From the NCBI GenBank assembly GCA_002772895.1, contig PFCS01000050.1, positions 6,728 to 70,727 of the forward strand: a stretch of DNA of 64,000 bases. The letters are read 5' to 3'. The translations under genes were made by a program, and so were the position numbers. Positions 1-64,000 of the stretch are shown piece by piece; positions within the stretch are counted from its first letter, which is position 1, and every line of letters starts with the position of its first letter. The notes under the pieces are model-generated. The model saw only the letters and a list, made by a program, of their open reading frames with translations. It searched no databases and was not told where the DNA came from. Source of the DNA: Parcubacteria group bacterium CG10_big_fil_rev_8_21_14_0_10_36_14 (GTDB lineage: Bacteria > Patescibacteriota > Patescibacteriia > GCA-002772895).

Positions 1-1329
1 CAGCTTATCAATCTCATCTAAGTCAAAAACTGGATTATTAACGCCAGCCTCAATCATTGCCTTTACAATCCGTCCGGCCATTGTGCCAACATAAGTTCGA
101 CGATGCCCACGGATTGCCGCTTCATCACGAATTCCACCCAAACTAATTCTGACAAACTTTCTGCCAATCGCTTCAGCAATGCCCTTGGCAATTGATGTCT
201 TGCCTGTTCCCGGAGGTCCGTCAAAACAGAGAATCATTCCACGCTTTTTAGGATTAAGCTTAAAAATTGCCAAAAATTCGATAACTCGCCGCTTGAGCTT
301 TTCCAAACCATAATGATCTCTATCTAAAATTTCCTTTGCCAATTTTAGATCAATAATATCTTCTGTCTTTTTATTCCAAGGATAATCACAAAGCATAATG
401 ATATAATCACGCGAAACGTTAGCCTCCATCATACCCTTCGGCATTTGACTATAACGTTCAAGTTCGCGCTGGGCAACTTTCTCTACCCCAATAGGCATAT
501 CAGCCAGTTCAATGCGCCGGGCAAGTTCTTCCGTATCATCCTCTTCATCTGCACCGGTCGTTTTCCTCAATTCATCCAAAACCTGCCTTTTTTTCTGCAT
601 TAAATGATACTGTCGTTGGCTTTCAATAATACTGTCTTTAACTTTGCCGTCAATTTTTTCATCTACTTCTAATTCAACGAGAGTATTAGAAAAACACTCG
701 TATATCTTTTCAAGAAGCTTGAGCGCACTAAATTCATTGAATAGTTCTCGCTGTTCTTTTGAACTCAAAATATTTGACTTCACAAGCTCATAAATCATAA
801 TGTCTACCATAGTATGGACGTTACTCGCTTGGCTGACTTCTTTGATAATTTGATTTTCTATTTTTCCTAATCTTACAAGCTTTTCCAAGATTTCCTTACA
901 GTCACGAAGTAGCCGTCCCACCAAAAGCGAATCAACACCATACAAATTGTAATACTCTACGTTTACAAAAAAAGGCGCGACTGAACTGGTGAAGCTTTTA
1001 ATATGTACCTTTCTTTCTGTAATAAAAGCGCACTGATATTTTGACCCTTCTTTTTTACACGACATAAGCTTGACTTTTACGCCCAATCCATCAAAGGTTT
1101 CCAAATTTTTAGTAGGATCTTTTTCATCATAAGTCGGAATTAAGACAAACCTTGTATGAAAATCGCTTAATACATTGTTATTTCCCAAGTCTAAGCCACT
1201 TTTTAATACTGCCTTAAAAGTCGCAATATTCACATTGGTTTCAAAAAATATTGCTCTTTGCAATTGATCCACAGGAATAAAATTGGCATTAATAAAAACA
1301 GCAGGGAAAACAGACTTTTGCTTCGTCAT
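1..1329 (-). CDS. lon: ATP-dependent Lon protease, N-terminal 443 codons (LON N-domain plus AAA+ module up to Walker B). The 3' remainder, including the protease domain, lies beyond the window start.
   Basis: Missing from the ORF track because it is partial. Reverse-strand translation from the ATG at 1327-1329 reads MTKQKSVFPAVF... and ends ...ILCFDGPPGTGKTSIAKGIAEAIGRKFVRISLGGIRDEAAIRGHRRTYVGTMAGRIVKAMIEAGVNNPVFDLDEIDKL. Walker A (GPPGTGKTS) and Walker B (DLDEIDK) are in the arrangement diagnostic of Lon. 1329 nt is exactly 443 codons in frame with position 1. Confidence 0.9.
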   Translation of the reverse strand, partial: MTKQKSVFPAVFINANFIPVDQLQRAIFFETNVNIATFKAVLKSGLDLGNNNVLSDFHTRFVLIPTYDEKDPTKNLETFDGLGVKVKLMSCKKEGSKYQCAFITERKVHIKSFTSSVAPFFVNVEYYNLYGVDSLLVGRLLRDCKEILEKLVRLGKIENQIIKEVSQASNVHTMVDIMIYELVKSNILSSKEQRELFNEFSALKLLEKIYECFSNTLVELEVDEKIDGKVKDSIIESQRQYHLMQKKRQVLDELRKTTGADEEDDTEELARRIELADMPIGVEKVAQRELERYSQMPKGMMEANVSRDYIIMLCDYPWNKKTEDIIDLKLAKEILDRDHYGLEKLKRRVIEFLAIFKLNPKKRGMILCFDGPPGTGKTSIAKGIAEAIGRKFVRISLGGIRDEAAIRGHRRTYVGTMAGRIVKAMIEAGVNNPVFDLDEIDKL

Positions 1330-1475
1330 TTTTCACCTCTTCCATTTTCAAAGAGCGGGGCGTTCCTACTTATATATAAACATATTTTAGCTAAATATGC
1401 AAGATAGTTTCTATGATATAATAGAAATAAACGAAATGGCGGACAAATACTCTAAAAATAAGCGTTTTTAGCCCT

Positions 1476-1925
1476 ATGGATCGTAATTACTTAAAAAGCA
1501 ATCACATACTAAAAATAGACCTGAATATTTCAAAAAATGCCAGGCTTTTCGTGAATGCTCTTTTAGAGAGCTCAAATGAATTTGATCGGCAAAGATTTGG
1601 CGAAGCGCTTTTAGATGAGTTGTCCGATTTGGCAAAAATTGATATTGTAGAGCTAAAAATTTCTAACACCAAGCAATACCACAAACGTTACCAAAATAAA
1701 ATAGTATCCAAACAATATGGATACTACAAACCAAATGCTAATTATATATTTATATATAACCGCACGGCCGTACAAGGAAAAAACTTGGCGCCAAAAACAT
1801 TTTTAGATACCCTTCTCCATGAATGGCTACATCATTATGATTTCAAAAAATTGGGATTAAACTCAATCCACAGCTCGGGATTTTATAAGCGCCTCGGTCA
1901 TCTCAAAGAAATGCTAGGGATATAA
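1476..1925 (+). CDS. Hypothetical protein with an HExxH motif (TLLHEWLHHYD); possible small metal-dependent hydrolase.
   Basis: 149-aa ORF, divergent from lon. HEWLH resembles a zincin HExxH signature. No other recognisable family features. Confidence 0.45.
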   Translation: MDRNYLKSNHILKIDLNISKNARLFVNALLESSNEFDRQRFGEALLDELSDLAKIDIVELKISNTKQYHKRYQNKIVSKQYGYYKPNANYIFIYNRTAVQGKNLAPKTFLDTLLHEWLHHYDFKKLGLNSIHSSGFYKRLGHLKEMLGI

Positions 1926-1934
1926 TAATTAGAT

Positions 1935-2846
1935 TTATATTATTATCTTAAACTGCTGGGTTGAAATCTTATTCTCATTCATATCCTCTAATAGTCCTCT
2001 GATTATATATTCTCCTTTTTCTAAATAAAACTTATCAAAACTCCGACGAATATCGTCATAACCCCTTGCAGTCACTTTAAAACTTCTATAAAAAGTATTA
2101 TTTATAAAAATCTTTAACACACCCTGAAACTCACTGCATTGCGGATCACGACGACTAATATGCGCTAAAATACTAGTCTCACCATTTTCAGTCTGGCTAT
2201 AAAAATGCTCAATCCAAATATTATATTTTTTCTCTTCTGCCGTAAGGCTTTCAAGCTCCTTTTTTTCCGAATTTTCTTTTGCTTCTTCAATTTTATCATC
2301 AACCAAGATTGCAGTTTGTTCTATTTTTAAAGTTAATTTTTCATTTGCTTCATCATCCAAATTTTCTATTATTTTTCTTACTTCATCCTTACTTTCTTCT
2401 AATTTGCTTTCAATAATAGACTGAACCGCCTTTGGAGCATTTGCATATGTATCTGCCAAAATCTCTTGCTTTTTTAAAATTGCATCACCCAAATCCTCAG
2501 TCAACTTTGCTGTGTCCCCGCCCTCGCTTTTTAGACTATTTATAAAATTCATCGCATCATAAGAATAGTCATCCCCGGCCTTTAAAGCCTTTTCCACTAA
2601 AGCCATATCTCCTTTTTCAAGCAAAGTTCCGGCTTCGCTTATTTTCTCTCCAATCAACTTTGTCAATTTTTCTACTTTTTCACTTTTTTCCTTAGTTCCC
2701 CAAATATCTATTTTTTCAACTAAAGTATCAAAAAAATATAATGGACTGTCCGGCGTTATGCCAGCATTACTTGCAATTGTCTTTCCGCCATAATATGTTA
2801 CCGAAGCAACTGTTATAATTAAGGCTGCGATTAATAATCGAAACAT
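1935..2846 (-). CDS. Membrane-anchored coiled-coil protein of unknown function.
   Basis: N-terminal hydrophobic segment MFRLLIAALIITVASVTYYGG, followed by a long charged K/E-rich, likely coiled-coil region and a C-terminal ~80-aa globular tail. Confidence 0.5.
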   Translation of the reverse strand: MFRLLIAALIITVASVTYYGGKTIASNAGITPDSPLYFFDTLVEKIDIWGTKEKSEKVEKLTKLIGEKISEAGTLLEKGDMALVEKALKAGDDYSYDAMNFINSLKSEGGDTAKLTEDLGDAILKKQEILADTYANAPKAVQSIIESKLEESKDEVRKIIENLDDEANEKLTLKIEQTAILVDDKIEEAKENSEKKELESLTAEEKKYNIWIEHFYSQTENGETSILAHISRRDPQCSEFQGVLKIFINNTFYRSFKVTARGYDDIRRSFDKFYLEKGEYIIRGLLEDMNENKISTQQFKIII

Positions 2847-2857
2847 AGCTATGCTAA

Positions 2858-4006
2858 TTAATCATAAATAATAGTTTTATACTCCTCAATCAGTTTTTCC
2901 ACTATTTTTTTCCAATTATATTTTTCTTCTGCAAATTGACGAGCTTTTCCTCCCATTCTTTTTCTTAAATTTTCATCAAAAATAATTTTACGAATTTTTT
3001 CTGCCAAATCTTTTGCATCCCCAGGCTCTGCCAAAAATCCATTTTCTCCATCATTTATAATGGTTCTTACTCCAGAAAGGTTTGATGCGATAAGTGAGAT
3101 TCCAGAAGCTCCTGCTTCCAAAAGAACAATGCCAAAAGCCTCTGCCCTATCTATTGACGGCAGAACAAAAACGTCGGCTAAGCGATAATAATCCGGAAGC
3201 TCTGCATCTACAACTCCGCCAGTAAAAATAACTTTTTGCGCAATACCCAAGCCCTCTGCCATATTTTGATAATCCTGCTTGAGATCTCCTTCACCAACTA
3301 TAATTAATCTTATATTTTCGTTATTAATTTCTTTTATTGATTTTAATAAAATCGCAAGACCCTTAAAGTTGTGTGGTTTATCCAGACCTCCGACAAAAAG
3401 AATGACTTTATCATTATTATCAATATAGTATTTTTTCAAAAGATCTTCATTTTTTTCTTTTGGAAAAAACTTTTGAGTATCAACTCCAAATGGCAATTCA
3501 AAAAATTTTTCTCTTTTACTATGAAAATATTTTTTTATGTCAGAACTTTCTACATAATCAAACGAAGAAACAATTATTTTATTCGCGCGCTTGAGGAGTA
3601 AAGGGATAATAAATTTTTTATATAGCTGAAAAATAACCCCTCTATATCCATTACTCACCAAGTCCATATGATAAGTCAAAACCAATTTTTTCTTAGGATG
3701 AAAAATAGAATAAAACCAAACCGGAAAACTCGCGCCTAAGAATGGTAAATGGAGATGAATAATATCAAAATCTTTCAATTCAAAAATTATCTTCGGGATC
3801 AATGCGGCATTGCCAATGCTTAAGACGGAATTTATCCTCTTTACTTTAAAATCCTCATTAAAATCAGGACTGATATTACTGTAATTGGGCGTAAAAATAG
3901 TTATGCGAGCACCTCCCTTTGCCAGCTCACGTGAAAAACCATAAACAGAGTTCCCTATGCCTCCTCTATACGGCGGAAATGTGCAAACGATTTGAGCAAT
4001 TTTCAT
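2858..4006 (-). CDS. Glycosyltransferase, GT4 (GT-B fold).
   Basis: N-terminus MKIAQIVCTFPPYRGGIGNSV and C-terminal EAFGIVLLEAGASGISLIASNLSGVRTIINDGENGFLAEPGD (E-x7-E-type GT4 motif). I trimmed the start from the track's 4042 to the MKIAQI methionine, which removes the 28-nt overlap with the upstream GT2. Confidence 0.8.
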   Translation of the reverse strand: MKIAQIVCTFPPYRGGIGNSVYGFSRELAKGGARITIFTPNYSNISPDFNEDFKVKRINSVLSIGNAALIPKIIFELKDFDIIHLHLPFLGASFPVWFYSIFHPKKKLVLTYHMDLVSNGYRGVIFQLYKKFIIPLLLKRANKIIVSSFDYVESSDIKKYFHSKREKFFELPFGVDTQKFFPKEKNEDLLKKYYIDNNDKVILFVGGLDKPHNFKGLAILLKSIKEINNENIRLIIVGEGDLKQDYQNMAEGLGIAQKVIFTGGVVDAELPDYYRLADVFVLPSIDRAEAFGIVLLEAGASGISLIASNLSGVRTIINDGENGFLAEPGDAKDLAEKIRKIIFDENLRKRMGGKARQFAEEKYNWKKIVEKLIEEYKTIIYD

Positions 4007-4014
4007 ATTTTTTA

Positions 4015-5109
4015 TTATAATATTCTTCGAACCATTCTCCAATATAGAGCAAATATCGGATTAGCGATTTTATTTAAAATCCAATTATCCACATCCTGAA
4101 ATAAAATTTTTCCGACAAAGTATTGGGCAATTTCTTTGTCTGTTGTTTTCCGTAATTTTTGTGTTTGCCTTCTTTTGGCGCAAATTTTTCTCCAATTATT
4201 TGGATACAAAAAATATTCATAAACACGAAGTTTCTCCCGCCAAAAACCGGAAAATAATGAAAAGAAAAATAATCCTACCTCCATAACAATAAACGCCGGA
4301 AAAATTAGAATCAATGTCCAAGCGTTATAATTTTTCAAAACCGTTAGATAACGGTTCCTCTCCATAAAATAATACTTTTTTATTGATTTTGAAAACTCAT
4401 ATTTATGATAAATAGTTGATTCGGGCGCCAAAATATTTTTATATCCTGCCAAGCTTAAGCGCCAGCCCAAATCAGTATCTTCGTGATACATAAAAAACTC
4501 TTCATCAAAATACCCAACTTTTTTCAGCGCTTTCATATTAAAAAGTGTTCCCGCTCCACTTGCATAAGCAATATTTAATTCTTCCTCGCGCGCGTACCAA
4601 TCTAATAAATATTTGTCCGCTTTTTCTTTGCTCCATCCATAGCCATAACAATATCCAAAACCAAGATAGTGTATCGCATTTCCCATTGTATTCATAACAT
4701 TGGGTACAGGAAGTCCTGTGGCATCTTTTGGATATAAATAAATCAACGATTGAACTGAACCTATTTTTTCATCCATTTTTTTAAGCGCATTTTCCAAAAA
4801 ATCAAAATTTACAGCAGTATCCTGATTTAAAAGATATGCATAGTCAAACCCTCTTTCTTCCAAATATTTAAATCCAACATTATTCCCTTCGGCAAAACCA
4901 AGATTTTTATAAGATCGTAAAATAGTCAAATTAGAAAATTGTTTTCCAAACTTTTCTTTTACATAATTCGCGCTCCCATCTGTTGAGGCATTATCAATAA
5001 ATAGAATCAAAAAATTAGGATATTTAACTCGCGATAAAGAAAAAAACAAGTCGTCAAGATATGGGCGACTATTATAGGAAACAATAATTATACCTATCTT
5101 TGGATTCAT
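4015..5109 (-). CDS. Glycosyltransferase family 2 (rhamnosyl/galactosyl-transferase-like).
   Basis: IGIIIVSYNSRPYLDDLFFSL...ILFIDNASTDGS is the classic GT2 N-terminal Rossmann-like signature, with DxD-type acidic residues downstream. Confidence 0.8.
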   Translation of the reverse strand: MNPKIGIIIVSYNSRPYLDDLFFSLSRVKYPNFLILFIDNASTDGSANYVKEKFGKQFSNLTILRSYKNLGFAEGNNVGFKYLEERGFDYAYLLNQDTAVNFDFLENALKKMDEKIGSVQSLIYLYPKDATGLPVPNVMNTMGNAIHYLGFGYCYGYGWSKEKADKYLLDWYAREEELNIAYASGAGTLFNMKALKKVGYFDEEFFMYHEDTDLGWRLSLAGYKNILAPESTIYHKYEFSKSIKKYYFMERNRYLTVLKNYNAWTLILIFPAFIVMEVGLFFFSLFSGFWREKLRVYEYFLYPNNWRKICAKRRQTQKLRKTTDKEIAQYFVGKILFQDVDNWILNKIANPIFALYWRMVRRIL

Positions 5110-5148
5110 AATAAACTTTCGTTTGCTATGCTTATTTTATTAAAAGCG

Positions 5149-5466
5149 CTACTCTTTTTTTGCAAGATTTTCTATTATTTTAGAAATGTCCCTTTCAATC
5201 TTTTCCTGCCTCACGAATAACCTGAATATCATATAAAAAACAAAAATAAGCGAACTATAGACCACAAGATCCGCCCCTCTCCCAATACCCAATTTTTCCG
5301 CCAGAAGACTTGTAATTTGCGGAAGAAGAACGACTGCGCCAACCACCAACCAAAAAATAATCCAAAATAAAAACTCACGCAGACTTATTTTTCGTTCTTT
5401 ATACTTTCGAGCCGTCTGCAAAACTATAAGTACAATAATTATTAATATAACGTACTGAATCAGCAT
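5149..5466 (-). CDS. Small two-TM membrane protein (DUF2304-like), typically co-encoded with GtrB-like GT2.
   Basis: 105 aa with two hydrophobic helices (ILIIIVLIVLQ, FWIIFWLVVGAVVLLPQ) and a charged C-terminal tail; lies immediately downstream of a DPM1/GtrB-like GT2. Confidence 0.55.
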   Translation of the reverse strand: MLIQYVILIIIVLIVLQTARKYKERKISLREFLFWIIFWLVVGAVVLLPQITSLLAEKLGIGRGADLVVYSSLIFVFYMIFRLFVRQEKIERDISKIIENLAKKE

Positions 5467-5468
5467 AA

Positions 5469-6125
5469 TTATTTAAAAATTAAATCAAATAAGATATGGA
5501 AAGCGCCAGAAAGACGCTGACCTTTGCGTTTTGAATAAATCGTATATTTCACGGTAATAGGAAGCTCTTTATAGCTCAATTTTAATCGAGCAATTTCATG
5601 AACAATCTCTGACGCATGAGCCATCCTATCCTGACGGATTTTAATTTGTTCCGCTGCTTTGCGGTTCATTATACGAAAACCATTATGTGTATCCGTTAAT
5701 CTCAGTCCGGTGATAGCGCGAGTAAAAAGAATTGCGGATTTAAGAATTATTTTTTTAAAAAGAGGTATTCTATTCCCAGATAAAAATCTCGAACCTAAAA
5801 CTACGTCACATTTTCCGTTAATTACCGGGTGGCACAATCTTGAAATTTCTTCTGCTTCAAATTGACCATCGGCGTCGTATGTTACGACAACATCTGCGCC
5901 CTGCTTTAGGGCATAATTTATTCCTGTGCGCAGAGCTGCCCCCTGACCTCTATTTAAAATATGACGCAAAACCTTTACACCCGCAATCTCTGCAATTTTG
6001 CTTGTCTTGTCTTTTGAACCATCATCAACGACTACTATATCTTTATAAAACTTTTGCACGTCTCTAATCGTATCTGCAATAACAGACGCTTCATTATAAG
6101 CCGGAATGATGACAAAAGTTTGCAT
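5469..6125 (-). CDS. Polyprenol-phosphate sugar synthase, GT2 (DPM1/GtrB/ArnC-like).
   Basis: MQTFVIIPAYNEASVIADTIRDVQKF...VVVDDGSKDKTSKIAEIAG...VVTYDADGQ are the DPM1/GtrB hallmarks. Start trimmed to MQTFVII (the track start at 6197 would overlap the upstream SDR gene). Confidence 0.8.
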   Translation of the reverse strand: MQTFVIIPAYNEASVIADTIRDVQKFYKDIVVVDDGSKDKTSKIAEIAGVKVLRHILNRGQGAALRTGINYALKQGADVVVTYDADGQFEAEEISRLCHPVINGKCDVVLGSRFLSGNRIPLFKKIILKSAILFTRAITGLRLTDTHNGFRIMNRKAAEQIKIRQDRMAHASEIVHEIARLKLSYKELPITVKYTIYSKRKGQRLSGAFHILFDLIFK

Positions 6126-6132
6126 AGATATT

Positions 6133-7125
6133 CTAAATTCCAAAAAGTTCTTTATGTGCCAATGTGTAATCAACCGTCTTCTTAAGTCCATCTTCAAGGC
6201 GTACTAACGGCAACCACCCTAGCTCTTCTTTTGCTTTTTTAATATCTGGCAAAGCAAGCTCGGTTATAAATGGCAGTTCTTTTTTATAAACTATTTTAGA
6301 ATTTGAACCAGTCAGCTTCATAATTTTTTCTGCGACGCTTACAAGGCTCATATCGACATCAGAACCAATATTTACCGGGCCTATATTACTTTTTGCATCT
6401 ATTAATTTTTCCAAAGCATCAACAACATCGGCAACATAAACCATAGAGGTCTTAAATTTTTCATTTCCATATATTTCTAAGTTTTGATTCTGGGTAGCAG
6501 AAACAATAAAATCAATTATCATTTCTCCATCAAAAAGGCGTTGGCGAGGACCATAAACACGGAAAAGACGAGCAATCTTATAATCGGTTTTATAAACCTG
6601 GTGATATGTTGCTACAATTGTTTCCGCAAAACGCTTTCCTTCATCATAACAAGCGCGAGGAGAAAGATGGTCAACTATGCCTTCGGCATCTTCCAAAACT
6701 TTGCCTGCATTTTTTTCTCTTCCGCCATAAACAACCGATGAAGAAACGTGAACAAATTTTGATTTATATTTCAAAACCATCTCCATTATATTTTTCATTC
6801 CTTTAGCGTTTGCATCGAGTGTACTTATTTTATATTTTTCAAAATTTTTAGCCGATGTCGGACAGGCAAAATTTAAAATAGCGTATAATCCCTTGACATT
6901 AATCTGAAACCTTTGGAGTTCGGTCATTTTTTCTAAATCAAATTCCTGGCTTATGTCATGTTTTATAAACTCAAAATCAGAATTCTGAACCAAATGATTT
7001 ATATTTTTCTCACTGCCGGTAGAAAAATTATCCAAACAGATAACATTATATTTTTTTAGCAATCGTTCACATAAATGCGAACCAACAAATCCGGCTCCGC
7101 CGGCAACAAGCACATTTTTTTTCAT
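6133..7125 (-). CDS. NAD-dependent SDR; UDP-glucuronate decarboxylase (UXS)-like epimerase/dehydratase.
   Basis: MKKNVLVAGGAGFVGSHLCERLLKKYNVICLDNFSTGSEKNINHL parallels the UXS N-terminus. Catalytic Y/K sits in ACYDEGKRFAE (UXS: YDEGKRVAE). RLFRVYGPR parallels RIFNTYGPR. Confidence 0.7.
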   Translation of the reverse strand: MKKNVLVAGGAGFVGSHLCERLLKKYNVICLDNFSTGSEKNINHLVQNSDFEFIKHDISQEFDLEKMTELQRFQINVKGLYAILNFACPTSAKNFEKYKISTLDANAKGMKNIMEMVLKYKSKFVHVSSSVVYGGREKNAGKVLEDAEGIVDHLSPRACYDEGKRFAETIVATYHQVYKTDYKIARLFRVYGPRQRLFDGEMIIDFIVSATQNQNLEIYGNEKFKTSMVYVADVVDALEKLIDAKSNIGPVNIGSDVDMSLVSVAEKIMKLTGSNSKIVYKKELPFITELALPDIKKAKEELGWLPLVRLEDGLKKTVDYTLAHKELFGI

Positions 7126-7163
7126 AAAAATTATTTTTTTATTAAAAAATTAATTAAATTAAC

Positions 7164-9155
7164 TTATCTTGAAATAATATATGCGTTAAATTTTACTTTA
7201 CTGTCTTTTCCAAGCGGATATAGAGTTGCTGTACGATTGAAATACTTATCCCAAATGGATATTTCACTGCCCGTTCTAGTCAATATTTCATATTCATTAT
7301 CATTATCTCTATCTCCGGAAGAAACAAAGTCCGCACCACTAAATCCGGGAGATAATAAACGTCCATTTAATGTATAGGTCTTAACTATTTTACCATTTGT
7401 TAAAACTATTTCCGCCCATCCGTCATTATTCATATCTGCGACTGCCATACTTTTATTATATACATAAACAAATTCTCCTAAAAGTTCGCCTTTATTATTT
7501 AAAGTTTTTATATTATTTCCGATTGCAACAATTATCTCATCTTTTCCATCTTTGTTCATATCGCCCAAAGCTATTTGCGAAGCTATTCCCGCAATATCTA
7601 TCTCTTTACCCGCTTCTATTCCATTTTGATTATATACTCTTACTCTCTTTCCATTCCTCGCCTCCACTGTAATTATTTTTGATTTTCCATTACCGTCTAA
7701 ATCACCAATTGCCACTTTGACACCATTGCGGTTGTTGGTATCATAAGCGAAAAATTGATATTCCAATTCTCCGGATAAATTGAAAATTCGTATATGTGGA
7801 CCACCGCCTGCGCCTGCGCCGGCTACAATTTCTGTCATTCCATCATTATCAACATCTCCCAATGCCAAATTAACTCCGCCTCTAAAGCTAGGGGCAAAAG
7901 CATAAAATTCTTTTTTAACATCCCCTTTTCCGTCTAAAAGCCAAATTTTTGGCTCATCGCCTGGATTAGAACCTAAAACATACTTTACTTCCTGCTCTTT
8001 ATTTAATTCCATTGAAATCGGCTCATATCCTACAGTCTTTGCCACATTCAGTCTTCCGCTTCCCAAAAGTCCTGCAAAATACGGGTTTGCTCCATCAATA
8101 TTATCCGTGCTATTTATCAAAACTTCTGTTATCTCTTTATTTGTATAATTTGGATGAATGGCTTTGATTAAAACAGCAGCGCCACTTACTTGTGGAACTG
8201 ACATTGATGTGCCGTTTAGCTTTCCACCAAAAAATTTATTAAAATCACTATCTTTTGAACTATAAAATAAAGAACTATAGATATCTGTCGCTGGAGCTGA
8301 CAAGTCTATGCAACTTTTTCCATAATTGGAAAATTCTGCGCGTTTATCGTCTTTATCTACTCCGGCAACTCCCAAAACCCAGTTCTCGCCATTCTCACCG
8401 AAACAAACAGGATAAGATTTTATATTATCCAAATTAGTCCCATGATTATTACCGCTTTCATTTCCTGCCGCAGCCACCAATAAAATACCTTGTTGATAAG
8501 CTTTTTTTATTGTTTCTTCCAAATCTCTGGAATACCCCAGTCCGACAAAACTCATATTTATAATGTCTGCTCCATTTTTCATAGCATATTCTATAGCTCT
8601 TTGCACAATAACCGTATCTGACTCACCCAACTCATCAAAAGCCCGTAAAACCATTATTTTTGCCTTCCAAGCAACACCTGCTCCGGCAAAAGCGTTATTG
8701 CCTTCTGCCGCAATTAGACCGGCAACAGCTGTTCCATGATGAATTGCTATTTCTGTATGCCAATTTTCTAATTTTGGTTCTGGCTCATTATCATTTTCTA
8801 TAAAATCCCAGCCCTTTACGTCATCTATATATCCATTATTATCATCATCTAACCCATTCCCCGAAATTTCATTTGGATTTATCCAGATATTATTTTTCAA
8901 ATCCGGATGATCCATTTGAACCCCGGAGTCAATAACGGCAACAACTATGTCATTACTTCCTTGTGTTTCTATCCAAGCATCTGGAGCGCCAATTTTTTGT
9001 AAATGCCACTGATATTCTACTCCTATATCACTAACTGTTAATCCAGCAAGATAAAATTTTGCAGGAGACTCTTCTGCTTGACAAACGGGCGTAAAAAAAC
9101 CAAATACAAAAATAAATAAATGGACAAAAACTAATTTTTTTGAAAAATTATGCAT
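7164..9155 (-). CDS. Secreted subtilisin-like serine protease (S8) with C-terminal FG-GAP/VCBS-type repeats.
   Basis: Signal peptide MHNFSKKLVFVHLFIFVFGFFTPVCQA. Catalytic triad boxes are VAVIDSGV (Asp), HGTAVAGLIAA (His) and GTSMSVPQVSGAA (Ser). The C-terminal half carries repeated GDxDNDGxxEI / GDLDGNGKSKII / GDMNKDGKDEII motifs typical of FG-GAP. Confidence 0.85.
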   Translation of the reverse strand: MHNFSKKLVFVHLFIFVFGFFTPVCQAEESPAKFYLAGLTVSDIGVEYQWHLQKIGAPDAWIETQGSNDIVVAVIDSGVQMDHPDLKNNIWINPNEISGNGLDDDNNGYIDDVKGWDFIENDNEPEPKLENWHTEIAIHHGTAVAGLIAAEGNNAFAGAGVAWKAKIMVLRAFDELGESDTVIVQRAIEYAMKNGADIINMSFVGLGYSRDLEETIKKAYQQGILLVAAAGNESGNNHGTNLDNIKSYPVCFGENGENWVLGVAGVDKDDKRAEFSNYGKSCIDLSAPATDIYSSLFYSSKDSDFNKFFGGKLNGTSMSVPQVSGAAVLIKAIHPNYTNKEITEVLINSTDNIDGANPYFAGLLGSGRLNVAKTVGYEPISMELNKEQEVKYVLGSNPGDEPKIWLLDGKGDVKKEFYAFAPSFRGGVNLALGDVDNDGMTEIVAGAGAGGGPHIRIFNLSGELEYQFFAYDTNNRNGVKVAIGDLDGNGKSKIITVEARNGKRVRVYNQNGIEAGKEIDIAGIASQIALGDMNKDGKDEIIVAIGNNIKTLNNKGELLGEFVYVYNKSMAVADMNNDGWAEIVLTNGKIVKTYTLNGRLLSPGFSGADFVSSGDRDNDNEYEILTRTGSEISIWDKYFNRTATLYPLGKDSKVKFNAYIISR

Positions 9156-9158
9156 AAA

Positions 9159-9845
9159 CTAGTTCTTAGCTGGCTCAACTTTAATTTCTAGTTCTTTAAT
9201 TAAATTTTGATATCCGGTGTTATTTGGATAAGCTTGAGAAAGCATCTTATAGTACTTAAGGGCTTTTTCATATTCTCCTACACTATTCAAATAACTGGCG
9301 TAGCTATTCACTAAATTGCCTCCACTTACAACAGTTACTAGTCCTTTTTCGTAAACAGCCATAACGTCTTCTTTGCTTTTATTCATATATAAACGATAAA
9401 GGTCAGCCAATGCGATATACAGATTTTGCTCTCCAATATCTTGCTCAAGCGCAATTTTCAAATCATTTTCTGCTTTGTCATACTCTTCCAACTCTATATA
9501 AACGTTGGCTTGATTTAAAAATGGTAAATAAGCCTTTGTTCCCCAACGTTTTATAACTTCATCATAAAGCTTTGCGGAACGCCATAAATATTTTTCATCT
9601 TTCAGCACCTCGCCAATTCCTTTCCAGTTAAACGCCAAACTCATCCAACCGTCATAAAAGGTAGGGTCTTTCTTAACTTCTTTTTCACGTTGGACTATAA
9701 GAGCATAAGCATCCTTCGTCTGGGGATTTTCCGATAAGAACTTTGCTTCTTTTTGTTTTTCGAAATACGAATATCCATAAAATCCACCGACCGTCAAAAG
9801 TATGACAATAATCAAAACTATTAATAAAATTAGTACTTTTTTCAT
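9159..9845 (-). CDS. Membrane-anchored TPR-repeat protein.
   Basis: N-terminal TM segment MKKVLILLIVLIIVILLTVGGFYGY, followed by TPR-like helical repeats (e.g. EYEKALKYYKMLSQAYPNN, YDKAENDLKIALEQD). Confidence 0.6.
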   Translation of the reverse strand: MKKVLILLIVLIIVILLTVGGFYGYSYFEKQKEAKFLSENPQTKDAYALIVQREKEVKKDPTFYDGWMSLAFNWKGIGEVLKDEKYLWRSAKLYDEVIKRWGTKAYLPFLNQANVYIELEEYDKAENDLKIALEQDIGEQNLYIALADLYRLYMNKSKEDVMAVYEKGLVTVVSGGNLVNSYASYLNSVGEYEKALKYYKMLSQAYPNNTGYQNLIKELEIKVEPAKN

Positions 9846-9969
9846 AAAAATTTATAAAATTGCCTCTACCGCAAATTTATTATTTACGATTATCGGCTAT
9901 CTTTATGTTACTATTGATTTTTTATTTAAAATAAGCTATTCTAAATAAAGAATATCTATTCATTAGAGT

Positions 9970-11328
9970 ATGCTTATTTTAACTAAAATTAAACAATTAA
10001 CTTTACTTTTTGGCGATTTTTTAATACTTCTCGCTTCTCTTTATTTTACCTTGATTGTCCGCTATAGTCAAACTGGAGCAGTAGATCACTGGCAAGAGCA
10101 TTTTTATCCTTTTGCTATTATTTATTTTATCTGGCTTTTAGTATTTTATTCGCAAAATCTATACAATTTGAATTTCGCTAAAAATAATCTCTTCTTTTTT
10201 AAAACACTTTTTGAAGCATTTTTAATAAATATTTTCATAGCGACTTTTTTCTTTTATTTTACTCCTTTTTTCGGAATTGCGCCGAAAACAAATTTATTCT
10301 TAAACGTCATCTTAGCAGGTTGTCTTGTTTTTGTTTGGCGAGGAATTTTCAACCTTTTTACTGCAAAATATTTATTTGTAAATAAAATTGCTTTTTTGGG
10401 ATACTCTAAAGAGGTGGAAGAACTTGCTAAAGCTTTTGAAGCCGAACCTCAACTTGGATATAAAGCCGTGTGTGTTATTCATGATGAAATAATCAACACG
10501 TTTCTTAAACAAGTATCAATGCATGAGCTTCTAAATAGTGTCAAAGAACTCGGCGTTAATACTGTAGTAATCCACCATGGAAAAAATCTTGATAACGACA
10601 CAGCCAATAAACTCTACAAACTTATTTTCTGTGACTTATCTTTTATTAATTTATTAGATCTCTACGAAGAAATAACCGGCAAGCTTCCCTTGGAAACGCT
10701 CTCTCGAGGATGGTTTCTGGAAAACCTAATGGAATCTGAAAAAAAAATATATGACCGAATAAAAATTTTGGGCGACTTTATTCTAGCTCTTTTCTGTAGC
10801 GTAATACTTATTGTTCTTTTTCCTTTTGTTGCAATAATAACACTACTCATAGATAGGGGTCCTGTCTTTTATTCTCAATATCGCATAGGACGAGGAGGAA
10901 GGCCTTTCAAAATATATAAATTTAGGACAATGATAAAAAATGCTGAAAACGGAAATGCGGTGTTTGCACAAAAATCCGATAGCCGTGTTACGCCTTTTGG
11001 AAAATTTTTGCGAAAAACAAGAATTGACGAACTACCACAAATACTAAATGTTCTACGCGGAGAAATGAGTTTCATCGGACCGCGTCCGGAACGACCAGAA
11101 TTTGTAGAAGAATTATCGCAAAAAGCGTCGTTCTATCCTTTGCGTCATCTTTCAAAACCGGGACTAACCGGTTGGGCGCAAATCAACTATCCTTATGCTG
11201 GTAACATTGAAGAAAATGTAAAAAAATTACAATATGATATATACTATATAAAAAACCGTTCTTTCCTTTTGGATGCAACAATAATTCTCAAAACCTTCAA
11301 CATTATCCTAAGATTTAAAGGAAGATAA
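9970..11328 (+). CDS. Undecaprenyl-phosphate sugar phosphotransferase (WbaP/WcaJ-like 'bacterial sugar transferase'); initiating enzyme.
   Basis: N-terminal multi-TM region. C-terminal catalytic domain reads PFKIYKFRTMIKNAE...RVTPFGKFLRKTRIDELPQILNVLRGEMSFIGPRPERPEF, the canonical PF02397 signature. Confidence 0.85.
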   Translation: MLILTKIKQLTLLFGDFLILLASLYFTLIVRYSQTGAVDHWQEHFYPFAIIYFIWLLVFYSQNLYNLNFAKNNLFFFKTLFEAFLINIFIATFFFYFTPFFGIAPKTNLFLNVILAGCLVFVWRGIFNLFTAKYLFVNKIAFLGYSKEVEELAKAFEAEPQLGYKAVCVIHDEIINTFLKQVSMHELLNSVKELGVNTVVIHHGKNLDNDTANKLYKLIFCDLSFINLLDLYEEITGKLPLETLSRGWFLENLMESEKKIYDRIKILGDFILALFCSVILIVLFPFVAIITLLIDRGPVFYSQYRIGRGGRPFKIYKFRTMIKNAENGNAVFAQKSDSRVTPFGKFLRKTRIDELPQILNVLRGEMSFIGPRPERPEFVEELSQKASFYPLRHLSKPGLTGWAQINYPYAGNIEENVKKLQYDIYYIKNRSFLLDATIILKTFNIILRFKGR

Positions 11329-11354
11329 AAATCAAACTGTAGCCTTGTATTTAC

Positions 11355-12515
11355 ATGCCATATATTCGCTACCTCAACCATCACTTATCACGACAATTAA
11401 ACGAACTATACGTGAGTACGGTTATTTTTTCTTTTGGACAATCAATGATTTTGCTTTTTATACCGATTTATTTATACCAGCTAGGGTATGACGCCAAAAA
11501 AATACTTTTGTTTTTTGCTGTTCATTATTTTATATACAGTATAATATTGCCTTTTTTTGGAAAAATAATTTCTCGAATTGGCTATGAATCATCAATTGGC
11601 TGGTCTATGCCTCTTTATACTATTTTTCTCGTTTCACTTTTCGGAATAAGCCAATTTCCAATACTCTTTTATATCTCCGCAATCGCCTGGGCAATCTATA
11701 AGTCATTGTATTGGCCGGCATTTCATGCTGATTTTACAAATTACGGTAATATTGATGCTGTGGGAGAAGAGATAGGCTCATTAAAAGTTATAGTAGGTAT
11801 CACAAGCATTTTAGGCCCGACGATTGGCGGTTTTATTTTAATGAAAATCGGTTTTAACGCCTTATTTATTATTGTTGTCGCTTTATCTTTTATTTCTATC
11901 ATTCCTCTTTTAATAAGCAAAGAAAAATACGAAAAACAAGAATATTCAATAAAAAGAGTTCTAAAAAAATTCATCTCACCTCTTTACAGAAATGATGTCA
12001 TTGCCAATTTAGGAACCGGGGAAGATGTTATTGCACAATCAATCTGGCCAATATTCCTCTTAACTATATTCACAAATTATGAAGACATAGGAATACTCAC
12101 TACTATCTCTTTATTTATTGCCTTTATAATGATTATTTTTGTAGGAAAACTAGCAAATAAACCAACACGAACCCGCCTAATCAAAACAACTACAGCAATT
12201 GTTTCCCTTGCTTGGTTTGCGCGTATTTTTTCTTTTAACTGGTTATCACTTTTTGCTAGCGATAGTTTATATAAAACTTCAAAAAGGACACTTGATGTGC
12301 CGGTTCAGGCATTAGTTTACAGTCGACCAAATAGAAAACGCCTTTTGAATTATTTAATCTTTCGAGAGATGGCACTTTCATTAGGTAAAACGCTCACAGC
12401 TATATTGGGATTTTTGGTAGTTCTCTTTACAGGAGAAATGATTTTTACTTTTGCGTTGGCTGGAGTTCTTGCATTATTCTATTTTTATTGGACGGATAAA
12501 ATATTAGAAAAATAA
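11355..12515 (+). CDS. Polytopic membrane protein, MFS-transporter-like. A Wzy-like polymerase cannot be excluded.
   Basis: About 10-12 predicted TM helices across 386 aa. Two motif-A-like loops (FGKIISRIGYE and VGKLANKPTRTRL) favour MFS. Confidence 0.45.
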   Translation: MPYIRYLNHHLSRQLNELYVSTVIFSFGQSMILLFIPIYLYQLGYDAKKILLFFAVHYFIYSIILPFFGKIISRIGYESSIGWSMPLYTIFLVSLFGISQFPILFYISAIAWAIYKSLYWPAFHADFTNYGNIDAVGEEIGSLKVIVGITSILGPTIGGFILMKIGFNALFIIVVALSFISIIPLLISKEKYEKQEYSIKRVLKKFISPLYRNDVIANLGTGEDVIAQSIWPIFLLTIFTNYEDIGILTTISLFIAFIMIIFVGKLANKPTRTRLIKTTTAIVSLAWFARIFSFNWLSLFASDSLYKTSKRTLDVPVQALVYSRPNRKRLLNYLIFREMALSLGKTLTAILGFLVVLFTGEMIFTFALAGVLALFYFYWTDKILEK

Positions 12516-12549
12516 TCAGCGGCTAATTCTTATATTCTATTTTTGTATT

Positions 12550-12577
12550 TTTAAAATCCCCTTTCGGGGATTTTAAA
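12550..12577. terminator. Intrinsic terminator hairpin between convergent genes (MFS-like on +, SDR epimerase on -).
   Basis: ttaaaatcccc-tttc-ggggattttaa is a perfect 11-12-bp stem with a 4-nt loop, followed by TTTTT on the plus strand. It sits in the 65-nt gap between the stops at 12515 and 12581. Confidence 0.65.
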
Positions 12578-12580
12578 TTT

Positions 12581-13483
12581 TTATAAATAGATTTCCTTTA
12601 CTCTTCTTATTCCTTCTTCAATGTTTATTCTAGGTTCCCAATCAAGCAACTCTTTTGCTCTTGTTACGTCCGCGATAGTGTCTTGCGGATCACCTTTTCT
12701 TCTTTCCAGGTACACTCTTTCTCCGCCAATCAAATCGGCTATTTTATTAATACTTTGATTATTGGCCGCTCCAATATTTATAACATCGCCTTTTCCAGCT
12801 TTAGAACTCATTGCAGCTTTTAAATTTGCCTCCACTACATCATCAACATAAGTAAAATCACGGGTAATCTCACCATCACCAAAAATAGTAAATGCTTTTC
12901 CCTCTTTTTTTTGTTTTATAAACGTAGCGATTGCAGTTGTATATGCTCCGTGGAAAGCCATCTTTGGACCATAAACATTAAAATAACGTAAGGAAACGCC
13001 CTCTAAACCAAACAGGTCATAAAAATTTTTTATATAAAGCTCTCCAACATATTTCTGCACTCCATACGGACTAAGGGGCGCTACCGGCATACTTTCTTCT
13101 AAGGGCATCTTAGTTTGTGCGCCATATGCAGATGATGATGCTGAATATACAACGCGCTTCAATCCATTTTCTTTGGCCGCCATTAAAACATTAATCGTCG
13201 ACTCAACGTTATTGCGGTTAGTCTCTCTCGGCTTTTCTATTGAAAGGGGCACGCGCGCCAAAGCCGCAAAATGAAAGGCATAATCTACTCCTTTGAAATA
13301 GTGTTTCATTATTTCATAGTCGCAAAGGTCAACTTCATAAAAGCTTGCGCGCGGATCAATATTCTCGCGCACTCCGGTTGATAAATTATCCAATATCAAA
13401 ACTTCGTGCCCAAGATCCAGCGCCTTTTGTGTAAAATTAGATCCGATAAAACCAGCCCCTCCTGTGACTAAAAATTTTGACAT
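12581..13483 (-). CDS. NAD-dependent sugar epimerase, SDR family (GalE/WbpP-like UDP-hexose 4-epimerase).
   Basis: MSKFLVTGGAGFIGSNFTQKALDLGHEVLILDNLSTG is the GxxGxxG Rossmann signature. The YxxxK catalytic region falls around YGVQKYVGE. Length 300 aa. Confidence 0.75.
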   Translation of the reverse strand: MSKFLVTGGAGFIGSNFTQKALDLGHEVLILDNLSTGVRENIDPRASFYEVDLCDYEIMKHYFKGVDYAFHFAALARVPLSIEKPRETNRNNVESTINVLMAAKENGLKRVVYSASSSAYGAQTKMPLEESMPVAPLSPYGVQKYVGELYIKNFYDLFGLEGVSLRYFNVYGPKMAFHGAYTTAIATFIKQKKEGKAFTIFGDGEITRDFTYVDDVVEANLKAAMSSKAGKGDVINIGAANNQSINKIADLIGGERVYLERRKGDPQDTIADVTRAKELLDWEPRINIEEGIRRVKEIYL

Positions 13484-13488
13484 ATTTT

Positions 13489-14280
13489 TTATTTTCCTTC
13501 TTTACCAACTAAATTATTATTAATTTCTTCTACGATTTTTAAAAGTCGTTGCTCCGCACCAAGCCGATCACCAAGCTGAATAAATGCTCTTGTATCTTTT
13601 GGAAGACATTTGCCTCCATAACCACGGTAACCTTTGTGCATTACTTTTAGATGAGAAGGGCCTATTCGCTTATCTGCAGCCGCGCACTCAGAAACTAAAT
13701 CATAGTCGGCATTTAATTTTTCACACACATCATACATCTGATTTGCAAAGATTACCTTTGTAGAAAACCATGTATTATTAAAATATTTTATGAGTTCTGC
13801 AACTTTTGCCGGAACAATCCGTTCAAATGGAGCCAAAGGCAACATAAGTACTATATCTTTCGCAACTGTAAAGCTTTTTTCCGTATAACCCACAATTTGT
13901 CTGTCCGGATAACTCATATCCTGGTCAGCCGTAACTTCAGTTAAAAATTCCGGATTAAATAATATCTTGTGCTGAGGGAATTCTTCCTGTAACATATCGG
14001 TAGAACCGGGTAAAATCGTAGATTTTAAAACAATTATTTTTTCGCCTATTAAGATAGAAAAAGCCTGTCTTACATAGGATAAATCAAAGCCACCCCTTTC
14101 TTCATCATAAGGAGTAGGCACACAAACAAAAATTATATCAGCCTTATTGATTTCTTCTTTTGAGTCTAATCCTCTTGGCGGATCATACAAAATTGGCATC
14201 TCACCATTTTTTTCAAAAAAACGGGCCATAGCTCCTCCAACCATCCCTACACCCATTATTCCAATTTTATAATTTTGCAT
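13489..14280 (-). CDS. UDP-glucose/GDP-mannose dehydrogenase family protein, compact form lacking the C-terminal UDP-binding domain.
   Basis: IGIMGVGMVGGAMA (NAD-binding), ILFNPEFLTEVTADQDMSYPDRQIVG and GYRGYGGKCLPKDTRAF (catalytic Cys box, cf. GGSCFPKD). The ORF is only 263 aa and ends just after the central domain; the next gene starts 6 nt later. Confidence 0.65.
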   Translation of the reverse strand: MQNYKIGIMGVGMVGGAMARFFEKNGEMPILYDPPRGLDSKEEINKADIIFVCVPTPYDEERGGFDLSYVRQAFSILIGEKIIVLKSTILPGSTDMLQEEFPQHKILFNPEFLTEVTADQDMSYPDRQIVGYTEKSFTVAKDIVLMLPLAPFERIVPAKVAELIKYFNNTWFSTKVIFANQMYDVCEKLNADYDLVSECAAADKRIGPSHLKVMHKGYRGYGGKCLPKDTRAFIQLGDRLGAEQRLLKIVEEINNNLVGKEGK

Positions 14281-14320
14281 ATTAATCTCCTAATAATTAA
14301 AAAGTTTAAGCTAAAATCAA

Positions 14321-15001
14321 TTAGTACTCAATATCATTTTTTGAACTCATTAAGCTTACATTAGAAACTTCCATCAAATTTTGTAGTTCTTTTACAAAAT
14401 TTGTAGCTTCTTTATCATCAATAAATCTAATGTTGAATGTGAAATCAAGTGCCTTCCCTTCTCCACGAGTTCCTATGTTTATTATGTTGGCATATTTTAA
14501 ATATTTATCAAAAATCGGCTTATATGCATTATTGTCCGAGGAGCTGTTCAAATTAAACATTAAAACATAATCATAATTCTTCATTGAGCCAAAGTCTATC
14601 TTAGACAAAACTAACACAACAATCATTATAAGAATGGTTGCAATAATAGCAACTGTATAGTTCCCGGTACCGACTGCCATGCCCGTCACTAATGCCCAAA
14701 AAACAAATGCGATGTCTCTAGTTTCTTTAATCGCAGTCCTAAAACGAATAATAGTAAAAGCACCTAATAGAGTAAACGCGGCGGCGATGCTGTTTCCTAT
14801 TACCATCATTACAATAGAGATGAGGATACTCATCAAGATAAGCGTAAATACAAACGAACGCGAATAAGAAAGACCCGAATGTGTCTTTTTGTATACTAGC
14901 GCTATTAGTACCGTTAAACCAAAAGACAATCCAATGTTTACTACAATAGTGATTGGATTAATTGATAAACCCCCTCCTGCTCCTTGTAAAATATCAAACA
15001 T
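14321..15001 (-). CDS. DUF4956-family membrane protein (partner of the VTC-domain protein).
   Basis: Four hydrophobic helices in the N-terminal 140 aa, then a soluble tail. Sequence pattern (FTLLGAFTIIRFRTAI, AFVFWALVTGMAVGTG) and the adjacency to a VTC-domain gene match the known DUF4956/VTC pairing. Confidence 0.6.
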   Translation of the reverse strand: MFDILQGAGGGLSINPITIVVNIGLSFGLTVLIALVYKKTHSGLSYSRSFVFTLILMSILISIVMMVIGNSIAAAFTLLGAFTIIRFRTAIKETRDIAFVFWALVTGMAVGTGNYTVAIIATILIMIVVLVLSKIDFGSMKNYDYVLMFNLNSSSDNNAYKPIFDKYLKYANIINIGTRGEGKALDFTFNIRFIDDKEATNFVKELQNLMEVSNVSLMSSKNDIEY

Positions 15002-15005
15002 ATTT

Positions 15006-15767
15006 TTAGTATTTTAATTGATTATTTTTTTTAATTGTATCTATCCCGTAACAATACTTTGAAAACGCTTCACGATTTAATTCATGCTTTTGGATAACCT
15101 TATGCAACCACCCTGGTAAAATATTATTATACTTTATTTCCATTATTGCTAAATCACGAAAAATTGGATTAAAATTTTTTCTATCTGTAAAACTTCCCGC
15201 GCCAGCCGCTTCAATATCATAGTCAAAGGTTATGCGTAAATTATTATCAAAACGCGAAACTAACGGATTCCTCTTATAGCGAACTAACACTAATGGCAGC
15301 ATTGAATAGCTCCGCTGTCTTACCGTAAATTCTTCAAGAATATCACTATCTCTATCATTTTTTTCAAAATGCAATACCTCACCGCTTATCGCTCTTCTAT
15401 AATTGTCTATGCTTAAAAAAGTTCTATCTTTTACAACGATAGCATCCGACTTCCTTTTAATTTCTAAAAAAATTGTTTGTGGATTATCTAACTGCTCACC
15501 GTAAGTTCTTAAGCGAAGTTTTGCCCTATTTTTCATTCCGCTAATTTTTTCATTGTAGCATCTAAGTGTTGGGCTGTCAAAGTATATACTATTTACAGAA
15601 TACCCATCCTGTCCCAATTCTAAAAATGGATCACGCACTAAATGATTTCTAAGTAGAACGCTATACATTTGACCCATTTCTCTTTTAGGTAAAAAATATT
15701 TAAATTCAAACCTCTGGAATCTATTTTTAATTTTTTGGTTGTCTACACCTACTTCGCTATCGTTCAT
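15006..15767 (-). CDS. VTC-domain (polyphosphate-polymerase-like, CYTH/triphosphate-tunnel fold) protein.
   Basis: RFQRFEFKYFLPKRE...SIYFDSPTLRCYNEKISGMKNRAKLRLRTYGE...FLEIKRKSD matches the VTC-domain pattern (cf. ERHEYKYLI) of alternating charged beta strands. Confidence 0.6.
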   Translation of the reverse strand: MNDSEVGVDNQKIKNRFQRFEFKYFLPKREMGQMYSVLLRNHLVRDPFLELGQDGYSVNSIYFDSPTLRCYNEKISGMKNRAKLRLRTYGEQLDNPQTIFLEIKRKSDAIVVKDRTFLSIDNYRRAISGEVLHFEKNDRDSDILEEFTVRQRSYSMLPLVLVRYKRNPLVSRFDNNLRITFDYDIEAAGAGSFTDRKNFNPIFRDLAIMEIKYNNILPGWLHKVIQKHELNREAFSKYCYGIDTIKKNNQLKY

Positions 15768-16129
15768 ATTATAGATAAAATTTTATCATTTTTAGAATCT
15801 TTGTAATAAATATTTTTTAATTTACGACTCTGATCTATGTCCGGTAAAATAGTTATTTGCGGATTAGCCACAAATACCTGTTCAACCAATAAAGCATCAC
15901 CGTCTCTGTCAATAGAGATACAATTAATATTCATAATTTTTACAATCGGACTTATTAAAATAGCACCTTGGAGTAACGCCCTTCTAATATCGCCATCACT
16001 CACAACTCCAAGTAAAGTATCGTTTGAATCTACAATAAAAGCTGCCCCCTTCTGATTAGAGTTTATTGCCTCCATAGCTTCCATTATATTGGCAGTTTCA
16101 CTAATAACAAGATCGCTATCTTTAAACAT
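15764..16129 (-). CDS. CBS-domain pair protein.
   Basis: 121 aa. ...AAFIVDSNDTLLGVVSDGDIRRAL... and ...LLVEQVFVANPQITILPD... are two CBS-like modules. It overlaps the VTC gene by 4 nt (ATGA). Confidence 0.55.
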   Translation of the reverse strand: MFKDSDLVISETANIMEAMEAINSNQKGAAFIVDSNDTLLGVVSDGDIRRALLQGAILISPIVKIMNINCISIDRDGDALLVEQVFVANPQITILPDIDQSRKLKNIYYKDSKNDKILSII

Positions 16130-16133
16130 AAAA

Positions 16134-17279
16134 TTAAAAAGTTATCCTTTTTATTAAAAGTTTGTCATCTATTTTTAAATTCTTTAAAATATTCACGATA
16201 CGTTCTGACGAAGCACCGTCCCCATATGGGTTCACCGCTTGGGAAACAATCGTTTTAAATTCAGCCGACAATGCTCTTTTTATTGCAGACACTACCTCGT
16301 TGGTATCATAACTAGAATGTATTATATTTGTAGCATACTCGCGACCCAACTGTCGTCTACCTACATTAACTGTTGGCAACTTAAAAACAGGTGATTCGAT
16401 AAGCCCGCTTGAAGAATTGCCTATCATTACTGAGGCAACATTCATAATTCCAGCATATTCTCTCCGAGGTAAATTTCTAAAAATTTTCGTCAAAGGCGAA
16501 CGATTTTTATTTATAACATTGCGCACTTCTTTACTTCCGGCATCAGAATTAGGAAAAATAATTACAACCTGTGCACCAAAAGAATTCACTGCCTGCAAAA
16601 CTTTTACAGTATTCTCTGCAGCACTTGCATATTCTTCGGTTACTGGATGCATAACCAAAAGAAAAATGGGCTTACTTGAATCAAAACCAAATTTGTTAAA
16701 AATTTCTTCTTTTGGAGCAATCTCCGAACCATCAACTAGCTCATCCAACATTGGCGCACCAGTATTATAAACCCTAAAATCCTGTTCCCCGCTTTTAATT
16801 AAGCGATCAGCCGCTTGTTGGCTAGCAGCAAAATGAACGTGCGCATATCTTGCAATTGCATGGCGAGTAGCATCATCAATATTCCCCGATACTTCACCAG
16901 CTTGAATATGCGCAACGGGTATATAGAGATGCGATCCTGTTATAGCCGCCATTAACTGCTCCCCTCTATCACCTGCGAGAAGAATAATATCTGGCTTAAG
17001 ACGATCAATAGCTTCTGGAGCTTGCATCAAAAATACTCCAAGAGATTTTACCATCGTTTGATGATTATAGCCATCAAAAGTATTATGTATTGATTCTGAT
17101 ATTTTAAAACCATCTTTTTTTATTTCTTGCGCACTATATCCGAATTCATGCAAAAGATGCAAATTTGTTATAATAATTTCATATTCTAAATCCGGATCTT
17201 TTTCAATCCTTCTAATAATTGGGCGAATATATCCATATTCTCCTCTTGACCCCGTAATTATAGCTATTTTTCGTGACAT
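16134..17279 (-). CDS. neuC: UDP-N-acetylglucosamine 2-epimerase, hydrolysing type (NeuC/LegG family).
   Basis: MSRKIAIITGSRGEYGYIRPIIRRI...DIILLAGDRGEQLMAAITGSHLYIPVAHIQAGEVSG...HMGNMENA is the NeuC-family (Epimerase_2) pattern. 381 aa. Confidence 0.8.
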   Translation of the reverse strand: MSRKIAIITGSRGEYGYIRPIIRRIEKDPDLEYEIIITNLHLLHEFGYSAQEIKKDGFKISESIHNTFDGYNHQTMVKSLGVFLMQAPEAIDRLKPDIILLAGDRGEQLMAAITGSHLYIPVAHIQAGEVSGNIDDATRHAIARYAHVHFAASQQAADRLIKSGEQDFRVYNTGAPMLDELVDGSEIAPKEEIFNKFGFDSSKPIFLLVMHPVTEEYASAAENTVKVLQAVNSFGAQVVIIFPNSDAGSKEVRNVINKNRSPLTKIFRNLPRREYAGIMNVASVMIGNSSSGLIESPVFKLPTVNVGRRQLGREYATNIIHSSYDTNEVVSAIKRALSAEFKTIVSQAVNPYGDGASSERIVNILKNLKIDDKLLIKRITF

Positions 17280-17282
17280 AAT

Positions 17283-17957
17283 TTATTTCAATAAAAAACG
17301 GGCGATTTCTAGATCAAACAGTGTATTTATATCTACGCCCTCTTTTTCTTCAACTACTATAAATGCACTTTTTCCTCCTAAAATTTTGCCACTTTCCTTT
17401 AAAACGCTTGATTTAATAATATACCCTACTCCCGCCTCTTTGTAAAGTGGATCTCTTTCCTGGCTTCTACGCGAAGCATTAGAAAAAAGCGGCGCCCAGT
17501 GGCTATCTTTATTAATCAGCCAAAAGTAGCTTCTATCTTCAATAACAGTACCTACCGAGTCAAATCCTTCATCAATAACCTTATATATCATCTTCTCAAT
17601 CGTATGCTGTTCTCGCATTGGAGAAGTCGGCTCAAGCAATAAAAGATAATCAAAAATCTCGCCTTTTATTAAAAACTCATCTAAAACATTTATTAAAACC
17701 GGTTCTGTTTTTATCATATCTCCAGACAGCTCTGCTGAACGCTTTAATGCTTCCGCTCCATAAGCGGACGCTATAGACAAAATTTTCTCACTATCTGAAG
17801 AAACAACAATCTTATCAATTATAGAAATTTTTTTAGCTAATTCAACCGAATATGCTAAAAGCGGTTTACCATTCAAATCGATGATATTTTTTTCAAGTAT
17901 TCTTTTTGAGCCTCCACGCGCTGGGATAACAGCAACGATTTTTTTATTTTTATACAT
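17283..17957 (-). CDS. neuA: Acylneuraminate (nonulosonate) cytidylyltransferase, CMP-NulO synthetase (NeuA/LegF family).
   Basis: KIVAVIPARGGSKRILEKNIIDLNGKPLLAYSVELAKK...VVSSDSEKIL is the CTP_transf_3 signature. 224 aa, as for short NeuA/LegF. Confidence 0.8.
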   Translation of the reverse strand: MYKNKKIVAVIPARGGSKRILEKNIIDLNGKPLLAYSVELAKKISIIDKIVVSSDSEKILSIASAYGAEALKRSAELSGDMIKTEPVLINVLDEFLIKGEIFDYLLLLEPTSPMREQHTIEKMIYKVIDEGFDSVGTVIEDRSYFWLINKDSHWAPLFSNASRRSQERDPLYKEAGVGYIIKSSVLKESGKILGGKSAFIVVEEKEGVDINTLFDLEIARFLLK

Positions 17958-17959
17958 AT

Positions 17960-18994
17960 TTACTCCAAATCATTCCATTGCAAAATAGCATTTTTTGCAA
18001 TATCATGTTTAGTTTTACGACCAAACAAACCCTCTGAAAATATTTTATCTAAAAATTTTGCTGGTATGCCTGTACCCGGACGCGCAGCCCTCAAATTATG
18101 CGCACCAACTACTTCTCCGGCTCCTATGTCGTCCTTGGCTATAACGCTGTGATGAGCCCAATCGCGCACGTCCTGCTCTTCTTTGGTTATATTTTTTTCT
18201 GAAAAAAGTGTTTTCTCTACCTTTCTTATTGCGGAGACCAATTCTTTAAATTCTTCCGGATCTAATGACACGAGGTCGTCTGGTCCATGTAAATCACGAA
18301 TTGTAAAATGTTTCTCAATCACTCGCGCACCTAACGCTACTGCAGCTATAGAGCTATAAATTTCTTTAGTATGATCCGAATGACCAATTAAAATTCCAAA
18401 TTCTTTTTCTAAAATATTAATCAAATTCAAATTCAAATGCTCATAGTTAGCAGGATATTCGGATGTGCAGTTGGTTAGAACAAAATCAACACCTTCTTCC
18501 TTAAGTACAGCTACCGTTTCCCTAATTTCATCCATTGTACACATACCAGTTGAAACAATCATCGGTTTTCTCTTCTTGGCTATATGACGAATCATCGTAA
18601 GATTTGTCATTTCACCAGAACCGGTTTTAAATGCTTTAACTCCAATTTCATCCAAAATATCGGATGCTTCAATACAAAAGGGTGTACATAAATATTGTAT
18701 CCCAATTTCATTACAATACTTCATTAATTCTTTGTGCTGTTCTTTTTCACCAATGTTAACTTTCGCCAAAATTTTGTCTAATGACCCTGCCCAAAAATTA
18801 ATAACATTGGGAACCATTTCTATTTCCGGAATATGTAATTGAAATTTGGCAATATCGGCCCCGACATTTTTTGCCATCCTTATAAGCTCCTTAGCATTTT
18901 CCATATTTCCCATATGTTCGCATGCAATTTCAGCTATAACAACAACTGGGGTAGTTTTTCCAATAATAATATTTCCAAATTTTATATCTTTCAT
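17960..18994 (-). CDS. neuB: N-acetylneuraminate (nonulosonic acid) synthase, NeuB/LegI/PseI family, with C-terminal SAF domain.
   Basis: PVVVIAEIACEHMGNMENAKELIRMAKNVGADIAKFQ, ...FKTGSGEMTN..., ...VSTGMCTMDEI... and ...GHSDHT... are NeuB TIM-barrel motifs. C-terminal SAF/antifreeze-like segment reads SVIAKDDIGAGEVVGAHNLRAARPGTGI. 344 aa. Confidence 0.85.
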   Translation of the reverse strand: MKDIKFGNIIIGKTTPVVVIAEIACEHMGNMENAKELIRMAKNVGADIAKFQLHIPEIEMVPNVINFWAGSLDKILAKVNIGEKEQHKELMKYCNEIGIQYLCTPFCIEASDILDEIGVKAFKTGSGEMTNLTMIRHIAKKRKPMIVSTGMCTMDEIRETVAVLKEEGVDFVLTNCTSEYPANYEHLNLNLINILEKEFGILIGHSDHTKEIYSSIAAVALGARVIEKHFTIRDLHGPDDLVSLDPEEFKELVSAIRKVEKTLFSEKNITKEEQDVRDWAHHSVIAKDDIGAGEVVGAHNLRAARPGTGIPAKFLDKIFSEGLFGRKTKHDIAKNAILQWNDLE

Positions 18995-19023
18995 AAATTT
19001 TATATATCCATCTTTTTTAAATA

Positions 19024-19046
19024 AAGCCCCGTCATGGATGGGGCTT
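19024..19046 (-). terminator. Hairpin terminator downstream of the B12-rSAM gene, splitting the long minus-strand run ahead of neuB.
   Basis: aagcccc-gtcatggat-ggggctt is a 7-bp GC-rich stem with a 9-nt loop in the 58-nt gap 18995-19052. The minus-strand read-through is followed by an A/T-rich tract. Confidence 0.45.
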
Positions 19047-19052
19047 AAAAAA

Positions 19053-20657
19053 TTATTTTTTCATCTGGGTTCCAGATAGAATACCTTCGTCCCCATTTAA
19101 TTTTAATTTTCTTACATTATGATAAGTAGGAAAAGCCTCCATTAAAATTCTCCACCGTTTATATAAATCTTCACGCGAACACCATGGTGTATTAATCTGA
19201 ACAACCTCAGGTGTCACGGCAGCATAAGAAACGGTCACTAACGTATCTGTGCTATCAGGAAATACAAGATACCCAAATTTTTCACAAAATTCATAAAGTT
19301 CTGTACCAGGAAGTGGCGTAGTAATCAATGGGGTTATACCCTTAGACCCCATATAATGAAACTTTTCTAAAAATTTTAATGTCTTCTCAAAGCTTCTCTC
19401 GTCTTCACCTTGAATATAAGAGTTCCCTTTACTGTCTCTAAAATAAAACTCTTCGTATTTTGGTACATTTCGATAACTTGATCTTTTTATTTTTCCACCC
19501 GGATAACCAACGATCAAAAAGCAACTGAACGGAAGTTTCGCCTCGTTGCACCAATCAGCTACCTGAAGCGCCTGATCTAAATGTTGAAAAGCATTAAACT
19601 TATTCATGGCTACGAGTATTCGCTCATCACCAGACTCTACTGGCAAATAAAGAATTTCCACTCCTGCTCGCGCTATTGCAAAAACAACTTCTTTGTCCAT
19701 CTTCTCCAACATAACACCATTTGGAAAGGTACATTTCAGATCATGTCCTTTTTCTCGAATTTTTGCAATACCGTCTAAAATTTCGAGAACACGTTTCTTA
19801 TTAAACGTAAAATTATCATCGGCAATCTCTATCCGATTTATGCCAAATTCTTCAATACAAAACCTTATTTCTTTTAATACTCTCTCTGTGGAAAATGCCC
19901 GAAAACGCTGACCCTTTTCTGGAGATGAACAAAATTGGCAATCAAAGGGGCATCCTCTAGAACTAATTAAATGAAGGGTTCTGTCAACTCTATTGCCCCA
20001 TGTAGACAATGTTACATATTCTTCCATGGGTCTAAATCTATAACTTGGAAAAGGTAGCTTATCTATGTCTCTAAATTGCTCTACACGCAAACCCGTATCT
20101 TTAATTGTCCCATCGGGCAAACGACACACTAACCCCGGAATGTTTTCCCAAGGTTCGTCATTCAATATGCGCGTAAAGGCTATTTCACCCTCGCCTCTTA
20201 CCACAATATCAGCTCCCGACTCTTCAATAACCTCTCGTGGCAAAGTAGTTGCCAATACGCCACCGACAACAACTGTTATTTTGGAAAAAATAGATTTTAT
20301 CTTTTTAACCAGCGGATACAAGGCCAATCGAGAATCAGTAAACGGTGCATTAATACCAATAATATCTGTCTCTTTTGGAATACGACCAATAATCCATTCA
20401 TCAGAATGTCCAAAACGCCTAATTGGTTGCTGCCTTAAATTATAAACCTCTTCGCTAATTGCTTCTCCACCCTCCATCATCGGATCAATAAAGGCAATAA
20501 TTAAGTGCCCATTTTCTTCTGCATAAGCACCAACATACCCTAACCCGAGTTGCTGTGATCTAAATTCTACCTCATTGTAAAAGAGCCATGGACAAGCGAT
20601 AAGACATACTTTTTTTCGTAGCAACCTATGTTCTATATTTTCTTCACGCTTTTCCAT
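19053..20657 (-). CDS. B12-binding-domain radical SAM enzyme (class B rSAM; putative methyltransferase).
   Basis: N-terminal cobalamin-binding-like Rossmann segment (KVCLIACPWLFYNEVEF...LGLGYVGAYAEENGH) and radical SAM cluster motif SSRGCPFDCQFCSS. 534 aa. Paralogous to 37111-38520 and 60043-61452. Confidence 0.8.
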   Translation of the reverse strand: MEKREENIEHRLLRKKVCLIACPWLFYNEVEFRSQQLGLGYVGAYAEENGHLIIAFIDPMMEGGEAISEEVYNLRQQPIRRFGHSDEWIIGRIPKETDIIGINAPFTDSRLALYPLVKKIKSIFSKITVVVGGVLATTLPREVIEESGADIVVRGEGEIAFTRILNDEPWENIPGLVCRLPDGTIKDTGLRVEQFRDIDKLPFPSYRFRPMEEYVTLSTWGNRVDRTLHLISSRGCPFDCQFCSSPEKGQRFRAFSTERVLKEIRFCIEEFGINRIEIADDNFTFNKKRVLEILDGIAKIREKGHDLKCTFPNGVMLEKMDKEVVFAIARAGVEILYLPVESGDERILVAMNKFNAFQHLDQALQVADWCNEAKLPFSCFLIVGYPGGKIKRSSYRNVPKYEEFYFRDSKGNSYIQGEDERSFEKTLKFLEKFHYMGSKGITPLITTPLPGTELYEFCEKFGYLVFPDSTDTLVTVSYAAVTPEVVQINTPWCSREDLYKRWRILMEAFPTYHNVRKLKLNGDEGILSGTQMKK

Positions 20658-20761
20658 TGCCTTTCCTCCTCTTTTTTGACCAAGCTGTCAAGACATATTA
20701 CTACATAAAGCTTAACACATTATTAAATTTTAATCAAGAGGGTTAAAAATTAAAAAATAGC

Positions 20762-22132
20762 CTATTTAACTAAAATTTCCAATAAAGAATTGGCAATTCT
20801 TTTATTAGCTTGCCCATCATTTTTATAACATAATTGTTCCACTATCCTTCTTCTTCCTTCACTATGCAGGCTATAATTTTCTAAATATTCATTAATCTGA
20901 TTCTTTAAATCCTCAGGACTACTCACCATGCTAACTCCGCCGGTTTCAACCACGTCATTAAAGTGACTGAAAGAATAAAAATAATTTACCGAATGCCTAA
21001 AATCTGCCTGTGGCACAGCATCAAACGCTATGCTTATAAGTGGCTTATCTAGCATTGATCCGTCCAAAGAAAGCGTTGAACAGGTAGATATTATTACATC
21101 CGAATGATAAAGCATATTAAAAAAATCAATCATTTCTTCTTTTGACGCATCCCACGAATCTAAAAATAGATTTGTTATTCTGTGTTTATTGTCTATATAA
21201 ACAAAATCGTATTTATTAAATTCGAGAAAACGTTTTTTTTCTATGTCCGAATAATGCGGACGGATGACCAAAGAAGCATCGTGCAATAATTCTTTATTTT
21301 TTATAAAATTGCATATTATATTAGCCACTCCCTCATCTGCCCGACCCCAAAGACCTTCTGAACCAAAAAAAATTAATTTTTTATTGGGGTCAAGCCCCTT
21401 TTTTTTAAAAAATTCTTCTCTCAAAATAATTAATTCTTTTTTGGAATAAATATCAAACTGCGGAAATCCTGTAACTAAAATTTTTTCGGCACATATATTC
21501 TGCAAGTTACTAACCGTCTCCTTCATTGATTGATTAAATACTATCATTTTGTCTGGTTCTACCCTAAAAAGCCGACGATCAACCGTATCCCATCCTTTTG
21601 CCATAGCAACTGTTTTTATTTTCTTTTTTTTAGCAATCTTTAGAAAAGCAATATCTACTTTCCCTAAAATAGTAGTAGAAAAAATTAGGTCTGGTTTATA
21701 TTTATCAAAAAAGTGTTCATATTTTTTTTCTTTAAAAAGATAGAGTTCCAGCCATCTAAAAATTTTTTTTAAAACGGTGCTTTGTGATAAAACCCCAAAT
21801 ATACCAGCCTCCAAAAAATATATAATTGTATTTTTACCTTTTTTTTTGTACGTTCCATAACGCGACAATAGCCGCGAACCTTTCGTATAAACAAGATTAT
21901 CAATCAATGGAAGAAAAAATTTTCTTTGTATCCTTGATAACTCACCTTCTCCAGTATTTTCAATAATAATTCTCGAATGATTAAATTCTTCTTTAAGATA
22001 TTGAGGTGCTTCTGAAGGAAGCATCAAAACAATTCTGATATTTTCGTCTCTTAATAAATGATCTATTATTCCTGTTCTTAATATATTTCTCGCAATGATT
22101 CCTCTACTTATAATAATAAAAATTGTTTTCAT
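20762..22132 (-). CDS. CDP-glycerol glycerophosphotransferase family (TagB/TagF-like) protein; putative polyol-/sugar-phosphate transferase.
   Basis: C-terminal HSDVIISTCSTLSLDGSMLDKPLISIAFD parallels the TagF motif DILITDYSS...LLDKPIIFYAYD, and VIRPHYSD parallels the TagF histidine region. 456 aa. Paralog of 25248-26615. Confidence 0.55.
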   Translation of the reverse strand: MKTIFIIISRGIIARNILRTGIIDHLLRDENIRIVLMLPSEAPQYLKEEFNHSRIIIENTGEGELSRIQRKFFLPLIDNLVYTKGSRLLSRYGTYKKKGKNTIIYFLEAGIFGVLSQSTVLKKIFRWLELYLFKEKKYEHFFDKYKPDLIFSTTILGKVDIAFLKIAKKKKIKTVAMAKGWDTVDRRLFRVEPDKMIVFNQSMKETVSNLQNICAEKILVTGFPQFDIYSKKELIILREEFFKKKGLDPNKKLIFFGSEGLWGRADEGVANIICNFIKNKELLHDASLVIRPHYSDIEKKRFLEFNKYDFVYIDNKHRITNLFLDSWDASKEEMIDFFNMLYHSDVIISTCSTLSLDGSMLDKPLISIAFDAVPQADFRHSVNYFYSFSHFNDVVETGGVSMVSSPEDLKNQINEYLENYSLHSEGRRRIVEQLCYKNDGQANKRIANSLLEILVK

Positions 22133-22135
22133 AAA

Positions 22136-22963
22136 TTATTTATACCCTACTAAAAAATGTCCTTGCGACAAAGTATAGTTAGTTTTAAATGGATATTTTA
22201 AGAAAATTTTTCTAATCCAAAGCGTAAAATTATATAATTTTGCGATAGCTTTATCCGTTTTCATAGAAATCGGCACAAATATCGGAAAAGGATTTACGTT
22301 TACCGCATAAACTTTTTTAAAACCCATATTTTTTACCTTTTCAATATAATCTTCCGGCGTATCATTGTTCCGATAATAATCTTTTGGTGGATAGAACTTA
22401 CCGGAAAGTAACCTCAAAAACCACTTATACAAATTATTAATATTTTGTGCTGACCATTTTTCAGGAATATTCAAGTGTATCATTACGCCACCCAATTTTA
22501 ATACGCGATAACCCTCTTTAATCGTTACATCATAATTATCTATATGCTCCAAAAGACCTATTGAATAAACAATGTCAACAGAACTATCCGGCATAGGAAT
22601 GGAATCACTCGAACCAACAAAAAATTCCGCTCGTGCATCATACTTGCTAAAATTTTCTTTTGCTAATTTTATTGCGTCTTCAGATATATCAAGAAGCGCT
22701 ACTTCAATCCCATCGTATTTATTCAAAAATAACGACATCGTTCCACGTCCACATCCAAGCTCTAATCCATTTTTATAATTTTTATCTTTTATTAAATTTT
22801 CAAAAAATTTATAATACCAAAAAAAATTTATCTGCCTCTGCGTTCTCGGTTTCATTCCCTTTGGCACAAACAAACTAAATTCATCATCACTACTCTTTTC
22901 TGATATTAATTTCCACTTATCTTCAAACTTTATACTTTGCATATTTAAATGGTTAAACCCCAA
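22136..22963 (-). CDS. Class I SAM-dependent methyltransferase.
   Basis: Motif I GLELGCGRGTMSLFL, then ...LLDISEDAIKLAKENF... and ...VDIVYSIGLLEHID...LKLGGVMIHLN. Confidence 0.75.
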   Translation of the reverse strand: MGFNHLNMQSIKFEDKWKLISEKSSDDEFSLFVPKGMKPRTQRQINFFWYYKFFENLIKDKNYKNGLELGCGRGTMSLFLNKYDGIEVALLDISEDAIKLAKENFSKYDARAEFFVGSSDSIPMPDSSVDIVYSIGLLEHIDNYDVTIKEGYRVLKLGGVMIHLNIPEKWSAQNINNLYKWFLRLLSGKFYPPKDYYRNNDTPEDYIEKVKNMGFKKVYAVNVNPFPIFVPISMKTDKAIAKLYNFTLWIRKIFLKYPFKTNYTLSQGHFLVGYK

Positions 22964-23675
22964 AAAAGTCTTTTTTATTTTCTCCGATTATTTTTTTGGC
23001 ATTCTTTAGCTCTTCCGGAAAATCAACTTCTAGCCAACCATGCCCGGAGATATCTCCAATTAATATTTCATTGGATTCCGACAGCTTCCGAACAACATCT
23101 TCCACAACCAAATTTTCTTCTCCTTGCGCCAATAGTTCATCTATGCAATTTTTGTATTCATTTAACATAGCAATATCACAATAAGTAAGCCCAACATATC
23201 CGCCATTAAATTTATCAAGTTTTTTAGAAATTTTTTTTAAAATAAAACTTTCATGTTCAACCTTCATATCATCATCTCCTAAGGGACGATCAAAATCACA
23301 GAAAGCCGTAATCCCCTTTAACTGATTTTTTACTTTTTCAGCGATTGCTTTTTTATATATATGATCAGCATTACAAATCAAAAAAGAATTTTCTATTTTT
23401 GGCAAAGCCTTTAACAATGTGTATAAATTACCCTTCAAATATTCCGGATTTTCAATTACCTCCGCTTCACTGTCGTAGCCAATAACCTTTTCTTTCAATT
23501 TTTCATAATCGCATCCGCCAATAATTTTTATTTCATCTGCACCAACCGCACGCAAAAAATCAATAGCATAATGCGCTAAGGGCTTTCCTTCAATTTCTAC
23601 CAACGCCTTTGTTGTACCGGCACCCAGACGTTTACCAATTCCGGCCGCTAAAAGAACACCTGTTAATTTGCTCAT
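22953..23675 (-). CDS. Nucleotidyltransferase (NTP_transferase fold; LicC/MobA-like sugar- or alcohol-phosphate cytidylyl/nucleotidyltransferase).
   Basis: LTGVLLAAGIGKRLGAGTTKALVEIEGKPLAHYAIDFL is the G-x-G-x-R-L nucleotide-binding signature of the sugar-phosphate nucleotidyltransferase family. 240 aa. Confidence 0.7.
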   Translation of the reverse strand: MSKLTGVLLAAGIGKRLGAGTTKALVEIEGKPLAHYAIDFLRAVGADEIKIIGGCDYEKLKEKVIGYDSEAEVIENPEYLKGNLYTLLKALPKIENSFLICNADHIYKKAIAEKVKNQLKGITAFCDFDRPLGDDDMKVEHESFILKKISKKLDKFNGGYVGLTYCDIAMLNEYKNCIDELLAQGEENLVVEDVVRKLSESNEILIGDISGHGWLEVDFPEELKNAKKIIGENKKDFFGV

Positions 23676-24307
23676 ATAATTAAATTGCTAATTTTTTTAA
23701 TAATTGGAATTTCATTATTAAGCGCCTTAAAATCATCTTCTTTAAAAGTTCCGACTTTTCCTATAAAATCAATATTTTCGGCATTTGCTAAAAAATAATC
23801 GTTCAAAGAATCGCCAATAAAGACTATTTTATCTTTCTCTAAGCCCAACTCTTTTATAGTAAAATCAAAATGATTCCTCCCCTTAGCAAAACCGTCTTTA
23901 AAACCTAATGCTAAATCAAAAATACTATGTAAATTATTATTATCAATAAATTTATCAATATTATACTGAAAATTATTTGAAGATATCACCAAGTTATAAT
24001 TAACTTCCTTTAGCTGTTTCAGAGCTTCCAGCGCCCCATCTTCCAATTCAACATCAGATGTTGCGAATAACTTTTGTTCTTCGTATATCGGCGCAACAAT
24101 TTTATTTTTTTCATTTCCCGGAAAAATTATTTCTAATTGTTGATAAAACGGAAAACCACTAGTTTTCAAATACATCTTCCGCGCCTCGCATTTATCCATT
24201 CCGTAATGCTCCGATATAAGGGAGCTCGCTACGTCAGTAAAAATCTGCATCGTATCAGCCAATGTACCGTCAAAATCAAAAATAATTGTATTTTTATTAG
24301 ATAACAT
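23672..24307 (-). CDS. HAD-superfamily hydrolase (phosphatase-like).
   Basis: Motif I IIFDFDGTLADT, motif II LVISSNN, motif III/IV ...KDKIVFIGDSLNDY. Overlaps the NTP-transferase gene by 4 nt (ATGA). Confidence 0.75.
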   Translation of the reverse strand: MLSNKNTIIFDFDGTLADTMQIFTDVASSLISEHYGMDKCEARKMYLKTSGFPFYQQLEIIFPGNEKNKIVAPIYEEQKLFATSDVELEDGALEALKQLKEVNYNLVISSNNFQYNIDKFIDNNNLHSIFDLALGFKDGFAKGRNHFDFTIKELGLEKDKIVFIGDSLNDYFLANAENIDFIGKVGTFKEDDFKALNNEIPIIKKISNLII

Positions 24308-24313
24308 AATTCT

Positions 24314-25237
24314 TTATATTAATTTTGCATTAAGACGTTTTAATGCCCACCTCTCCAAATTCTTGCCATTAATCCCCAACTTAGTGCTTAATGCCACATC
24401 ATAGCCTAATTCTTCTAAAATAGCAATGGTATTCGCATTATAATTTCCATGAGGATAAGAAATGGCATAAATAGGAATGTTTATAATATTTTCTAATATA
24501 TCTTTTGGCTTTTTTATTTCTTCATACATATCGTTTTTCGATAGCTCATCTAAACGTAAATGCCTATCGCCATGCGTCCCGATTGTCATTCCCGCCTCCG
24601 CCATTTCCGCTATTTCGCGTTTATTTAAATAAAGATTTTCGCAAAATTCTCTTTCATCACCTATATATTTCGGAAAAACTGCGCCTAAAAACTCCATCTT
24701 CTTTTCTTCAGGCAAAGTTTGTAAAATAATTTTCAAATTAACCGTAAGCACATCATCATATATATACCTATCGTCTCTTTTTTCTTTATCACTTAAAGCA
24801 AATTCTTTTTGTATCGTTTTATTTTGTTTTTTAATAAACTCATAATATTCTTCCGCTAATCTTTTTGTACCTATTTTAGCAAGTAAAAAATGCACCTTAT
24901 GTACATTGGCTACTTTTCCCTCTAAAGACATCGTGATAGGAAAAAATACACCCTTTATTCCATATTTTTTTAAAATCGGAAAGACACTGTCATAATGATC
25001 ACTCAATCCATCATCAAAAGTAAAAACACACGCCTTTGATGGTAACTCTTTTTGTCCTAATACGGATTGTCGCACGTCTTCTAAAGAAATTATTTCATAT
25101 TCGCTTTTAAATCTTTCAATATGATTCTTAAATAAGTCTGTCCCTATAGCATTTATCTTTGGAAAGGGCGTTTTATCCGCATCTCGCACATAATGATACA
25201 TTATTATAGCCAATTCTTTTTCTTGTCCTTCTTTCAT
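24314..25237 (-). CDS. Polysaccharide deacetylase (NodB-homology, CE4).
   Basis: ACVFTFDDGLSDHYDSVFPILKKYGIKGVFFPIT (NodB motifs 1-2) and GTHGDRH (His motif). Confidence 0.75.
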   Translation of the reverse strand: MKEGQEKELAIIMYHYVRDADKTPFPKINAIGTDLFKNHIERFKSEYEIISLEDVRQSVLGQKELPSKACVFTFDDGLSDHYDSVFPILKKYGIKGVFFPITMSLEGKVANVHKVHFLLAKIGTKRLAEEYYEFIKKQNKTIQKEFALSDKEKRDDRYIYDDVLTVNLKIILQTLPEEKKMEFLGAVFPKYIGDEREFCENLYLNKREIAEMAEAGMTIGTHGDRHLRLDELSKNDMYEEIKKPKDILENIINIPIYAISYPHGNYNANTIAILEELGYDVALSTKLGINGKNLERWALKRLNAKLI

Positions 25238-25247
25238 AAATATTTTT

Positions 25248-26615
25248 TTATAAACTTATTAATGCTTCGGCAATACGTTTTCCTGATTGTCCATCTACCT
25301 TATAACAAAAATTATTCCTCAATTTTTCACGACCCTCGCTTCTTAAGGTGGAATTTTTCAGATATCCATTGATTGCTATCTTCAATTCATTAGGAGATTT
25401 AACAATTTCTATTCCTCCTGAAGCTACAATCGGCTTAAAATGAGTCGAGTCATACCAACGCGCCACCGAACTCCCGTACTCTTTCTTTTTATAGCCATCA
25501 AAAGCTATCCCTACTATCGGCTTGTCGCATACAGCCGCATCAATAGTCAATGTAGAAGAATAATTCATCATTATTGTCATCTGCATCATTAATGCAGAAA
25601 AATATTCCATATGCTCATACGAGTAATCCCAGGAATCGCGAAAAATATTATTTCGTTTAAACCAATGGTCAATGATAATATTTTTTTCTCCTAAAAATTT
25701 TTCAAATTTCTTTTCACCATCTCTTGCTGAAAAATAAGGACGAATAAATAAAATACAATCTTTTTCAAGCTCGCCTTTATTTATCCAGTCCCGAACCATT
25801 TCTGCAATCTCTATATCAGTCGAGGAATATTTGGCATCTGACCCAAGCACTAAAATTTCTTTTTTCGGATCTACGCCTATTTTCTTAAAAAACTCTTCTC
25901 GCGAAAAAGAACTCATCGGCTTAGAATAAACATCAAACTGCGGAATCCCAACAACAAAGATATCGTCACTATCAATATTCTGATACTTTTTTGCTTCTTT
26001 TATAAGACCACTTCCCCATAAAAATAATTTCTCTGGCTTTACTCGAAAGCTCATCTTGGAAAGGTTGTCCCAGCTTTTAGGCATAGCTATAATTTTTACG
26101 CCAAATCTTTTTGCAGCCTTTAACACATAAGAATCAGCATCATCCATGGGATTTGTAGAAAAAACTATATCCGGACTGTATTTCTGAAAAAAAACGTAAT
26201 ACTCCTTACCGGGACAAAAAAGAAAATCAATATAGCGAATTACCTCTTTAATAAATCCAAATTTGGAAAGGGGCTTAAAAAAAATTCTTTTTAATATTCT
26301 ACGCATGGCGCTAGTTTCGCTTTTGTCCATAATGCCATATTTATCACGCAGAACAGTACTCTCATTGTAAACTAAGGCCTTATTGAGACCGGCAAAAAAA
26401 TAATCACGTAGATTCCATTTATGGTTATAAAGCGGTTCAAAAAAAATATTTTCTTCGCCAAACTCCTTCCTAAAGACTTCGTCACTAAAAGCAGGGCTCA
26501 AAATTATAATTTTCCAGCCCTCTTTTTTAAGAATCTCATAAAACTCGTTATGTAAAAAATTCTTTGCGATAGAACCGCGTGAAATAGTTATAAAAATTGT
26601 TTTTTTTGTTTGCAT
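25248..26615 (-). CDS. TagB/TagF-like glycerophosphotransferase-family protein (paralog of 20762-22132).
   Basis: Same length (455 aa) and colinear similarity to the first copy (MQTKKTIFITISRGSIAKNFL vs MKTIFIIISRGIIARNIL; FIRPYFS...; ...MNYSSTLTIDAAVCDKPIVGIAFD). Confidence 0.55.
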   Translation of the reverse strand: MQTKKTIFITISRGSIAKNFLHNEFYEILKKEGWKIIILSPAFSDEVFRKEFGEENIFFEPLYNHKWNLRDYFFAGLNKALVYNESTVLRDKYGIMDKSETSAMRRILKRIFFKPLSKFGFIKEVIRYIDFLFCPGKEYYVFFQKYSPDIVFSTNPMDDADSYVLKAAKRFGVKIIAMPKSWDNLSKMSFRVKPEKLFLWGSGLIKEAKKYQNIDSDDIFVVGIPQFDVYSKPMSSFSREEFFKKIGVDPKKEILVLGSDAKYSSTDIEIAEMVRDWINKGELEKDCILFIRPYFSARDGEKKFEKFLGEKNIIIDHWFKRNNIFRDSWDYSYEHMEYFSALMMQMTIMMNYSSTLTIDAAVCDKPIVGIAFDGYKKKEYGSSVARWYDSTHFKPIVASGGIEIVKSPNELKIAINGYLKNSTLRSEGREKLRNNFCYKVDGQSGKRIAEALISL

Positions 26616-26618
26616 ATT

Positions 26619-27359
26619 TTAAGCAATATCTATTTCATTTTTCCTGCATTCATCACGAAAACAAGTAAATCCTGTCGTTTCGTATTTATAAAGGCCAACG
26701 TCTTTTATTTTGGCACCAAAACACATTTTAAATTTAGCAATCCCCATTTTATTCTTTTCTTTAATACTTATACCACCTAAATCGAAATGCACATATCCTT
26801 TTTCTTTAGCATATTCACAGATTTCATACACTAACCTTCTTGTGGCATACCCAACTATTGCATTTTTTATGTTTTTTTCATTTTCTAATCGCCTTGAAAA
26901 TATTTTTTCAATTCTTAAAAAATTATTATCATCATAACATGTTATGCCCGAGATTGTCTGTCCATCAAAATAAGCTGAAAAAAGTTTAGTTTTCCCAAAT
27001 TGTTCTTTCGGTTCAGGCGCCCAACCGCGAATTAAATCAAACTCCTTACTTAAATTATAAGCCTCTTCCATATTTTCATCTTCTCTCACAAAAGATAGCC
27101 CCTCTATATTTTGTGTTTTTCTAATTTCATTTCGAGTTGTAGAATTAAAACTCTTAAAAATATCTCCCAACCCTTGTTTTAAACTGATAATCGCATCTTG
27201 TTTTTCTTGCATTTCGAATCCAGTCAACGACGGCCCCCTTTCATAGCATACAATATGAAGACAATCAAAATTATCTTTTAAGCTTTGAATTTTTTTAAAA
27301 TTAAATTCATCAAAAATAAATTTTCCGTATCTAAATCCCGACAATGAAACGTCAAGCAT
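26619..27359 (-). CDS. FemAB / GNAT-fold (Acetyltransf_6-like) protein; candidate acyl- or aminoacyl-transferase acting on the glycan.
   Basis: C-terminal HFDLGGISIKEKNKMGIAKFKMCFGAKI resembles the FemAB-family ...GLYRFKKGFGG... box. 246 aa is short for a full FemX. Confidence 0.4.
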   Translation of the reverse strand: MLDVSLSGFRYGKFIFDEFNFKKIQSLKDNFDCLHIVCYERGPSLTGFEMQEKQDAIISLKQGLGDIFKSFNSTTRNEIRKTQNIEGLSFVREDENMEEAYNLSKEFDLIRGWAPEPKEQFGKTKLFSAYFDGQTISGITCYDDNNFLRIEKIFSRRLENEKNIKNAIVGYATRRLVYEICEYAKEKGYVHFDLGGISIKEKNKMGIAKFKMCFGAKIKDVGLYKYETTGFTCFRDECRKNEIDIA

Positions 27360-27370
27360 ACTATTTAAAA

Positions 27371-28747
27371 TTAATGTTTGCTTATTGACAATGGTTTTTT
27401 CCTAAAAATTATAAAAAATCTATTTATCATTTCCATAATTATTACTTTATCCGTTTCGTCAACTGAAAAAAACGATTTCCATCCTATAGTTTTCAGTCCG
27501 TATTTTTTTCTTAGATATATTTCCCGTATTATTGAAACAATAAATATTGTTATAATTGCTTCTATTATTGTACCAATAATACCAAATCGTAACATAAGAA
27601 CGGGTGACAAAATAAAAGTTAACAAGAAAGATATCACCGCACATAAAAACATAAATTTTTGTTCACGATAAGCAAATAAAATAGGCGTTTGCGATATTGA
27701 AAAAGCATTAAATAAAAGACGTAAAACCAAAAGATTAAAAAGCGGTATTGCAATAATATATTTTGGAAAAACATACGGTATAAGAGGAGAGATGACAACA
27801 TAGGAGCTAATTATCATCAAAATATACAAAACTAAAGAATATTTTGTAGCCTTTTGCAATATTTTTTTTAAAACGACTACATCGTGCAACTTTCTGGCAA
27901 TAATCGGAAAGATTACTGTCCCAAGCGGAATAAGCGAGGCGAGAACTGAATATAAATTTTGCGCAAGTGCCAGATAGCCGACCGCCTCGGTAGAAATTAT
28001 AACTTTTACCAACCAAAATTTTATTGTATTTGTAGAACTGGAAATAACGTTATTTGCAATCTGCCATTTACCATGAGCTCTAAAAATTTCATATATAAAC
28101 CTCATTTTTTCCATTGGAATATCTCTAAATAACAATAAAGTTTTCTTAAATTGTGGCAAACTAATAATTGCGGCAAAAAAGGTCCCAAAAATATAACAAA
28201 GAATCAGTGTAATAATATTTAATTTTCCAAACAATAAAAAAATGATAATAAAAATAAATTTTACAACAACTTCCGATATATTAGTTATTGATAAAAGCTT
28301 GAATCTTTCATTAATTTGTATAAGTAGAGAAGATATACCGCGCATATATTGCGCCAATGTCAATAACACCACCAGCCAAAAATATTGTTCGGCTATCATG
28401 CTATAATCCGATTTTAAATACGCCTTAATGATAAATAATACCAATAGCATTATAAAAAGTAGCCCTGCCCTTAATATCCAAAAATTATAAAGCAAACTTT
28501 TTGCTCTTGAGAGATTATTTTCGCCAAAATTTCTGGAAACATCAGATAAGACAAGGCTATCTATACCCATATTTGACCAAGCACCCAAAAGCCCGGCCAA
28601 AGACATAATTAGCGTAAAAATTCCATAGTCATGAACACTTACAACCCTTACGACAATAAGGATGGTAAAAAAAGAAAAAATGCGCATCAAAACATTTGCC
28701 GCACTAAGCACCATTGTTCCGGATATTATTTTTTCTCTAATGTCCAT
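27371..28747 (-). CDS. Polysaccharide/oligosaccharide flippase (Wzx-like, MOP superfamily).
   Basis: 458 aa and about 12 TM helices. N-terminus SGTMVLSAANVLMRIFSFFTILIVVRVVSVHDYGIFTLIMSL is typical of Polysacc_synt (PF01943) proteins. Confidence 0.75.
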   Translation of the reverse strand: MDIREKIISGTMVLSAANVLMRIFSFFTILIVVRVVSVHDYGIFTLIMSLAGLLGAWSNMGIDSLVLSDVSRNFGENNLSRAKSLLYNFWILRAGLLFIMLLVLFIIKAYLKSDYSMIAEQYFWLVVLLTLAQYMRGISSLLIQINERFKLLSITNISEVVVKFIFIIIFLLFGKLNIITLILCYIFGTFFAAIISLPQFKKTLLLFRDIPMEKMRFIYEIFRAHGKWQIANNVISSSTNTIKFWLVKVIISTEAVGYLALAQNLYSVLASLIPLGTVIFPIIARKLHDVVVLKKILQKATKYSLVLYILMIISSYVVISPLIPYVFPKYIIAIPLFNLLVLRLLFNAFSISQTPILFAYREQKFMFLCAVISFLLTFILSPVLMLRFGIIGTIIEAIITIFIVSIIREIYLRKKYGLKTIGWKSFFSVDETDKVIIMEMINRFFIIFRKKPLSISKH

Positions 28748-29636
28748 AAATCTTCTTTTTTATTTGCTTGAATAAATCAATTAATTTTCTTTGTTTAATG
28801 TAAAAATATACTTGACGATAACTGCCCGGTTCCCAAAAAGCGTCTTCTCCAACATCTGGATAGTTCGCATCCTGTGGCGCAATTAGTACTTGCAAACGGT
28901 ATCTTTTATTTTTATTTATTTTAATTATTTTAAAATTATTTTTAGATACTAAATATTTGAAAGTTTTCGGAGAATAACTAAAAGGATGCATATAATTAAA
29001 GAATGCATTAACTGGTTTTTTAAAAGATGATACATTAGGTATCTCTATATATACAACTCCTTTTTCTGATAACAGGCCTCTAAATTGCTTTAACTTTTCT
29101 AAAGGATCGACAAAATGTTCAAAAACATGATGCAATATCAAAATATTAAATTTATCTTGACTCAGCTTATAATAATCGTCAAAAAGTCCATTGAAAACAT
29201 TTATATCTAATTTTTTACTTACGACTTCTGAAAATAATTTTGAAGGATCTATTGCTTGTACTGTACATCCACCATTCTTTTTTAAATAATGTGAAATCTG
29301 CCCAGTAGTGCACCCTATATCCAAAACCGTCCTCTCCTCTCCTAAATAATCTTTTATAAATTCGTATACCGTTCTGCCTTTTTCGTTATCTTTAAAATCA
29401 AGTAACTTACTAATTTTATCTAAATATTGAAGGCCATAACAGTTTCTTTCATATTCATTATAGATATCCGCATATTCTTCCATGCTGGGTTGTGGATTTA
29501 AAAATACCAACCCGCACTTCTTGCAAATTACATTGTTAAACTTAATGGGTGATGCGCCTTTTTCTAAAATACCCCATGTGCTTATAATTTTGAAATTTCG
29601 GTCGTCACACAATGGACATCGTGATATATCATTCAT
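28737..29636 (-). CDS. Class I SAM methyltransferase with N-terminal Cys4 zinc ribbon (TylC3-like N-terminus); putative sugar C-/O-methyltransferase.
   Basis: CPLCDDRNFKII...VICKKCGLVFLNPQP (C-x2-C-x~27-C-x2-C), then motif I LDIGCTTGQISHYLKKNGG and ...HHVFEHFVDPLEKL...GVVYIEIPNV. Paralogs at 41269-42219 and 44185-45120. Confidence 0.7.
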   Translation of the reverse strand: MNDISRCPLCDDRNFKIISTWGILEKGASPIKFNNVICKKCGLVFLNPQPSMEEYADIYNEYERNCYGLQYLDKISKLLDFKDNEKGRTVYEFIKDYLGEERTVLDIGCTTGQISHYLKKNGGCTVQAIDPSKLFSEVVSKKLDINVFNGLFDDYYKLSQDKFNILILHHVFEHFVDPLEKLKQFRGLLSEKGVVYIEIPNVSSFKKPVNAFFNYMHPFSYSPKTFKYLVSKNNFKIIKINKNKRYRLQVLIAPQDANYPDVGEDAFWEPGSYRQVYFYIKQRKLIDLFKQIKKKIYGH

Positions 29637-29637
29637 T

Positions 29638-30342
29638 TTATTTTTTTTGTTGCATTAAAAATTCCGCGAACTCAAAATCAATTGGTGCGTTTATATCAAC
29701 AGAACGCTCTTCTGACATAATATAAGCACGACTGTCCTTACCAAATAAATCTCCTCGCATTATTAAATCTGTTCGCGTCAAATAAATAGCGCAATTTCTT
29801 TTATAAACGTTTTTTAATGATTGACGAGATGCGCTTTTGTTTCCTTCGTCTTCCATTAAAGGAAAAATTTTATCGCCATCTAAAACCTTCAATTTTGCAA
29901 TCGACATATCTTCCATTTTTTTCATTCCCATAACAGAATCCGCGTCCGTTTCAACTATTTTTTCTATTGACATGTCAATATCTTCTGCTGTGCGAAGTGG
30001 ACTTGTAGGCTGTAAAATCATTACATAATCAAAGGTTCTATCTTCATTTTCTTGGAGCCATTTTACAACGTGCTGAATTACAGGAATGCTTTTTGCATTG
30101 TCGGTCGCCAATTCATCAGGTCTCATAAATGGCACAAGCGCACCATATTCGCGCGAAATTCCAGCAATCTCACTATCGTCGGTTGAAACCAAAAAATAAT
30201 CCAAACATTTGCTATTTTTAGCCGCCTCTATCGTATAGGCAATAAGCGGTTTTCCCGCCAACTCTTTTATATTTTTCCGTGGTATTCCTTTAGACCCTCC
30301 ACGTGCTGTAATTACAGCTAAAATTGTCTTATTTTTGAACAT
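29638..30342 (-). CDS. neuA: Second acylneuraminate/nonulosonate cytidylyltransferase (NeuA/LegF family).
   Basis: TILAVITARGGSKGIPRKNIKELAGKPLIAYTIEAAKNSK...LVSTDDSEIAGISREYGA is the CTP_transf_3 signature. 234 aa. Confidence 0.8.
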   Translation of the reverse strand: MFKNKTILAVITARGGSKGIPRKNIKELAGKPLIAYTIEAAKNSKCLDYFLVSTDDSEIAGISREYGALVPFMRPDELATDNAKSIPVIQHVVKWLQENEDRTFDYVMILQPTSPLRTAEDIDMSIEKIVETDADSVMGMKKMEDMSIAKLKVLDGDKIFPLMEDEGNKSASRQSLKNVYKRNCAIYLTRTDLIMRGDLFGKDSRAYIMSEERSVDINAPIDFEFAEFLMQQKK

Positions 30343-30399
30343 ATTATAATAATGTAGTATTCATATGATATTCTTATAAAATACACTAATCTGACCAAT

Positions 30400-30428
30400 T
30401 TGACAAGAAATTTATATAGGTGTAAATT
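30400..30428 (+). promoter_or_regulatory. Candidate sigma70-like promoter for the second neuC-like gene (TTGACA-N17-TAAATT).
   Basis: ttgaca at 30400-30405, a 17-nt spacer, taaatt at 30423-30428, and the ATG at 30455. It lies in the 112-nt divergent intergenic region. The -10 element is weak. Confidence 0.3.
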
Positions 30429-30454
30429 TATATTATATAATAACATCAAAAATT

Positions 30455-31648
30455 ATGCAAAATAAGCGAAAAATTGCCGTTTTAATCATCAACCGAGCCA
30501 ATTATGGCCGCCTAAAACCGGTGTTAAGAGCAATTCAAGAACATCCGGACTTAGAATTGCAATTAATAGTCGGCTCATCAATGTTGCTTTACAGATTTGG
30601 AAATGACATTGATTATATTGAGCGAGACGGCTTTAAAATTTCAGCTAAATTCAACATGATTATTGAAGGTGGCACACCAACAACAATGGCCCAATCTGCC
30701 GGTTTAGGGCTTATGAATTTGCCAACTATCCTAGAACAACTTAATCCTGATATTTTTTTAGTTAATGCAGACCGATTTGAAATTCTGCCAGCCGCTATTG
30801 CCGCCGCATATATGAACATCACCTTAGCACATACTTTGGGCGGAGAAATAACCGGCACAATTGACGAATCTGTGCGCCATGCGGTTACAAAACTGGCGCA
30901 TATTCATTTCGCTGCGCATAAACCGGCGGCAGAAAGAATTGCCAGCATGGGCGAAGATCCAAATAATATATTTATAGTCGGAAACCCTTCTTTGGATATT
31001 GCAAAAACAATCTCTGAAAAAATAAATATTGAAAAGTTTATAGATATTAGTCGAGGTACAGGATCCCCAATAGATTTTTCTAAACCATATATTCTTTGCT
31101 ATCAACATCCAGTAACTACCGAATATCAAGATGCATATAAACAAATTATTACTACTCTTGAAGCGTTGAGAAATATAAATATACAAACAATCATGCTTTG
31201 GCCAAATCCTGACGCCGGTACAGATATGCTTTCAAAAGGAATTAGAGTATTTAGAGAAAAAAATCCGGAATCACTAATCCACTTTTACAGAAGCTTTGCC
31301 AATGAAGATTATTTGAGCTTAATAAAAAACGCCTCCTGCATTGTCGGTAACTCATCATCAGCAATAATGGAAGGCGGATTTTTCGGTACACCCGCAGTAA
31401 ATATCGGCACCCGTCAGCAAGGACGCGAGAAATGTATCAACGTTGTAAATACAGGATATAGTAGAGAAGAAATAGAAAACGCCATAAAAGGACAGCTGGC
31501 ATACGGAAAATATAATCCCGATTATTTTTTCGGCGACGGACAGAGCGCCAAGCGTATTGCCGAAATTCTAGCAAACCATAACGTCCAGATACAAAAACAA
31601 TTTAATAAAGAAAAGGGCTTTCACTTGATAAAAAACTATATTAATTAA
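30455..31648 (+). CDS. neuC: Second UDP-GlcNAc 2-epimerase, hydrolysing type (NeuC/LegG family).
   Basis: KIAVLIINRANYGRLKPVLRAI...DIFLVNADRFEILPAAIAAAYMNITLAHTLGGEITG...HAVTKLAHIHF is colinear with the first NeuC-like copy. 397 aa. Confidence 0.8.
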   Translation: MQNKRKIAVLIINRANYGRLKPVLRAIQEHPDLELQLIVGSSMLLYRFGNDIDYIERDGFKISAKFNMIIEGGTPTTMAQSAGLGLMNLPTILEQLNPDIFLVNADRFEILPAAIAAAYMNITLAHTLGGEITGTIDESVRHAVTKLAHIHFAAHKPAAERIASMGEDPNNIFIVGNPSLDIAKTISEKINIEKFIDISRGTGSPIDFSKPYILCYQHPVTTEYQDAYKQIITTLEALRNINIQTIMLWPNPDAGTDMLSKGIRVFREKNPESLIHFYRSFANEDYLSLIKNASCIVGNSSSAIMEGGFFGTPAVNIGTRQQGREKCINVVNTGYSREEIENAIKGQLAYGKYNPDYFFGDGQSAKRIAEILANHNVQIQKQFNKEKGFHLIKNYIN

Positions 31649-31676
31649 AACATCCTGCGATATCGCAGGATGTTTT
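31647..31676. terminator. Perfect 30-bp palindrome; bidirectional intrinsic terminator shared by convergent neuC-like (+) and 2-hydroxyacid dehydrogenase (-) genes.
   Basis: aaaacatcctgcgat|atcgcaggatgtttt. Both stop codons (TAA at 31646-31648 on +, TAA encoded at 31675-31677 on -) overlap the stem ends. A-tract upstream and T-tract downstream. Confidence 0.7.
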
Positions 31677-32625
31677 ATAATATTTTTTTCACTTTCTCAG
31701 CAATGAAAATTTCCGTATTTTTCATTGAGTCATAAGTTGCACCACCGATGTGCGGAACAATTATTAGATTATTATGCGACTTAGTATATTCAAGAAGCAA
31801 ATTACCTTTTAAAAATTCTCCACCAGCGGTTTCTTCTGCCATAACATCAAGCCCTGCTCCGGCAATTTTCTTGGCCTTTAAGGCATTTAAAAGCGCGCTT
31901 TCATTTATAATTTTTCCCCGCGAAGTGTTTACTAGATATGCGCTTTCTTTCATCATCTTAAATTCCCGTTCACCTATTAAATCAACCGTCTCTTCATCCA
32001 AAGGCACATGCACGCTAATAAAATCAGCCCGCGACAGAAGCTCTTCAAAAATTGCTGACTCTGCCGCGCCACGCTCAATTTCCTCTTGGTTAACATACGG
32101 ATCATAGGCAACAACATTCATAAAAAACGCATTTCCATATTGAGCAATAATTTTTCCTAGCCGTCCAAAACCAATTATTCCTAAAGTTTTACCACGCAGC
32201 TCTATACCCTTAAAACTATCACGGTCCCAATTTTCTTTTTTCACCGACTCATATGCATCAGGTATATGCCGGATTAAAGCCAAGAACAGTCCCCAAGACA
32301 ATTCTGCAGTAGCTGTTATTGTATTTAAAAATTCCGTCTCCCCCTTTAAGCTTGCAACTTGCACGCCATGCTTCCCTGCCTCTTTCATATCAATATGGTC
32401 CAGCCCGGTTGTCGGACAAGCAATAATTTTTAAATCTTCCGCTGCATCTAAAATCTCTTTATCAATTTTATGTTCTAAACGGATAACTAAAATATCAGCG
32501 TCTTTTACGCCTGCCAGTAATTCACCTCGCGATAATTTCTTTTCTGCAAAAACATCTCCCACCTCTTGATAAATTGCAAGCGCCTCCTTACTGTAATCGC
32601 CGGGTTCACTAATTAAAATTTTCAT
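31675..32625 (-). CDS. D-isomer-specific 2-hydroxyacid dehydrogenase (SerA/GhrB/PdxB-like, NAD-binding).
   Basis: GKTLGIIGFGRLGKIIAQYG (GxGxxG), ...ISVHVPLDEETVDLIGEREFKMMKESAYLVNTSRGKIINESALLNALK...GAGLDV is the D-2-HADH catalytic domain pattern. Confidence 0.8.
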   Translation of the reverse strand: MKILISEPGDYSKEALAIYQEVGDVFAEKKLSRGELLAGVKDADILVIRLEHKIDKEILDAAEDLKIIACPTTGLDHIDMKEAGKHGVQVASLKGETEFLNTITATAELSWGLFLALIRHIPDAYESVKKENWDRDSFKGIELRGKTLGIIGFGRLGKIIAQYGNAFFMNVVAYDPYVNQEEIERGAAESAIFEELLSRADFISVHVPLDEETVDLIGEREFKMMKESAYLVNTSRGKIINESALLNALKAKKIAGAGLDVMAEETAGGEFLKGNLLLEYTKSHNNLIIVPHIGGATYDSMKNTEIFIAEKVKKIL

Positions 32626-35312
32626 AAGTTTGTAATTTTAGACAAAACGTCAGTCGCTATATCCTGACCATTATTTTCAAAAGTATTCTTTCCAAGCTTT
32701 GGAAATCCTCCGCCAAAAAATTCTTTCTTCTGATAGACGGATATTCCCGTCTGGTTGCCGGAAATTATATTGTCATATATTTTTGGTTCAGACAAGTCTT
32801 TCACAGCAATACCCATAACGCATCCATTAAGCTTATTACTAAAAATATCCGGATTAGAGTTTTCTCCCAAACTGATGCATTTATCGCCTGAACTTTTTAC
32901 TTCATTATTCGATATTTCCACGCTGGAACCGGAAATATCAATTCCGTCATTACCGTTACCATCAAAAATGTTGTCATAGATCTTACCACTTATAAAATCG
33001 CCGTCCAAACCGTCAAATCCATTTTTATAAAAATAAGAGTCCACTATTTCTACTTTTGCATTTTTAACATTCAATCCGTCATCCCCGCCGGCATATTTAA
33101 ATTGACAATTTTTTATTGAGATATCCGAACTGTGGCTTGCCAGGGCACCGGAAAAATGAATTCCATTTACGCGAGTATCCCCGCCATATTCAAATTCAAC
33201 ATATTCAAATTCACTCTTCTCCGGCACATCCACTATGCCAAAATTTCCCCAATAATCGTTGGAGTTCGCCGATAAAAATTTAATCGGATAGTCCTTACTT
33301 CCTTTAGCAATAACTGGGCTATAAGAACCGATTGATACTCCTTTTGCCATATAAAAAATTGCACCCGGCTCTATTTTTAGATGAATCCCCTTCGGGACTA
33401 TTAGCGTTTTATTAATATAATACGTACCCGCCGAAACATATGCGTCTCCATTTCCCGTAGCTTTAAACGAAGGATTTTTAGATATAAACTCATTAAGAGA
33501 TAGGTTGATATCATCTAAATTATTAAAATTACTATTATCTATATAAATTACTTCCGAACCCACTTTTTTACCGGTTAAAGAATTATCCAGCTCCATGTCA
33601 ACCGCAAAATCATCCGAATAAAATCCGGTTCCAATGCCTGCGGTAAAAAATATTTTATGGGTTACAGGCTGTAGAATAAAGCCTGTTCTTACATATTCAT
33701 CGTCATACTTATCAGCAGGAGGAACAAGTTTGGAAGATAGCACTATTTTCTGTTCTCCAAATTTAGCTTCTCCGTCCTTGTTAACAGTGTCTTTTTCTAA
33801 AAGAATATCGGCCGAGGTTAATTTTCCATCCATATCGCTGTCATAATAAGCGCTTACCAGAAAACCAGGAACAAGCCCGCTTATTTTTATTTCTTTTATC
33901 GTCATATCCACCGCGCTGTTTACCGTTATATCAGCCTCTGCAATTTCATAGTTTAAGAATGAATTTTTGTTATAGATAACCTTTGTAAAGGCTTCCGATT
34001 TTTTAAGATATTCTTTTATGAAATTAAAATTACTTTCTATCAAGCTCCTTGTTTCCTTATAACCCTTGATAAAAGTGCTATTTGAAAAATTCTTTTTCGA
34101 ATCCTTAAAAAATTCAATGCGGACGCTGTTGTATAAATCATCTATAAACTTTAAATCATCTTTAAGATTATCTTTGTCGCTAACATAATCCCAAGCCCTT
34201 TGGTTTATTTCAGTGGCAAAATCTGGAGATTCTAAAACGCGCGTTATAAGAGGATTAAAGAAAAGATAAGGAGAACCGATTGAAGCCAGGTCATTTCCCT
34301 CTGATTGCCAAGTAAAAAATTTAAATTTTCCATTTGTATTATCATAATACAAGTTCATGTTATGTCTCCAGTCCTCATGATTTCCACCAATTAAAAGTGT
34401 GTGCAAATACCACTCCATAAAACTTTTCTTATCTACAATATTAAAAATATTGTCATGAAATTCTTCTTGGTCTGCCTGGTTTACTAAATATGTAAGGCGA
34501 GCAATTGCCACGTAATTATCCGGTCTCTCGCCCGGATCAGCAACTCTTTTATCCCAATAATAAGGATCTTCAAAAATATATTTTTCATTTATATACCTTT
34601 CCGTAAAAAAATCAGTATCTCCAGAAAGTTTGTTTGTTTCCAGAAACTCTTTGCTCCATTGATTTATCTTATAATAAACTCCATATGCCTTGCCATTTAT
34701 CCTAAGCAACACAAAATCGCTGTCCAACACCTTTAATCCAATCTTTTCCGCTCTATAGTTATTGAACGGTTCAAGTAAATCACCGCCCACAATAAGATTT
34801 ATCGCACTCGTCCCTTCAAAAATCGCAGAATCACTAAATCTTATGCGCCATGATTTTTTATCATATCTCCAATGAAAATCAGAATTGCCTCTATATCTTA
34901 CCTCAACATTATAACTCTTACCCCCATATGAAAACTTGGCATTTATATACTTTTGATTTTCCTCAACAAACATCGCACCTTCTTCGGTTGGCAACGAATC
35001 ATTTATTTTCTTCCAATCTTTCTCGTCTATTATCAAATCGTAAACAGGCAGGTCTGGTTTCTTAAAAGAATAAATCAAATACGGCGCATCTTGGATCTTG
35101 CGCACAATTTTATCGGCCCATTTTGAATAAGGTGCTGGAAGTATGCTAAAAAGATATCTTTTTTTAATGCCATAATCATAAAAAAGAGATACAAGCACAA
35201 CCAAAACAATCAGATTGGCCACAAAAAGGCACCTGAAAAATATCTTTCTAAATACAGGGCTTCTTAATTTGTTATTTAATAACTTTATATATCTTAATAT
35301 CATCTGAATCAT
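32622..35312 (-). CDS. Large membrane-anchored/secreted protein: N-terminal CotH-family (atypical kinase) domain fused to a C-terminal right-handed parallel beta-helix (pectate-lyase/NosD-like) repeat domain.
   Basis: N-terminal TM segment (FFRCLFVANLIVLVVLVSLF). CotH-like core reads FSYGGKSYNVEVRYRGNSDFHWRYDKKSWRIRFSD...INLIVGGDLLEPFNNYRAEKIGLKV...LRINGKAYGVYY. C-terminal beta-helix repeats read NGFDGLDGDFISGKIYDNIFDGNGNDGIDISGSSVEISNNEV...GISVY. Paralog at 55840-58659. Confidence 0.65.
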   Translation of the reverse strand: MIQMILRYIKLLNNKLRSPVFRKIFFRCLFVANLIVLVVLVSLFYDYGIKKRYLFSILPAPYSKWADKIVRKIQDAPYLIYSFKKPDLPVYDLIIDEKDWKKINDSLPTEEGAMFVEENQKYINAKFSYGGKSYNVEVRYRGNSDFHWRYDKKSWRIRFSDSAIFEGTSAINLIVGGDLLEPFNNYRAEKIGLKVLDSDFVLLRINGKAYGVYYKINQWSKEFLETNKLSGDTDFFTERYINEKYIFEDPYYWDKRVADPGERPDNYVAIARLTYLVNQADQEEFHDNIFNIVDKKSFMEWYLHTLLIGGNHEDWRHNMNLYYDNTNGKFKFFTWQSEGNDLASIGSPYLFFNPLITRVLESPDFATEINQRAWDYVSDKDNLKDDLKFIDDLYNSVRIEFFKDSKKNFSNSTFIKGYKETRSLIESNFNFIKEYLKKSEAFTKVIYNKNSFLNYEIAEADITVNSAVDMTIKEIKISGLVPGFLVSAYYDSDMDGKLTSADILLEKDTVNKDGEAKFGEQKIVLSSKLVPPADKYDDEYVRTGFILQPVTHKIFFTAGIGTGFYSDDFAVDMELDNSLTGKKVGSEVIYIDNSNFNNLDDINLSLNEFISKNPSFKATGNGDAYVSAGTYYINKTLIVPKGIHLKIEPGAIFYMAKGVSIGSYSPVIAKGSKDYPIKFLSANSNDYWGNFGIVDVPEKSEFEYVEFEYGGDTRVNGIHFSGALASHSSDISIKNCQFKYAGGDDGLNVKNAKVEIVDSYFYKNGFDGLDGDFISGKIYDNIFDGNGNDGIDISGSSVEISNNEVKSSGDKCISLGENSNPDIFSNKLNGCVMGIAVKDLSEPKIYDNIISGNQTGISVYQKKEFFGGGFPKLGKNTFENNGQDIATDVLSKITNL

Positions 35313-37104
35313 ATACTTTTATTAACCAGTCTTCGCCTTCCAGACTGCTATTTTTTATAAAATCATAAATGCCTTCACTTTTATAGGCACCAAAATACAA
35401 ATAATCAATCTTATATTTATTGATCAAATAATGGATATTGCGCGGATACGCCATATACAATTTCGATATGTCGCCAAGCTTTTCCGCAATAAGCTTTTCT
35501 GCTGTTTTCTCATATTCTGGATCTTTTTTGAATTGGCTACCAATTCTTGTATCACTAAAATAATCTCCAAATAAATACAGCGAATCTTTATTTATTATCC
35601 CATCAAAAACATCTTGCGAAACATTAAACAGCTTATGGACAATAATCCACCGGTCATAAAGCTCTTCGGAAGATCCAGGAAACATCATTGGGTCTCCGTA
35701 CATTACTTTGCCAGAAGTATATACGGGCACCAAAAAATTTATAAAAAGCGACGGAGAAACAACGACCGCATCTTTTTCTATATTTTTATCCATCCATTCC
35801 AGCGAATTACTAATATTTTTAGGGATAGTATGAGCCGGATAATCCATTATCCCCCTATATATATTTACATGAACTGCGCGTGCTGTTATTATAAGCGCCA
35901 ACAAAATAAAACATCCGGTCACAATCTTTCGCCTCGTCGGATATTTCGCTTCCAACCACTTATATAAAGTATAGGCAAAGGCTATCCAAGCCAAAGCAAA
36001 TCCGTAATAAAATTGATGGTAATACCAATTTGTAGCAAAAGGCGAATATCCTCCAAAAAGCTGGATATTAAGCAGGAATATTGGCGCCAATGCAAAGCCT
36101 ATTAAATATATGGCAGTCTTTTTTTCTTTTATTGTTTTCCAAATAAGCAAAGCAAAAGCAACATACAGTAGATATTCGAAAACATGCCGTCCCAAGCGGA
36201 GCGTCCTGCCAAATTCGCCCCCTAAACGCAAGAATATGTCCGTTGACCACGGAAGGGACTTAAGAGCAAAGAAATTAAAGAAAAATAGCGATGAAATCAG
36301 CATGGCCAGCATTAAAATCCAAAAAATTCTTTTTGCCACCAAATGGTCTTTAAATAATAAAAATAATATCATCATTATCCCCAAAGCAGTCCAAATGTAC
36401 ATAGCGCTTGTTGGAAAAAAATAAACGAGCAAACCACTAAATATTCCGGCTAAGGCTATATACAACTTCTTTCCTTTTGTTATGGCTAAATATGTAAAAA
36501 GAAAGGTTAGAGAAAAAGGAATAAGCCCCGGCAATACCGATACGCTGTCATATTTATTCGTAAGGATGTGGATTGGCGGGCTACCCAAAAAAGTCAGCGT
36601 TCTTACAGAAATCTTTATCTGCTCCAATGTAATGGGAAATATCAGATAAAAAATATTTGCGGCTGAAGTAAAAACAAGAGAAGAAAAAATGCTAAAATAT
36701 CGGTTGCCGGTTATATTTTTTATAATCAAATAAAAAATTAAAAAGGTAAAAAAACCCACAATAAAATATCCCACCAAATAAAGATACTGCAGGGAGCCAA
36801 ATAGAGCAACCAGAGGAAAAAGAAGCCATGCATTATAATATGTACTCCAAAGCGCAGGCGCGTGCATATACTCATATGTTGCGCCGTCAGACCCCAGCCA
36901 ATGCCCATCCAAAAGATCCCTTATTTGCGGAGCAATAAAAGTGATTGGATCAGGCGCTCCTGGCACAAAATCACTATAAGGTAAACCATATTCTTTCAAT
37001 TTGAAAAAAGCTGACGCTTTAGTTAAATCAAAAATACAACCCGCAACTATGGCGGATAATAATACTGCTACTATAAGTAATGTCTTTTTCTTTTTTTTAT
37101 CCAT
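35272..37104 (-). CDS. Large polytopic membrane protein with C-terminal extracytoplasmic domain; candidate GT-C-fold glycosyl/oligosaccharyl transferase or polymerase.
   Basis: 610 aa, more than 12 predicted TM helices, then a ~200-aa soluble C-terminal domain (YPAHTIPKNISNSLEWMDKNIEKDAVVVSP...). No diagnostic motif recognised. Overlaps the downstream gene by 41 nt. Confidence 0.45.
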   Translation of the reverse strand: MDKKKKKTLLIVAVLLSAIVAGCIFDLTKASAFFKLKEYGLPYSDFVPGAPDPITFIAPQIRDLLDGHWLGSDGATYEYMHAPALWSTYYNAWLLFPLVALFGSLQYLYLVGYFIVGFFTFLIFYLIIKNITGNRYFSIFSSLVFTSAANIFYLIFPITLEQIKISVRTLTFLGSPPIHILTNKYDSVSVLPGLIPFSLTFLFTYLAITKGKKLYIALAGIFSGLLVYFFPTSAMYIWTALGIMMILFLLFKDHLVAKRIFWILMLAMLISSLFFFNFFALKSLPWSTDIFLRLGGEFGRTLRLGRHVFEYLLYVAFALLIWKTIKEKKTAIYLIGFALAPIFLLNIQLFGGYSPFATNWYYHQFYYGFALAWIAFAYTLYKWLEAKYPTRRKIVTGCFILLALIITARAVHVNIYRGIMDYPAHTIPKNISNSLEWMDKNIEKDAVVVSPSLFINFLVPVYTSGKVMYGDPMMFPGSSEELYDRWIIVHKLFNVSQDVFDGIINKDSLYLFGDYFSDTRIGSQFKKDPEYEKTAEKLIAEKLGDISKLYMAYPRNIHYLINKYKIDYLYFGAYKSEGIYDFIKNSSLEGEDWLIKVYDSDDIKIYKVIK

Positions 37105-37110
37105 ACTGCT

Positions 37111-38520
37111 CTACTTTGTTGGGCGCAAATAATTAAAAACTCGCTTTAATATAAGCTTCAAATGCGCGGGCGATCTTAAATCCCGTAAAACGTTAAAAAC
37201 AATTCTTGGCCTTAACCAAAACCCCAAAAAAATCTTCCTATGCCATTTTTTTAAAGTTTCTCTACTAATACCCTTTGGACAAACAGTAATATTATCAAAG
37301 CGTATCTTGTCCCAATCAACGCCATCAATCCGCCCACTTTCTTTGAGCCATGTATACATTTCCGATCCTGGGAGTGGAAGATAAAAATTAAACCCAGCCC
37401 TATCCAGCATAAGCTTTCTAGAAAATTCATAAGTTTGCCTCAAATCATCCTCATTTTCCTCGGGATAACCGATTATAAAAGCACCACCAGTCCTAAATCC
37501 CATTTTTCTAATGGCTTTTATTCTTTCTTCAACCATTTCTTTTTTTATGTGCTTATTCATATGGTCCATAATCCTCTGGGAACCAGACTCAATTCCTACA
37601 TGAATTGCATAAAACCCAGCTTTTTTCATTAATTTCAAAAGCTCGTCATCCAGCGTGTCCAAGCGAAGACCATTTGCACCAAAAAGCGAAATATTAAAAT
37701 TATTAGCCACTATTTTCTCAAGTACCTCTACTGCACGCGCCCTATGGGCTGTAAAATTATCATCCATAATATGAAATTCCTTGATACCATATTTTTCTAT
37801 CGCCCATTTCATTTCCTCTATAATATTATCCGCGCTTCTCATCCTCATATTTCTACCAACCACCGACTTTGAGGCGCAAAAAGTACAATTATAAGGGCAT
37901 CCTCGCGAAGTTACCAAATAGCCGATAGGGAGCTGTTTAAAGAAACTTCCGGCTGGTGCCTCGGGATATTCACCGGGTGGCATAAAGTCCCACGCCGGAA
38001 ACGGAAGACTATCTAGGTCTTCTTCAAAATAAACGGGATTAAAAAAAACTTCCCCTTCGCTTCTATAAACAAGTCCGGGAATATGGCTTAGGGGTATGTC
38101 TTTATTTTGAAATAATTTTTCAAGGAGCATCTTTAGACCTTTTTCTCCTTCACCCTTAAAAGCAAAGTCAATTTTATCAAAGTAGCCCATCAATTCTTTT
38201 GAATCTATAGCTGAAGCATGCGGACCACCAATTACCACAAGGACTTCTGGATTAGCTTCTTTTGCTACATTAATTTGCTCTTTTACTATTTTTATATTGT
38301 TTGAATACACCGTAACCCCTATGACATCCGGCTTTTTTTCCAAAACATATTCTTTAAATTTTTCTGGCGATACTTGTTTTAGGGTACAATCAAGAATTTC
38401 AATATTACTCCATCCATCTTTTCTTAAATATGAAGCAAGATAGCCCAAAGAAAGAGGCGGAGTTATTGCATAACCAAGAGTGCTAAAGGGTTTAACAAAT
38501 AAAATTTTCTGCTCTTTCAT
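37111..38520 (-). CDS. B12-binding-domain radical SAM enzyme (class B rSAM), paralog 2.
   Basis: N-terminal B12-binding-like region (ILFVKPFSTLGYAITPPLSLGYLASYLRKDG) and cluster motif TSRGCPYNCTFCAS. 469 aa. Confidence 0.8.
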   Translation of the reverse strand: MKEQKILFVKPFSTLGYAITPPLSLGYLASYLRKDGWSNIEILDCTLKQVSPEKFKEYVLEKKPDVIGVTVYSNNIKIVKEQINVAKEANPEVLVVIGGPHASAIDSKELMGYFDKIDFAFKGEGEKGLKMLLEKLFQNKDIPLSHIPGLVYRSEGEVFFNPVYFEEDLDSLPFPAWDFMPPGEYPEAPAGSFFKQLPIGYLVTSRGCPYNCTFCASKSVVGRNMRMRSADNIIEEMKWAIEKYGIKEFHIMDDNFTAHRARAVEVLEKIVANNFNISLFGANGLRLDTLDDELLKLMKKAGFYAIHVGIESGSQRIMDHMNKHIKKEMVEERIKAIRKMGFRTGGAFIIGYPEENEDDLRQTYEFSRKLMLDRAGFNFYLPLPGSEMYTWLKESGRIDGVDWDKIRFDNITVCPKGISRETLKKWHRKIFLGFWLRPRIVFNVLRDLRSPAHLKLILKRVFNYLRPTK

Positions 38521-38529
38521 AAAAAATCA

Positions 38530-39258
38530 TTACTTTTTAAATTTATTTATTACCATTCCGTACTCTTTTAGAGTTTTAATTAAATTCATCTTACTCTTCC
38601 CTTTTTTTAATCCGTAATTATAAACAAGAGGGCATTCATCAATTTTCTTAACAAATTTTCTTAATTTTAATAAAATCTCTAAATTGGCCGCAAAAGAATT
38701 TGTAGTAATAAAATTATTCCCATAAAATGCCAATGCTTTTTTTAGAATTTCTGCCCGATACGCGCGATAAAAAATAGAATAGTCCGTCACATTTGGCAAG
38801 TGGACCAATAACTTGACAATACTATTTACTACATTGCTACCAATGGTGCGGTACAACGGAAAGTTTTTATAACTTCCGCCCGCTATGTAGCGGGAACCTA
38901 TAACTATATCGCTTCCTAAATTTATTTTTTCTATCATCTCAGGCATTAAGGAAAGCTTACTCGTATTATCCGCTTCCATAATCAAAACGATATCGTCGTC
39001 CTCCGCATTAACACAAGCCGCCGTAATACCATCAAAAAAAGTCCTTGGTACGCCCAAATTTTTAGCGTGAACAAGAATTTCTAAATCCATCTGATTTTTA
39101 AAATTCATTGCTAGTTCTTTTGTTTTATCCGTGCTTCCATCGTCAACTAAAATTACTTTTTTATCAAAAATTAATTTTATATTCTTAATGCTAGACAATA
39201 AATCAACGACATTCTCGTCCTCATTATAGGCAGGGATAATTATAAATATTTTTTTCAT
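38530..39258 (-). CDS. Polyprenol-phosphate sugar synthase, GT2 (DPM1/GtrB-like).
   Basis: KIFIIIPAYNEDENVVDLLSSI...VILVDDGSTDKTKELA...VLIMEADNT are DPM1 hallmarks. 242 aa. It lies immediately downstream of the B12-rSAM gene (9-nt gap). Confidence 0.8.
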   Translation of the reverse strand: MKKIFIIIPAYNEDENVVDLLSSIKNIKLIFDKKVILVDDGSTDKTKELAMNFKNQMDLEILVHAKNLGVPRTFFDGITAACVNAEDDDIVLIMEADNTSKLSLMPEMIEKINLGSDIVIGSRYIAGGSYKNFPLYRTIGSNVVNSIVKLLVHLPNVTDYSIFYRAYRAEILKKALAFYGNNFITTNSFAANLEILLKLRKFVKKIDECPLVYNYGLKKGKSKMNLIKTLKEYGMVINKFKK

Positions 39259-39328
39259 ACTAAATAATCAAAATTAAATTTTTCACTCGCACCTTGACAA
39301 TATGGCAACAAAATGTCTAATTCGGTTG

Positions 39329-40351
39329 CTATTTTTTAAAAAAATGTATATTATCTTTAATCCACTTATATAAAATATCAATTCCATCCTCATAATTAGT
39401 TATCGGTTCCCATCCCAAATTCAATTTAAGTTTAGAATTGTCACTTATAAAAATCTTCTGATCACCAATACGCATTTCTCCATGACCAAAATTCAGTTTT
39501 GTCCCCATTTTTTCTTCCAGTAGTCTAACAAAGCTAACTAAAGATAACGAATTTTCCACTCCTCCGCCAATGTTATAAATTTGTCCTGCAGTTATATTAA
39601 TATTTTTGATCGCCATATCATATGCCCTGATTAGATCATCAACAAATAATATATCTCGTACCTGAAAACCATCGCCATATATCATCATTGGTTGATCGGT
39701 CATAGCCACAATAATAAACCAAGCGACCCAGCCTTGATCTTCTTTGCCAAATTGACGATAACCATAAATACAGGACTGCCTAAAAACAACTGTCCGTAAA
39801 TTAAATATTCTGGAATAATCTCTAAAATATTGATCTGCCGAGCCCTTTGAACATCCATAAGGCGAATGAAAATCTAAAGGATACTCCTCTTTTATACCCC
39901 TTGGATAATCAGTGAGTTTGTAAGCATCACCGCTTAACTCAATCTTTTCATTTTCCATTCCACCATAAACCTTATTTGTTGAAGAATATATAATAACTGG
40001 ATTCTGAGCTGAAATCCTTACTGCTTCAAGAAGATTAAAGGCGCCTAGTGCATTACTTTCAAAATCTTCTCGCGGATTCAAAACTGATGAAGTAACTGCT
40101 ACTTGAGCGGCTAAATGTAGAACTACATCAAACCGATAATCAGAAAAAAGATGACTTAGTTCTTCAAAATTTCGAACATCGCCTTTAATAAATTTAAATT
40201 GCCCAAAAGTTTTTAACCATTCAAGATTTTTTTCAACCCCTACTCGACAAAGGTTATCAAAAATGACGACGTCGTGTCCGTCAAGTATAAATTTTTTAGC
40301 AGCATTTGAACCAATAAATCCCGCTCCGCCGGTAATTAATATTTTACTCAT
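39329..40351 (-). CDS. NAD-dependent SDR epimerase, CDP-paratose/tyvelose 2-epimerase-like.
   Basis: MSKILITGGAGFIGSNAAKKFILDGHDVVIFDNLCRVGVEKNLEWL closely parallels the RfbE/CDP-tyvelose-2-epimerase N-terminus (…FDNLSRKGAxxNLxWL). 340 aa. Confidence 0.7.
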   Translation of the reverse strand: MSKILITGGAGFIGSNAAKKFILDGHDVVIFDNLCRVGVEKNLEWLKTFGQFKFIKGDVRNFEELSHLFSDYRFDVVLHLAAQVAVTSSVLNPREDFESNALGAFNLLEAVRISAQNPVIIYSSTNKVYGGMENEKIELSGDAYKLTDYPRGIKEEYPLDFHSPYGCSKGSADQYFRDYSRIFNLRTVVFRQSCIYGYRQFGKEDQGWVAWFIIVAMTDQPMMIYGDGFQVRDILFVDDLIRAYDMAIKNINITAGQIYNIGGGVENSLSLVSFVRLLEEKMGTKLNFGHGEMRIGDQKIFISDNSKLKLNLGWEPITNYEDGIDILYKWIKDNIHFFKK

Positions 40352-41154
40352 AACTTTTTTGCTGTAATCGTATAATTAGTGCCATTGTTAAGTCCAGCTT
40401 CGTGCTGCTTTGTCCTTTTAATTATTGCCTTTAGCATGCTTTTGTTTGAAGAGCTAAACGGAACATATCCGATTGTTTTTATAAAAAATTGTTGAAGGGC
40501 TGAAAGTGGCATTAAAACGTCATACCACTTCATATGCTTTGGCGAATGAGTATATTTTATTTCCACCACTTCAAAACCGGCTGATTTTAAAAGCTCTTCC
40601 CATCTTTCTTTTGTAAACAGGTTATAATGCTTAAAAATCTTATTTACAGAATTCATATAAGCCTTAGCCAAAAAACCAAGCCCTAGCTTGTTAAAAATTT
40701 TTGGATAAAATAAATCCGTCATATAAAAATTAGAGTGTGTGGTAAAAAAGAACACGCCTCTCGGAGCCAACACCCTGTACGCCTCTCTTACTGTTTCTTC
40801 CACCGCGGGAATATGTTCTATGACGCAATTTGATATCGCCATACTAAAACGGTTGTCTGGAAAAAGCATTTTATGCGAAGGGACACATTTTACTTCCTTA
40901 TATATACCGGATTTCTCCGCTCCTCGGCATGCACTCTCAGATATGTCCAGTCCATAAATTTCCCTGAGCACACCTTTGTCTTCCTGTTCTTTGCCCTCTA
41001 AAATCATTTTCAAAAAACTGCCATCGCCACAGCCTAAATCAAGCATCGGATAAGAAAAATCCTTACCAACCATTTCAGTATATTCCCACACCCTGCAAAG
41101 CGCATGGGAAATAGAATATTTTTTCGATGCTTTATTATAAAAATTATCAAGCAT
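40348..41154 (-). CDS. Class I SAM-dependent methyltransferase.
   Basis: LDLGCGDGSFLKMI (motif I), ...GLDISESA... and ...SNCVIEHIP...LAPRGVFFFTT. Overlaps the SDR gene by 4 nt. Confidence 0.75.
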   Translation of the reverse strand: MLDNFYNKASKKYSISHALCRVWEYTEMVGKDFSYPMLDLGCGDGSFLKMILEGKEQEDKGVLREIYGLDISESACRGAEKSGIYKEVKCVPSHKMLFPDNRFSMAISNCVIEHIPAVEETVREAYRVLAPRGVFFFTTHSNFYMTDLFYPKIFNKLGLGFLAKAYMNSVNKIFKHYNLFTKERWEELLKSAGFEVVEIKYTHSPKHMKWYDVLMPLSALQQFFIKTIGYVPFSSSNKSMLKAIIKRTKQHEAGLNNGTNYTITAKKL

Positions 41155-41180
41155 ATCTACGCATAAATACTATATTATAG

Positions 41181-41209
41181 TATCAATATTAATTATAATA
41201 TCAATATTA
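41181..41209. promoter_or_regulatory. Direct 11-mer repeat (tatcaatatta x2, 18-bp spacing) in the 114-nt intergenic region upstream of the minus-strand methyltransferase gene; candidate regulator-binding site.
   Basis: tatcaatatta occurs at 41181-41191 and 41199-41209, within one of the few intergenic gaps over 100 nt in the long minus-strand run. Confidence 0.2.
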
Positions 41210-41268
41210 CCCGATTTATCAAAAAATGTAAAGAATTGCTAAGATATTTTAGCCAAATTTAGCAAAAA

Positions 41269-42219
41269 TTATATTTTTTTAAGCAATCTGTTTATCGCCC
41301 TAGAAAGCTTTAGCCTCAATCTAGCCGGCAACCAGAAAAAAAGCCTATCCCGCAACCTCCTAAAAAGGGAAAATTTATTTTCAATTTCTTTCACATATTC
41401 TACCACTTTACGATAATCGTCTTTTTTAAATACAATGCCTTTTTCGGCAGGGCTAGAAGATATTATCATTTCCATTCCGCCAGGAAAAGCCGCACGATTG
41501 CTGAATTTTATAATTTTAAATCCAGACTTTTCTAAAACCTTACCGATAGTATATAAAGAATAGCTGAAAGGGTGACCTATTTGAAAAAATACATCAGGCC
41601 GCTTTTTGACGTTCAGTATATTAGGCACGCCAATATAAACTTTTCCGGAATCTTTTAATATGCTTTTGATGAATTCCAGCTTTTCTAAAGGATCGGGGAA
41701 ATGCTCAAAGGTATGGTGCATGGCAATAAAATCAAACTTGTTTTTGTTTTCCGGTTGGCTGGCAAAATCATCAAAATTGATATTCAAGAGGTTTAAATTA
41801 TAATATTTTTTTCCGGCTTCAACATCAAGTTGCGAAAGCTCTATACCCCAAATATTACAATGTTTCTTCTCTTGTATTATATGGAGAAGCGTCCCAAACC
41901 CACATCCGATGTCCAAAACATTATCTCCCTCTTTTAGATACTCTTCCAAAAAATCATATACTTTTCCCTTTAAGCGCAAATTGCTTTCTTGTTTTTCCGC
42001 AAACTGCGATACATCTTTCAAGCCATGGCTATCGCGTAGAAATTCTTCTTTATGGAATTCTAAATATTCCTCCTCCGAGGGGCGTGGATTTATATAGACA
42101 AGCGAACAATTCTTGCAGATAACATTAATTAAACCTTTACTTAGATTTCCCTTCGTATAAATCGTCTCAGTATTATCTTCTCCGCAAAGCGGACATTTTA
42201 TATAAATATTTTGCTGCAT
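41269..42219 (-). CDS. Zinc-ribbon-containing class I SAM methyltransferase (paralog 2 of 28737-29636).
   Basis: CPLCGEDNTETIY...VICKNCSLVYINPRP, LDIGCGFGTLLHIIQEKKHC, ...HHTFEHFPDPLEKL...GKVYIGVPNI. Confidence 0.7.
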   Translation of the reverse strand: MQQNIYIKCPLCGEDNTETIYTKGNLSKGLINVICKNCSLVYINPRPSEEEYLEFHKEEFLRDSHGLKDVSQFAEKQESNLRLKGKVYDFLEEYLKEGDNVLDIGCGFGTLLHIIQEKKHCNIWGIELSQLDVEAGKKYYNLNLLNINFDDFASQPENKNKFDFIAMHHTFEHFPDPLEKLEFIKSILKDSGKVYIGVPNILNVKKRPDVFFQIGHPFSYSLYTIGKVLEKSGFKIIKFSNRAAFPGGMEMIISSSPAEKGIVFKKDDYRKVVEYVKEIENKFSLFRRLRDRLFFWLPARLRLKLSRAINRLLKKI

Positions 42220-42224
42220 ATTTT

Positions 42225-44066
42225 TTATAGATAATTTCTAGCCCAGACTTGAAATGTCATAAGCGACCATATAGTATTCAATCCATACTCTTTTTTATCA
42301 ATATGATTATTTAGTATATCATTTATTACCTCCCAATTAAATAACTCTGCAGTTTTTGAAGAATAACCGGGAGAAAGAATCTCACAGACCATCGGTTTCA
42401 AATCAGTACGCAACCACTTTGCCGCAGGCGAGAAAAATCCTCGCTTCCTCTCTTCTAAAACAAACTCCGGCAGAATATCCGCAAAGGCATTTTTTAAACA
42501 TTTTTTTCCTTGATATCTACTATTTAATTTATATTTTGACGGTATCCTAAAAGCTAGCTCCACAAGTTCTTTATCTAAAAAAGGCACTCTTTCTTCAAGT
42601 CCGTGAGCCATTGTCAGTTTATCACTACGAATAAGTGACTCATCCGGAAGCCAAGTTTTTAAATCAGTCAATATCATTTGATTAACGTTATCTTTTACAC
42701 TTTTTTCAAAATACCTGGTATAAGCATTCCTTACAGAATAAGCATTATTGAAATCATTATTTAAAAATCTTGATATAACATCTTCTTTCTGCGCCATAAA
42801 AAGCCAAAAACGGTCCAATCCGTGTTCACTAGATAACTTTTTTGCCAACTCTTCTTTACCAAAAATTCCTCCGATAGATTGAACAATTTTTTTATTCATT
42901 AACAACGGGAAAAACATTCGCGCTCTTTCTATAAAATAGTTATAATAATACCTATCATAACCCCCAAAAGTTTCATCTCCCCCGTCTCCCCCTAAAACAA
43001 CTGCGACCTGATTTTTTGCTTCTTTCGCAAGAATATAAGTTGCTACTTGGATATGATTGGAGACCGGTTCATCCATAGCAATAATACAATTTTCAAAATT
43101 ATCCTTAACGTCTTTTGCCGTAATAGTAATTGGAGTATGCGCTGTATTAAAATACTCGGCAGTTTTTTTCGCTAAGTTAAAATCCGCATTAAATTTTTCT
43201 TTTTCAATCTCTGTTTCAAATCCAACTGAAAATGTTTTTATCGGTCCCTTTGCGCTCTTTGTCATTGCCGCGCAAATAATACTTGAATCAAGCCCGCCTG
43301 AAAGAAAAAGTCCAACCGGCCTATCAGAAATAAGCTGACGTTCTACTGCACGTTCCACTTGTTCTCTAATCAATATCCGTAGATCAGCCTCACTCTCTTT
43401 TAGATATGTCCCCTCTTCTAAATCGTAATAACTTTCTATTTTTAAATTATTATCCTTTACAATTGCGAAATGTCCGGGCTGTAATTTCATAATTCCTTGC
43501 CACATCGTTTCTGGACCTAAGCAATATAAAAAACGCAAGTATTTGTTCAATGCATCAATATTTAAATCTTTCCTTACATTTTCATATTCCAAAATTGCTT
43601 TTACTTCTGATGAAAAAATAAATTTTCTATTGTTATGCCAGTAATATAGTGGCTTTACGCCAGATTGATCACGCGCCAAAAAAAGCTCTTTCTTTTGCTT
43701 ATCCCAAATAGCAAAAGAAAAAATTCCATTAAATTTTTTCAGCGCATCTTCCCCCCATTTTATAAAACTGTATAGAACAACCTCCGTATCGGAATCAGAT
43801 TTAAAATTAAATTCTAATAATTCTTTTTTTATTTCTTTAAAATTATATAACTCGCCGTTATAGGTAATAACAAATCTTCCATCAGCGCTCTTCATTGGCT
43901 GACTGGCCTTATCACTCAAATCAATAATAGCTAACCGCCTATGTCCTAAAGAAATATTTTCATCCAAAAAAATACCCCCGCCGTCAGGTCCGCGGTGAGT
44001 AATTTTTGTATTCATCTTTTTTATCAAGTCTTCGTCGCGCCAATTAAAACCGTTTATTCCACACAT
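42225..44066 (-). CDS. asnB: Asparagine synthetase B-type glutamine amidotransferase (AsnB/WbpS-like); putative glycan carboxyl amidation.
   Basis: Class II amidotransferase N-terminus MCGINGF (Cys2 nucleophile; start trimmed to this Met), ...HRGPDGGGIF...GHRRLAIIDL... and the PP-loop SGGLDSS. Confidence 0.85.
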   Translation of the reverse strand: MCGINGFNWRDEDLIKKMNTKITHRGPDGGGIFLDENISLGHRRLAIIDLSDKASQPMKSADGRFVITYNGELYNFKEIKKELLEFNFKSDSDTEVVLYSFIKWGEDALKKFNGIFSFAIWDKQKKELFLARDQSGVKPLYYWHNNRKFIFSSEVKAILEYENVRKDLNIDALNKYLRFLYCLGPETMWQGIMKLQPGHFAIVKDNNLKIESYYDLEEGTYLKESEADLRILIREQVERAVERQLISDRPVGLFLSGGLDSSIICAAMTKSAKGPIKTFSVGFETEIEKEKFNADFNLAKKTAEYFNTAHTPITITAKDVKDNFENCIIAMDEPVSNHIQVATYILAKEAKNQVAVVLGGDGGDETFGGYDRYYYNYFIERARMFFPLLMNKKIVQSIGGIFGKEELAKKLSSEHGLDRFWLFMAQKEDVISRFLNNDFNNAYSVRNAYTRYFEKSVKDNVNQMILTDLKTWLPDESLIRSDKLTMAHGLEERVPFLDKELVELAFRIPSKYKLNSRYQGKKCLKNAFADILPEFVLEERKRGFFSPAAKWLRTDLKPMVCEILSPGYSSKTAELFNWEVINDILNNHIDKKEYGLNTIWSLMTFQVWARNYL

Positions 44067-44184
44067 TTTATTTTTTTGCAATTAAATATAAAATATCTCT
44101 CCTTGCCGAAAAAATTTCCGACTTTATTAAGATTCAATTTTTTAAAAACTACCTTTATATTATTTTAAACACAAATAGAATAGT

Positions 44185-45120
44185 TTACTTCTTCTGTAAT
44201 ATTCTTTGTGAAATAAATTTTAAAATTTTTTTAGTGTATGCGGGAATTACATAAAAAGAATCAGAAATTATCCTTTTTCTAATATATTTTTTAATTTCTT
44301 TATAAGAATTCTCGTTTTCTAAATTTAATTCTAAAATATTACTTTCTATTCTAGTAGCAATTACTTGAATACGAGAGGGTTTTTTAACATTCCTACTAAT
44401 TATTTTAAACCCACCATTTTTTAAAACCCTACTTAATGTAGCTGGCGAATAATTGTAATAATGCCAAAAATCGAAAAAATGCCTTACTCGCCGCTCAAAA
44501 TTTAGAATATTCGGAACTTCTATATATAAAAATCCATTCAGATTTAAAAAAGTACTAATCTTTTTTAATATTTGGACTGGCTCAGAAAAATGTTCAAAAA
44601 CATGATGCATTAAGATAATATCAAATTTTTCCGCGCCTCTTTCTTTATCATAAAATTCCTCAAAAGTGCCATGATAAATATCAAGACCATACTTGGCTAT
44701 CGCGTAACAGGCTGAAGTAGCCGGCTCTATCCCCTTAGTTTTGCAACCATAGCTATTTTTAATGTCTTTCAAAAATAAACCAAAACCGGAACCGATTTCC
44801 AATACATTATATTCTGGTTTTAAAAATTTTGATAAAAAAGTCAAATTAATATTTTCACCCTTATTCTTTTCCAATACGTGTTGCATATATTCTTCTATCT
44901 TTTCTTCAGTATCTAACGCGAAACAACTGGCAACATAATTTTCTTTAGAAAAACCCATTACATCATTCGGCGCCTTTCTCGGATTTATATAAACTAAGCC
45001 ACACTCTTTGCAAATAACATTATTAAACTTCACAAGCTTTTCCCCTCTTTTAAAAATACCCTTATTGTAAATAAGCTCCGAACTACTATCGTTACAAATC
45101 GCACAAGTTATTTTTTTCAT
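44185..45120 (-). CDS. Zinc-ribbon-containing class I SAM methyltransferase (paralog 3).
   Basis: CAICNDSSSELIY...VICKECGLVYINPRK, LEIGSGFGLFLKDI, ...HHVFEHFSEPVQIL...GFLYIEVPNI. Confidence 0.7.
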   Translation of the reverse strand: MKKITCAICNDSSSELIYNKGIFKRGEKLVKFNNVICKECGLVYINPRKAPNDVMGFSKENYVASCFALDTEEKIEEYMQHVLEKNKGENINLTFLSKFLKPEYNVLEIGSGFGLFLKDIKNSYGCKTKGIEPATSACYAIAKYGLDIYHGTFEEFYDKERGAEKFDIILMHHVFEHFSEPVQILKKISTFLNLNGFLYIEVPNILNFERRVRHFFDFWHYYNYSPATLSRVLKNGGFKIISRNVKKPSRIQVIATRIESNILELNLENENSYKEIKKYIRKRIISDSFYVIPAYTKKILKFISQRILQKK

Positions 45121-45171
45121 AATTTATGATTTTACAAAAATTCTCTTGAAACTCCACCTATTCCACGCGCC

Positions 45172-45918
45172 TTATTTCTTTGTAATTAAATATAGAGTGT
45201 CTCTTCTCGATTGAAAAATCTCTGACAATAACCAACTTAAAAATTTTGGAAATTTTTTAAAATTAAACATCCATTGTTTTTTAAAATAAGTATTATGCAT
45301 ATGGACTTCCATGTCTTTAAATCCAACAATCTTTGCCATTTTCTTTAATTCATCCGCAGTAAATTCTCTAGTATGTCCATACGGCTGACCGTTCACGAAA
45401 AAATCATCAAAATCCCAATATACGCTTTTTCCAAACAAAAATCTTGCTTGTTTTAAAAAAGTCGCCAAATTAGGAGTTGATAAAACCAAGATCCCGCCCG
45501 GCTTAAGAGTTTTATATATTTTTTCTAAAAATCTTTTTTGACTATAGCCTAAATGTTCTATAACGTTTTCAGAAATAATCGCATCATAAGTTCCCTCTTC
45601 TAAACTACAATCAAAAAGATCTTCCACTTTTATATCCAATCCAAACTTTTGCCACAAGTCTTCTACGCCCTCTATCCCCCATTCTTCCAAAATGTACTTA
45701 TCAATCCCACTTGTTTTTGCTCCTAATAAATTTAAGGTATGTACCAAGATACCGAGACCACTTCCAACTTCTAATATTTTTTTATTTTCAAAACTACCCA
45801 TCCTTTCCTTGAATAAAGACAGTGTATTCAAGTGCTCCTTCTCCTCTTTTTTCCATCTTTTAGAAAGAGGCGATAAATCATGATACGATTTTTCTAATTT
45901 TATTTTAAAATCTTCCAT
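45172..45918 (-). CDS. Class I SAM-dependent methyltransferase.
   Basis: ILEVGSGLGILVHTL (motif I), ...AIISENVIEHLG...LKPGGILVLSTPN. Confidence 0.75.
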   Translation of the reverse strand: MEDFKIKLEKSYHDLSPLSKRWKKEEKEHLNTLSLFKERMGSFENKKILEVGSGLGILVHTLNLLGAKTSGIDKYILEEWGIEGVEDLWQKFGLDIKVEDLFDCSLEEGTYDAIISENVIEHLGYSQKRFLEKIYKTLKPGGILVLSTPNLATFLKQARFLFGKSVYWDFDDFFVNGQPYGHTREFTADELKKMAKIVGFKDMEVHMHNTYFKKQWMFNFKKFPKFLSWLLSEIFQSRRDTLYLITKK

Positions 45919-45919
45919 A

Positions 45920-46924
45920 TTAATTTCCTGCTTTTATATATTCTCCCATTTTTTTAACAAGCGACTCTAAAGAATGATTTTCTTTAACAATTTTGCGCGA
46001 TTCTTCTATCGATAAAAAATTAATATTTTTTATATATTCTGCAATCGCTTCCGGCGTTTCTTCTTTTGGAAAATCCGGTAATCCAATCGCTCTGGCATTG
46101 TTTGACGTTGTTACTACTTGCAGTCCGGCAAGCATCGCCTCTATCATTGTTTTATCAATAGTTTCTAAAGCCATATTTACCATAATCTGATATTGAGGAT
46201 ATATTTTTAAAAGTTCGGGCATTGGCACAGAACCCATCAGTTTTACCCTATCTACAAGATTTAATTCTTTAATTAAATCCTTTATTTCTTTTGCATAGTT
46301 ATCCTCTAATTCACGACCATAAACTGTTAGGGTGTATTCATCAGGTAAAAATTTTAGCGCTTTTATTACCAAGTCGAGACGTTTTGAGCGACATACCCTG
46401 TGTATCGATAAGAGTTCTGTCTTTGCCCTTCTCTCGTTCTGAGGCGTAGCATTAAAATCCCAAAAACGCATGTCTATCCCATGTCCAGTAACTATCTTTT
46501 TAGGATCTCCTTCATACTGAGGCATACTATTTTTTGTTGCGCAAAAAAGACGTTTACAAAGCCAATGACTAACTCGTAAAGGAAAATGCATTGTATAATG
46601 GGTGTACCATAAATAAACAGGGGTATTTTTTATCCGCCAAAATAAAGCACCGGGTACAATCCATTTTGGATTCATATGAACAAATACCCTATCATAATCA
46701 AGGCTTAAAATAAGTTTTAAAAATATCAGCATTGACTTAAACTTACTAAATCCTTTTTCACGGCCTAAAGAATAAACTGGAAAATTGTCAGTATAAACCT
46801 CTTTCTCATGACAAATAACACTTATGTCAAAGCCTTGGCGTATAAACTCTTTCACCCAAAGAGAAGCGAATGCAAAATCATCATCTCGCTCATGTATCTT
46901 TGTGGTTATAAATAAAAGTTTCAT
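45920..46924 (-). CDS. Glycosyltransferase, GT-B fold (GT4/GT1-like).
   Basis: C-terminal half ...LLSIHRVCRSKRLDLVIKALKFLPDEYTLTVYG...MIEAMLAGLQVVTT matches GT4 C-domain topology. 334 aa. Confidence 0.65.
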   Translation of the reverse strand: MKLLFITTKIHERDDDFAFASLWVKEFIRQGFDISVICHEKEVYTDNFPVYSLGREKGFSKFKSMLIFLKLILSLDYDRVFVHMNPKWIVPGALFWRIKNTPVYLWYTHYTMHFPLRVSHWLCKRLFCATKNSMPQYEGDPKKIVTGHGIDMRFWDFNATPQNERRAKTELLSIHRVCRSKRLDLVIKALKFLPDEYTLTVYGRELEDNYAKEIKDLIKELNLVDRVKLMGSVPMPELLKIYPQYQIMVNMALETIDKTMIEAMLAGLQVVTTSNNARAIGLPDFPKEETPEAIAEYIKNINFLSIEESRKIVKENHSLESLVKKMGEYIKAGN

Positions 46925-48009
46925 ATATTAAGATGTTCGGCTAATATGCCCATTATCCTTTTGCTTGCATTACCATCCCAGCCCATTATTTCTCCTTCTC
47001 TTTTTTTCCACTCACCATTCAAAACTCTTCCCACAGCTTCAAATATTTTTTCTTTATCTCTTCCCACAACTTCATTTGTTCCAAGTTCGCAAGTTACCGG
47101 TCTTTCTGTTTCTTCGCGTAAAGTAATACATGGCACATTAAAAATAGTCGTCTCTTCCTGTATTCCGCCGGAATCAGTTAAAACGAATTCGGCATTTTTT
47201 TGTAAATTTATGAAATCCAAATATGGTTGAGGTCCTAGAATAGTAAAATTTGCAGTCAAATTAAAATCTTTTAACGCTTTTTCTGTTCTAGGATGAAGCG
47301 GACAAATAACGGGTATACTTTTATTTATTTCATTGATAGCAAAAAGTAATTCTGCCAGATGTTTACCATCGCTTACGTTTTCCGTGCGATGCAAAGTTAA
47401 CAAAGCATAACCTTTCGGAGTTAAAGAATTTTTCACAAGAGCATCAGACCTCTCAGATAAATCACCAAAATGTAAAAGTGTATCAATCATCACGTTACCA
47501 CTAAAAAATACTTTATCCTCTGTAATGCCCTCTGCTTTCAAATTATTAACAGCGCTATTTTCGGTTACAAAAAGAAAATCTGACAGATGGTCTGTCATAA
47601 CTCTATTTGCTTCTTCCGGCATTTTCCAATTAAAACTACGGAGTCCTGCTTCAACGTGGGCGACTGGAACATTTTCACTGGCTCCAGCCAAGGCTCCTGC
47701 TAAAGTAGAATTAACATCTCCGACAACAACTATCAAATCCGGTTTTAATGCTCTGATATATAAAGAAAGCATTTTTAAGGTCTTACCGATCTGCTCCCTT
47801 CTCGATCCAGAGCCTATGCCCAAGTTTGCCAAAGGTCTTGGCATTTTGAACTCTCTAAAAAATACTTCCGAAAGTTCGTCATCATAATGCTGTCCCGTAT
47901 GTATTATTCCTATTTGCAACTTATCCGCATATAAAGAAGCCGCCCTTGTAAGGGCAGATATCTTCATAAAATTAGGTCTGGCTCCAGCTATAAATAGGAT
48001 TTTCTTCAT
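46921..48009 (-). CDS. wecB: UDP-N-acetylglucosamine 2-epimerase, non-hydrolysing (WecB/MnaA family).
   Basis: MKKILFIAGARPNFMKISALTRAA...IHTGQHYDDELSEVFF...DLIVVVGDVNSTLAGALAGASENVPVAHVEAGLRSFN is the WecB signature. 362 aa. Confidence 0.85.
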   Translation of the reverse strand: MKKILFIAGARPNFMKISALTRAASLYADKLQIGIIHTGQHYDDELSEVFFREFKMPRPLANLGIGSGSRREQIGKTLKMLSLYIRALKPDLIVVVGDVNSTLAGALAGASENVPVAHVEAGLRSFNWKMPEEANRVMTDHLSDFLFVTENSAVNNLKAEGITEDKVFFSGNVMIDTLLHFGDLSERSDALVKNSLTPKGYALLTLHRTENVSDGKHLAELLFAINEINKSIPVICPLHPRTEKALKDFNLTANFTILGPQPYLDFINLQKNAEFVLTDSGGIQEETTIFNVPCITLREETERPVTCELGTNEVVGRDKEKIFEAVGRVLNGEWKKREGEIMGWDGNASKRIMGILAEHLNI

Positions 48010-48070
48010 AATTCGAAAAAATTATTATTATAATATAATAGAGGAAAAAGGGCAAAAAGTCAATATTTGT

Positions 48071-49198
48071 CTAATTTTCCACAAATTTTAAAATATTTTC
48101 CGCTCTATTATCCCAAGAAAACCATTTTGCGAATGTCTCAGTATCTCTTACCGAGCCTGAATACTTTTCATAATTTGATAATACTTCTTCTATCTTATTA
48201 CTCAAATCATCTGGATTGTCCGGTTCAAAAAAAACAACCTCTTTTTCACTCACCACCTCCCTTATGGATGGTAAATCAGACGCAATCACCGGTTTACCAG
48301 AAGCCATATATTCAAAAAGTTTTAGAGGTGAAGTCTCGCGTAAAGAAATACGTTCTCTGGCAGTATTTGGCAAAACTAAAACATCTGACGCTCTTAAAAA
48401 ATAAGGTATCTTTTTATATTCTTGGTGCCCTAATATCAAAGTAGCATCATCGTTACCAAAATCTTCACGAAATTTTTTTTCATCTTCCCTTGTGCCACCA
48501 ACAAAGACAGTCAAAACATCTCTGCTCATTTTTCTTGCCGCCTTCCCAAGTGTTTCCGCCCCCTTCCAAGAATACAGGTGTCCTGTATATAAAACTATTT
48601 TTTTATCTTCTGGTAAATTCAATATCTTTCTGGCTTCAGCTTTATTTTCTTTAATATTGAAAAAATCAAAATCAACTCGATTTGTTGCTACTAATATTTT
48701 TCCTTCATTAATGCCAAAGCTATTTATCAACTCCTGCTTTTTAAAAGCGTTAGTTGTGATAAATTTATAAATTTTTTTAAATGCAAATCTTGTTATTTGA
48801 TGCTGATTTGGAGAATCGTGTATTTCATACACTACTTTTTTTCCAAATAAAGATAGAAAAAAGCTTGACCAAAAATCACGGCTAAAAAATAAATCAGCTT
48901 GAGAAAAAGCCAATCTTAAAGAAACAAAAATCGCAAAAGAAATATTCTGAAAATAAAAGGCAGCTCTACCAAAAAGCCATTGCATCGGCAAAAAATCCAA
49001 AGAAAATATTTTTTTAATTTTAAAATTCTTTTCTACACCATAAAAATCAAATGGATTTTTTTTAATATAATTAATCCGCCAAGGCGACCACAAAACAACC
49101 TGGTGCTTTTTGCCCCAGGCCTCGCACATTTTCATAATTTGTCCGCCATGCGCCTTTTCGGTCGGCATCCTGACATTAGCGATATAAAAAATCTTCAT
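48071..49198 (-). CDS. Glycosyltransferase, GT4.
   Basis: ...VLYTGHLYSWKGAETLGKAARKM... and ...LFEYMASGKPVIASDLPSIREVV...FFEPDNPDDL (the E-x7-E region). Confidence 0.8.
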   Translation of the reverse strand: MKIFYIANVRMPTEKAHGGQIMKMCEAWGKKHQVVLWSPWRINYIKKNPFDFYGVEKNFKIKKIFSLDFLPMQWLFGRAAFYFQNISFAIFVSLRLAFSQADLFFSRDFWSSFFLSLFGKKVVYEIHDSPNQHQITRFAFKKIYKFITTNAFKKQELINSFGINEGKILVATNRVDFDFFNIKENKAEARKILNLPEDKKIVLYTGHLYSWKGAETLGKAARKMSRDVLTVFVGGTREDEKKFREDFGNDDATLILGHQEYKKIPYFLRASDVLVLPNTARERISLRETSPLKLFEYMASGKPVIASDLPSIREVVSEKEVVFFEPDNPDDLSNKIEEVLSNYEKYSGSVRDTETFAKWFSWDNRAENILKFVEN

Positions 49199-49208
49199 TT
49201 TGATTATA

Positions 49209-49943
49209 TTATAATTTTCTTATTCGTTTCCATTGCCTCAACATTTTATATATCCATATCATAAAAAATCCCGATGCGTAAAAATATAAATACCAGTCTA
49301 TATGCCCTATGAGAACGGCTATAATAAGCACAAAAAACATTCCCGTGCCGGTAAAAAAATTTCTGTATATTAAATAAAATATGTTTGTGGGTGCCTTTTT
49401 ATACTGGAGCCAACCGTAAGTCTTGCCTTGTTTTTCCGCGACAATCCTCTGCATTGCGTCATACCTAAACTCCGCAAGCCGAAATAAAAGCTTTGATACA
49501 GTCGCTATAAGGGTGGCTATTAAAGGCAGACGGTTTCCAAGAATCAATGACTGGCCGATACCTATCGGCAAAAAATAAAAGGCATACATTATGTCATGAC
49601 TTACCGGCTCTACATAAGCGCCACCTATATTTCCTCCTTGAGCGGATTTTTTATAGCGCGCAACTTCGCCGTCACAAGCATCCAATATGAATGATATGAA
49701 CATCAAAATAAGTCCAATTATATAAAAATTCACTCTTCCAAAAATAAATAGTGACACTCCTGACAAATAAAAAATAGTTCCAAGCGCTGTAATCTGATTT
49801 GGTGTAATAGGTGTATGGATAAAAACATGGGTAAAATAAATAGAAAAAATCCTGTTTATCCTACCCTCAATGCTTTGTGTTTGCCATGAAGGCGCGTATT
49901 CTGATTTTTGGCAAATCTTTCTAAGTTCTTTTATTCCCGACAT
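49209..49943 (-). CDS. CDP-alcohol phosphatidyltransferase-family membrane enzyme.
   Basis: LDACDGEVARYKKSAQGG...D matches the CDP-OH_P_transf D-x2-DG-x2-AR...G...D...D signature. About 6 TM helices. Confidence 0.6.
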   Translation of the reverse strand: MSGIKELRKICQKSEYAPSWQTQSIEGRINRIFSIYFTHVFIHTPITPNQITALGTIFYLSGVSLFIFGRVNFYIIGLILMFISFILDACDGEVARYKKSAQGGNIGGAYVEPVSHDIMYAFYFLPIGIGQSLILGNRLPLIATLIATVSKLLFRLAEFRYDAMQRIVAEKQGKTYGWLQYKKAPTNIFYLIYRNFFTGTGMFFVLIIAVLIGHIDWYLYFYASGFFMIWIYKMLRQWKRIRKL

Positions 49944-49954
49944 AAAAAAATAGA

Positions 49955-50572
49955 TTATTTTTTTAAAAGATAAAAATGTTTTGTCGGCACATCATATGGC
50001 GTAAAACTTTTTTCTATTTTCCAGCCTGTCGCTTTTATCCGACTCTCTACCCGCTTTAACGGATATCTTCTTCTACCCGGCTCCCAATAGTGCTGACCGT
50101 CAAATTTATGCGCTTTCATTGCCGGCATTTTTAAAAATAATTTTAACGGCGGTAAAAACGGTTTTTTCAAATAAAAATTACAAAGTGTTCTCCTTGCATC
50201 AGGAAGAGAAATAATCGCCCATTTTTTGGAAACCCTTGCCATTTCTTTAAGGCAAGCGTCAAATTTTTCAAACGGCAAATGTTCCAAAACCTCAGCCGCC
50301 AGCACGCAATCAACCGTTTCTCCTTCCATTGGTATTTTTTCTACCGACCCGACAAAATCCGGTTCAAGTCCTTTGTCTATATCCAGAGCCAAAACCGATT
50401 TGCCGGCTTTTTTTAAATAATCCTTTACAATCCCATTACCAATGCCAACTTCCAAAACAGACCTTGCGTCTATCTCTAATGCTAAATCTATCTGATACCA
50501 ATAAGAAAGCCATCGTGCCTTATGGTTATAGCGTCTATTAAAATAATGATTTTTTTCTACTTGCAAATCCAT
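49955..50572 (-). CDS. Class I SAM-dependent methyltransferase.
   Basis: VLEVGIGNGIVKDYLKKAGKSVLALDID and ...VDCVLAAEVLEHLPFEKF... Confidence 0.7.
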   Translation of the reverse strand: MDLQVEKNHYFNRRYNHKARWLSYWYQIDLALEIDARSVLEVGIGNGIVKDYLKKAGKSVLALDIDKGLEPDFVGSVEKIPMEGETVDCVLAAEVLEHLPFEKFDACLKEMARVSKKWAIISLPDARRTLCNFYLKKPFLPPLKLFLKMPAMKAHKFDGQHYWEPGRRRYPLKRVESRIKATGWKIEKSFTPYDVPTKHFYLLKK

Positions 50573-50575
50573 GAG

Positions 50576-51679
50576 TTACTTTTGATATAATTCTTTTAAA
50601 AGTCCGGCAACATATTTTATCTGTTCTTCTCTAAGTTCAGGATACATCGGCAAAGACAAAATCTTCTTCGCAAGCCCTTCCGAAACCGGATAATCGCCAT
50701 TCTTCCAACCAAAATCTGCATAAGCTTCTTGCAAATGTACCGGTATTGGATAATGAATTCCGGAAAAAACATCATGCTTTTTTAAATAATCCACAAGCTC
50801 ATCTCTTTTTTCCGTCAAAATCACAAATAAATGATAATTATGCTTATTGTATTCTTCTTCTTTAATTATTTCCACTGGCAAGCCCGATAGATTCTCTCTA
50901 TATAATCTTGCATTTTTTCTTCTGGATTCTATCCAATTGTCCAGATACTTAAGCTTTAAACCTAAAACAGCACCCTGAAAGCCACTCATTCTAAAATTCC
51001 CCCCGATTACGCTATGTTTATATTTCTCCAGCGCACCATGATCGCGGATTAATTTTACTTTGCTTATTAAATCGGCATTATTTGAAGCAACTGCTCCGCC
51101 TTCTCCATATGCGCCAAGATTTTTTCCCGGATAAAAGCTAAAAGCACCCACATCGCCTATCGTACCGGCTTTCTTACCTTTATATTCGGCCCCATGAGCC
51201 TGACAAGCATCTTCTATCACAAATAATCCGCGTTCTTTCGCAATTCTTAAAATTTCATCCATATCGGCACACTGGCCGTATAAGTGAACAGGTATAATTG
51301 CTTTTGTTTTTTCTGTAATAGTACTCTCTAATTGTGAAACGTCCATAAGCGCGCTTTCTTTGCAAACATCAACAAAAACAGGTTTTGCACCGGTTAAGGA
51401 CACTGCCTCGGCTGTAGCTATAAAAGTATTCGGAACGGTTATTACTTCGTCTTCCGGACCTATACCTAACGCGCGTAAAGCGCAATAAAGGGCTGACGTA
51501 CCGGAATTTACACATGCCACGGCTTGCGCCCCCAGATAATCGGCAAAATCCCTTTCAAAATTAAAAACTGCCGGACCTTGAATAAAAGCGCAAGAATCTA
51601 AGATACCCTCCAATGCGCTTTTTATTTCCCCTTTCATCGGTTGATACTGTGCCTCTAAGTCTATAAATGGTACTTTCAT
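50576..51679 (-). CDS. PLP-dependent sugar aminotransferase, DegT/DnrJ/EryC1/StrS family (WbpE/ArnB-like).
   Basis: MKVPFIDLEAQYQPMKGEIKSALEGIL...AVACVNSGTSALYCALRALGIGPEDEVITVPNTFIATAEAV...AIIPVHLYGQ...FSFYPGKNL (catalytic Lys region). Start trimmed to MKVPFIDL. Confidence 0.85.
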   Translation of the reverse strand: MKVPFIDLEAQYQPMKGEIKSALEGILDSCAFIQGPAVFNFERDFADYLGAQAVACVNSGTSALYCALRALGIGPEDEVITVPNTFIATAEAVSLTGAKPVFVDVCKESALMDVSQLESTITEKTKAIIPVHLYGQCADMDEILRIAKERGLFVIEDACQAHGAEYKGKKAGTIGDVGAFSFYPGKNLGAYGEGGAVASNNADLISKVKLIRDHGALEKYKHSVIGGNFRMSGFQGAVLGLKLKYLDNWIESRRKNARLYRENLSGLPVEIIKEEEYNKHNYHLFVILTEKRDELVDYLKKHDVFSGIHYPIPVHLQEAYADFGWKNGDYPVSEGLAKKILSLPMYPELREEQIKYVAGLLKELYQK

Positions 51680-51687
51680 ATATTTTA

Positions 51688-52473
51688 TTATTTTTTTATG
51701 GCGTCTTTTGATAAAATCAAATGATAGCGCACAAACCTCCAAATAAATTTAATAGGTAAACTGTCTTTCGGATGCATAATTTTATCATATAGCGACTTTC
51801 GTAATATGTTTAGAGCTTTTAAAAAATTTATTACCGCTACTCTTGATCCTTTTCTAAAACCCAAACCGCTTCTTTTCTTTTTCATTATACTTAAATAATT
51901 ATTATCTTTTATAATACACTCATCATAAGTAGGCCATCCGCTTATTGCAGTTGATTTTAGATATACACTTTTTACATTTTCGGGAATTATCAGTGTTTCA
52001 TGAACAACTTTCTTGGGGTCAAAATGAATTCCGGTTTTAAGGTTAAACAACCTAGGATAATAATCCGGCATGAAAAAAGCGTATTTTATGATGCGTCCGC
52101 TTTTTAACAAAGGAGAACGTTGGATACATCCGATAATATTTTCATCCTCGGATTCGATAAAGCTGCTAATCTCATTTTCAAGCTCCGAAGTTATATATTC
52201 ATCAGAGTCTATGTCAAAAATCCAGTCATAGCGGGCAAAGGACAGTGCCCTATTCCTCATCTCGGCAAAATTTGAAATACGCACATTAGGCTCATTGGTA
52301 TCAACTTGCTTATAAACTGGGATATTATATTTTTTTGCTATTTCAAGGGTTTTATCCGTGCTGTTTCCATCAACAAGGTACACGTCATCAAAATTTATCA
52401 GGCTAGAAAGCAAACGCTCAAGCGTCTCCTCGTTATTTAATGTCAAAATTGGTACTGAACAAGCTATTTTCAT
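51688..52473 (-). CDS. Glycosyltransferase family 2-like protein.
   Basis: MKIACSVPILTLNNEETLERLLSSL...VYLVDGNSTDKTLEIAKKY...DIDSDE is a GT2-type N-terminal fold with a DxD/DxSDE motif. Start trimmed to MKIACS. Confidence 0.55.
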   Translation of the reverse strand: MKIACSVPILTLNNEETLERLLSSLINFDDVYLVDGNSTDKTLEIAKKYNIPVYKQVDTNEPNVRISNFAEMRNRALSFARYDWIFDIDSDEYITSELENEISSFIESEDENIIGCIQRSPLLKSGRIIKYAFFMPDYYPRLFNLKTGIHFDPKKVVHETLIIPENVKSVYLKSTAISGWPTYDECIIKDNNYLSIMKKKRSGLGFRKGSRVAVINFLKALNILRKSLYDKIMHPKDSLPIKFIWRFVRYHLILSKDAIKK

Positions 52474-53189
52474 AAAGTTGCAAAGACATAAATTTCTGCA
52501 CACAATTCTGCAGGAATATCTTTACTTACATTATACAAAGCGCTAATCATTTTTGGCTCTAATCCATTCAATTGACTATTAGATAACATCTTAAGAAAAA
52601 AACCGCCTTTTTTCTTTATTTGCCAACCAGCACCTTCAATATCAGCAACAAGGCTCTTCATGTCATAAATTCTCTGATGACAAAACTTTATATCGCGTTC
52701 ATTAAATTCATATAAATTTTCTAACATACCCATTTCCTTTCCGATTTGACGATGAAGAGATTGTGCATTTGGAACATTAATATATATCATACCATCTTCT
52801 TTAATTAAATTTTTATATTTTTTTAATAACTCTACAGGCTCATCAACTTCGTGCAACATACTAGAAAAAATAATTGCATCATATTTTTTATTCGATTCGA
52901 AATCAATAAATAGCGAATGATTAAATTTAATGGCTTCTGCCTTAGCTCCTAATTTTTTTTTCGTTGCTAAAATATAATGTTCGCCGCCTTCTACAACCTC
53001 TAAGGATTTACTAATTTCTAAAAGATTCTTAGTCATTAATCCGTTTGCGCACCCAAGCTCTAATGCATCTCCTAAATTTGGATAATTTTCTTGTAAACAT
53101 CTAAAACGAAAATCAATAAAATAGCGATCAAAATCAACTTCCGTATTATAACACCCTGCATATTTATTTATTGAATCTTTAGTCTGCAT
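52470..53189 (-). CDS. Class I SAM-dependent methyltransferase.
   Basis: ALELGCANGLMTKNLLEI (motif I), ...AIIFSSMLHEVDEPVELL...GMIYINVPN. Confidence 0.75.
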   Translation of the reverse strand: MQTKDSINKYAGCYNTEVDFDRYFIDFRFRCLQENYPNLGDALELGCANGLMTKNLLEISKSLEVVEGGEHYILATKKKLGAKAEAIKFNHSLFIDFESNKKYDAIIFSSMLHEVDEPVELLKKYKNLIKEDGMIYINVPNAQSLHRQIGKEMGMLENLYEFNERDIKFCHQRIYDMKSLVADIEGAGWQIKKKGGFFLKMLSNSQLNGLEPKMISALYNVSKDIPAELCAEIYVFATL

Positions 53190-53190
53190 A

Positions 53191-54708
53191 TTATTTTATC
53201 CATTTTTCTTCTGGATGGTCATTTCTATTTTTTTTAGTTTGGGTTATTTCAATAAAATATTCCGGCAAGCGCACTCCGCATCCTTCCCTATACAAGGATC
53301 GTAAAGCTCCGTAAATATAATTTAAATGGCGCTCATTTAAGTTCTGATGGATTGGGAAAAAACATGCGTTATTATGATAATAAGCTCCGCATTCAATTCC
53401 AAAATGCCTGAGCCTGCCACTTACTTCAAGCATTTTTTCGTGGCTTCCAACCCTCAACATCAGCGCTGCCGGCACTTCGCCCAACTTTAATTCAAAAAAA
53501 GTTTCGAAACCTTCTTCTTTTGCCAGCTTTTCTAAATATCTATAATTATACAACCTCTTTTCCGCCGCTTCATCTTCTCCTTTTATAAATGCGGAAAGTT
53601 GTTCTTTTATTACCTCCCTTTTCTTAACGTCCAAACAATAAAAATTATCCCATATTTCCTTATCACTAAAGGACACGCCGACTAAAATACCTCCGTATTG
53701 GACGGGAAAAAATTTTGGAAAAGAATAAATTACATAATCGCCATATTGCCCGGCATCTCCGCTATTCCATGCATATGCACAGTCCTCAATAAGAGGCCAG
53801 CCATGTTCTTTGCACATTTGTTTTATCTCTTTTCGTTTGGGATGCAAAAAACCAAACTCATGTATTAAAATAACCGCTTTTGTCTTACTGGATATTTTGC
53901 GCGACCAGGAACATACCTCTTCTACGGTTGTGGAAACTCCGATAGACAAATAAGGTGATCCTGTTGTCGTGGTAATGAATACCTCATCATCCTGTTTTAG
54001 TCCTAAATATTTTAATACTGCAAAGATAGCATACTTTCCGCGAGGAAAATATGTAAAAGGCTTATGATCAAATTTTTCGCCAAGCTTTTTATCGACATCA
54101 ATACCGTTATCAGGCATTGACCCAAGACTACTGGTATCAAAAGGGGTTATGTCTATTTGGGGGATTAAGTCGGGCGCATGGAAAATAGTAGGATACTCGT
54201 ATGTCGCCCAATTTTTAAAAAACTCTTGCAAGGATGGCTTAAAAGAACACCCTATATCAAGATATCTAAATTTTGAGTTATGGTATTGCTCTACAATATT
54301 CCATATCATCAAACTAGGAATCCCAAACTTTTTTGCCTCTTCATTGGCGCCATTAAACCATAAAAATAATATATTATCCACTTCGCCGACAATCGTTCCT
54401 GCAACAAATTTACCATTTAAATAAGCAAACCATCCGCGCCAATTATCTTTAAACCCCCCTCCACCTAAATTCAAATCTGAATCTTGCGGATTGTACCATA
54501 CTGTCCGAAAGAGGTCTATGTCGCTTTTTGTACCTGCAACTTTTTTTATTTCCAAACCGCTTAAATTTTTGGCCTTTACTATTGAGCGCTTTGCTCTGCG
54601 AGAAATCCTATCCCAAGCCAGCTCTTTATTCAGAATTAAAGAGCTACCAAAAGACAGACAGTCCTTTCCAATATATTTTTTTTGGAATATATCGCGCTTG
54701 CCGGGCAT
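53191..54708 (-). CDS. Two-domain protein: N-terminal FemAB/GNAT-like (Acetyltransf_6-type) domain fused to a C-terminal DegT-like PLP-fold (aminotransferase-like) domain.
   Basis: N-terminal FVAGTIVGEVDNILFLWFNGANEEAKKFGIPSLMIWNIVEQY...RYLDIGCSFKPSLQEFFKNWATYEY is FemAB-like. C-terminal GKYAIFAVLKYLGLKQDDEVFITTTTGSPYLSIGVSTTVEEV...KTKAVILIHEFGF...LIEDCAYAWNSG...YGDYVIYSFPKFFPVQYGGILVG parallels DegT motifs (DEVI, TKAIipVHlyG, IEDaAqA, SFxxxK). Confidence 0.45.
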   Translation of the reverse strand: MPGKRDIFQKKYIGKDCLSFGSSLILNKELAWDRISRRAKRSIVKAKNLSGLEIKKVAGTKSDIDLFRTVWYNPQDSDLNLGGGGFKDNWRGWFAYLNGKFVAGTIVGEVDNILFLWFNGANEEAKKFGIPSLMIWNIVEQYHNSKFRYLDIGCSFKPSLQEFFKNWATYEYPTIFHAPDLIPQIDITPFDTSSLGSMPDNGIDVDKKLGEKFDHKPFTYFPRGKYAIFAVLKYLGLKQDDEVFITTTTGSPYLSIGVSTTVEEVCSWSRKISSKTKAVILIHEFGFLHPKRKEIKQMCKEHGWPLIEDCAYAWNSGDAGQYGDYVIYSFPKFFPVQYGGILVGVSFSDKEIWDNFYCLDVKKREVIKEQLSAFIKGEDEAAEKRLYNYRYLEKLAKEEGFETFFELKLGEVPAALMLRVGSHEKMLEVSGRLRHFGIECGAYYHNNACFFPIHQNLNERHLNYIYGALRSLYREGCGVRLPEYFIEITQTKKNRNDHPEEKWIK

Positions 54709-54709
54709 A

Positions 54710-55717
54710 TTACCTATTGCGTTTTAATATTTTTTGAGTAGCCTCCAAAATACGGACCACCTCATAGCCTTCTTCTCCGCCGGTTAAAGAAGGTTTGCCA
54801 TTCACCGCGCAATCCGCAAAATGGCTTATTTCTATAGCTAGTGCTTCGGACCGTTCCAATGCCGGAATATAGACATCACCGCTCCTGTATATTACGTCAC
54901 TTGGTGTCTCACTTTTAAAATCCAAGTCTGCTCCATGATCATACACCTTGACTTTTTCAGTTGGTTCTATATCGTTATATAAAACCATTTTTTTGCTTCC
55001 GCCAATCAACATTTTTCTTATTTTAACCGGTGAGAGCCATCCTATGTGTATGTGCGCCATGGTCCCAGAAGGATATTCCAAATGAATATGCGCCATTTCC
55101 TCTACTGGATTTTCTCTGTTCTGCGTAACATAACTTTTCCCAAAAGCCGCCACAGACATAGGCTTTTCCTTTAAAATATAATTAAAAATCGAAAGATCAT
55201 GAACTGCCAAGTCATAAATGACATTTACATCCGGCTGTATAAGCCCGAGATTAATCCTTTCGGAATCAATATACCTTATTTCTCCCAATTCATCAGCATT
55301 AATAAGCTCCTTTATTTTCCTGACAGCGCCAGTATAAATAAACGTATGGTCAACATGAAGTAATAAATTATTTTTCTTTGCCAATTCAATCAATTCTCTT
55401 GCTTCGGCGGATGTTTCAGTCATAGGCTTTTCAACAAAAACATGCTTACTCGACTCCAAAGCACGTTTGGCTAGCTTATAATGGCTCACAACCGGCGTTG
55501 CTATAAAAACAGCTTCAATATCTTTTGCCTTAAATATGTCTTCGGAATCACAAGTGGTTTTTATAAATGGAAAATTACTTCTTGCCCTTTCCAAAAGCCT
55601 GAGGTCCAAATCACATACATAGACCAAAGAAACGCTTGCGGACGAAGCTGCATTTCGTATCAAGTTTTTTCCCCAGTAACCTGCGCCAATAATTGCTATT
55701 TTTAACGGGTATTCCAT
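54710..55717 (-). CDS. Gfo/Idh/MocA-family NAD(P)-dependent sugar dehydrogenase (WbpB/WlbA-like UDP-sugar 3-dehydrogenase).
   Basis: LKIAIIGAGYWGKNLIRN (Rossmann) and ...HVFVEKPMTET... (the EKP motif of the Gfo/Idh/MocA family). 335 aa. Confidence 0.8.
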   Translation of the reverse strand: MEYPLKIAIIGAGYWGKNLIRNAASSASVSLVYVCDLDLRLLERARSNFPFIKTTCDSEDIFKAKDIEAVFIATPVVSHYKLAKRALESSKHVFVEKPMTETSAEARELIELAKKNNLLLHVDHTFIYTGAVRKIKELINADELGEIRYIDSERINLGLIQPDVNVIYDLAVHDLSIFNYILKEKPMSVAAFGKSYVTQNRENPVEEMAHIHLEYPSGTMAHIHIGWLSPVKIRKMLIGGSKKMVLYNDIEPTEKVKVYDHGADLDFKSETPSDVIYRSGDVYIPALERSEALAIEISHFADCAVNGKPSLTGGEEGYEVVRILEATQKILKRNR

Positions 55718-55839
55718 ATTTTATGTTAAAATTATATACATATACCTTACTCTATAATATATAGAGCGTCAAATATGATAATTTGAAAAAATATGAAAAT
55801 AGTGGTAAATAGATACAAGGTCAATACAGCCACAAAATT

Positions 55840-58659
55840 ATGCTCAAAATAATAATTGAAAAGCACAAAAAGAAACTGCTGGCATGCGCGGTGTTATTTA
55901 TTATCGGTATTTTATCTGCCAATTTATTTTTCTTGGGAATATATATAAGAAACAACAAAAATATCTTGATTTTTGATTCTGCAGTACAATATCTCCTACC
56001 TGTTTATCGATTTATGCGCAAAAGTTATAATAACGCGATAAATACGTTCTATCTGCCAAAAACAATAGGGGCATCGGAAATACCCCACTACAAATTGACG
56101 ATTAAAAAAAATCAGCTGGAAAAATTAAATAAAAATTTGCCTGAGTCGATATCCGATGCCGTTTTTAGCGGAAGTGTTTTCTTGGAGGACGAATATAAGA
56201 AAACAGTGCCCGCAATCTTTTCTTATGGTGACAAAAAATACGAAGTAGAGGTACATTACCGAGGTGACAACCCAAACCATTGGACCAAAGAAAAAAAATC
56301 TTGGCAAATAATATTCAGCCAGGAAAACTTATTTAACGGCCAAGAAGTGTTAAAACTTATATTGCCCATAGACCGAGGTTATCTTGCGGAGGCTCTAAAT
56401 GCTTATCGGGCAAAAAAAATGGGTCTATTGGTGCCTGCGGACAATTTTGTAAATTTAGAAATAAATAAAAAAAATGCTGGCGTATATTACCAAGTCGAAG
56501 ATTGGTCAAAAGGATTTTTGGAAAAACAACAAGTGCCGGCCGACTCCAGTATTTATACGACCAATGACGGTCTTATTAGCCTCAGAAAAGAAGAAAACCG
56601 CCAAGATACATCAGCCTTTGAAGATATAAATCTTTGGAAAAAAAATATATCTGATAAATTATTTACTTATAATAATTTTTCAGATATAAAAAAACTGGTC
56701 GAAATACTGCAAAGCCAAAATAAAGACGAAGCATACAAAATATTGCCACAAATACTTGATATGGAAAAGTTTTACAGCTGGACTAACGTTGCCCTATTGG
56801 TTTCAGGAGGCCATCAGGGAGGTAAAGGCAATATGCGTCTATACTTTAACAATAGTAGCGGAAAATTTGAACCAATCCCTTGGGATGTAACAATAAGAGA
56901 TAGCGATGCGCTTTTTGAAGACTGGCAAAGTATCATCAATAACTTTATATATTCAAATAAAAAATTATTTTTTGAACAAAAAAAATCCCTGTGGAATTAT
57001 TTAAGTAACGAAGATAATTTAAAAGACGACCTAAGCTTTTATGATAAACTTTATGAAACAACACGCCCAGCTTTTTACGATGATTGGATAAAAGTAGACA
57101 ATAATTTAACCTTTGATAAAAAAATAAAAGAAATGCGCGATATTATTAAAAATAGGTTTAGTAATCTAAAAGATCTTTATAAAATTGATAATTCAAGCAT
57201 GATTATAAATTATGACTCCGATATAAATCTGATAACGGCAACGACTAAAGCGGATAATTTCGCCGGCATAATGCTAAAAAGCCTTAAACTACCGACAGAC
57301 GACAATATGTTTGTTGAAGCATTTGATGATTCCAATAATAATCTTAAACTTGATAAGGACGATAAAATCATAAAAACCGGCTACATCAATAAAAATGACA
57401 ACACAATAAAAGATATTAATAAATTAATTTATGATAAAGATGAAGTGGCCATATTCATAAAAATTATTCCTTATGGAACACAGCAAAACGGCTTAAATCT
57501 TAAAAATGTAAAAATAAAATTTGACAATGCAATCACCAAAAAAGATATTGATATAAAAAGCATAGTCTTATCAGACGACACCTCTTTTAATTATCTTCCC
57601 AAGACTATCTATAGTCCTCGGCAATTTGTAAACGAAAATCCCATATTTAAAACAGATGGAGAAAAAATATTTCTACCCGCTGGCTCTTATACCATCACAA
57701 AAAATATAATAATTCCGCAAAAATCCCAGTTGATAATACAGCCTGGCGTTGTCCTAACCTTTTATCCAAAAATATCACTCATATCTTACAGCCCTGTTTC
57801 GGCAATTGGCTATTCCGATAGTCCTATTATATTCCAATCCGCCTATCAAGGGCAACCGTGGGGATCTTTTGGCATAGTTAATACCGAGAAAGAAAAAAAC
57901 AAGCTACAATTTATAAATATATCCGGTGGTGGGAGTTCTTATATAAACGGTATTTTCTTTAGTGGAATGTTATCAGCCTACCATGCCGACCTTGAATTAA
58001 GCGATAGTTTAATTCAAAACAGCTCATCGGATGACGGCGCAAATGCAAAGTACGGAAATGTGGTAATAAAAAATAACAGATTTATAAAAAATAGTGCGGA
58101 CGGCTTGGATATAGACTACGCAAAAGGAGAGATAAGTAATAATTATTTTAGTAGCAATGGCAATGACGGCATAGATATCTCCGGTTCTTCAATCAGTATT
58201 AAAAATAATACAATACTTGCATCAGGGGACAAATGTATAAGCGTAGGAGAGAATTCAAAAGAGCCGGTTATTTTTAATAATATTTTAAATGGATGTAATA
58301 TAGGAATAGAATCAAAAGATTTATCAACCCCGGTTATTTTGAATAATGTCATTATAAATAATAATATAGGCATAAATGCCTATAGAAAAAAAGAGATTTT
58401 TGGTGGCGGATTTGGAAAAATATATAACAATATTATCTGGGACAATAAAGAAAATATAAAAACGGATGAATACTCACAATTCGAAGCTGATTACAACGAC
58501 ATTGAAACCAACTATTCAGGAGAGTATAACTTTTATGAAGAGCCATCTGAAAATTATTATAAACCGGGTTTAGAAAATTATCACGGTAAAGGAAACCGGG
58601 ACATTCTAAAAAAATATCTTGAAATTAATCTTGAGGAAGCTCCGGTAGGGCTAATGTAA
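55840..58659 (+). CDS. CotH-family domain fused to a right-handed beta-helix repeat domain (paralog of 32622-35312), membrane-anchored/secreted.
   Basis: TM anchor LLACAVLFIIGILSANLFFL. CotH-like FSYGDKKYEVEVHYRGDNPNHWTKEKKSWQIIFSQENLF...LKLILPIDRGYLAEALNAYRAKKMGL. Beta-helix repeats ...DGLDIDYAKGEISNNYFSSNGNDGIDISGSSISIKNN...NIGINAY... are colinear with the other copy. Confidence 0.65.
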   Translation: MLKIIIEKHKKKLLACAVLFIIGILSANLFFLGIYIRNNKNILIFDSAVQYLLPVYRFMRKSYNNAINTFYLPKTIGASEIPHYKLTIKKNQLEKLNKNLPESISDAVFSGSVFLEDEYKKTVPAIFSYGDKKYEVEVHYRGDNPNHWTKEKKSWQIIFSQENLFNGQEVLKLILPIDRGYLAEALNAYRAKKMGLLVPADNFVNLEINKKNAGVYYQVEDWSKGFLEKQQVPADSSIYTTNDGLISLRKEENRQDTSAFEDINLWKKNISDKLFTYNNFSDIKKLVEILQSQNKDEAYKILPQILDMEKFYSWTNVALLVSGGHQGGKGNMRLYFNNSSGKFEPIPWDVTIRDSDALFEDWQSIINNFIYSNKKLFFEQKKSLWNYLSNEDNLKDDLSFYDKLYETTRPAFYDDWIKVDNNLTFDKKIKEMRDIIKNRFSNLKDLYKIDNSSMIINYDSDINLITATTKADNFAGIMLKSLKLPTDDNMFVEAFDDSNNNLKLDKDDKIIKTGYINKNDNTIKDINKLIYDKDEVAIFIKIIPYGTQQNGLNLKNVKIKFDNAITKKDIDIKSIVLSDDTSFNYLPKTIYSPRQFVNENPIFKTDGEKIFLPAGSYTITKNIIIPQKSQLIIQPGVVLTFYPKISLISYSPVSAIGYSDSPIIFQSAYQGQPWGSFGIVNTEKEKNKLQFINISGGGSSYINGIFFSGMLSAYHADLELSDSLIQNSSSDDGANAKYGNVVIKNNRFIKNSADGLDIDYAKGEISNNYFSSNGNDGIDISGSSISIKNNTILASGDKCISVGENSKEPVIFNNILNGCNIGIESKDLSTPVILNNVIINNNIGINAYRKKEIFGGGFGKIYNNIIWDNKENIKTDEYSQFEADYNDIETNYSGEYNFYEEPSENYYKPGLENYHGKGNRDILKKYLEINLEEAPVGLM

Positions 58660-58673
58660 AACAAAAAACAACC

Positions 58674-58704
58674 AGAAATGCCACTATTTTTTAGTGGCAT
58701 TTTT
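58674..58704. terminator. Intrinsic terminator hairpin between convergent genes (CotH paralog on +, GT-C membrane protein on -).
   Basis: aaatgccacta-ttttt-tagtggcattt is an 11-bp perfect stem, extendable by G-U and A-T pairs, with a 5-nt loop and a T-tract downstream on +. The minus-gene stop codon (cta at 58684-58686) lies inside the left arm. Confidence 0.65.
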
Positions 58705-60033
58705 TATTTTATAAGCAAACCCATAGACTCCTAGGGCAATATATATGTATATGTACGGATTGACTGGTTGCCGGAAACGGGAATAAGACGCTACGCCTGT
58801 CGCCAGGACAAAATAATAAATTAAAAAAAGAAGGAATACCGCACTTATTCTATTGTCCTTGAAGCCAAATATCCAATAAAGCACACCAAACAAAGCGAAT
58901 AAATTCAGTATCAAAAGTATTGCCTTGCCACCCAAAAATATGACCCCGCCAACTCCCCTATATTGTAGTACGGGAATTTTTAAAATATCTTTCCAGGAAT
59001 AAAACCAAGTTTCAAAAACTACTCTTTGCTGTTCAAGCGGTGGATATATAGCAGCGGCTGTAGTAAAATAACTATCACCCAGAAAAAAAGGAATCATATT
59101 TGATAAATGAACCTCCATAAAAGCAATGGGATGAGCGGCAATGTACTTTAAAGTAACTAATTTTAGATCATTCATTTTTATGTCACCTATTTCTGCCACA
59201 TTATCACCGACATTTAAATATGTCATCGTCAAATATTTTCTAAAAGCTACGGTTTTGCTTGCTGAAGATAAATCAAAAGTATTAAATAAAACTTTATTCC
59301 TTGCGGCCCAGGGAGAGATCAAAATTATAAATGCTGCAACCATCAACAATATGGCAACAAAATAGCGGAAAAAAGAGCAAAAATTTATTTTTTTAATTAC
59401 TGCTAAGGAAAAAATTACAAAAACTAATAAAATAAATTGCGCGACCGGTCTCACATAATTAAGACATGCCAATAACGCGCCTGTCACAAGAAAAGCTAAA
59501 GGGTTGACCTGGCGGTTTATGAGAATCTTTTTTACAAAAATATAAACGCTAACTACCAATATAAAAGTAAACAATGTCTCGCTAAGCAACTGATTATTCC
59601 AATAAATCACAGCTGGTTCGCACGCATATATGGCCGCCGCTAACAGAGCTATTGATTTTTTTCGCAAGAGCAAAATACACAACTTATAAATAATAACTAT
59701 AACAAAAAGCGCAAGTAAATCTTGGAATAAAACTGTGGGCCAGGCTACGGGAATAAAACGGTAAAAAATAGAAATAACAAAGGGATAGCCCGGCGTCCTA
59801 AAAAACTCATTCTCAAAAGGGGACGTTTCGTTTCTTGAAAAAACACTATGTTCAGATAGATTCTTTGCCAGTGTCAGATACTGCTCAGAATCCTCGCTGT
59901 TATGAGGATAAAAACCCTTATCTCCGAAATTATGTAAAATAAACCCAAAAAAAATTATGCGCAAAATGAGAGCCACCGCTAAAACAAGTAGCAAGCCTCT
60001 ATTTTTCTTAATGAATTTTTTAATTCTAAGCAT
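58684..60033 (-). CDS. GT-C-fold membrane glycosyltransferase, GT39/PMT/ArnT-like (polyprenyl-phosphate-sugar dependent).
   Basis: N-terminus LLLVLAVALILRIIFFGFILHNFGDKGFYPHNSEDSEQYLTLAKNL is the characteristic first TM plus acidic loop-1 (D-E) region of PMT/ArnT-type enzymes. About 11 TM helices, 449 aa. Confidence 0.6.
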   Translation of the reverse strand: MLRIKKFIKKNRGLLLVLAVALILRIIFFGFILHNFGDKGFYPHNSEDSEQYLTLAKNLSEHSVFSRNETSPFENEFFRTPGYPFVISIFYRFIPVAWPTVLFQDLLALFVIVIIYKLCILLLRKKSIALLAAAIYACEPAVIYWNNQLLSETLFTFILVVSVYIFVKKILINRQVNPLAFLVTGALLACLNYVRPVAQFILLVFVIFSLAVIKKINFCSFFRYFVAILLMVAAFIILISPWAARNKVLFNTFDLSSASKTVAFRKYLTMTYLNVGDNVAEIGDIKMNDLKLVTLKYIAAHPIAFMEVHLSNMIPFFLGDSYFTTAAAIYPPLEQQRVVFETWFYSWKDILKIPVLQYRGVGGVIFLGGKAILLILNLFALFGVLYWIFGFKDNRISAVFLLFLIYYFVLATGVASYSRFRQPVNPYIYIYIALGVYGFAYKIKNATKK

Positions 60034-60042
60034 AATAGATGC

Positions 60043-61452
60043 TTATTTAAACTTCATTTGGGTTGACGGCACTTTGGCACCTCTACCAAAACCCAAAATC
60101 CACTTAATAAAAAATTTTGATATTGCTTTTATCGTATTCAAATCGTAAACGCCTATTTTATAAAAACGCCTCAAAATATATTTTGGACGAAAATAAAATG
60201 TTTTAAATGCTTTTTTATAAAATTCTTCCACTTTTTCCGAAGCAACGGTAGGCAATTCCATAATTGACTGAGAAAAATTATATTGGGTCCAATCCTCCGT
60301 TTTTAAATACCCCTCTTCTTTTGCCCAGTAGTACATTTCTGTCCCAGGATAAGGCGTGGCAATATTAAAAACCGCTAAATCAGGATCGAGCTCCACGGCG
60401 TAATTTAAAGTTTTTTGCATTGTTTCTTCTGTCTCTCCCGGATTGCCAAACATAAAAGCCAACCTACAATTAATCCCAACTTCTTTCGTCATTTTTACGA
60501 CTTCCTCAACGCGTGGCAAATTTATACGTTTCCGAATATTTAATAAAATTTGCGGGTCAGCCGACTCAACACCATACATTATTTGATGGCAACCTGCCTT
60601 TTTTAAAATATCCAAAGTTTCTCTATCCACACAATCAACACGCGAAAAACAAGACCATGATATATTAACCTTTTCTGCGATAACCAGTTCACAAAATTCT
60701 TTTATATTTCTTTTCACCGCAGTAAAAGTATCATCGTAAAAAGATATTTCTCGAATTCCATGGTTTTTTTGTAATAATTTTATTTCATCTAAAAGACGAC
60801 GCGCTGTAAAATATCTTATTCGCGGACCAAAGTTCTGATAACAATAGGTACATGTACCCGGGCAACCTCTCGTCGCTATAAAACCAAAAGCCGGCAATCG
60901 TTTGTATGCTCCTAGGGCTGGATGATACTTTTCCATCGGTAAAAGATGAGTAGGGAGAAATGGTAAAATATCCAAATCTACTAAAAATGGGCGTCTTTCA
61001 TTATGGATAATTTGCTGATCTTTTTTATAAGATAATCCCAAAATTTCGCTCAAGGATTTACCGAAAACAAGCTCGTTCATAGCAAATTCTCCTTCATCAC
61101 GAATAACATAATCTACAAAATCATTCGATAAAACCTCGTCAGGTCTTAATGTGGAATGGACTCCACCAAAAACAATTTTGCTATCTGGAAAAATTTCTTT
61201 ACAAATTTTAGCGCTTTCCAAAGCATTATTTATAATTCTAGTTGTGCCGGTAAGACCAATAAAATCCGGCTTTTCTTTTAATCCTTCTAAACGCAGTTTC
61301 AACAACTCTGCCGTCAATTGTTCTGCACGCGCATCTATCATAATAACTTTTCGTGGCCCTTTTCCAAAAGAACTCCCGCAACTGACAATAAACCTATGGA
61401 TGGGTAGCACGGATTTATAATTGACCATGCACTTATATTGTCTATAATCCAA
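60043..61452 (-). CDS. B12-binding-domain radical SAM enzyme (class B rSAM), paralog 3.
   Basis: ...DFIGLTGTTRIINNALESAKICKE... (B12-binding-like region) and cluster motif ATRGCPGTCTYCYQ. 469 aa. The precise start is uncertain (alternative internal Met codons exist). Confidence 0.75.
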   Translation of the reverse strand: MDYRQYKCMVNYKSVLPIHRFIVSCGSSFGKGPRKVIMIDARAEQLTAELLKLRLEGLKEKPDFIGLTGTTRIINNALESAKICKEIFPDSKIVFGGVHSTLRPDEVLSNDFVDYVIRDEGEFAMNELVFGKSLSEILGLSYKKDQQIIHNERRPFLVDLDILPFLPTHLLPMEKYHPALGAYKRLPAFGFIATRGCPGTCTYCYQNFGPRIRYFTARRLLDEIKLLQKNHGIREISFYDDTFTAVKRNIKEFCELVIAEKVNISWSCFSRVDCVDRETLDILKKAGCHQIMYGVESADPQILLNIRKRINLPRVEEVVKMTKEVGINCRLAFMFGNPGETEETMQKTLNYAVELDPDLAVFNIATPYPGTEMYYWAKEEGYLKTEDWTQYNFSQSIMELPTVASEKVEEFYKKAFKTFYFRPKYILRRFYKIGVYDLNTIKAISKFFIKWILGFGRGAKVPSTQMKFK

Positions 61453-61482
61453 GGAGGATTAATTAATAATACCTTCATAGCT

Positions 61483-62178
61483 TTAATCAAAAAAATTAAA
61501 TTTTATAATACACCACAGGGCGCTAATAGCATCTTTCCAATTTATTTTTTTTCCCTCTTCATATGTCCTACCTGAATAGGAAATACCTACCTCATATATA
61601 CGAAATTTATTTTTTGCAATCTTGGCTGTGATTTCTGGTTCAAATCCAAAACGATTTGATTGTAAAGTAGGACCTATTGTTTCTATTACTTTTTTTACAA
61701 AAACCTTATAACACGTTTCCATGTCAGTTAAAGTTAGATTGGTAAACATATTTGAAAGAAGTGTTAAAAATTTATTTCCCAATAAGTGCCAAAAATATAA
61801 AACACGATGGCTTCCTCCGCCAATAAAACGCGAACCATAAACAACATCTGCCCGCCCTGATAAAATCGGCTCCAAAAGTTTTGGATATTCCCCCGGGCTA
61901 TACTCTAAATCAGCATCTTGAATTAAAAATATATCTCCGGTTGCCTCTTTGAAACCGCGTCTCAAAGCAGCGCCCTTACCCTGGTTCTTTTCTTGATAGA
62001 AAACCCTGTATCTATTCTCTAAACTCTTCAAAATATCACGCGTACTATCAGTTGAAAAATCATCAATTAAAACTGTCTCTTTTTCTATGTCCCCCAAATC
62101 CACAGCATCAATCCTCTCTAATATTTTGAGAATTGTTTTTTCTTCATTATAAATTGGAACAATTATTGATAATTTCAT
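61483..62178 (-). CDS. Polyprenol-phosphate sugar synthase, GT2 (DPM1/GtrB-like).
   Basis: [23 protein letters not shown]...[15 protein letters not shown]...[12 protein letters not shown] are DPM1 hallmarks. It lies directly downstream of a B12-rSAM gene, the same arrangement as 37111-39258. Confidence 0.8.
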
Positions 62179-62185
62179 AAAAATA

Positions 62186-63277
62186 TTATTGAATTTTATT
62201 CCATATTTCTTTTATTTTATTTAAATATTCTTCTTTTGTTAATAATATATTTTCTATCACTAGTCTAGCATTTTGCGCTAACCGATTGGCAAGCCCTCTG
62301 TCTTTTGCCAATCTTAATATTGCCTCCTTCAATGCTTCTTTATCATTTACCGGAACAACGAGCCCAGATTCTTCATTTTTTATTACCTCATCAGCCAGAC
62401 CAACATCCGTCATTATAATCGGCAAGCCACAAAAAACCGCCTCTATCACAGCCCTTCCCCAACCCTCATAAAGTGACGAATGAACAAAAATATCTGCTTC
62501 TCCGTAATATTTATCCAAATTTGTTTGATATCCGATAAAAGCAACGCTTTCTCCAAGTTGTAAATTGCGAACTAAAAGTTGTAAACTTTTTTTAAGCCAA
62601 CCCTCACCAGCAATAATAAGTTTTGCATTTGGTAGTTGCTTTTTTATTTCCGCAAACGCTTCTATAAGCTGTTTATGATTTTTAACAGGCACTAAATTTC
62701 CAACCGATAAAATAATAAAATCATTATTATCTTTCTGGGTTTTTATCAATTCTTTTCTTTCCGTAAAAATCGGAACAGTAGTAATATTTTTATTTATTTC
62801 TTCAATTGATCTTCTAATTCTTTCACTAACAACACGAACAAAAGTCGCTCGTCTTAAAATAAATTTTCCCAAATACCATCTAAAACGATTTAATAATCTT
62901 TCGTTTTTCCAATATTTATTTCCATACAAATCACCATGAAGCTGAACTTCCAGCCCAATTTTATATTTTTGCGCTAAAAGCCAGCCAATAAAACCCGTCT
63001 CAAACGGATCTTGAGATGTAATCACCCACTCATCTTTTACGCTTAAAATTTTACTCCCTATATTTTTTGCTTTCAATAAAGCAGCTAATCTATTACCAGA
63101 AGTCGGATAAACGAATATATTTTTATCCAGATTGTTTTTTTCCCCTGATTTACCCAAAATAATTATATGTAGCTCGTCGCAAATAGAGCCGTAATCCCTC
63201 ATTCGGCCAGCTGAACTTGAATTTTTGTCTAAAATTGAACCATCTAAGCTCAACATTAAAATCTTCATAATTGACAA
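62186..63277 (-). CDS. Glycosyltransferase, GT4.
   Basis: ...[27 protein letters not shown]... and ...[46 protein letters not shown] (E-x7-E). Confidence 0.8.
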
Positions 63278-63325
63278 ATTGGTCTTATTATATTAACATA
63301 ATATAATTATATATTCAATGTTTAT

Positions 63326-64000
63326 ATGAATAAAACACCGCATAATTGCCTAAATAACGATAAAATTTTTATTATAGCCGAAGCAGGCAAAAATTTTATA
63401 CAGACAGAAAATGGCCGTCCCATATCGGAATACCTGGAAAACGCCAAAAAACTAGTACTGGAAGCTAAAAAAGCCGGAGCTGATGCCATAAAATTCCAAA
63501 CGCATAATGTTTACGATGAACAGCTTGATATAAATGTGATTTCATCACATTTTAAGAGTTCTGACCGCTATTCATGGGTAACTCGTAATACACTTGCAAC
63601 GCCCATGGAATTTTGGACGGAATTAAAAAACTTTTGCGACAAAATCGGAATTATCTTTTTTTCTACGCCAATGTCAAGAGGCGCAGCAAAAAAAATTAAT
63701 CACTTAATACCCTTTTGGAAGGTGGGATCAGGCGATATCCTAGACTTTGTAATGCTCGATTATCTTGCAGACACTAAAAAACCAATTATCCTTTCGTCGG
63801 GAATGAGCACACTTGAAGAAACCGACTTAGCAATTAATTTTTTAAAAAAACGAGGTGCAGAAATACATCTTTTGCATTGCGTTTCCAAATATCCGTGCGC
63901 GCCCGAGGATCTAAAATTAAATACAATCCCCTTCTTGAATGAAAGATATGGCATTAGAACCGGATTTTCCGACCATTCTTTAAATATTACTTCCGTGCTT
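63326..64000 (+). CDS. neuB: Second N-acetylneuraminate/nonulosonate synthase (NeuB/LegI/PseI family), 5' partial; continues beyond window end.
   Basis: Missing from the ORF track because it is partial. Translation from the ATG at 63326 reads MNKTPHNCLNNDKIFIIAEAGKNFIQTENG...ADAIKFQTHN...IPFWKVGSGDILD...ILSSGMSTLEE...IHLLHCVSKYPCAPEDLKLNTIPFL...GFSDHSLNITSV. The IAEAG, KFQ, KVGSGD, SSGM, LHCVSxYP and GxSDHS boxes are NeuB signatures. Confidence 0.8.
   Translation, partial: MNKTPHNCLNNDKIFIIAEAGKNFIQTENGRPISEYLENAKKLVLEAKKAGADAIKFQTHNVYDEQLDINVISSHFKSSDRYSWVTRNTLATPMEFWTELKNFCDKIGIIFFSTPMSRGAAKKINHLIPFWKVGSGDILDFVMLDYLADTKKPIILSSGMSTLEETDLAINFLKKRGAEIHLLHCVSKYPCAPEDLKLNTIPFLNERYGIRTGFSDHSLNITSVL

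Follow-up and report, generated by a model that had tools for sequence, protein, structure and literature searches.

A NeuB/NeuA/NeuC cassette with a free-standing CBS pair, predicted to make a CMP-activated nonulosonic acid, in an uncultured Parcubacteria bacterium

Described pathways and the layout of the cassette

In E. coli K1 and N. meningitidis, one operon encodes the NeuC, NeuB and NeuA enzymes of a nonulosonic acid (NulO) pathway, and neither dehydratase, aminotransferase nor acetyltransferase is needed. Legionaminic acid (Leg) clusters, known as lga in Acinetobacter and as LegB/C/H/G/I/F plus PtmE in Campylobacter jejuni, also use NeuC/NeuB/NeuA-type enzymes. They place a DegT aminotransferase gene directly upstream of LegG and fuse a CBS pair to an NTP_transferase domain in proteins of about 350 aa; PtmE is reportedly a GlcN-1-P guanylyltransferase. 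In the KdsD/KpsF/GutQ arabinose-5-phosphate isomerases, by contrast, the CBS pair forms the C-terminal part of a fusion with a SIS isomerase domain.

We analysed a stretch of 64,000 nucleotides (the window, on which all positions are counted) from a deposited Parcubacteria (CPR) metagenome genome of an uncultured groundwater bacterium, in which the cassette genes were already annotated; a protein of that genome is 100% identical to NeuB1. The cassette comprises four genes, listed here in order of transcription:

17960..18994, minus strand: NeuB1, first in the cassette, NulO synthase (condensing PEP with a 2-acetamido-hexose), 344 aa, PF03102 and SAF domains
17283..17957, minus strand: NeuA1, CMP-NulO synthetase (cytidylyltransferase), 224 aa, PF02348 (CTP_transf_3)
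16134..17279, minus strand: NeuC1, hydrolysing UDP-HexNAc 2-epimerase and pathway entry enzyme, 381 aa, PF02350 and TIGR03568 (NeuC_NnaA)
15764..16129, minus strand: free-standing CBS pair (Bateman module), 121 aa, PF00571

The genes are separated by 2, 3 and 4 nt. A first-pass annotation of this DNA had claimed a complete and contiguous NulO operon, and the four ORFs, their domains and their order agree with it; the CBS protein, which it had placed before the others, is the last of the four to be transcribed. Chance is excluded by the domain E-values, which range from 1e-7 to 1e-117, and by a gene order that is the same in independent assemblies and in other phyla. These data support the set as a complete NulO biosynthesis operon that is apparently intact, as read from its sequence.

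The four genes co-occur in genomes from CPR, Omnitrophica, SAR202 and Kaiserbacteria; as a unit, the cassette has thus been conserved across phyla. Among 39 metagenomic related loci whose upstream flank measured 4 kb or more, NeuB was found in 34 and NeuA in 32, while a DegT aminotransferase (1/39) or a hexapeptide acyltransferase (2/39) was rare. Neighbour-joining trees that included few characterised references put NeuB1 and NeuC1 in a separate clade, made up of uncultured lineages (CPR, Omnitrophica, SAR202 and Desulfobacterota) and lying outside the group of Leg-cluster and E. coli K1 enzymes. The three enzymes are ordinary ones, and the CBS protein travelling with them is the new lead. 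Also new are its linkage to NeuC, the association with a B12 radical-SAM enzyme, two TagB-like transferase candidates and a second, divergent NeuA/NeuC/NeuB set.

Core enzymes and the predicted product

NeuB1 matches PF03102 (243.5 bits) and SAF (32.8 bits), and its nearest solved structure is N. meningitidis NeuB (1XUU; 191 bits, 35% identity). All of the following catalytic and metal residues are shared with 1XUU: E22, K50, Q52, K123, S126, E128, S148, Y180, S206, H208, E227, H229, D239 and R305. Among the residues compared, one substitution is specific to the NeuB1 clade: W279 stands where N. meningitidis NeuB has F288, which we take to be a contact to the sugar substrate (1XUZ structure). 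With NCBIfam models, NeuB1 scored 300.4 bits on TIGR03569, under the equivalog cut-off of 399.65, and 245.9 bits on the PseI model (cut-off 340); its identity to E. coli and N. meningitidis NeuB is about 35%, and PseI is equally near (34%). NeuA1 matches PF02348 (75.1 bits) and has PseF as its top NCBIfam match (140.4 bits, under the cut-off of 205.7). Its nearest solved structures are the CMP-Neu5Ac synthetases 6IFD (84 bits) and mouse 1QWJ (74 bits), and at 224 aa it is without the esterase domain found at the C-terminus of E. coli NeuA (418 aa).

These scores under the equivalog cut-offs would fit non-functional relics, or genes for a different 2-keto-3-deoxy acid, for example Kdo or Kdn. 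We consider this very improbable. The ORFs are intact and tightly coupled, their catalytic residues are kept, and conservation of the cassette across phyla speaks against decay; moreover, Kdn or Kdo needs no NeuC-type hydrolysing epimerase. NeuB1 is a PF03102 protein, so that the affinity to KDO-8-phosphate synthases which would have contradicted the first-pass annotation does not apply: in the profile search it showed no KdsA-type match, and its only DAHP/KDO-type match was a negligible 18.6 bits.

NeuC1 matches PF02350 (257.7 bits) and TIGR03568 (391.6 bits, over the cut-off of 235.9), whereas the WecB model gave only 123 bits. Acinetobacter LegG (5XVS, 237 bits) is its closest solved relative, followed by the epimerase domain of human GNE (4ZHT, 206 bits); N. 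meningitidis SiaA gave only 36 bits. The motifs GDR, GE-SG-IDD-RH, HP, NSSSG and RQ-GR are common to NeuC1, LegG and GNE and invariant across the NeuC1 clade, which has 98% bootstrap support and lies outside the clade of LegG and EcNeuC. A NeuC-type rather than PseG-type hydrolase had been taken to narrow the product; it rules out pseudaminic acid but leaves room for legionaminic acid, given that LegG is the closest solved enzyme.

Like the E. coli K1 and N. meningitidis pathway, the cassette combines these three enzyme families in a single operon, and its hydrolysing 2-epimerase scores above the NCBIfam cut-off. It differs in that its enzymes share only 27-35% identity with those of E. coli K1 and NeuB1 falls under the equivalog cut-off. 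It lacks the NeuD and polysialyltransferase of classical sialic clusters, its candidate transferases being TagB-like, and it carries CBS-pair and B12 radical-SAM genes that those clusters do not have. Our best explanation, which we hold with modest confidence, is that the cassette is a self-contained route to a CMP-activated NulO, most likely leading straight from UDP-GlcNAc to Neu5Ac or a close derivative. ManNAc would be released from UDP-GlcNAc by NeuC1 through epimerisation and hydrolysis, then condensed with phosphoenolpyruvate by NeuB1, and the resulting Neu5Ac or close derivative would be activated with CTP by NeuA1. This direct route is favoured because a neighbouring aminotransferase is almost never found in the relatives (1/39). 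A Neu5Ac-like sugar had earlier been called the simplest reading of a product not assignable from sequence, and that core reading stands: the distinct clade and the identities of only 31-40% between NeuB1 or NeuC1 and any characterised enzyme mean that the sugar cannot be named.

Several observations weigh against the direct route. NeuB1 is no nearer to NeuB than to PseI, besides missing the NeuB equivalog cut-off; LegG, the closest solved match of NeuC1, is a diNAcBac-specific enzyme; and a DegT aminotransferase and three SDR epimerase/dehydratases encoded in the window could supply modified precursors. The claim that no 4,6-dehydratase is evident holds for the operon only: the window does contain these candidates, none of which reached the cut-off of the LegB, PseB, LegC or PseC profile models.

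This brings up a legionaminic-type route. Its starting compound would be UDP- or GDP-2,4-diacetamido-bacillosamine made by genes elsewhere in the genome, NeuC1, NeuB1 and NeuA1 would have the roles of LegG, LegI and LegF, and the CBS protein would be a remnant of a PtmE-type CBS-nucleotidyltransferase. Speaking for it are LegG as the closest solved structure to NeuC1, the homology between the CBS protein and the CBS portion of the PtmE/LgaF-like proteins in Leg clusters, and the JGI annotation of P0051, a member of the clade, as N,N'-diacetyllegionaminate synthase. The LegC model gave 218 bits with the DegT protein and the LegB model 86-146 bits with the SDRs, but these and the PseC scores are all far under the cut-offs of 420-475. 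Furthermore, the DegT gene lies 32 kb from the cassette beside a GFO/MocA 3-dehydrogenase-like gene, a pairing that suggests a 3-amino sugar route. Unlike the Leg clusters with DegT upstream of LegG, 38 of the 39 cassette relatives have no neighbouring aminotransferase, and NeuB1 and NeuC1 lie outside the clades of Leg-cluster enzymes. We regard the legionaminic-type route as rather unlikely.

The CBS pair as a candidate regulatory module

The CBS protein (PF00571, 33.5 bits) has no catalytic domain. In 69 of 75 related loci it stands next to or after NeuC, being free-standing in 55 of them and fused to the N-terminus of the CMP-synthetase in the other 14. Elsewhere, its subfamily forms N-terminal fusions to NTP-transferases, GT2, SDR and DegT enzymes. 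The linkage to NeuC and the 14 fusions indicate that the CBS pair is probably a regulatory module. It is predicted to be a subunit that senses a nucleotide or nucleotide-sugar and acts on NeuA, NeuC or both, being a detached version of the module fused to the N-terminus of NeuA in relatives or to PtmE-type nucleotidyltransferases in Leg clusters.

The first-pass annotation had connected this protein with the CBS-nucleotidyltransferases of Leg pathways in Campylobacter. The connection holds for the module itself, as its 121 aa are collinear with, and 29-51% identical to, the N-terminal CBS pair of PtmE/LgaF-like proteins from canonical Leg clusters. It does not extend to catalysis: here the CBS pair is bare, and no NTP_transferase domain follows. 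Its top NCBIfam match is KpsF (48 bits), and a DGD(I/L)RR motif is common to the CBS pairs of the cassette and of KdsD/KpsF/GutQ; in both cases the pathway leads to a 2-keto-3-deoxy sugar acid activated with CMP. CBS pairs of these isomerases, 4O9K and 3K2V, are also the top structural matches of its model (Foldseek E 5e-8, TM about 0.7), and 4O9K presumably has CMP-Kdo bound in it.

Flanking genes and a second NulO set

The genes flanking the cassette on either side are as follows:

25248..26615, minus strand: TagB/TagF-like GT-B glycosyltransferase, candidate NulO transferase 2 (NF046086, 57 bits)
20762..22132, minus strand: TagB/TagF-like GT-B glycosyltransferase, candidate NulO transferase 1 (PF04464, 42.2 bits)
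19053..20657, minus strand: B12-binding radical-SAM enzyme (class B), conserved cassette accessory (PF02310 and PF04055)
15006..15767, minus strand: VTC-domain protein (PF09359, 139 bits)
14321..15001, minus strand: DUF4956 membrane protein (PF16316, 60.8 bits)

The radical-SAM enzyme has no NCBIfam equivalog (best 149 bits, cut-off 575). As a conserved accessory it may modify the sugar, and the product could then be an undescribed NulO with a Neu5Ac-like skeleton, altered (for example by C-methylation) in its free or CMP-activated form before transfer. Orthologues lie directly upstream of the cassette in a CPR relative (L004, 59% identity) and in Omnitrophica (L036, 53%). A B12 radical-SAM gene occurs in 13 of the 39 flanked loci, several times between cassette genes (NeuA-rSAM-NeuB in L053, L083 and L099; NeuB-rSAM-NeuC in L055), and W279 is peculiar to the NeuB1 clade. 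Nevertheless, two thirds of the related loci have no such gene, 58 nt with a weak hairpin separate it from neuB in the window, and we know of no precedent for a NulO modified in this way, nor was one found in the literature searched. The window also encodes two further B12 radical-SAM enzymes and many methyltransferases, predicted to act on some part of a glycan. A radical-SAM-altered sugar is accordingly a reading we hold doubtful.

For the preferred route to Neu5Ac or a close derivative, the activated sugar would probably be put on a surface glycan by the two upstream TagB-like glycosyltransferases. In Tannerella forsythia, Tanf_01245 and TFUB4_00887 are genetically proven Pse/Leg transferases with a TagB-like domain, and BFO_1060 is their orthologue (PMC5420450). 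The two glycosyltransferases, paralogues of 455 aa with 34% identity (tblastn), match both the BFO_1060 model (NF046086) and the TagB/TagF Pfam family. Their scores on the former are 57-66 bits (65.6 bits for 20762..22132), far under the family cut-off of 200, and by this analogy we consider them candidate NulO transferases. Glycosyltransferases of this type stand near the cassette in 12 of the 39 flanked loci.

On the other side, the CBS and VTC genes overlap by 4 nt, and the VTC and DUF4956 genes are probably co-transcribed with the cassette here. Neither was found in any of the 80 related loci, and both lie outside the conserved cassette.

A second set of NulO genes is found in the same island:

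29638..30342, minus strand: NeuA2, second CMP-NulO synthetase (PseF model 176.6 bits, under the cut-off of 205.7)
30455..31648, plus strand: NeuC2, second hydrolysing 2-epimerase (TIGR03568 373.1 bits, over the cut-off of 235.9)
63326..64000, plus strand: NeuB2, second NulO synthase, found by tblastn and truncated where the window stops (225 of 368 aa)

NeuA2 is 34-38% identical to NeuA1 and divergently transcribed from NeuC2. NeuC2 shares 36% identity with NeuC1 and groups with Flavobacterium NeuC (72% bootstrap); NeuB2 shares 32% with NeuB1 and groups with Flavobacterium NeuB (86% bootstrap). The full NeuB2 (P0271, 368 aa) scored 248 bits on TIGR03569, under the cut-off of 399, and carries an E134D change. 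Presumably the two sets make different sugars, and plain Neu5Ac may be the product of either or of neither. Their presence in one island also counts against the direct route to Neu5Ac.

The four-gene block and its enzymes

The first-pass annotation had described a contiguous minus-strand block for nonulosonic acid (NulO) biosynthesis. Four open reading frames with matching protein families were confirmed there:

17960..18994, minus strand: NeuB1, the synthase (344 aa; PF03102 NeuB 243.5 bits, SAF 32.8 bits)
17283..17957, minus strand: NeuA1, the CMP-NulO synthetase (224 aa; PF02348, CTP_transf_3, cytidylyltransferase 75.1 bits)
16134..17279, minus strand: NeuC1, the hydrolysing 2-epimerase (381 aa; PF02350 257.7 bits; TIGR03568 391.6 bits, cut-off 235.9)
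15764..16129, minus strand: the CBS-pair protein (121 aa; PF00571 33.5 bits)

The intergenic gaps are 2, 3 and 4 nt, with neuA1 starting 2 nt past neuB1. The SAF domain claimed for the synthase was recovered. The CBS gene, said to precede the others, is in fact last, as transcription runs in the order NeuB, NeuA, NeuC, CBS; it overlaps the next gene, encoding a VTC-domain protein, by 4 nt. The same locus is contained in several independent assemblies. NeuB1 matches, at 100% identity, a protein of the deposited MAG 'Parcubacteria group bacterium CG10_big_fil_rev_8_21_14_0_10'; GenBank wrongly gives it the product name 'CMP-N-acetylneuraminic acid synthetase', as it is the synthase and not the cytidylyltransferase. 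Both core features of a NulO pathway were found, a PF03102 domain with its metal and PEP ligands and a CTP_transf_3 gene alongside the synthase, and we conclude that the block is a genuine, intact NulO biosynthesis operon.

No RNA family was detected by an Rfam scan of the whole window. A terminator-like hairpin at about 19012..19034, in the gap between neuB1 and the radical-SAM gene upstream of it, was not counted as a transcript boundary (z = -1.43 against shuffles; missed by the consensus scan). On the other side of the block, translational coupling links the CBS gene to genes for a DUF4956 membrane protein and a VTC-domain protein (14321..15767). Elsewhere the window encodes two large CotH-kinase proteins that contain beta-helix domains (32622..35312 and 55840..58659). 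VTC, DUF4956 and CotH genes are frequently found together; none occurred in 80 related NulO loci, and VTC and DUF4956 genes were rejected as cassette members on that ground.

We compared the enzymes with characterized relatives. NeuB1 keeps all mapped catalytic, metal and PEP ligands of Neisseria meningitidis NeuB (E22, K50, Q52, K123, S126, E128, S148, Y180, S206, H208, E227, H229, D239 and R305); W279 replaces F288, a clade-specific substitution. Among solved structures, its relatives are N. meningitidis NeuB (191 bits) and PseI (163 bits), those of NeuC1 are Acinetobacter LegG (237 bits), human GNE (206 bits) and N. meningitidis SiaA (36 bits), and the best for NeuA1 are CMP-Neu5Ac synthetases (84 and 74 bits). 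NeuB1 and NeuA1 both score under their NCBIfam equivalog cut-offs, NeuB1 reaching 300.4 bits on the N-acetylneuraminate synthase model TIGR03569 (cut-off 399.65). NeuC1 passes the hydrolysing UDP-GlcNAc 2-epimerase equivalog TIGR03568, a model that also takes in LegG-type enzymes, and has conserved motifs common to LegG and the human GNE epimerase domain that are invariant within its clade.

Phylogenetic placement of the synthase had been proposed as a check. Trees were built by neighbour-joining with 200 bootstraps and limited references, namely E. coli K1 neuB, neuA and neuC from UTI89, N. meningitidis NeuB, PseI, LegG and GNE from PDB alignments, and 26 loci of named genomes that carry LegG relatives, canonical Acinetobacter legionaminic acid (Leg) clusters among them. 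NeuB1 fell in a distinct clade with 99% bootstrap support, composed solely of uncultured lineages (CPR, Omnitrophica, SAR202, Desulfobacterota), at 31-40% identity to every reference and apart from a 77% group holding the Leg-cluster synthases and E. coli NeuB. NeuC1 lies in a matching 98% clade, outside a 100% clade of LegG, E. coli NeuC and Thaumarchaeota sequences. The placement indicates that the synthase is not of the KDO/DAHP type. Clustering with KDO-8-phosphate synthases, named by the first-pass annotation as fatal to its reading, was not observed, and the sole trace of such an identity was 18.6 bits on a DAHP synthase model (cut-off 486). The caution that the exact nonulosonate is not assignable from sequence was borne out, since the NeuB tree splits clades without identifying the sugar; even E. 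coli K1 NeuB is placed within the Leg-cluster synthases. The NeuA tree was unresolved, cassette NeuA genes were not monophyletic, and no type assignment was drawn from it.

The sugar product

The reading that we regard as probable, if only just, is that the operon makes CMP-Neu5Ac or a close derivative straight from UDP-GlcNAc. As the first-pass annotation had noticed for the dehydratase, genes for a 4,6-dehydratase, a 4-aminotransferase and an N-acetyltransferase are absent from the operon, and none of the three SDRs in the window reaches the LegB or PseB cut-off. A metagenome scan with a NeuC1-clade alignment yielded 80 further loci of 50-68% identity, of which 39 had at least 4 kb of upstream flank and were used for neighbourhood counts.

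Genes near NeuC in the 39 related loci
NeuB: 34/39
NeuA: 32/39
B12 radical-SAM enzyme: 13/39
TagB-like glycosyltransferase: 12/39
Hexapeptide acyltransferase: 2/39
DegT aminotransferase: 1/39

Canonical Leg clusters have a DegT gene immediately upstream of LegG, whereas a single one of the 39 cassette relatives has DegT near NeuC. Of all the evidence, this difference speaks most strongly for a cassette that begins with UDP-GlcNAc itself and can do without a 4-amino precursor.

The pathways to pseudaminic acid (Pse) and Leg fared differently. Presence of a NeuC-type enzyme excludes the former but not the latter. The earlier claim of a NeuC-type rather than a PseG-type hydrolase held, as NeuC1 scored 391.6 bits on TIGR03568 and neither PseG nor PseH was matched among the proteins scanned; scores on the PseI (245.9 bits; cut-off 340.25), PseB (at most 45 bits) and PseC (284.5 bits; cut-off 423.5) models were likewise low, and the pseudaminic pathway was rejected. 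A Leg-type product, with which a NeuC-type epimerase is compatible, is nevertheless unlikely. The best LegB score in the window was 146 bits (cut-off 475), and the best LegC score, 218 bits (cut-off 420), belongs to a DegT protein 32 kb away; no LegB/PglF, LegC/PglE and LegH/PglD trio accompanies the cassette within the window. In addition, the NeuB1 (99%) and NeuC1 (98%) clades fall outside the groups holding Leg-cluster enzymes (77% and 100%, respectively) in these neighbour-joining trees of limited references.

Two further gene groups lie near the cassette. A NodB-type polysaccharide deacetylase (24314..25237) also stands beside the cassette in the related loci L005, L036, L056, L059, L067, L068, L086, L094 and L118, accompanied by a formyltransferase in L036 and L056; its recurrence may mean that the sugar or its acceptor is de-N-acetylated and then re-acylated. 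At 12581..14280, a short nucleotide-sugar dehydrogenase (263 aa, without the C-terminal domain; TIGR03026 162 bits, cut-off 190) is paired with a 300-aa TviC/GalE-like SDR, a pair that L004 (666..2422), the closest relative, likewise carries close to its cassette.

The CBS pair and upstream accessory genes

The CBS protein consists of two tandem CBS motifs forming one beta-alpha-beta-beta-alpha pair module. Its best Foldseek matches were the CBS pairs of KdsD/KpsF-type arabinose-5-phosphate isomerases (4O9K and 3K2V), and its best NCBIfam match was KpsF/GutQ. The motif GVxSDGDIRRALL is common to this protein and its relatives, to the PtmE-like CBS pairs of Leg-cluster nucleotidyltransferases, and to E. 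coli KpsF. A word-index search matched the protein itself alone; exhaustive HMMER searching brought up 2497 relatives (E <= 1e-3), and the majority of the best matches were free-standing proteins of 100-145 aa. Ten longer relatives were examined: the module was present in 10/10 and N-terminal in 9/10, joined to NTP-transferases, GT2 glycosyltransferases, SDR epimerases and one DegT aminotransferase. All this makes the protein a modular, non-catalytic unit of nucleotide-sugar pathways.

A free-standing CBS gene of 113-132 aa directly follows NeuC in 6/7 genomic loci with NeuB1-clade genes. Among the 75 of the 80 metagenomic loci with room downstream of NeuC, 53 showed this arrangement, two more had a CBS ORF with uncertain boundaries, and 14 had a CBS-NeuA fusion of 358-374 aa (one of them cut by a contig end), in which CBS occupies residues ~9-55 and CTP_transf_3 begins at ~131; one such fusion lies at 5148..6266 of L093. 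Several loci have distinct CBS and NeuA genes that overlap by 4 nt, as if the fusion had been split. Canonical Leg clusters differ in having a CBS plus NTP_transferase protein of about 350 aa ahead of LegF.

From the fusions to NeuA and the fixed place after NeuC, we infer that the CBS pair may regulate the entry step, the activation step or both, and its fusions to NeuA and other nucleotide-sugar enzymes suggest that it would do so by binding an adenosyl or other nucleotide and regulating its partner enzyme. If 4O9K holds CMP-Kdo in its CBS pair, as we presume, a CMP-ulosonate sensor is an attractive model. Human GNE is inhibited by CMP-Neu5Ac, and by analogy the CBS pair could act as a feedback sensor. 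A literature search on CBS domains with nonulosonic acids, CMP-Kdo with CBS, and 4O9K returned nothing. The near-obligate CBS pair offers a concrete and cheap hypothesis for bacterial control of NulO synthesis.

Upstream of neuB1 lie three accessory genes:

19053..20657: B12-binding radical-SAM enzyme, directly upstream of neuB1
20762..22132: TagB/TagF-like glycosyltransferase
25248..26615: TagB/TagF-like paralogue

The radical-SAM enzyme shares 59% and 53% identity with its counterparts immediately upstream of the cassette in one CPR and one Omnitrophica locus, and only 25-27% with the two other B12 radical-SAM enzymes of the window; in some related loci the gene lies between cassette genes. 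Its recurrence flags a possible new sugar modification, and a novel NulO modified by this enzyme is a product to which we give a small but real chance. The wider proposal of an undescribed NulO branch, common in CPR and other uncultured lineages and combining nucleotide-sensing flux control with radical-SAM tailoring to give an uncatalogued NulO, we hold to be similarly doubtful. In such a branch, the CBS pair, free or fused to the CMP-synthetase, would sense a CMP-ulosonate or nucleotide and thereby control flux, and the cobalamin-dependent enzyme would tailor the nine-carbon sugar, for example by C-methylation. The TagB-like proteins scored 57-66 bits (cut-off 200) on the model of the BFO_1060 family, which includes genetically proven Pse/Leg transferases of Tannerella forsythia (PMC5420450); by this resemblance they are candidate NulO transferases.

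A second NulO set and the surrounding island

The whole window is one glycan-biosynthesis island of about 34% G+C that runs at least 10 kb past the window end. It holds a second, divergent set of NulO genes:

29638..30342, minus strand: NeuA2
30455..31648, plus strand: NeuC2 (TIGR03568 373 bits)
63326..64000, plus strand: NeuB2, running off the window (full protein P0271, 368 aa)

The two sets share 32-38% identity, and NeuB2 and NeuC2 group with one Flavobacterium locus (86% and 72% bootstrap). NeuB2 is a solo gene amid glycosyltransferases and SDRs, and no Leg or Pse precursor genes were found beside it. At least two NeuB-like genes occurred in 9/40 related metagenomic loci of at least 10 kb. 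NeuB2 has Asp (D137 of P0271) where N. meningitidis NeuB has the catalytic Glu134. The Acinetobacter Leg-cluster synthase also has E134D, a change reported in archaeal and eukaryotic synthases (PMC8208679).

None of the enzyme families is new, GenBank already lists the genes, and NulO synthases are known to occur widely among environmental bacteria (PMC8208679). Our literature search found 1) no work joining nonulosonic acids with Patescibacteria or Parcubacteria; 2) no description of a distinct clade with a near-obligate CBS pair, free or NeuA-fused, and a recurrent B12 radical-SAM partner; and 3) no description of two NulO gene sets in one CPR genome. The genomes of CPR bacteria are very small, and the cells are believed to be attached to those of a host. 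Here more than 70 kb is given over to surface-glycan genes, two parallel sialic-acid-like routes among them, which suggests that the organism invests heavily in its cell surface. Should the product be plain Neu5Ac, the finding amounts to routine annotation plus a useful lead on regulation.

Elsewhere, the window contains a GFO/MocA oxidoreductase, a WecB-type epimerase, three SDR epimerase/dehydratase genes and a DegT aminotransferase (50576..51742; PseC model 284.5 bits, cut-off 423.5; LegC model 218 bits, cut-off 420). The segment 50576..55717 comprises this DegT gene, the oxidoreductase (UDP-GlcNAc 3-dehydrogenase-like, 158 bits), a methyltransferase and a 505-aa protein with GNAT/FemAB-like and DegT-like pieces, and would fit the making of a 3-amino or 2,3-diamino sugar better than NulO supply. 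Three B12-binding radical-SAM genes (19053..20657, 37111..38520 and 60043..61452) and at least eight class-I SAM methyltransferase genes (at 22136, 28737, 40348, 41269, 44185, 45172, 49955 and 52470) suggest heavily methylated glycans; the organism is probably unable to make its own cobalamin. At the island edge, a secreted S8 subtilisin-like protease with C-terminal FG-GAP/VCBS-type repeats (7164..9155) adjoins a Bac_transf priming glycosyltransferase (9970..11328). Across 1..64000 the GC skew is negative throughout, and strongly so, and nearly all genes lie on the minus strand, the exceptions being 9970..12515, 30455..31648, 55840..58659 and 63326 onwards.

What the first reader, a model, noticed from the sequence alone, without database searches (positions are those of the whole stretch)
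20762..26615. Phosphodiester-substituent toolkit embedded in the island (2x TagF-like, NTP-transferase + HAD phosphatase, CE4 deacetylase; CDP-alcohol phosphotransferase at 49209-49943)
TagB/TagF-family enzymes transfer alcohol-phosphates from CDP-alcohols (glycerol-P, ribitol-P). The locus provides a LicC/MobA-like nucleotidyltransferase with an overlapping HAD hydrolase gene, two TagF-like paralogs, a membrane CDP-alcohol phosphotransferase and a D-2-hydroxyacid dehydrogenase (31675-32625). Together these could supply a glycerate/glycerol-type precursor. This argues that the glycan carries phosphodiester-linked polyol or head-group decorations (teichoic-acid-like or phosphocholine-like), which is unusual alongside sialic-acid chemistry.
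Basis: partly seen in the sequence, partly recalled or inferred. Interest (0 to 1): 0.55.

Follow-up and report, generated by a model that had tools for sequence, protein, structure and literature searches.

The report
His-less TagF-like transferases beside sialic-acid-like genes
The genes are real, but the two "teichoic-acid-type" enzymes lack that family's catalytic histidine and most likely attach sialic-acid-like sugars to a surface glycan of an uncultured Parcubacteria bacterium, while a separate CDP-alcohol pathway may add a phosphodiester head group.

Summary
The gene content at 20762-26615 is confirmed. It holds two paralogous GT-B proteins with weak Pfam Glyphos_transf hits, a LicC/IPCT-like cytidylyltransferase overlapping a HAD hydrolase by 4 bp, and a cytoplasmic CE4 deacetylase. 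The window is a giant glycan island of a Parcubacteria (CPR) MAG.

The two "TagF-like" proteins match the TagF family only in the nucleotide-binding C-terminal half. They lack the invariant W-H catalytic histidine (TarL H300 / TagF H444) and have an invariant W-D instead. Paralog 2 also lacks the second histidine.

All 36 family members tested score best against NCBIfam BFO_1060, the Tannerella forsythia pseudaminic/legionaminic-acid transferase family. In 26 related CPR loci, a CMP-nonulosonate synthetase lies within 10 kb in 19, and a TagD-like gene in 2. Relatives also recur in non-CPR nonulosonate loci that have no LicC-like gene.

Best reading: two CMP-nonulosonate transferases serving the island's two nonulosonate modules. 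The 2-hydroxyacid dehydrogenase travels with one of those modules. The cytidylyltransferase pairs statistically with the distant CDP-alcohol phosphotransferase, so a phosphodiester head group remains plausible. A few relatives sit in islands with no nonulosonate genes in view, so CDP-alcohol use by paralog 1 is not excluded.

The parts
20762..22132 (-). TagF-superfamily GT-B paralog 1 (456 aa). Candidate CMP-nonulosonate transferase. Has W181-D182 in place of the TagF W-H motif and keeps H293.
22136..22942 (-). SAM methyltransferase (268 aa from the ATG; ORF extends to TTG at 22963). Forms a recurrent methyltransferase + TagF-like pair.
   Evidence: Methyltransf_11 3.3e-19. Gene called as 268 aa in the metagenome contigs. 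A homolog abuts a TagF-like gene in L019, L022, L026, L027, L032 and lies 159 bp from one in L034; several of these loci have no NTP-transferase in view.
22953..23675 (-). LicC/IPCT-type alcohol-phosphate cytidylyltransferase (240 aa).
   Evidence: NTP_transf_3 2.2e-14. NF041135 IPCT/DIPPS 3e-24, full length. PDB LicC 1.3e-10, IPCT 7e-9. Homologs are named choline kinase/LicC-type, L-glutamine-phosphate cytidylyltransferase or AEP-type by JGI.
23672..24307 (-). HAD-IA hydrolase (211 aa, DxDGT motif), overlapping the cytidylyltransferase by 4 bp.
   Evidence: HAD_2 1.5e-23. Phosphoglycolate-phosphatase-like hits only. Overlap and motif read directly. A homolog is present in only 1 of 26 related loci.
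24314..25237 (-). Cytoplasmic CE4 de-N-acetylase (307 aa; TFDDG and HGDRH motifs; no signal peptide or TM segment).
   Evidence: Polysacc_deac_1 6.3e-26. Sequence and hydropathy. Homologs lie within 0-1.8 kb of TagF-like genes in L012, L018, L026, L027 and L031.
25248..26615 (-). TagF-superfamily GT-B paralog 2 (455 aa). Candidate CMP-nonulosonate transferase. Has W182-D183, and Y294 where TagF enzymes have their second histidine.
   Evidence: Glyphos_transf 8.2e-6. BFO_1060_trans 1.7e-15, TIGR04396 4e-8, no TarB/TarF hit. 36% identical to paralog 1. Sits in a separate clade whose members also lie next to NeuB/CMP-synthetase genes.
29638..30342 (-). CMP-nonulosonate synthetase B (donor supply, module B).
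   Evidence: CTP_transf_3 1.1e-24. PseF-like 5.4e-52, below cutoff.
30455..31648 (+). NeuC-type hydrolysing 2-epimerase B.
   Evidence: TIGR03568 NeuC_NnaA, 373 bits, above the 235.9 cutoff.
31675..32625 (-). D-2-hydroxyacid dehydrogenase (PGDH-like). Travels with nonulosonate module B.
   Evidence: Adjacent to CMP-synthetase B / NeuC-like / NeuB homologs in L010, L011 and L042. Present in 9 of 32 independent nonulosonate loci.
16134..18994 (-). Nonulosonate module A: NeuC-like (16134-17279), CMP synthetase A (17283-17957), NeuB-like synthase (17960-18994).
   Evidence: NeuC_NnaA 391.6 bits, above cutoff; NeuB_NnaB 1.4e-89 and PseF 6.7e-41, both below cutoff.
49209..49943 (-). Membrane CDP-alcohol phosphotransferase (244 aa). 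Probable partner of the cytidylyltransferase.
   Evidence: PDB AF2299 7e-9 and IPCT/DIPPS 8e-4. NCBIfam archaetidylinositol-phosphate synthase 3.3e-10. TM segments. Variant motif D88xxDGxxAR...G108xxxE112xxxxD117, kept in 6 of 7 distinct sequences aligned. Co-occurs with the cytidylyltransferase in 5 of 5 loci.

Best explanation
The block belongs to a cytoplasmic, lipid-linked glycan assembly line (Bac_transf primer, Wzx flippase, many glycosyltransferases) of a Parcubacteria (CPR) bacterium.

Transferases. The two "TagF-like" paralogs are GT-B enzymes. They keep the cytidine-nucleotide-binding C-terminal domain of the TagF superfamily. They have lost the TagF phosphotransfer machinery: the W-H catalytic base and the polyol-binding loop with its lysine. 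An invariant Trp-Asp sits where topology places the W-H motif. The most likely function is transfer of nonulosonic (sialic-acid-like) sugars from CMP-activated donors onto the growing glycan. One paralog would serve each of the island's two CMP-nonulosonate synthetase modules (A at 16134-18994, B at 29638-32625). The inferred mechanism uses the Asp as general base and the C-domain His/Tyr at the CMP phosphate, as in inverting GT-B sialyltransferases and as proposed for T. forsythia Tanf_01245/BFO_1060.

Tailoring. Each transferase gene is paired with a methyltransferase and/or the cytoplasmic CE4 deacetylase. These probably tailor the sugar or its acceptor (O-methylation, N-acyl exchange).

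CDP-alcohol route. The LicC/IPCT-like cytidylyltransferase and its overlapping HAD hydrolase form a separate route. Their most likely partner is the DIPPS/AF2299-like CDP-alcohol phosphotransferase at 49209-49943. That route would add a phosphodiester-linked head group of unknown identity.

Shown: gene content, fold, remote TagF homology restricted to the C-domain, absence of the catalytic His, HMM grouping, and the co-occurrence statistics. Inferred: donor identity, the role of the Asp, the one-to-one pairing with modules, and the nature of the head group.
For: 1. HMM grouping. All 36 family members hit NCBIfam BFO_1060_trans (best 3.6e-23) and 21 hit TIGR04396. Only 2-4 hit TarB/TarF/TarL. 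BFO_1060 is the T. forsythia transferase whose orthologue knock-outs lose the terminal Pse/Leg derivative (PMC5420450).

2. Catalytic residues. TarL/TagF catalysis needs two invariant histidines: H300/H444 in a W-H motif, and H433 (PMC10901376). Their motif positions were verified in true TarL/TarF/TagF sequences. In the CPR family no N-domain column reaches 50% His, while W181-D182 is invariant. The TagF-invariant lysine column and the APTxR motif are not kept. Homology to TagF is confined to residues 193-454.

3. Forward co-occurrence. In 26 Patescibacteria loci of at least 12 kb, a CMP-nonulosonate synthetase is present in 19, NeuB in 16, a TagD-like gene in 2 and the cytidylyltransferase in 8. 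Of 52 TagF-like genes, 13 directly abut a nonulosonate gene. The closest homolog (60% identity, L008) overlaps a CMP-synthetase gene on each side.

4. Reverse test. Of 32 independent nonulosonate loci anchored on CMP-synthetase homologs, none has a LicC-like gene, yet 9 carry a relative of this family. These include loci of 62-66% G+C, and relatives that align across the motif keep W-D-N/H (one has R-D-N).

5. Counts. The window holds 2 CMP synthetases and 2 TagF-like genes, and 1 cytidylyltransferase and 1 CDP-alcohol phosphotransferase. L011 and L042 show 2 and 2 in the same way.

6. Cytidylyltransferase pairing. It co-occurs with the CDP-alcohol phosphotransferase in 5 of 5 loci against 8 of 26 overall. 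My hypergeometric calculation gives p about 9e-4, but the loci are not fully independent. The two proteins match the two halves of the one bifunctional IPCT/DIPPS model.

7. No other recognisable nonulosonate transferase family appears in the Pfam listings of the island.
Against: - No biochemical assay exists for any member of this family, and the BFO_1060 evidence itself is genetic only.
- The window proteins score 57-66 bits against BFO_1060, far below its 200-bit cutoff, and only over model positions about 35-194.
- Loci L009/L013/L028/L048 carry a type-1 TagF-like gene with no nonulosonate gene within 10 kb. They carry instead a CDP-alcohol transferase, a kinase, two NTP-transferases and three methyltransferases. 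Their active-site motifs are the same as in the other members.
- The order cytidylyltransferase, methyltransferase, TagF-like type 1 recurs in the window, L011, L042 and L048.
- Only 12 of 26 TagF-like genes with full flanks have a CMP-synthetase or NeuB within 3.5 kb.
- Sequence alignments disagree on which residue is equivalent to H300, so the assignment of D182 as the base rests on strand topology only.
Confidence: 0.55

Rival explanations
1. Mixed model. Paralog 1 (20762-22132), which sits directly downstream of HAD, cytidylyltransferase and methyltransferase, transfers the CDP-activated and possibly methylated head-group phosphate onto the glycan. This would be the TagF-like reaction with a different base. 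Paralog 2 (25248-26615) transfers a nonulosonate.
For: - The tightly packed order HAD, NTP-transferase, methyltransferase, paralog 1 has gaps of -4 to 10 bp.
- The same order (NTP-transferase, methyltransferase(s), type-1 TagF-like) appears in L011, L042 and L048.
- L009/L013/L028/L048 have a type-1 gene and a LicA/LicC-like kinase plus cytidylyltransferase, but no nonulosonate gene in 21 kb.
- L048-type islands encode two NTP-transferases but only one CDP-alcohol phosphotransferase, which leaves one activated donor for the TagF-like enzyme.
- Paralog 1 keeps the second TagF histidine (H293); paralog 2 does not.
Against: - Paralog 1 lacks the W-H base, the TagF-invariant lysine and the APTxR motif, just as paralog 2 does.
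- Its closest homolog, L008, is sandwiched between two CMP synthetases.
- Eighteen of 26 loci with type-1 genes have no such cytidylyltransferase.
- The methyltransferase + TagF-like pair recurs without the cytidylyltransferase (L019, L027, L032, L034). The shared order may therefore be two abutting modules.
- Type-1 genes in both kinds of context share the same motifs.
Confidence: 0.2
2. Both paralogs are TagB/TagF-type phosphotransferases that add polyol- or head-group-phosphates from CDP-alcohols. The glycan would then be teichoic-acid-like or phosphocholine-like.
For: - Pfam Glyphos_transf is above gathering score in both proteins.
- hhalign to true TagF enzymes gives 98.6%.
- A LicC/IPCT-like cytidylyltransferase lies between the paralogs.
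- PGAP names relatives "CDP-glycerol glycerophosphotransferase family protein".
Against: - The catalytic His is absent, and paralog 2 also lacks the second His. Both histidines are individually essential in TarL.
- There is only one cytidylyltransferase for two transferases plus a CDP-alcohol phosphotransferase.
- TagD-like genes are seen in 2 of 26 loci, and no TarI/TarJ-type or TagD gene appears in the Pfam listings of the window.
- Most relatives have no cytidylyltransferase nearby but do have CMP-nonulosonate genes.
- The HMM preference is for BFO_1060.
- The 2-hydroxyacid dehydrogenase belongs to a nonulosonate module.
Confidence: 0.1
3. The paralogs are neither of the above. They could be ordinary NDP-sugar GT-B glycosyltransferases, NeuC-like hydrolase/epimerase relatives, or scaffolds that have lost catalysis.
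Against: - Invariant W-D, GxPQFD, R291, D439-G440 and R445 across a family down to about 30% identity argue for a conserved active site.
- The only significant sequence homology in the C-domain is to cytidine-nucleotide-using families.
- True NeuC-type enzymes are already present twice in the island, above their cutoff.
Confidence: 0.08

Closest known systems
Tannerella forsythia nonulosonate transferases Tanf_01245 / TFUB4_00887 / BFO_1060 (NCBIfam NF046086)
   Same: - Similar size: about 445 aa against 455 aa.
- Cytoplasmic, with no TM segment.
- Both give a "TagB-superfamily" hit.
- Encoded next to CMP-Pse/Leg biosynthesis genes with a methyltransferase alongside.
- The glycan is built on a lipid carrier and flipped by Wzx.
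- NF046086 is the best-scoring curated HMM for all 36 CPR family members.
   Different: Scores are 57-66 bits against a 200-bit cutoff, and only part of the model aligns (positions about 35-194). The proteins come from a different phylum (CPR rather than Bacteroidota). There are two paralogs per locus. The acceptor is unknown. No genetics or biochemistry exists.
TagF/TagB/TarF/TarL polyol-phosphate transferases (Pfam PF04464)
   Same: GT-B fold. The C-terminal cytidine-nucleotide domain is homologous: G-x-P-x-x-D linker, R/K-x-H motif, S-S/T...D/E ribose-binding motif, K/R-P.
   Different: No W-H catalytic base, no counterpart of the TagF-invariant lysine column, and no APTxR motif. Paralog 2 has Tyr for the second His. 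No N-terminal polymerase domain or amphipathic membrane helices were identified. No TagD or TarI/TarJ partner.
Inverting GT-B sialyltransferases (GT80 PmST1, GT52, GT38 polysialyltransferase)
   Same: The proposed logic is the same: a CMP-activated nine-carbon acid donor, an Asp/Glu base from the N-domain, and a His at the CMP phosphate. This is from general knowledge, plus the motifs cited in PMC5420450.
IPCT/DIPPS (CTP:inositol-1-phosphate cytidylyltransferase / CDP-inositol phosphotransferase) and the LicC system
   Same: The 22953-23675 and 49209-49943 proteins match the two halves of the bifunctional IPCT/DIPPS model. Their best solved relatives are LicC/IPCT and AF2299/DIPPS. A phosphatase that could finish the pathway is adjacent.
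   Different: The two genes are split and lie 26 kb apart. No inositol-phosphate synthase, choline kinase or LicD appears in the window. The distal half of the CDP-alcohol motif is a variant, G-x3-E-x4-D. The substrate is unknown.

Membership tests
TagF/TagB/TarL family (PF04464, polyol-phosphate transferases) | GT-B fold with a homologous CDP-binding C-terminal domain; Pfam score above gathering threshold | tested here: met
TagF/TagB/TarL family (PF04464, polyol-phosphate transferases) | Invariant catalytic-base histidine in the W-H motif (TarL H300, TagF H444) | tested here: not met
   W-H is invariant in 7 true TarL/TarF/TagF sequences. In three MAFFT runs that column is Y/K/S/N/Q in the CPR family. 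No N-domain column of the 36-sequence alignment reaches 50% His. The topologically equivalent loop reads W181-D182 in paralog 1 and W182-D183 in paralog 2.
TagF/TagB/TarL family (PF04464, polyol-phosphate transferases) | Second invariant histidine at the alpha-phosphate (TarL H433, TagF H584) | tested here: inconclusive
   Aligned column: H293 in paralog 1, Y294 in paralog 2. His occurs in 27 of 36 family members; the rest are Y, Q or P.
TagF/TagB/TarL family (PF04464, polyol-phosphate transferases) | Donor polyol-binding loop after the W-H strand with an invariant Lys, and the APTxR motif | tested here: not met
   The invariant-Lys column is S/A/other in the CPR family. APTxR is replaced by G-S-E-G-x-W. 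The role of the loop is described in PMC10901376.
TagF/TagB/TarL family (PF04464, polyol-phosphate transferases) | Genomic partnership with CDP-glycerol/CDP-ribitol synthesis genes (TagD, TarI/TarJ) | tested here: not met
   A TagD-like hit occurs in 2 of 26 related loci and none in the window. True family members fetched for comparison do sit next to tagD/tarI/tarJ.
BFO_1060 family glycosyltransferase (NF046086; T. forsythia Pse/Leg-derivative transferases) | HMM score at or above the curated cutoff (200 bits) | tested here: not met
   65.6 bits (paralog 1) and 57.0 bits (paralog 2), matching model positions about 35-194 of 365.
BFO_1060 family glycosyltransferase (NF046086; T. forsythia Pse/Leg-derivative transferases) | Significant and preferential similarity to this family over other curated families | tested here: met
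   36 of 36 members hit it (best 3.6e-23). The next families are TIGR04396 (21 of 36) and TarF/TarL/TarB (4, 2 and 2 of 36).
BFO_1060 family glycosyltransferase (NF046086; T. forsythia Pse/Leg-derivative transferases) | Encoded beside CMP-nonulosonate biosynthesis genes | tested here: met
   The window has two NeuC/NeuB/CMP-synthetase sets within 1.8-3 kb. A CMP synthetase is present in 19 of 26 related loci. Thirteen of 52 genes abut a nonulosonate gene. The reverse test gives 9 of 32.
BFO_1060 family glycosyltransferase (NF046086; T. forsythia Pse/Leg-derivative transferases) | Loss of the terminal nonulosonate on gene deletion, or transfer from the CMP-sugar in vitro | not testable with these tools
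   The organism is uncultured. Recombinant enzyme assays are needed.
LicC/IPCT-type CTP:alcohol-phosphate cytidylyltransferases (for 22953-23675) | Full-length similarity to LicC/IPCT rather than to sugar-1-phosphate nucleotidyltransferases; N-terminal G-x-G-x-R signature | tested here: met
   1JYK 1.3e-10 (residues 4-230). 2XME 7e-9. NF041135 3e-24 (residues 5-230). Sugar-1-P enzymes match only the first 60-120 residues, about 1e-3 in the PDB search and down to about 1e-10 in NCBIfam. LAAGIGKRLG read directly.
LicC/IPCT-type CTP:alcohol-phosphate cytidylyltransferases (for 22953-23675) | Identity of the phospho-alcohol substrate (choline-P, inositol-1-P, AEP, glycerol-P and so on) | not testable with these tools
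   No kinase, inositol-phosphate synthase or PEP mutase appears in the Pfam listings of the window. Source names for homologs are inconsistent.
CDP-alcohol phosphotransferases (PF01066; for 49209-49943) | Signature D-x2-D-G-x2-A-R-x8-G-x3-D-x3-D on a polytopic membrane protein | tested here: inconclusive
   The first half is present (D88-A-C-D-G-E-V-A-R96). The distal half is a variant, G108-x3-E112-x4-D117, kept in 6 of the 7 distinct sequences aligned. TM segments are present. The Pfam hit is only "weak". AF2299 7e-9.

The most novel reading that the evidence does not exclude
A Patescibacteria-wide clade of the TagF superfamily has swapped the catalytic His for an invariant Asp. It may be a new, uncharacterised family of nonulosonic-acid transferases, distinct from the sialyltransferase families GT38/42/52/80 and from Maf (from general knowledge; not checked against CAZy), and only distantly tied to BFO_1060. 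Some members may have been re-used for CDP-activated head groups such as choline- or cyclitol-like groups. If so, ultra-small episymbiotic bacteria spend at least 60 kb of a roughly 1-Mb genome displaying several sialic-acid-like sugars together with phosphodiester head groups, which would be a possible host-mimicry or attachment coat.
Probability: 0.35. Interest if true: 0.6.

Novelty: new variant of a known kind. Interest (0 to 1): 0.42.

Why it matters
Very few transferases for bacterial sialic-acid-like sugars (pseudaminic, legionaminic and related acids) are known. Those that are known come mostly from genetics in pathogens.

A well-defined, structurally confident family with a diagnostic W-D for W-H substitution gives a concrete target for enzymology. 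It also corrects a systematic database mis-annotation: relatives are labelled "CDP-glycerol glycerophosphotransferase family protein", which would wrongly suggest teichoic-acid-like polymers in CPR bacteria.

The result also adds to the picture of CPR cell surfaces. Here one genome of about 1 Mb devotes a 60-kb-plus island to a heavily tailored glycan: two or three nonulosonate modules, many methyltransferases, three B12 radical-SAM enzymes and a CDP-alcohol route. Surface chemistry is likely central to these organisms' episymbiotic lifestyle.

The finding is still annotation-level inference and not a new principle.

Tried and rejected
- phmmer of paralog 1 against PDB sequences found nothing meaningful. 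A 36-sequence profile reached only TarL, at E 0.0056.
- tblastn of paralog 1 against plasmids found no match.
- The AFDB50 fold library was unavailable, so no UniProt-annotated structural neighbours could be obtained.
- The first related-loci run with the diverse alignment failed. A narrower alignment worked.
- One script returned empty annotations because of a BLAST option error. It was repeated correctly.
- Extending hhalign into the N-domain and three MAFFT modes gave mutually inconsistent placements of the W-H motif: against a helix at about 163-166, or against Y145-K146. The claim "D182 replaces H300" therefore rests on strand order in the AF2 model and is marked as inferred. The robust statement is that no conserved His exists in the N-domain.
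- No BFO_1060 or TIGR04396 seed sequence could be obtained, so there is no direct alignment or tree with them.
- Phosphocholine via phosphoethanolamine N-methylation was considered. The top PDB hits of the 22136-22942 methyltransferase are plant phosphoethanolamine N-methyltransferases (about 1e-9). However, only the SAM core aligns, and generic methyltransferases score the same, so this does not discriminate.
- A MeOPN-like phosphoramidate pathway was considered because one JGI homolog is named L-glutamine-phosphate cytidylyltransferase. The paper read gave no domain information on the MeOPN transferases, and no Cj1415/1417/1418-like genes are evident in the Pfam listings, so it was dropped.
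- I could not test whether L009-type genomes carry nonulosonate genes elsewhere.

Full report
**Observation**

The region 20762-26615 holds seven, not six, tightly packed minus-strand genes. In order of transcription they are:
- TagF-like 2 (25248-26615)
- CE4 deacetylase (24314-25237)
- HAD hydrolase (23672-24307)
- NTP_transf_3 protein (22953-23675), overlapping the HAD gene by 4 bp
- TagF-like 1 (20762-22132)

Gaps are -4 to 10 bp. The two Glyphos_transf hits are weak (42 and 25 bits) and cover only the C-terminal halves.

The two proteins are full-length paralogs with 36% identity. None of the seven proteins has a signal peptide or TM segment by hydropathy, so the chemistry is cytoplasmic.

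The distant CDP-alcohol phosphotransferase (49209-49943) and the 2-hydroxyacid dehydrogenase (31675-32625) are also as described.

**Context**

Nearly the whole 64-kb window is one glycan island. It contains:
- a Bac_transf priming enzyme and a Wzx flippase
- many GT2/GT4 glycosyltransferases and about ten methyltransferases
- three B12 radical-SAM enzymes
- two CotH/beta-helix proteins
- aminotransferases
- two complete-looking nonulosonate modules, with a further NeuB at the right edge of the window

Module A is NeuC-like, CMP synthetase and NeuB-like at 16134-18994. Module B is CMP synthetase, NeuC-like and 2-hydroxyacid dehydrogenase at 29638-32625.

Identical proteins occur on metagenome contigs. 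The cytidylyltransferase is identical to COU51_03985 of a Parcubacteria group bacterium, CG10_big_fil_rev. All 40 GTDB loci with relatives of the TagF-like protein are Patescibacteria-type MAGs, although some carry placeholder names.

**What the TagF-like proteins are**

*Comparison set.* I fetched true TarL, TarF and TagF-family genes from Gram-positive plasmids. They sit next to tarI/tarJ/tagD there. I aligned them.

*Homology.* Profile-profile comparison with the CPR family gives 98.6% probability, but only for residues 193-454. That stretch is the inter-domain linker G-x-P-Q-F-D and the nucleotide-binding domain.

*Catalytic residues.* The TarL cryo-EM paper states that two invariant histidines are individually essential. 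These are H300, the base, which stacks on W299 at the start of the polyol-binding loop, and H433 at the alpha-phosphate. H444 is the equivalent base in TagF (PMC10901376). I verified that H300 lies in an invariant W-H motif.

In the CPR family:
- No column of the N-terminal domain reaches 50% His.
- The column aligned to W-H is Y/K/S/N/Q.
- The TagF-invariant lysine column and the APTxR motif are not kept.
- Instead the family has an invariant W-D (W181-D182 in paralog 1, W182-D183 in paralog 2). It sits on the loop after the fifth strand of the N-domain. By strand order, that is where TarL carries W-H. This equivalence is inferred, because the sequence alignments of the N-domain disagree.
- The second histidine is kept in paralog 1 (H293), is Tyr in paralog 2, and is variable across the family at 27 of 36.

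**Which family they group with**

Among NCBI's curated models, both paralogs score best against BFO_1060_trans (4.4e-18 and 1.7e-15), followed by TIGR04396. TarB/TarF appear only for paralog 1, at about 1e-5. Across the alignment, 36 of 36 members hit BFO_1060, 21 hit TIGR04396 and 2-4 hit TarF/TarL/TarB.

BFO_1060 is the strain 92A2 orthologue of Tanf_01245/TFUB4_00887. Deleting those genes removes the terminal pseudaminic- or legionaminic-acid derivative from the T. forsythia O-glycan. They were themselves noted to give a "TagB superfamily" hit, and they lie next to the nonulosonate genes with a methyltransferase between (PMC5420450).

The window proteins fall far below that model's 200-bit cutoff. 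They are relatives of the family, not members.

**Genomic association**

*Forward test.* In 26 related loci of at least 12 kb:

| Gene within 10 kb | Loci |
|---|---|
| CMP-nonulosonate synthetase homolog | 19 |
| NeuB | 16 |
| TagD-like | 2 |
| LicC-like cytidylyltransferase | 8 |

Of 52 TagF-like genes, 13 directly abut a nonulosonate gene and 13 abut a methyltransferase. The closest homolog (60% identity, L008) overlaps a CMP-synthetase gene on both sides. L010, L011 and L042 show two TagF-like genes next to two nonulosonate modules.

A neighbour-joining tree separates a "type 1" clade (with paralog 1) from a "type 2" clade (with paralog 2). Both clades have nonulosonate neighbours.

*Reverse test.* I anchored on CMP-synthetase B homologs in metagenomes. 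Of 32 loci of at least 12 kb, none contains a LicC-like gene, yet 9 contain a protein that matches the CPR-family HMM better than a true-TagF HMM. These include loci with 62-66% G+C that cannot be close relatives. Those relatives that align across the motif keep W-D-N/H (one reads R-D-N), and many read R-x-H-P.

**Counter-evidence**

- A subclade of type 1 (L009/L013/L028/L048) sits in compact islands with no nonulosonate gene within 10 kb. Those islands carry a CDP-alcohol phosphotransferase, an alcohol dehydrogenase, an NTP-transferase fused to a dehydroquinate-synthase-like cyclase, an APH-type kinase, a LicC-like cytidylyltransferase and three methyltransferases immediately upstream of the TagF-like gene.
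- The order cytidylyltransferase, methyltransferase, type-1 gene also holds in L011, L042 and the window.
- The active-site motifs of that subclade do not differ from the rest.
- B. subtilis SpsB, a TagB-domain protein beside legionaminic-acid genes, is dispensable for Leg transfer (PMC7439481).
- On the other side, the methyltransferase + TagF-like pair recurs in loci without any cytidylyltransferase (L019, L027, L032, L034). The shared order may therefore reflect two abutting modules.

I keep a mixed model (paralog 1 using the CDP-activated product) as the main rival.

**The rest of the toolkit**

*Cytidylyltransferase.* It is of the alcohol-phosphate type. It shows full-length similarity to LicC (1.3e-10) and IPCT (7e-9; NF041135 3e-24). 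Sugar-1-phosphate enzymes match only its first 60-120 residues.

*CDP-alcohol phosphotransferase.* The 49209-49943 protein resembles AF2299 and the DIPPS half of IPCT/DIPPS. It carries a family-conserved variant of the catalytic motif.

*Pairing.* All five related loci with this phosphotransferase also have the cytidylyltransferase, against 8 of 26 overall. My calculation gives a hypergeometric p of about 9e-4, with the caveat that two loci are near-duplicates. The two proteins behave like a split IPCT/DIPPS.

*HAD protein.* It has an intact DxDGT motif and overlaps the cytidylyltransferase gene. Homologs are present in only 1 of 26 loci. It could trim a bisphosphate before activation, or dephosphorylate the product as in PIP/DIPP pathways. 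This is inference.

*Head group.* No inositol-phosphate synthase, choline kinase, LicD, PEP mutase or TagD is evident in the window. The head group is unknown.

*2-hydroxyacid dehydrogenase.* It is adjacent to CMP-synthetase B, NeuC-like and NeuB homologs in L010, L011 and L042, and is present in 9 of 32 independent nonulosonate loci. It belongs to nonulosonate module B and not to a glycerate/CDP-alcohol route.

*CE4 enzyme.* It is cytoplasmic with intact metal and catalytic motifs. It lies close to TagF-like genes in five other loci. That fits N-acyl remodelling of a nucleotide- or lipid-linked amino sugar.

**Verdict**

My confidence in the main model is about 0.55.

This is a new variant of a known kind. 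It is of moderate interest, mainly as an enzymology target and as a correction to annotation in CPR genomes.

Noticed in passing
L014:1563-4352; L042:4788-6701 and 7453-8382; L048:3584-6401: Related CPR islands encode an NTP-transferase fused to a dehydroquinate-synthase-like sugar-phosphate cyclase. In L014 an APH-type kinase is fused as well (929 aa). These sit next to an ADH/SDR, a LicC-like cytidylyltransferase and a CDP-alcohol phosphotransferase. This looks like a route to a nucleotide-activated cyclitol (carbasugar or inositol-like) head group. The window itself lacks the fusion.
   Followed up: partly
window 19053-20657, 37111-38520, 60043-61452: Three B12-binding radical-SAM enzymes lie in one glycan island. 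The first sits just downstream of TagF-like 1. Its best match is the Sden_1168/PhpK-type "P-methyltransferase" models (1.7e-43, well below cutoff). No PEP mutase is present, so C- or P-methylation of a sugar or head group is open.
   Followed up: partly
window 31675-32625 (with L010:9015-9977, L011:11245-12210, L042:18590-19552): A PGDH-like D-2-hydroxyacid dehydrogenase is a conserved member of one nonulosonate module (CMP synthetase B, NeuC-like, NeuB). It is also present in 9 of 32 unrelated nonulosonate loci. This suggests an undescribed step or variant in that nonulosonate pathway.
   Followed up: partly
window 32622-35312 and 55840-58659: Two large proteins combine a CotH kinase-like domain with NosD/beta-helix repeats inside the glycan island. 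CotH is otherwise known from spore coats (general knowledge). Their role here is unexplained.
   Followed up: no
window 14321-16129: A CBS-domain protein, a VTC-domain protein and a DUF4956 protein lie directly downstream of nonulosonate module A. The CBS gene also follows the NeuC-like gene in L014. The VTC/DUF4956 pair recurs only in L034.
   Followed up: no
window 26619-27359 and 53191-54708: A small FemAB-like protein lies next to TagF-like 2. Elsewhere in the island there is a fusion of an Acetyltransf_6 (FemAB-type) domain with a DegT aminotransferase. Both hint at aminoacyl or unusual N-acyl groups on amino sugars. The CE4 deacetylase could prepare the free amine.
   Followed up: no
whole window 1-64000 (and L005, L006): The glycan island fills the entire 64-kb window and continues beyond its right edge (NeuB at about 63326 onward). 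Housekeeping genes (Lon, PheRS) lie beyond the window's left edge on the same contig. For a CPR genome of roughly 1 Mb this is an unusually large investment in one surface glycan.
   Followed up: partly
window 49209-49943 and homologs in L009, L013, L014, L028, L042: The CPR CDP-alcohol phosphotransferases share a variant catalytic signature, DGxxAR...G-x3-E-P-V-S-H-D, in place of the canonical G-x3-D-x3-D.
   Followed up: partly
L102:1-13877: A 62% G+C metagenome locus carries five tandem distant relatives of the His-less TagF-like family (about 100 bits each, S-W-D-H/N motif) around a CMP-nonulosonate synthetase. This may be a polymer-forming or multi-nonulosonate system in a non-CPR organism.
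   Followed up: no

Follow-up and report, generated by a model that had tools for sequence, protein, structure and literature searches.

The 64,000-nucleotide stretch of DNA analysed here (hereafter the window) comes from the metagenome-assembled genome of a groundwater member of the Parcubacteria (CPR/Patescibacteria), where it belongs to a surface-glycan locus spanning at least 75 kb. The window carries two complete, anciently diverged NeuC/NeuB/NeuA-type gene sets of distinct ancestry, a compact set 1 and a set 2 dispersed over 40 kb, with 10.6 kb between set 1 and position 29638 (originally put at about 11 kb). The same protein sequences were found again in 4–6 independent assemblies which, together with paralog identities of 35–38%, argues against both an assembly artefact and a recent duplication. 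Past the window end, the locus continues with genes for a UXS-like SDR, a rubrerythrin, glycosyltransferases and Wzy_C/TPR proteins.

The gene for NeuA2, the CMP-nonulosonate (NulO) synthetase of set 2, lies at 29638–30342 on the minus strand and encodes 234 aa (Pfam CTP_transf_3, E 1.1e-24) with the motifs ARGGSKGIPRKN and LQPTSPLR. Its top NCBIfam match is PseF (176.6 bits, below the cut-off of 205.7) and its nearest solved structure the CMP-NeuAc synthetase 6IFD (135 bits). An AT-rich region of 112 bp (30343–30454, read directly from the sequence) separates it from the divergently transcribed NeuC2 (30455–31648, plus strand, 397 aa), a hydrolysing NDP-HexNAc 2-epimerase that passes the cut-off of NCBIfam NeuC_NnaA (TIGR03568; 373.1 bits, cut-off 235.9, E 1.2e-111). 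The original prediction of a second cytidylyltransferase and a divergent second 2-epimerase at 29638–31648 is thus confirmed in open reading frames, strands and family matches. Promoter-like sequences in the intergenic region, TTGACA-17-TAAATT at 30400–30428 on the plus strand and TTGTCA-17-TATTTT at 30406–30378 on the minus strand, are no more than suggestive of divergent promoters; such sites numbered 15 against 12.4 ± 2.8 in shuffled sequences, which is no enrichment. The divergent arrangement is kept in the three related genomes L174, L176 and L177, with NeuA2 orthologs at 66–75% identity and, directly downstream of NeuA2, a SAM methyltransferase gene (28737–29636, minus strand, Pfam Methyltransf_23) that occupies the same position in all three (49–52% identity). 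At its other end, NeuC2 shares a terminator-like hairpin with a 14-bp stem, read from the sequence at 31646–31677, with a convergent dehydrogenase gene.

The nearest solved structure to NeuC2 is the human GNE epimerase domain (258 bits), followed by LegG (211 bits), and equivalents of GNE D112, R113, E137, D143, R147, H148, H220, S301, S302, E307 and R321 are kept. The position of GNE Glu134, however, is occupied by Leu128. In GNE this glutamate contacts the 4-OH of ManNAc, the E134A variant has no detectable activity, and only Gln and His are named as tolerated at the position (GNE paper). The AHTLGGE motif including the Leu is present in 15/15 of the closest NeuC2 relatives (66–79% identity) and in 21/105 of the next ones, marking it as a trait of the NeuC2 clade rather than decay, although, given the inactive GNE variant, NeuC2 activity could conceivably be lowered. 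Inactivating catalytic substitutions, against which the original prediction was to be checked, are approached by this residue, but its conservation across the clade speaks against decay. NeuC2 is nearer to epimerases from other phyla (52–59% identity) than to the NeuCs beside most NeuB2-type genes (37–53%), which carry H-x-E-G-G-D in place of HTLGGE, so the pairing of NeuC2 with NeuB2 in this genome may be secondary.

The set 2 synthase, NeuB2, begins 32 kb from the 29.6–31.6 kb genes, at 63326 on the plus strand, and is still open at the window end (63326–64000; Pfam NeuB, E 3.7e-47). As predicted, it runs off the window, which holds the first 225 codons of a protein of 368 aa (P0001 = PIR66448.1), and its coding coordinates and strand, like those of NeuA2 and NeuC2, agree with those given originally. 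At full length it scores below the cut-offs of both NeuB_NnaB (248.3 bits, cut-off 399.65) and PseI (219 bits, cut-off 340.25). D137 replaces E134 of the Neisseria meningitidis enzyme, the other catalytic and ligand residues are kept, and D137, H217, E236, H238 and R331 are present without exception in 31 members of the NeuB2 clade; E134D is a natural synthase variant reported for archaeal and eukaryotic synthases. Compared with N. meningitidis-type NeuB, the clade has about nine extra residues inserted behind the AE-G-K-N motif. In neighbour-joining (NJ) analysis, the NeuB2 clade (bootstrap 200/200) falls outside the Pse group and joins no reference stably.

Set 1 is a minus-strand cassette running from 22132 to 15764, in which the NeuB1, NeuA1 and NeuC1 genes are separated by gaps of 2–3 bp. 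It opens with TagB1 (20762–22132, 456 aa; Pfam Glyphos_transf, E 7e-11), a TagB/BFO_1060-like GT-B protein and candidate NulO transferase, and a B12-binding radical SAM enzyme (19053–20657; Pfam B12-binding and Radical_SAM) encoded directly upstream of NeuB1, whose top NCBIfam matches are B12-dependent radical SAM methyltransferases, none reaching cut-off. NeuB1 (17960–18994, 344 aa; Pfam NeuB and SAF) scores 300.4 bits with NeuB_NnaB, under the cut-off of 399.65; its nearest solved structure is N. meningitidis NeuB (191 bits), followed by PseI (163) and SpsE (146), and it stands beside N. meningitidis NeuB in the NJ tree with a bootstrap of 98/200 (49%). NeuA1 (17283–17957, 224 aa; Pfam CTP_transf_3) likewise falls under the PseF cut-off (140.4 bits against 205.7). 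NeuC1 (16134–17279, 381 aa) exceeds that of TIGR03568 (391.6 bits against 235.9), has LegG as its nearest solved structure (237 bits), followed by GNE (206 bits), and carries Gln where GNE has E134. The last member (15764–16129, 121 aa) is a stand-alone CBS-pair protein (Pfam CBS) with homology to the CBS pair found at the N-terminus of CBS+NTP_transferase proteins of about 345 aa.

Pairwise identities between the sets are 37% for NeuC (139/377), 38% for NeuA (88/234) and 35% for NeuB (65/188), identifying these as old paralogs and upholding the original view, which had drawn on NeuC lengths of 381 and 397 aa, that they are not recent duplicates. Both synthases retain K53, Q55, K129, H215, E234, H236, D247 and R314 (N. 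meningitidis numbering), apart from which NeuB2 has the E134D change described above, and both epimerases retain equivalents of GNE D112, R113, D143, H220, S301, S302 and E307.

Across a non-redundant set of 39 metagenomic loci that encode a NeuB2-type synthase, the pattern of neighbours supports grouping the distant NeuB2 with the 29.6–31.6 kb genes. A NeuC was present in 28/39 of these loci and was nearer to NeuC2 in 27/28; a NeuA was present in 29/39, every one of them (29/29) nearer to NeuA2, and the two occurred together in 27/39. In L007, NeuB2, NeuA and NeuC adjoin one another. The block comprising NeuC2, NeuA2, dehydrogenase, methyltransferase, Wzx, TagB2, HAD hydrolase, nucleotidyltransferase and a further methyltransferase is syntenic in L174, L176 and L177 (43–77% identity). 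Set 1, by comparison, has relatives in unrelated phyla, namely SAR202, Omnitrophica and Desulfobacterota. Its NeuC1-then-CBS order recurs in L011 (SAR202), where it ends a NeuA, NeuB (57%), NeuC (57%), CBS series, and in L067 and L085 (Spechtbacteria), which also contain the cassette. Set 1 is also recognisable in L009, with a TagB1-type gene (61%, syntenic), a methyltransferase gene, a radical SAM gene (59%, in the same position) and a NeuB1-type gene (68%), the last directly followed by a NeuA closer to NeuA2, and with a NeuC1-type gene (62%) located some 7 kb further along. It is set 2, a poorly known pathway variant, that makes up the conserved core of the lineage, while set 1 is a more mobile cassette common to unrelated phyla.

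Judged by synteny and gene fusions, set 2 appears to be larger than originally described and to take in four further minus-strand genes. The D-2-hydroxyacid dehydrogenase (31675–32625, 316 aa; Pfam 2-Hacid_dh_C, E 1e-54) is PGDH/glyoxylate-reductase-like, with 279.6 bits against NCBIfam PGDH (under the cut-off of 454) and the short PGDH 1WWK as nearest solved structure (192 bits). Orthologs occur in L174, L176 and L177 (65–69% identity), 21/39 loci have a homolog (43–50%) no more than 10 kb from the NeuB2-type gene, and in L144 the dehydrogenase forms a single protein of 538 aa with a NeuA2-type synthetase. TagB2 (25248–26615, 455 aa; Pfam Glyphos_transf, E 8e-6) is the candidate NulO transferase of set 2, a TagB/BFO_1060-like GT-B protein that is 36% identical to TagB1 and 43–46% identical to its counterparts across L174–L177; where NeuB2-type loci contain TagB-like genes, these are nearer to TagB2 in 16/18. 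The HAD-IA hydrolase (23672–24307, 211 aa; Pfam HAD_2, E 1.5e-23) is 59–60% identical to syntenic genes in L174 and L176, and in P0290 and P0366 a NeuC2-type epimerase is fused with a HAD domain that shares 31–35% identity with the window enzyme. The LicC/IPCT-like nucleotidyl(cytidylyl)transferase (22953–23675, 240 aa; Pfam NTP_transf_3) has syntenic orthologs in the same two genomes (56–66%), and a domain 46–48% identical to it stands N-terminal to a NeuC2-type epimerase in P0281, P0284 and P0289.

These accessory genes can also be read as a teichoic-acid-like branch, in which the cytidylyltransferase, HAD hydrolase, dehydrogenase and TagB-like proteins would make and transfer a CDP-phospho-alcohol or -acid, leaving only NeuA2, NeuC2 and NeuB2 in set 2. 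Both TagB-like proteins match Pfam Glyphos_transf, the nearest solved structures to the cytidylyltransferase are LicC (1JYK) and inositol-1-P cytidylyltransferase (2XME), and a CDP-alcohol phosphatidyltransferase gene is present in the window at 49209–49943. The pneumococcal CDP-2-glycerol pathway, moreover, combines a LicC-like enzyme with a reductase and a phosphotransferase. Against this, the best NCBIfam match of both TagB-like proteins is BFO_1060 (65.6 bits for TagB1 and 57 for TagB2, each below the cut-off of 200), compared with 22–23 bits for TarB/TarF, and a TagB-like gene is found in 18/39 NeuB2-type loci, while among the 43 loci with a length of 8 kb or more a cytidylyltransferase homolog is found in one and a HAD homolog in none. 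The fusions of the cytidylyltransferase and HAD domains with NeuC2-type epimerases, and of the dehydrogenase with a NeuA2-type synthetase, likewise tie these genes to NulO synthesis, and we regard a teichoic-acid-like branch as a tenable but lesser possibility.

We favour, with a probability of about 0.6, two complete and independently inherited pathways leading to two different CMP-nonulosonates. In the scheme that we infer from the genes, the 2-epimerase of each set would act on a nucleotide sugar and set free its 2-epimerised N-acyl-hexosamine, the NeuB-family synthase would join this to PEP to give a nine-carbon 2-keto-3-deoxy acid, and the cytidylyltransferase would convert the acid to a CMP-activated donor, with the TagB/BFO_1060-like GT-B of the same set as the likely transferase onto glycan. 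The product of set 1 would probably be a Neu5Ac-like sugar, possibly methylated, and that of set 2 probably a non-canonical NulO from a hexosamine precursor that differs at C4 (C7 of the NulO). Distinct specificity is suggested by the separate NeuB2 clade, the clade-conserved Leu of NeuC2 and the differing accessory genes. Since the synthases and cytidylyltransferases all fall below equivalog cut-offs, their products cannot be named. Gene content excludes a Pse route for either set, the epimerases being NeuC-type and no PseB, PseC, PseG or PseH having been found. The Leg route has no positive support for either set: no SDR or aminotransferase in the window or its flanks reaches the LegB, LegC, PseB or PseC cut-offs, and the dehydratase, aminotransferase and acetyltransferase genes that were expected beyond the window end were not found there. 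The claim of two parallel pathways therefore holds in the form of two complete NeuC/NeuB/NeuA sets, each with its own TagB-like candidate transferase, and two distinct NulOs are still the most likely outcome, but of the proposed pair of a Neu5Ac-like and a Leg/Pse-like sugar the second half has to be given up as regards Pse and is unsupported as regards Leg.

The gene content of both sets is that of plain three-enzyme Neu5Ac routes, so a single sugar might be the product of both, in the simplest case CMP-Neu5Ac derived from UDP-GlcNAc, with the second copy a horizontally acquired cassette serving dosage or regulation. Each set has the minimal trio, NeuC1 and NeuC2 score above the cut-off of one and the same NeuC equivalog model, genes of LegB/LegC/PseB/PseC grade are lacking in the window and flanks, and the phylum-level scatter of set-1 relatives fits a mobile cassette. 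Such redundancy is nevertheless unlikely in view of the 35–38% identity in all four pairs including the two transferase candidates, the different accessories (radical SAM enzyme and CBS protein in set 1; dehydrogenase, HAD hydrolase and nucleotidyltransferase in set 2), the deep NeuB2 clade with its invariant E134D, and the different residues, Gln in NeuC1 and Leu in NeuC2, at the position contacting the 4-OH. Two sets are also retained in the related genomes L176 and L009, and pure redundancy would be unexpected in a small CPR genome.

Less probable still is a common pool without a dedicated set 2, in which, for instance, the operon ending in NeuB1 is served by NeuA2 and NeuC2 while NeuB2 acts independently or with another epimerase. 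NeuA2 does head a long co-directional string of genes that starts at 30342 and extends as far as NeuB1, NeuA1 and NeuC1, and in L009 a NeuA2 ortholog (66%) immediately precedes the TagB1-type, radical SAM and NeuB1-type genes. In L174, the closest relative, the synthase in the operon headed by NeuA2 is of a third NeuB type, and the NeuCs flanking most NeuB2-type genes are not the closest kin of NeuC2. However, most loci with a NeuB2-type synthase have it flanked by NeuC- and NeuA2-type genes, NeuA2 nests in the NJ tree among the NeuAs neighbouring NeuB2-type genes, with NeuA1 on a separate long branch, L175 has a Leu-type NeuC2 (66%) 6 kb from a NeuB2-type synthase (56%), and NeuA1 and NeuC1 are already packed against NeuB1. 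Decay of a disused set 2, to which its spread over 40 kb and the missing glutamate of NeuC2 might point, is very improbable given full-length open reading frames, otherwise intact catalytic residues, purifying selection on the Leu-containing motif, synteny of the entire block in three related genomes and identical proteins in 4–6 assemblies.

Among known systems, the CMP-Neu5Ac pathway (Escherichia coli K1 NeuC/NeuB/NeuA; N. meningitidis SiaA/SiaC/SiaB) uses the same three families with the same predicted chemistry. The window differs in that both synthases are below the NeuB_NnaB cut-off (300 and 248 against 399.65 bits), NeuB2 belongs to a distinct, deeply branching clade that carries E134D, and neither epimerase has an equivalent of Glu134; the B12-dependent radical SAM enzyme, CBS protein, dehydrogenase, HAD hydrolase and nucleotidyltransferase have no counterpart there, and the candidate transferases are TagB-like and outside known sialyltransferase families. 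A parallel for such transferases is provided by the TagB-like proteins of Tannerella (Tanf_01245/BFO_1060 family), which are established NulO transferases (PMC5420450). They too are GT-B proteins encoded beside NulO biosynthesis genes, although scores of 65.6 and 57 bits against a cut-off of 200 make the window proteins at most distant relatives.

In the legionaminic pathway of Campylobacter jejuni, a dedicated nucleotidyltransferase supplies the NDP-sugar, a situation paralleled by the fusions of nucleotidyltransferase and NeuC2-type domains and by the homology of the CBS protein to CBS+NTP_transferase proteins. Legionaminic systems (C. jejuni LegB/C/H/G/I/F and PtmE; Acinetobacter baumannii LegG; Bacillus subtilis sps, PMC7439481) also employ a NeuC-like hydrolysing epimerase, and LegG, the nearest solved relative of NeuC1, shares with NeuC1 and NeuC2 the lack of Glu at the GNE-134 position. 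In contrast, the window and flanks are without a 4,6-dehydratase, aminotransferase or acetyltransferase that reaches the LegB or LegC cut-offs, the nucleotidyltransferase is LicC/IPCT-like and not PtmE-like, and the SpsE/Leg-context group of the NJ tree leaves out both NeuB1 and NeuB2.

The animal GNE/NANS/NANP/CMAS pathway resembles set 2 in that the GNE epimerase domain is the nearest solved relative of NeuC2 and that the NeuB2 clade has the E134D reported for eukaryotic and archaeal synthases. A further resemblance is that the phosphatase NANP is a HAD protein, as is the hydrolase linked to NeuC2-type epimerases. The differences are that the locus yielded no ManNAc kinase and that NeuC2 has Leu in place of Glu134 of GNE.

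Possession of more than one NulO pathway has precedents. C. jejuni has three NeuB paralogs. Leptospira (PMC3438082) and Tannerella strains (PMC5378307) carry several paralogous NeuB/NeuA sets for different surface NulOs. In the literature searched, we found no paper linking Patescibacteria to nonulosonic acids. Multi-NulO organisms combine canonical Neu, Leg and Pse routes with telltale extra genes, whereas in the window both sets are NeuC-type and are held in one locus of a CPR bacterium.

The window carries two sets of genes from nonulosonic acid (NulO) biosynthesis families. The second set was originally predicted as a dispersed group of three genes, all of which are present: the cytidylyltransferase NeuA2 (29638-30342, minus strand; 234 aa), the epimerase NeuC2 (30455-31648, plus strand; 397 aa) and the synthase NeuB2, whose frame is open from 63326 (plus strand) to the window end. 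The ORF table and family matches bear out the description of these genes in every detail. They were also predicted to be distinct paralogs of set 1, comprising NeuC1 (16134-17279), NeuA1 (17283-17957) and NeuB1 (17960-18994; all minus strand), and pairwise identities of 37% for NeuC, 38% for NeuA and 35% for NeuB agree with this. The same proteins were seen in four to six independent assemblies. The copies are ancient paralogs, neither a recent duplication nor an assembly artefact. The 225-codon NeuB2 fragment (63326-64000) is 100% identical to the 368-aa protein PIR66448.1, publicly named 'hypothetical protein', and NeuB1 (PIR66409.1) is named 'CMP-N-acetylneuraminic acid synthetase' though it is a synthase; the present analysis corrects both annotations.

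The NeuB TIM-barrel domain (PF03102) was identified in NeuB1 (E = 2.7e-72) and in the NeuB2 fragment (E = 3.7e-47). Against the NeuB_NnaB (TIGR03569) and PseI models, NeuB1 scored 300.4 and 245.9 bits and full-length NeuB2 248.3 and 219 bits, respectively, all under the equivalog cut-offs of 399.65 and 340.25 bits. Both are members of the NulO synthase superfamily, with scores that fix no sugar specificity. They retain K53, Q55, K129, S132, Y186, H215, E234, H236, D247 and R314 (N. meningitidis numbering), and the E25 equivalent was seen directly in each as an IIAE motif. The catalytic and metal residues (E134, H215, E234, H236) and the SAF-domain R314 are thereby accounted for in both, with D137 of NeuB2 standing in for E134. 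Aspartate is invariant here across the NeuB2 clade (alignment A1, 31 NeuB2-type proteins) and has been reported to occur naturally in synthases from archaea and eukaryotes and in about 29% of environmental ones (PMC8208679). Pfam detected the SAF domain in NeuB1 and not in NeuB2, yet R331, the R314 equivalent, is invariant in the NeuB2 clade. Scores against solved relatives were 191 (N. meningitidis NeuB), 163 (PseI) and 146 bits (SpsE) for NeuB1, and 129 (PseI), 128 (SpsE) and 119 bits (N. meningitidis NeuB) for NeuB2. A neighbour-joining tree with these three solved references and context-labelled outgroups (Kimura distances, 200 bootstrap replicates) recovered the NeuB1 clade, the NeuB2 clade and the Pse group in 200/200 replicates each. 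NeuB2 had no stable partner in this tree, and the grouping of NeuB1 with N. meningitidis NeuB, found in only 98 of 200 replicates (49%), was not relied on. A contig search with NeuB2 alone was dominated by the generic motif AKIVEKHF and so yielded nothing beyond distant homologs at 28-37% identity, most of them from Pse-type surroundings; these served solely as the context-labelled outgroups.

Putative hydrolysing UDP-GlcNAc 2-epimerases were recognised by a score above the NeuC_NnaA (TIGR03568) equivalog cut-off of 235.9 bits and above that for the non-hydrolysing WecB model, a profile found in both NeuC2 (373.1 vs 74.3 bits) and NeuC1 (391.6 vs 123 bits). A third Epimerase_2 gene (46921-48009, minus strand) has the reverse pattern (WecB 304.9 bits, cut-off 210; NeuC 88.1 bits); being of the non-hydrolysing WecB type, it suggests that the locus probably makes UDP-ManNAc too, apart from both NulO sets. 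NeuC1 and NeuC2 retain the equivalents of human GNE residues D112, R113, E137, D143, R147, H148, H220, S301, S302, E307 and R321, among which D112, R113, D143, H220, S301, S302 and E307 were taken as the catalytic and UDP-binding set. The position of GNE Glu134 is occupied by Gln in NeuC1 and by Leu128 in NeuC2, the latter being outside the Glu/Gln/His range. Glu134 has been proposed to bind the 4-OH of ManNAc, with Gln or His as the only substitutes, and the E134A mutant of GNE is inactive (PMC4793188). LegG, whose substrate bears a 4-acetamido group, has His at this position. The Leu of NeuC2, within an AHTLGGE motif, is shared by all 15 of its nearest relatives (66-79% identity); of the 105 that come next, 21 have it, one has Met and the others have Gln. 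As it is kept in all of the close relatives, Leu is a selected clade trait and points to an altered substrate, not to lost function. The substitution makes it less certain that plain UDP-GlcNAc is the substrate of NeuC2 and hints at a precursor altered at C4, the carbon that becomes C7 of the nonulosonate. Among solved relatives, NeuC1 scored 237 bits to LegG and 206 to GNE, and NeuC2 258 to GNE and 211 to LegG.

Both cytidylyltransferases contain PF02348 (CTP_transf_3; E = 1.1e-24 in NeuA2 and 8.9e-21 in NeuA1) and the ARGGSK...KN and PTSP-x-R motifs of CMP-NulO synthetases, and score under the 205.7-bit PseF cut-off (TIGR03584; NeuA2 176.6, NeuA1 140.4). In a neighbour-joining tree, NeuA2 was nested among NeuAs flanking NeuB2-type genes and NeuA1 formed a long separate branch.

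The proposal that the distant synthase at 63326 belongs with the genes at 29.6-31.6 kb is backed by this tree and by gene neighbourhoods in metagenomes. Using alignment A1 we fetched 80 metagenomic loci, and the counts here are over the 39 that are non-redundant and 8 kb or longer. A hydrolysing epimerase lay no more than 10 kb from the NeuB2-type gene in 28 loci (27 scoring higher to NeuC2 than to NeuC1), a cytidylyltransferase in 29 (all higher to NeuA2), both together in 27, and a second NeuB-like gene in five. Within 5 kb, NeuC was present in 24 loci and NeuA in 25, typically directly adjacent to the synthase; on one contig (L007) all three types lie side by side. By these counts the module is normally contiguous and is scattered in this genome.

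Set 2 is also larger than the three predicted genes, taking in a dehydrogenase and possibly a nucleotidyltransferase (22953-23675) and a HAD protein (23672-24307). The convergent neighbour of NeuC2 (31675-32625, minus strand) is a PGDH/glyoxylate-reductase-like D-2-hydroxyacid dehydrogenase, homologs of which (43-50% identity) accompany NeuB2-type genes in 21 of the 39 loci; in one case (L144:13254-14870) a NeuA2-type synthetase and the dehydrogenase are fused into a 538-aa protein. Among NeuC2 relatives at 54-57% identity, three have a fused N-terminal nucleotidyltransferase 46-48% identical to that of the window (P0281, P0284, P0289) and two a fused HAD domain 31-35% identical to the window protein (P0290, P0366). 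None of the three architectures (synthetase with dehydrogenase, LicC-like NTP-transferase with epimerase, HAD with epimerase) was found described for NulO pathways in the literature searched, which also yielded nothing relevant on 2-hydroxyacid dehydrogenases in NulO clusters. The block is kept on three Patescibacteria contigs with a NeuC2 71-77% identical to that of the window (L174, L176, L177), each having NeuA2 (66-75%) divergent from NeuC2, the dehydrogenase (65-69%), a methyltransferase and TagB2 (43-46%). L174 and L176 add the HAD protein (59-60%), the NTP-transferase (56-66%) and a second methyltransferase, and L176 and L177 a Wzx. The accompanying module varies, being a third NeuB type in L174, a different second NeuA and NeuC in L176 and the set-1 type in L009. 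The set-2 block thus stays syntenic while the other module varies, and so set 2 is the conserved core of the lineage and the compact set 1 the exchangeable cassette.

The closest relatives of set 1 (53-68% identity) are from other CPR groups, SAR202, Omnitrophica and Desulfobacterota. In L009 the gene order is TagB1-type (61%), methyltransferase, B12-radical-SAM (59%) and NeuB1-type (68%), directly followed by NeuA, with a NeuC1-type gene (62%) about 7 kb beyond. The order is NeuA, NeuB, NeuC, CBS in L011, and TagB-like, NeuA, an unknown gene, NeuB, NeuC, CBS in two Spechtbacteria contigs (L067 and L085). The small CBS protein (15764-16129 in the window) is a constant set-1 member and shares homology with the CBS pair found in CBS+NTP_transferase proteins of roughly 345 aa, the NTP domain of which had no BLASTP match within the window; a split PtmE formed by the CBS protein and the window nucleotidyltransferase was rejected, the latter being LicC/IPCT-like. 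Directly after set 1 lies a VTC-domain/DUF4956 pair (15006-15767 and 14321-15001). The locus also encodes two giant proteins combining a CotH kinase and a right-handed beta-helix (32622-35312, minus strand, 896 aa; 55840-58659, plus strand, 939 aa), the first having a gene start that gives 896 aa at NCBI vs 866 aa at JGI, ENA and Logan. L176 has the same order of dehydrogenase, DUF4956, VTC and CotH after NeuC2.

A 112-bp AT-rich spacer separates the divergent NeuA2 and NeuC2 and bears consensus-like -35/-10 pairs on each strand. As promoter-like sites in this region were not enriched relative to shuffled sequences, we make no regulatory claim. A hairpin (31646-31677) whose stem is 14 bp long lies where NeuC2 meets the convergent dehydrogenase gene. 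NeuA2 heads a co-directional string of methyltransferase, Wzx, FemAB-like, TagB2, deacetylase, HAD, NTP-transferase, methyltransferase, TagB1, radical SAM, NeuB1, NeuA1, NeuC1 and CBS genes. The FemAB-like acyltransferase (26619-27359) and polysaccharide deacetylase (24314-25237; both minus strand), which lie between the two TagB-like genes, have homologs in 6/43 and 3/43 NeuB2-type loci, respectively, and in L175; they might de-N-acetylate and re-acylate a sugar. A UDP-glucose/GDP-mannose dehydrogenase-like gene (13489-14280, minus strand; 263 aa) does not cover the start (the first ~68 positions) of the profile for the N-terminal NAD-binding domain. Near NeuB2-type genes in 16 of the 39 metagenomic loci there are short relatives with a median length of about 312 aa and about 37% identity, and the window gene could be truncated or belong to a distinct short family.

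The TagB-like GT-B proteins of this string, TagB1 (20762-22132) and TagB2 (25248-26615), are 36% identical. The best NCBIfam match of both is the BFO_1060 family (65.6 and 57 bits, far from its 200-bit cut-off), ahead of TarB/TarF (22-23 bits). That family comprises Tannerella Pse/Leg transferases, which are TagB-like themselves and have described DXD, D/E-D/E-G and HP motifs (PMC5420450). NulO biosynthesis genes have TagB-like neighbours in the window and L009 as well as in 18 of the 39 NeuB2-type loci. TagB1 and TagB2 are therefore plausible NulO transferases that, with a best match below cut-off, may work like the BFO_1060 proteins and by score are not members of that family. The two proteins could instead be true CDP-alcohol phosphotransferases acting with the LicC/IPCT-like cytidylyltransferase (22953-23675), the HAD protein and the dehydrogenase; however, fusions to NulO enzymes speak against a fully separate CDP-alcohol branch, as does the near lack of cytidylyltransferase and HAD homologs among the remaining NeuB2-type loci 8 kb or longer.

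As to the sugars made, the original prediction of two different NulOs from one locus stands as the favoured reading, and its suggestion that one might be legionaminic (Leg) or pseudaminic (Pse) acid does not. A Leg route has no positive support, the best window scores being 145.9 bits for LegB (TIGR04180, cut-off 475) and 218 for LegC (TIGR04181, cut-off 420), with no hexapeptide acetyltransferase among the scanned window ORFs of at least 120 aa. We considered set 1 as a Leg pathway from an SDR and a DegT gene that follow the NeuB1-type, NeuC1-type and CBS genes by a few kb in Spechtbacteria, and dropped this because the two are bona fide PseB and PseC of a separate Pse cluster. A Pse route is excluded, since each set relies on a NeuC-type epimerase and PseB, PseC, PseG and PseH are absent, the best window scores being at most 45 bits for PseB (cut-off 407.75) and 284.5 for PseC (cut-off 423.5), as compared with 470 and 460 bits in the Spechtbacteria contig L067 used as a positive control. 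No gene of PseB, PseC, LegB or LegC grade was found in the window or its flanks, including the stretch just past the window end, the place originally proposed for checking. In L067:14183-19250 (Candidatus Spechtbacteria), a set-1-type cassette adjoins the Pse cluster. Besides PseB and PseC, both of which exceed their cut-offs, that cluster encodes a Pse-associated methylase and an amidino-modification pair made up of HisH and a WbuZ-like protein that scores just short of its cut-off. Possession of two NulO pathways may be common among CPR. A 505-aa window protein (53191-54708, minus strand), in which a FemAB/GNAT-like N-terminus is joined to a partial DegT-like region, has no NCBIfam match. 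It adjoins a GFO/IDH/MocA oxidoreductase (UDP-GlcNAc 3-dehydrogenase-like), with a DegT aminotransferase nearby (54710-55717, 50576-51742), and this neighbourhood looks like a 3-amino-sugar branch, neither Leg nor Pse.

Past the window end, NeuB2 stands alone on the plus strand; the genes after it are a convergent UXS-like SDR, a rubrerythrin, glycosyltransferases, a further SDR and a pair of Wzy_C/TPR genes. On the other side, the window start is preceded by genes for Lon, an M50 peptidase and Phe-tRNA synthetase. From these flanks, the glycan locus of this CPR/Parcubacteria MAG starts near position 2858 and continues for 10 kb or more beyond the window (L003:7536-17535), at least 75 kb in all. 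It encodes three B12-binding radical SAM enzymes (19053-20657, 37111-38520, 60043-61452), one of which is kept directly upstream of NeuB1-type synthases (L009), and at least ten class-I methyltransferases (for example 22136-22963, 28737-29636, 40348-42219 and 44185-45918). These radical SAM and SAM methyltransferase genes suggest unusually heavy glycan methylation, possibly C-methylation.

Taken together, our main reading, to which we give a probability of roughly 0.6, is that two functional pathways make two different CMP-NulOs. Set 1 would yield a sugar resembling Neu5Ac, which the adjacent B12-radical-SAM enzyme (19053-20657) might modify, and set 2 a different, non-canonical NulO. That the latter is truly undescribed seems rather unlikely, and equally doubtful is the broader proposal that set 2 represents an undescribed pathway, widespread in Patescibacteria, for a new surface NulO. 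Such a pathway would combine a deep synthase clade marked by an N-terminal insertion and the invariant Asp at E134, a subfamily of epimerases in which Leu or Gln replaces the 4-OH-binding Glu and which are recurrently fused to a LicC-like NTP-transferase or HAD domain, and a CMP-synthetase coupled, and at one locus fused, to the PGDH-like 2-hydroxyacid dehydrogenase. The epimerase fusions would mean that the pathway has a nucleotide-sugar precursor of its own, modified at C4 and possibly not UDP-linked.

CPR/Patescibacteria are ultra-small, mostly uncultured bacteria with genomes of only about 1 Mb and are presumed to live attached to host cells, which makes it probable that their surface chemistry governs attachment and recognition. 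A glycan locus of at least 75 kb with two NulO pathways is a large investment for such a small-genome lineage, and suggests that sialic-acid-like sugars matter at the CPR host interface. If the undescribed pathway were real, these ultra-small episymbionts would display a new NulO species at their surface. Our literature search found no paper linking Patescibacteria with nonulosonic acids. Dozens of groundwater metagenome contigs contain the set-2 module, the product of which may be an unknown NulO; NeuB2, NeuC2, NeuA2, the dehydrogenase and a TagB-like transferase, possibly with the HAD protein and the NTP-transferase, form a testable unit.

That one organism can have several NulO pathways is well established, for example for C. 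jejuni, Leptospira and Tannerella strains. No long-standing open question is settled here, and the enzyme families of both sets are standard. What is unusual is the CPR host, the size of the glycan locus and the set-2 variant itself, with its deep E134D NeuB clade, its Leu/Gln epimerase subfamily (fused in some relatives to a nucleotidyltransferase or a HAD domain) and a dehydrogenase coupled to the CMP-synthetase.
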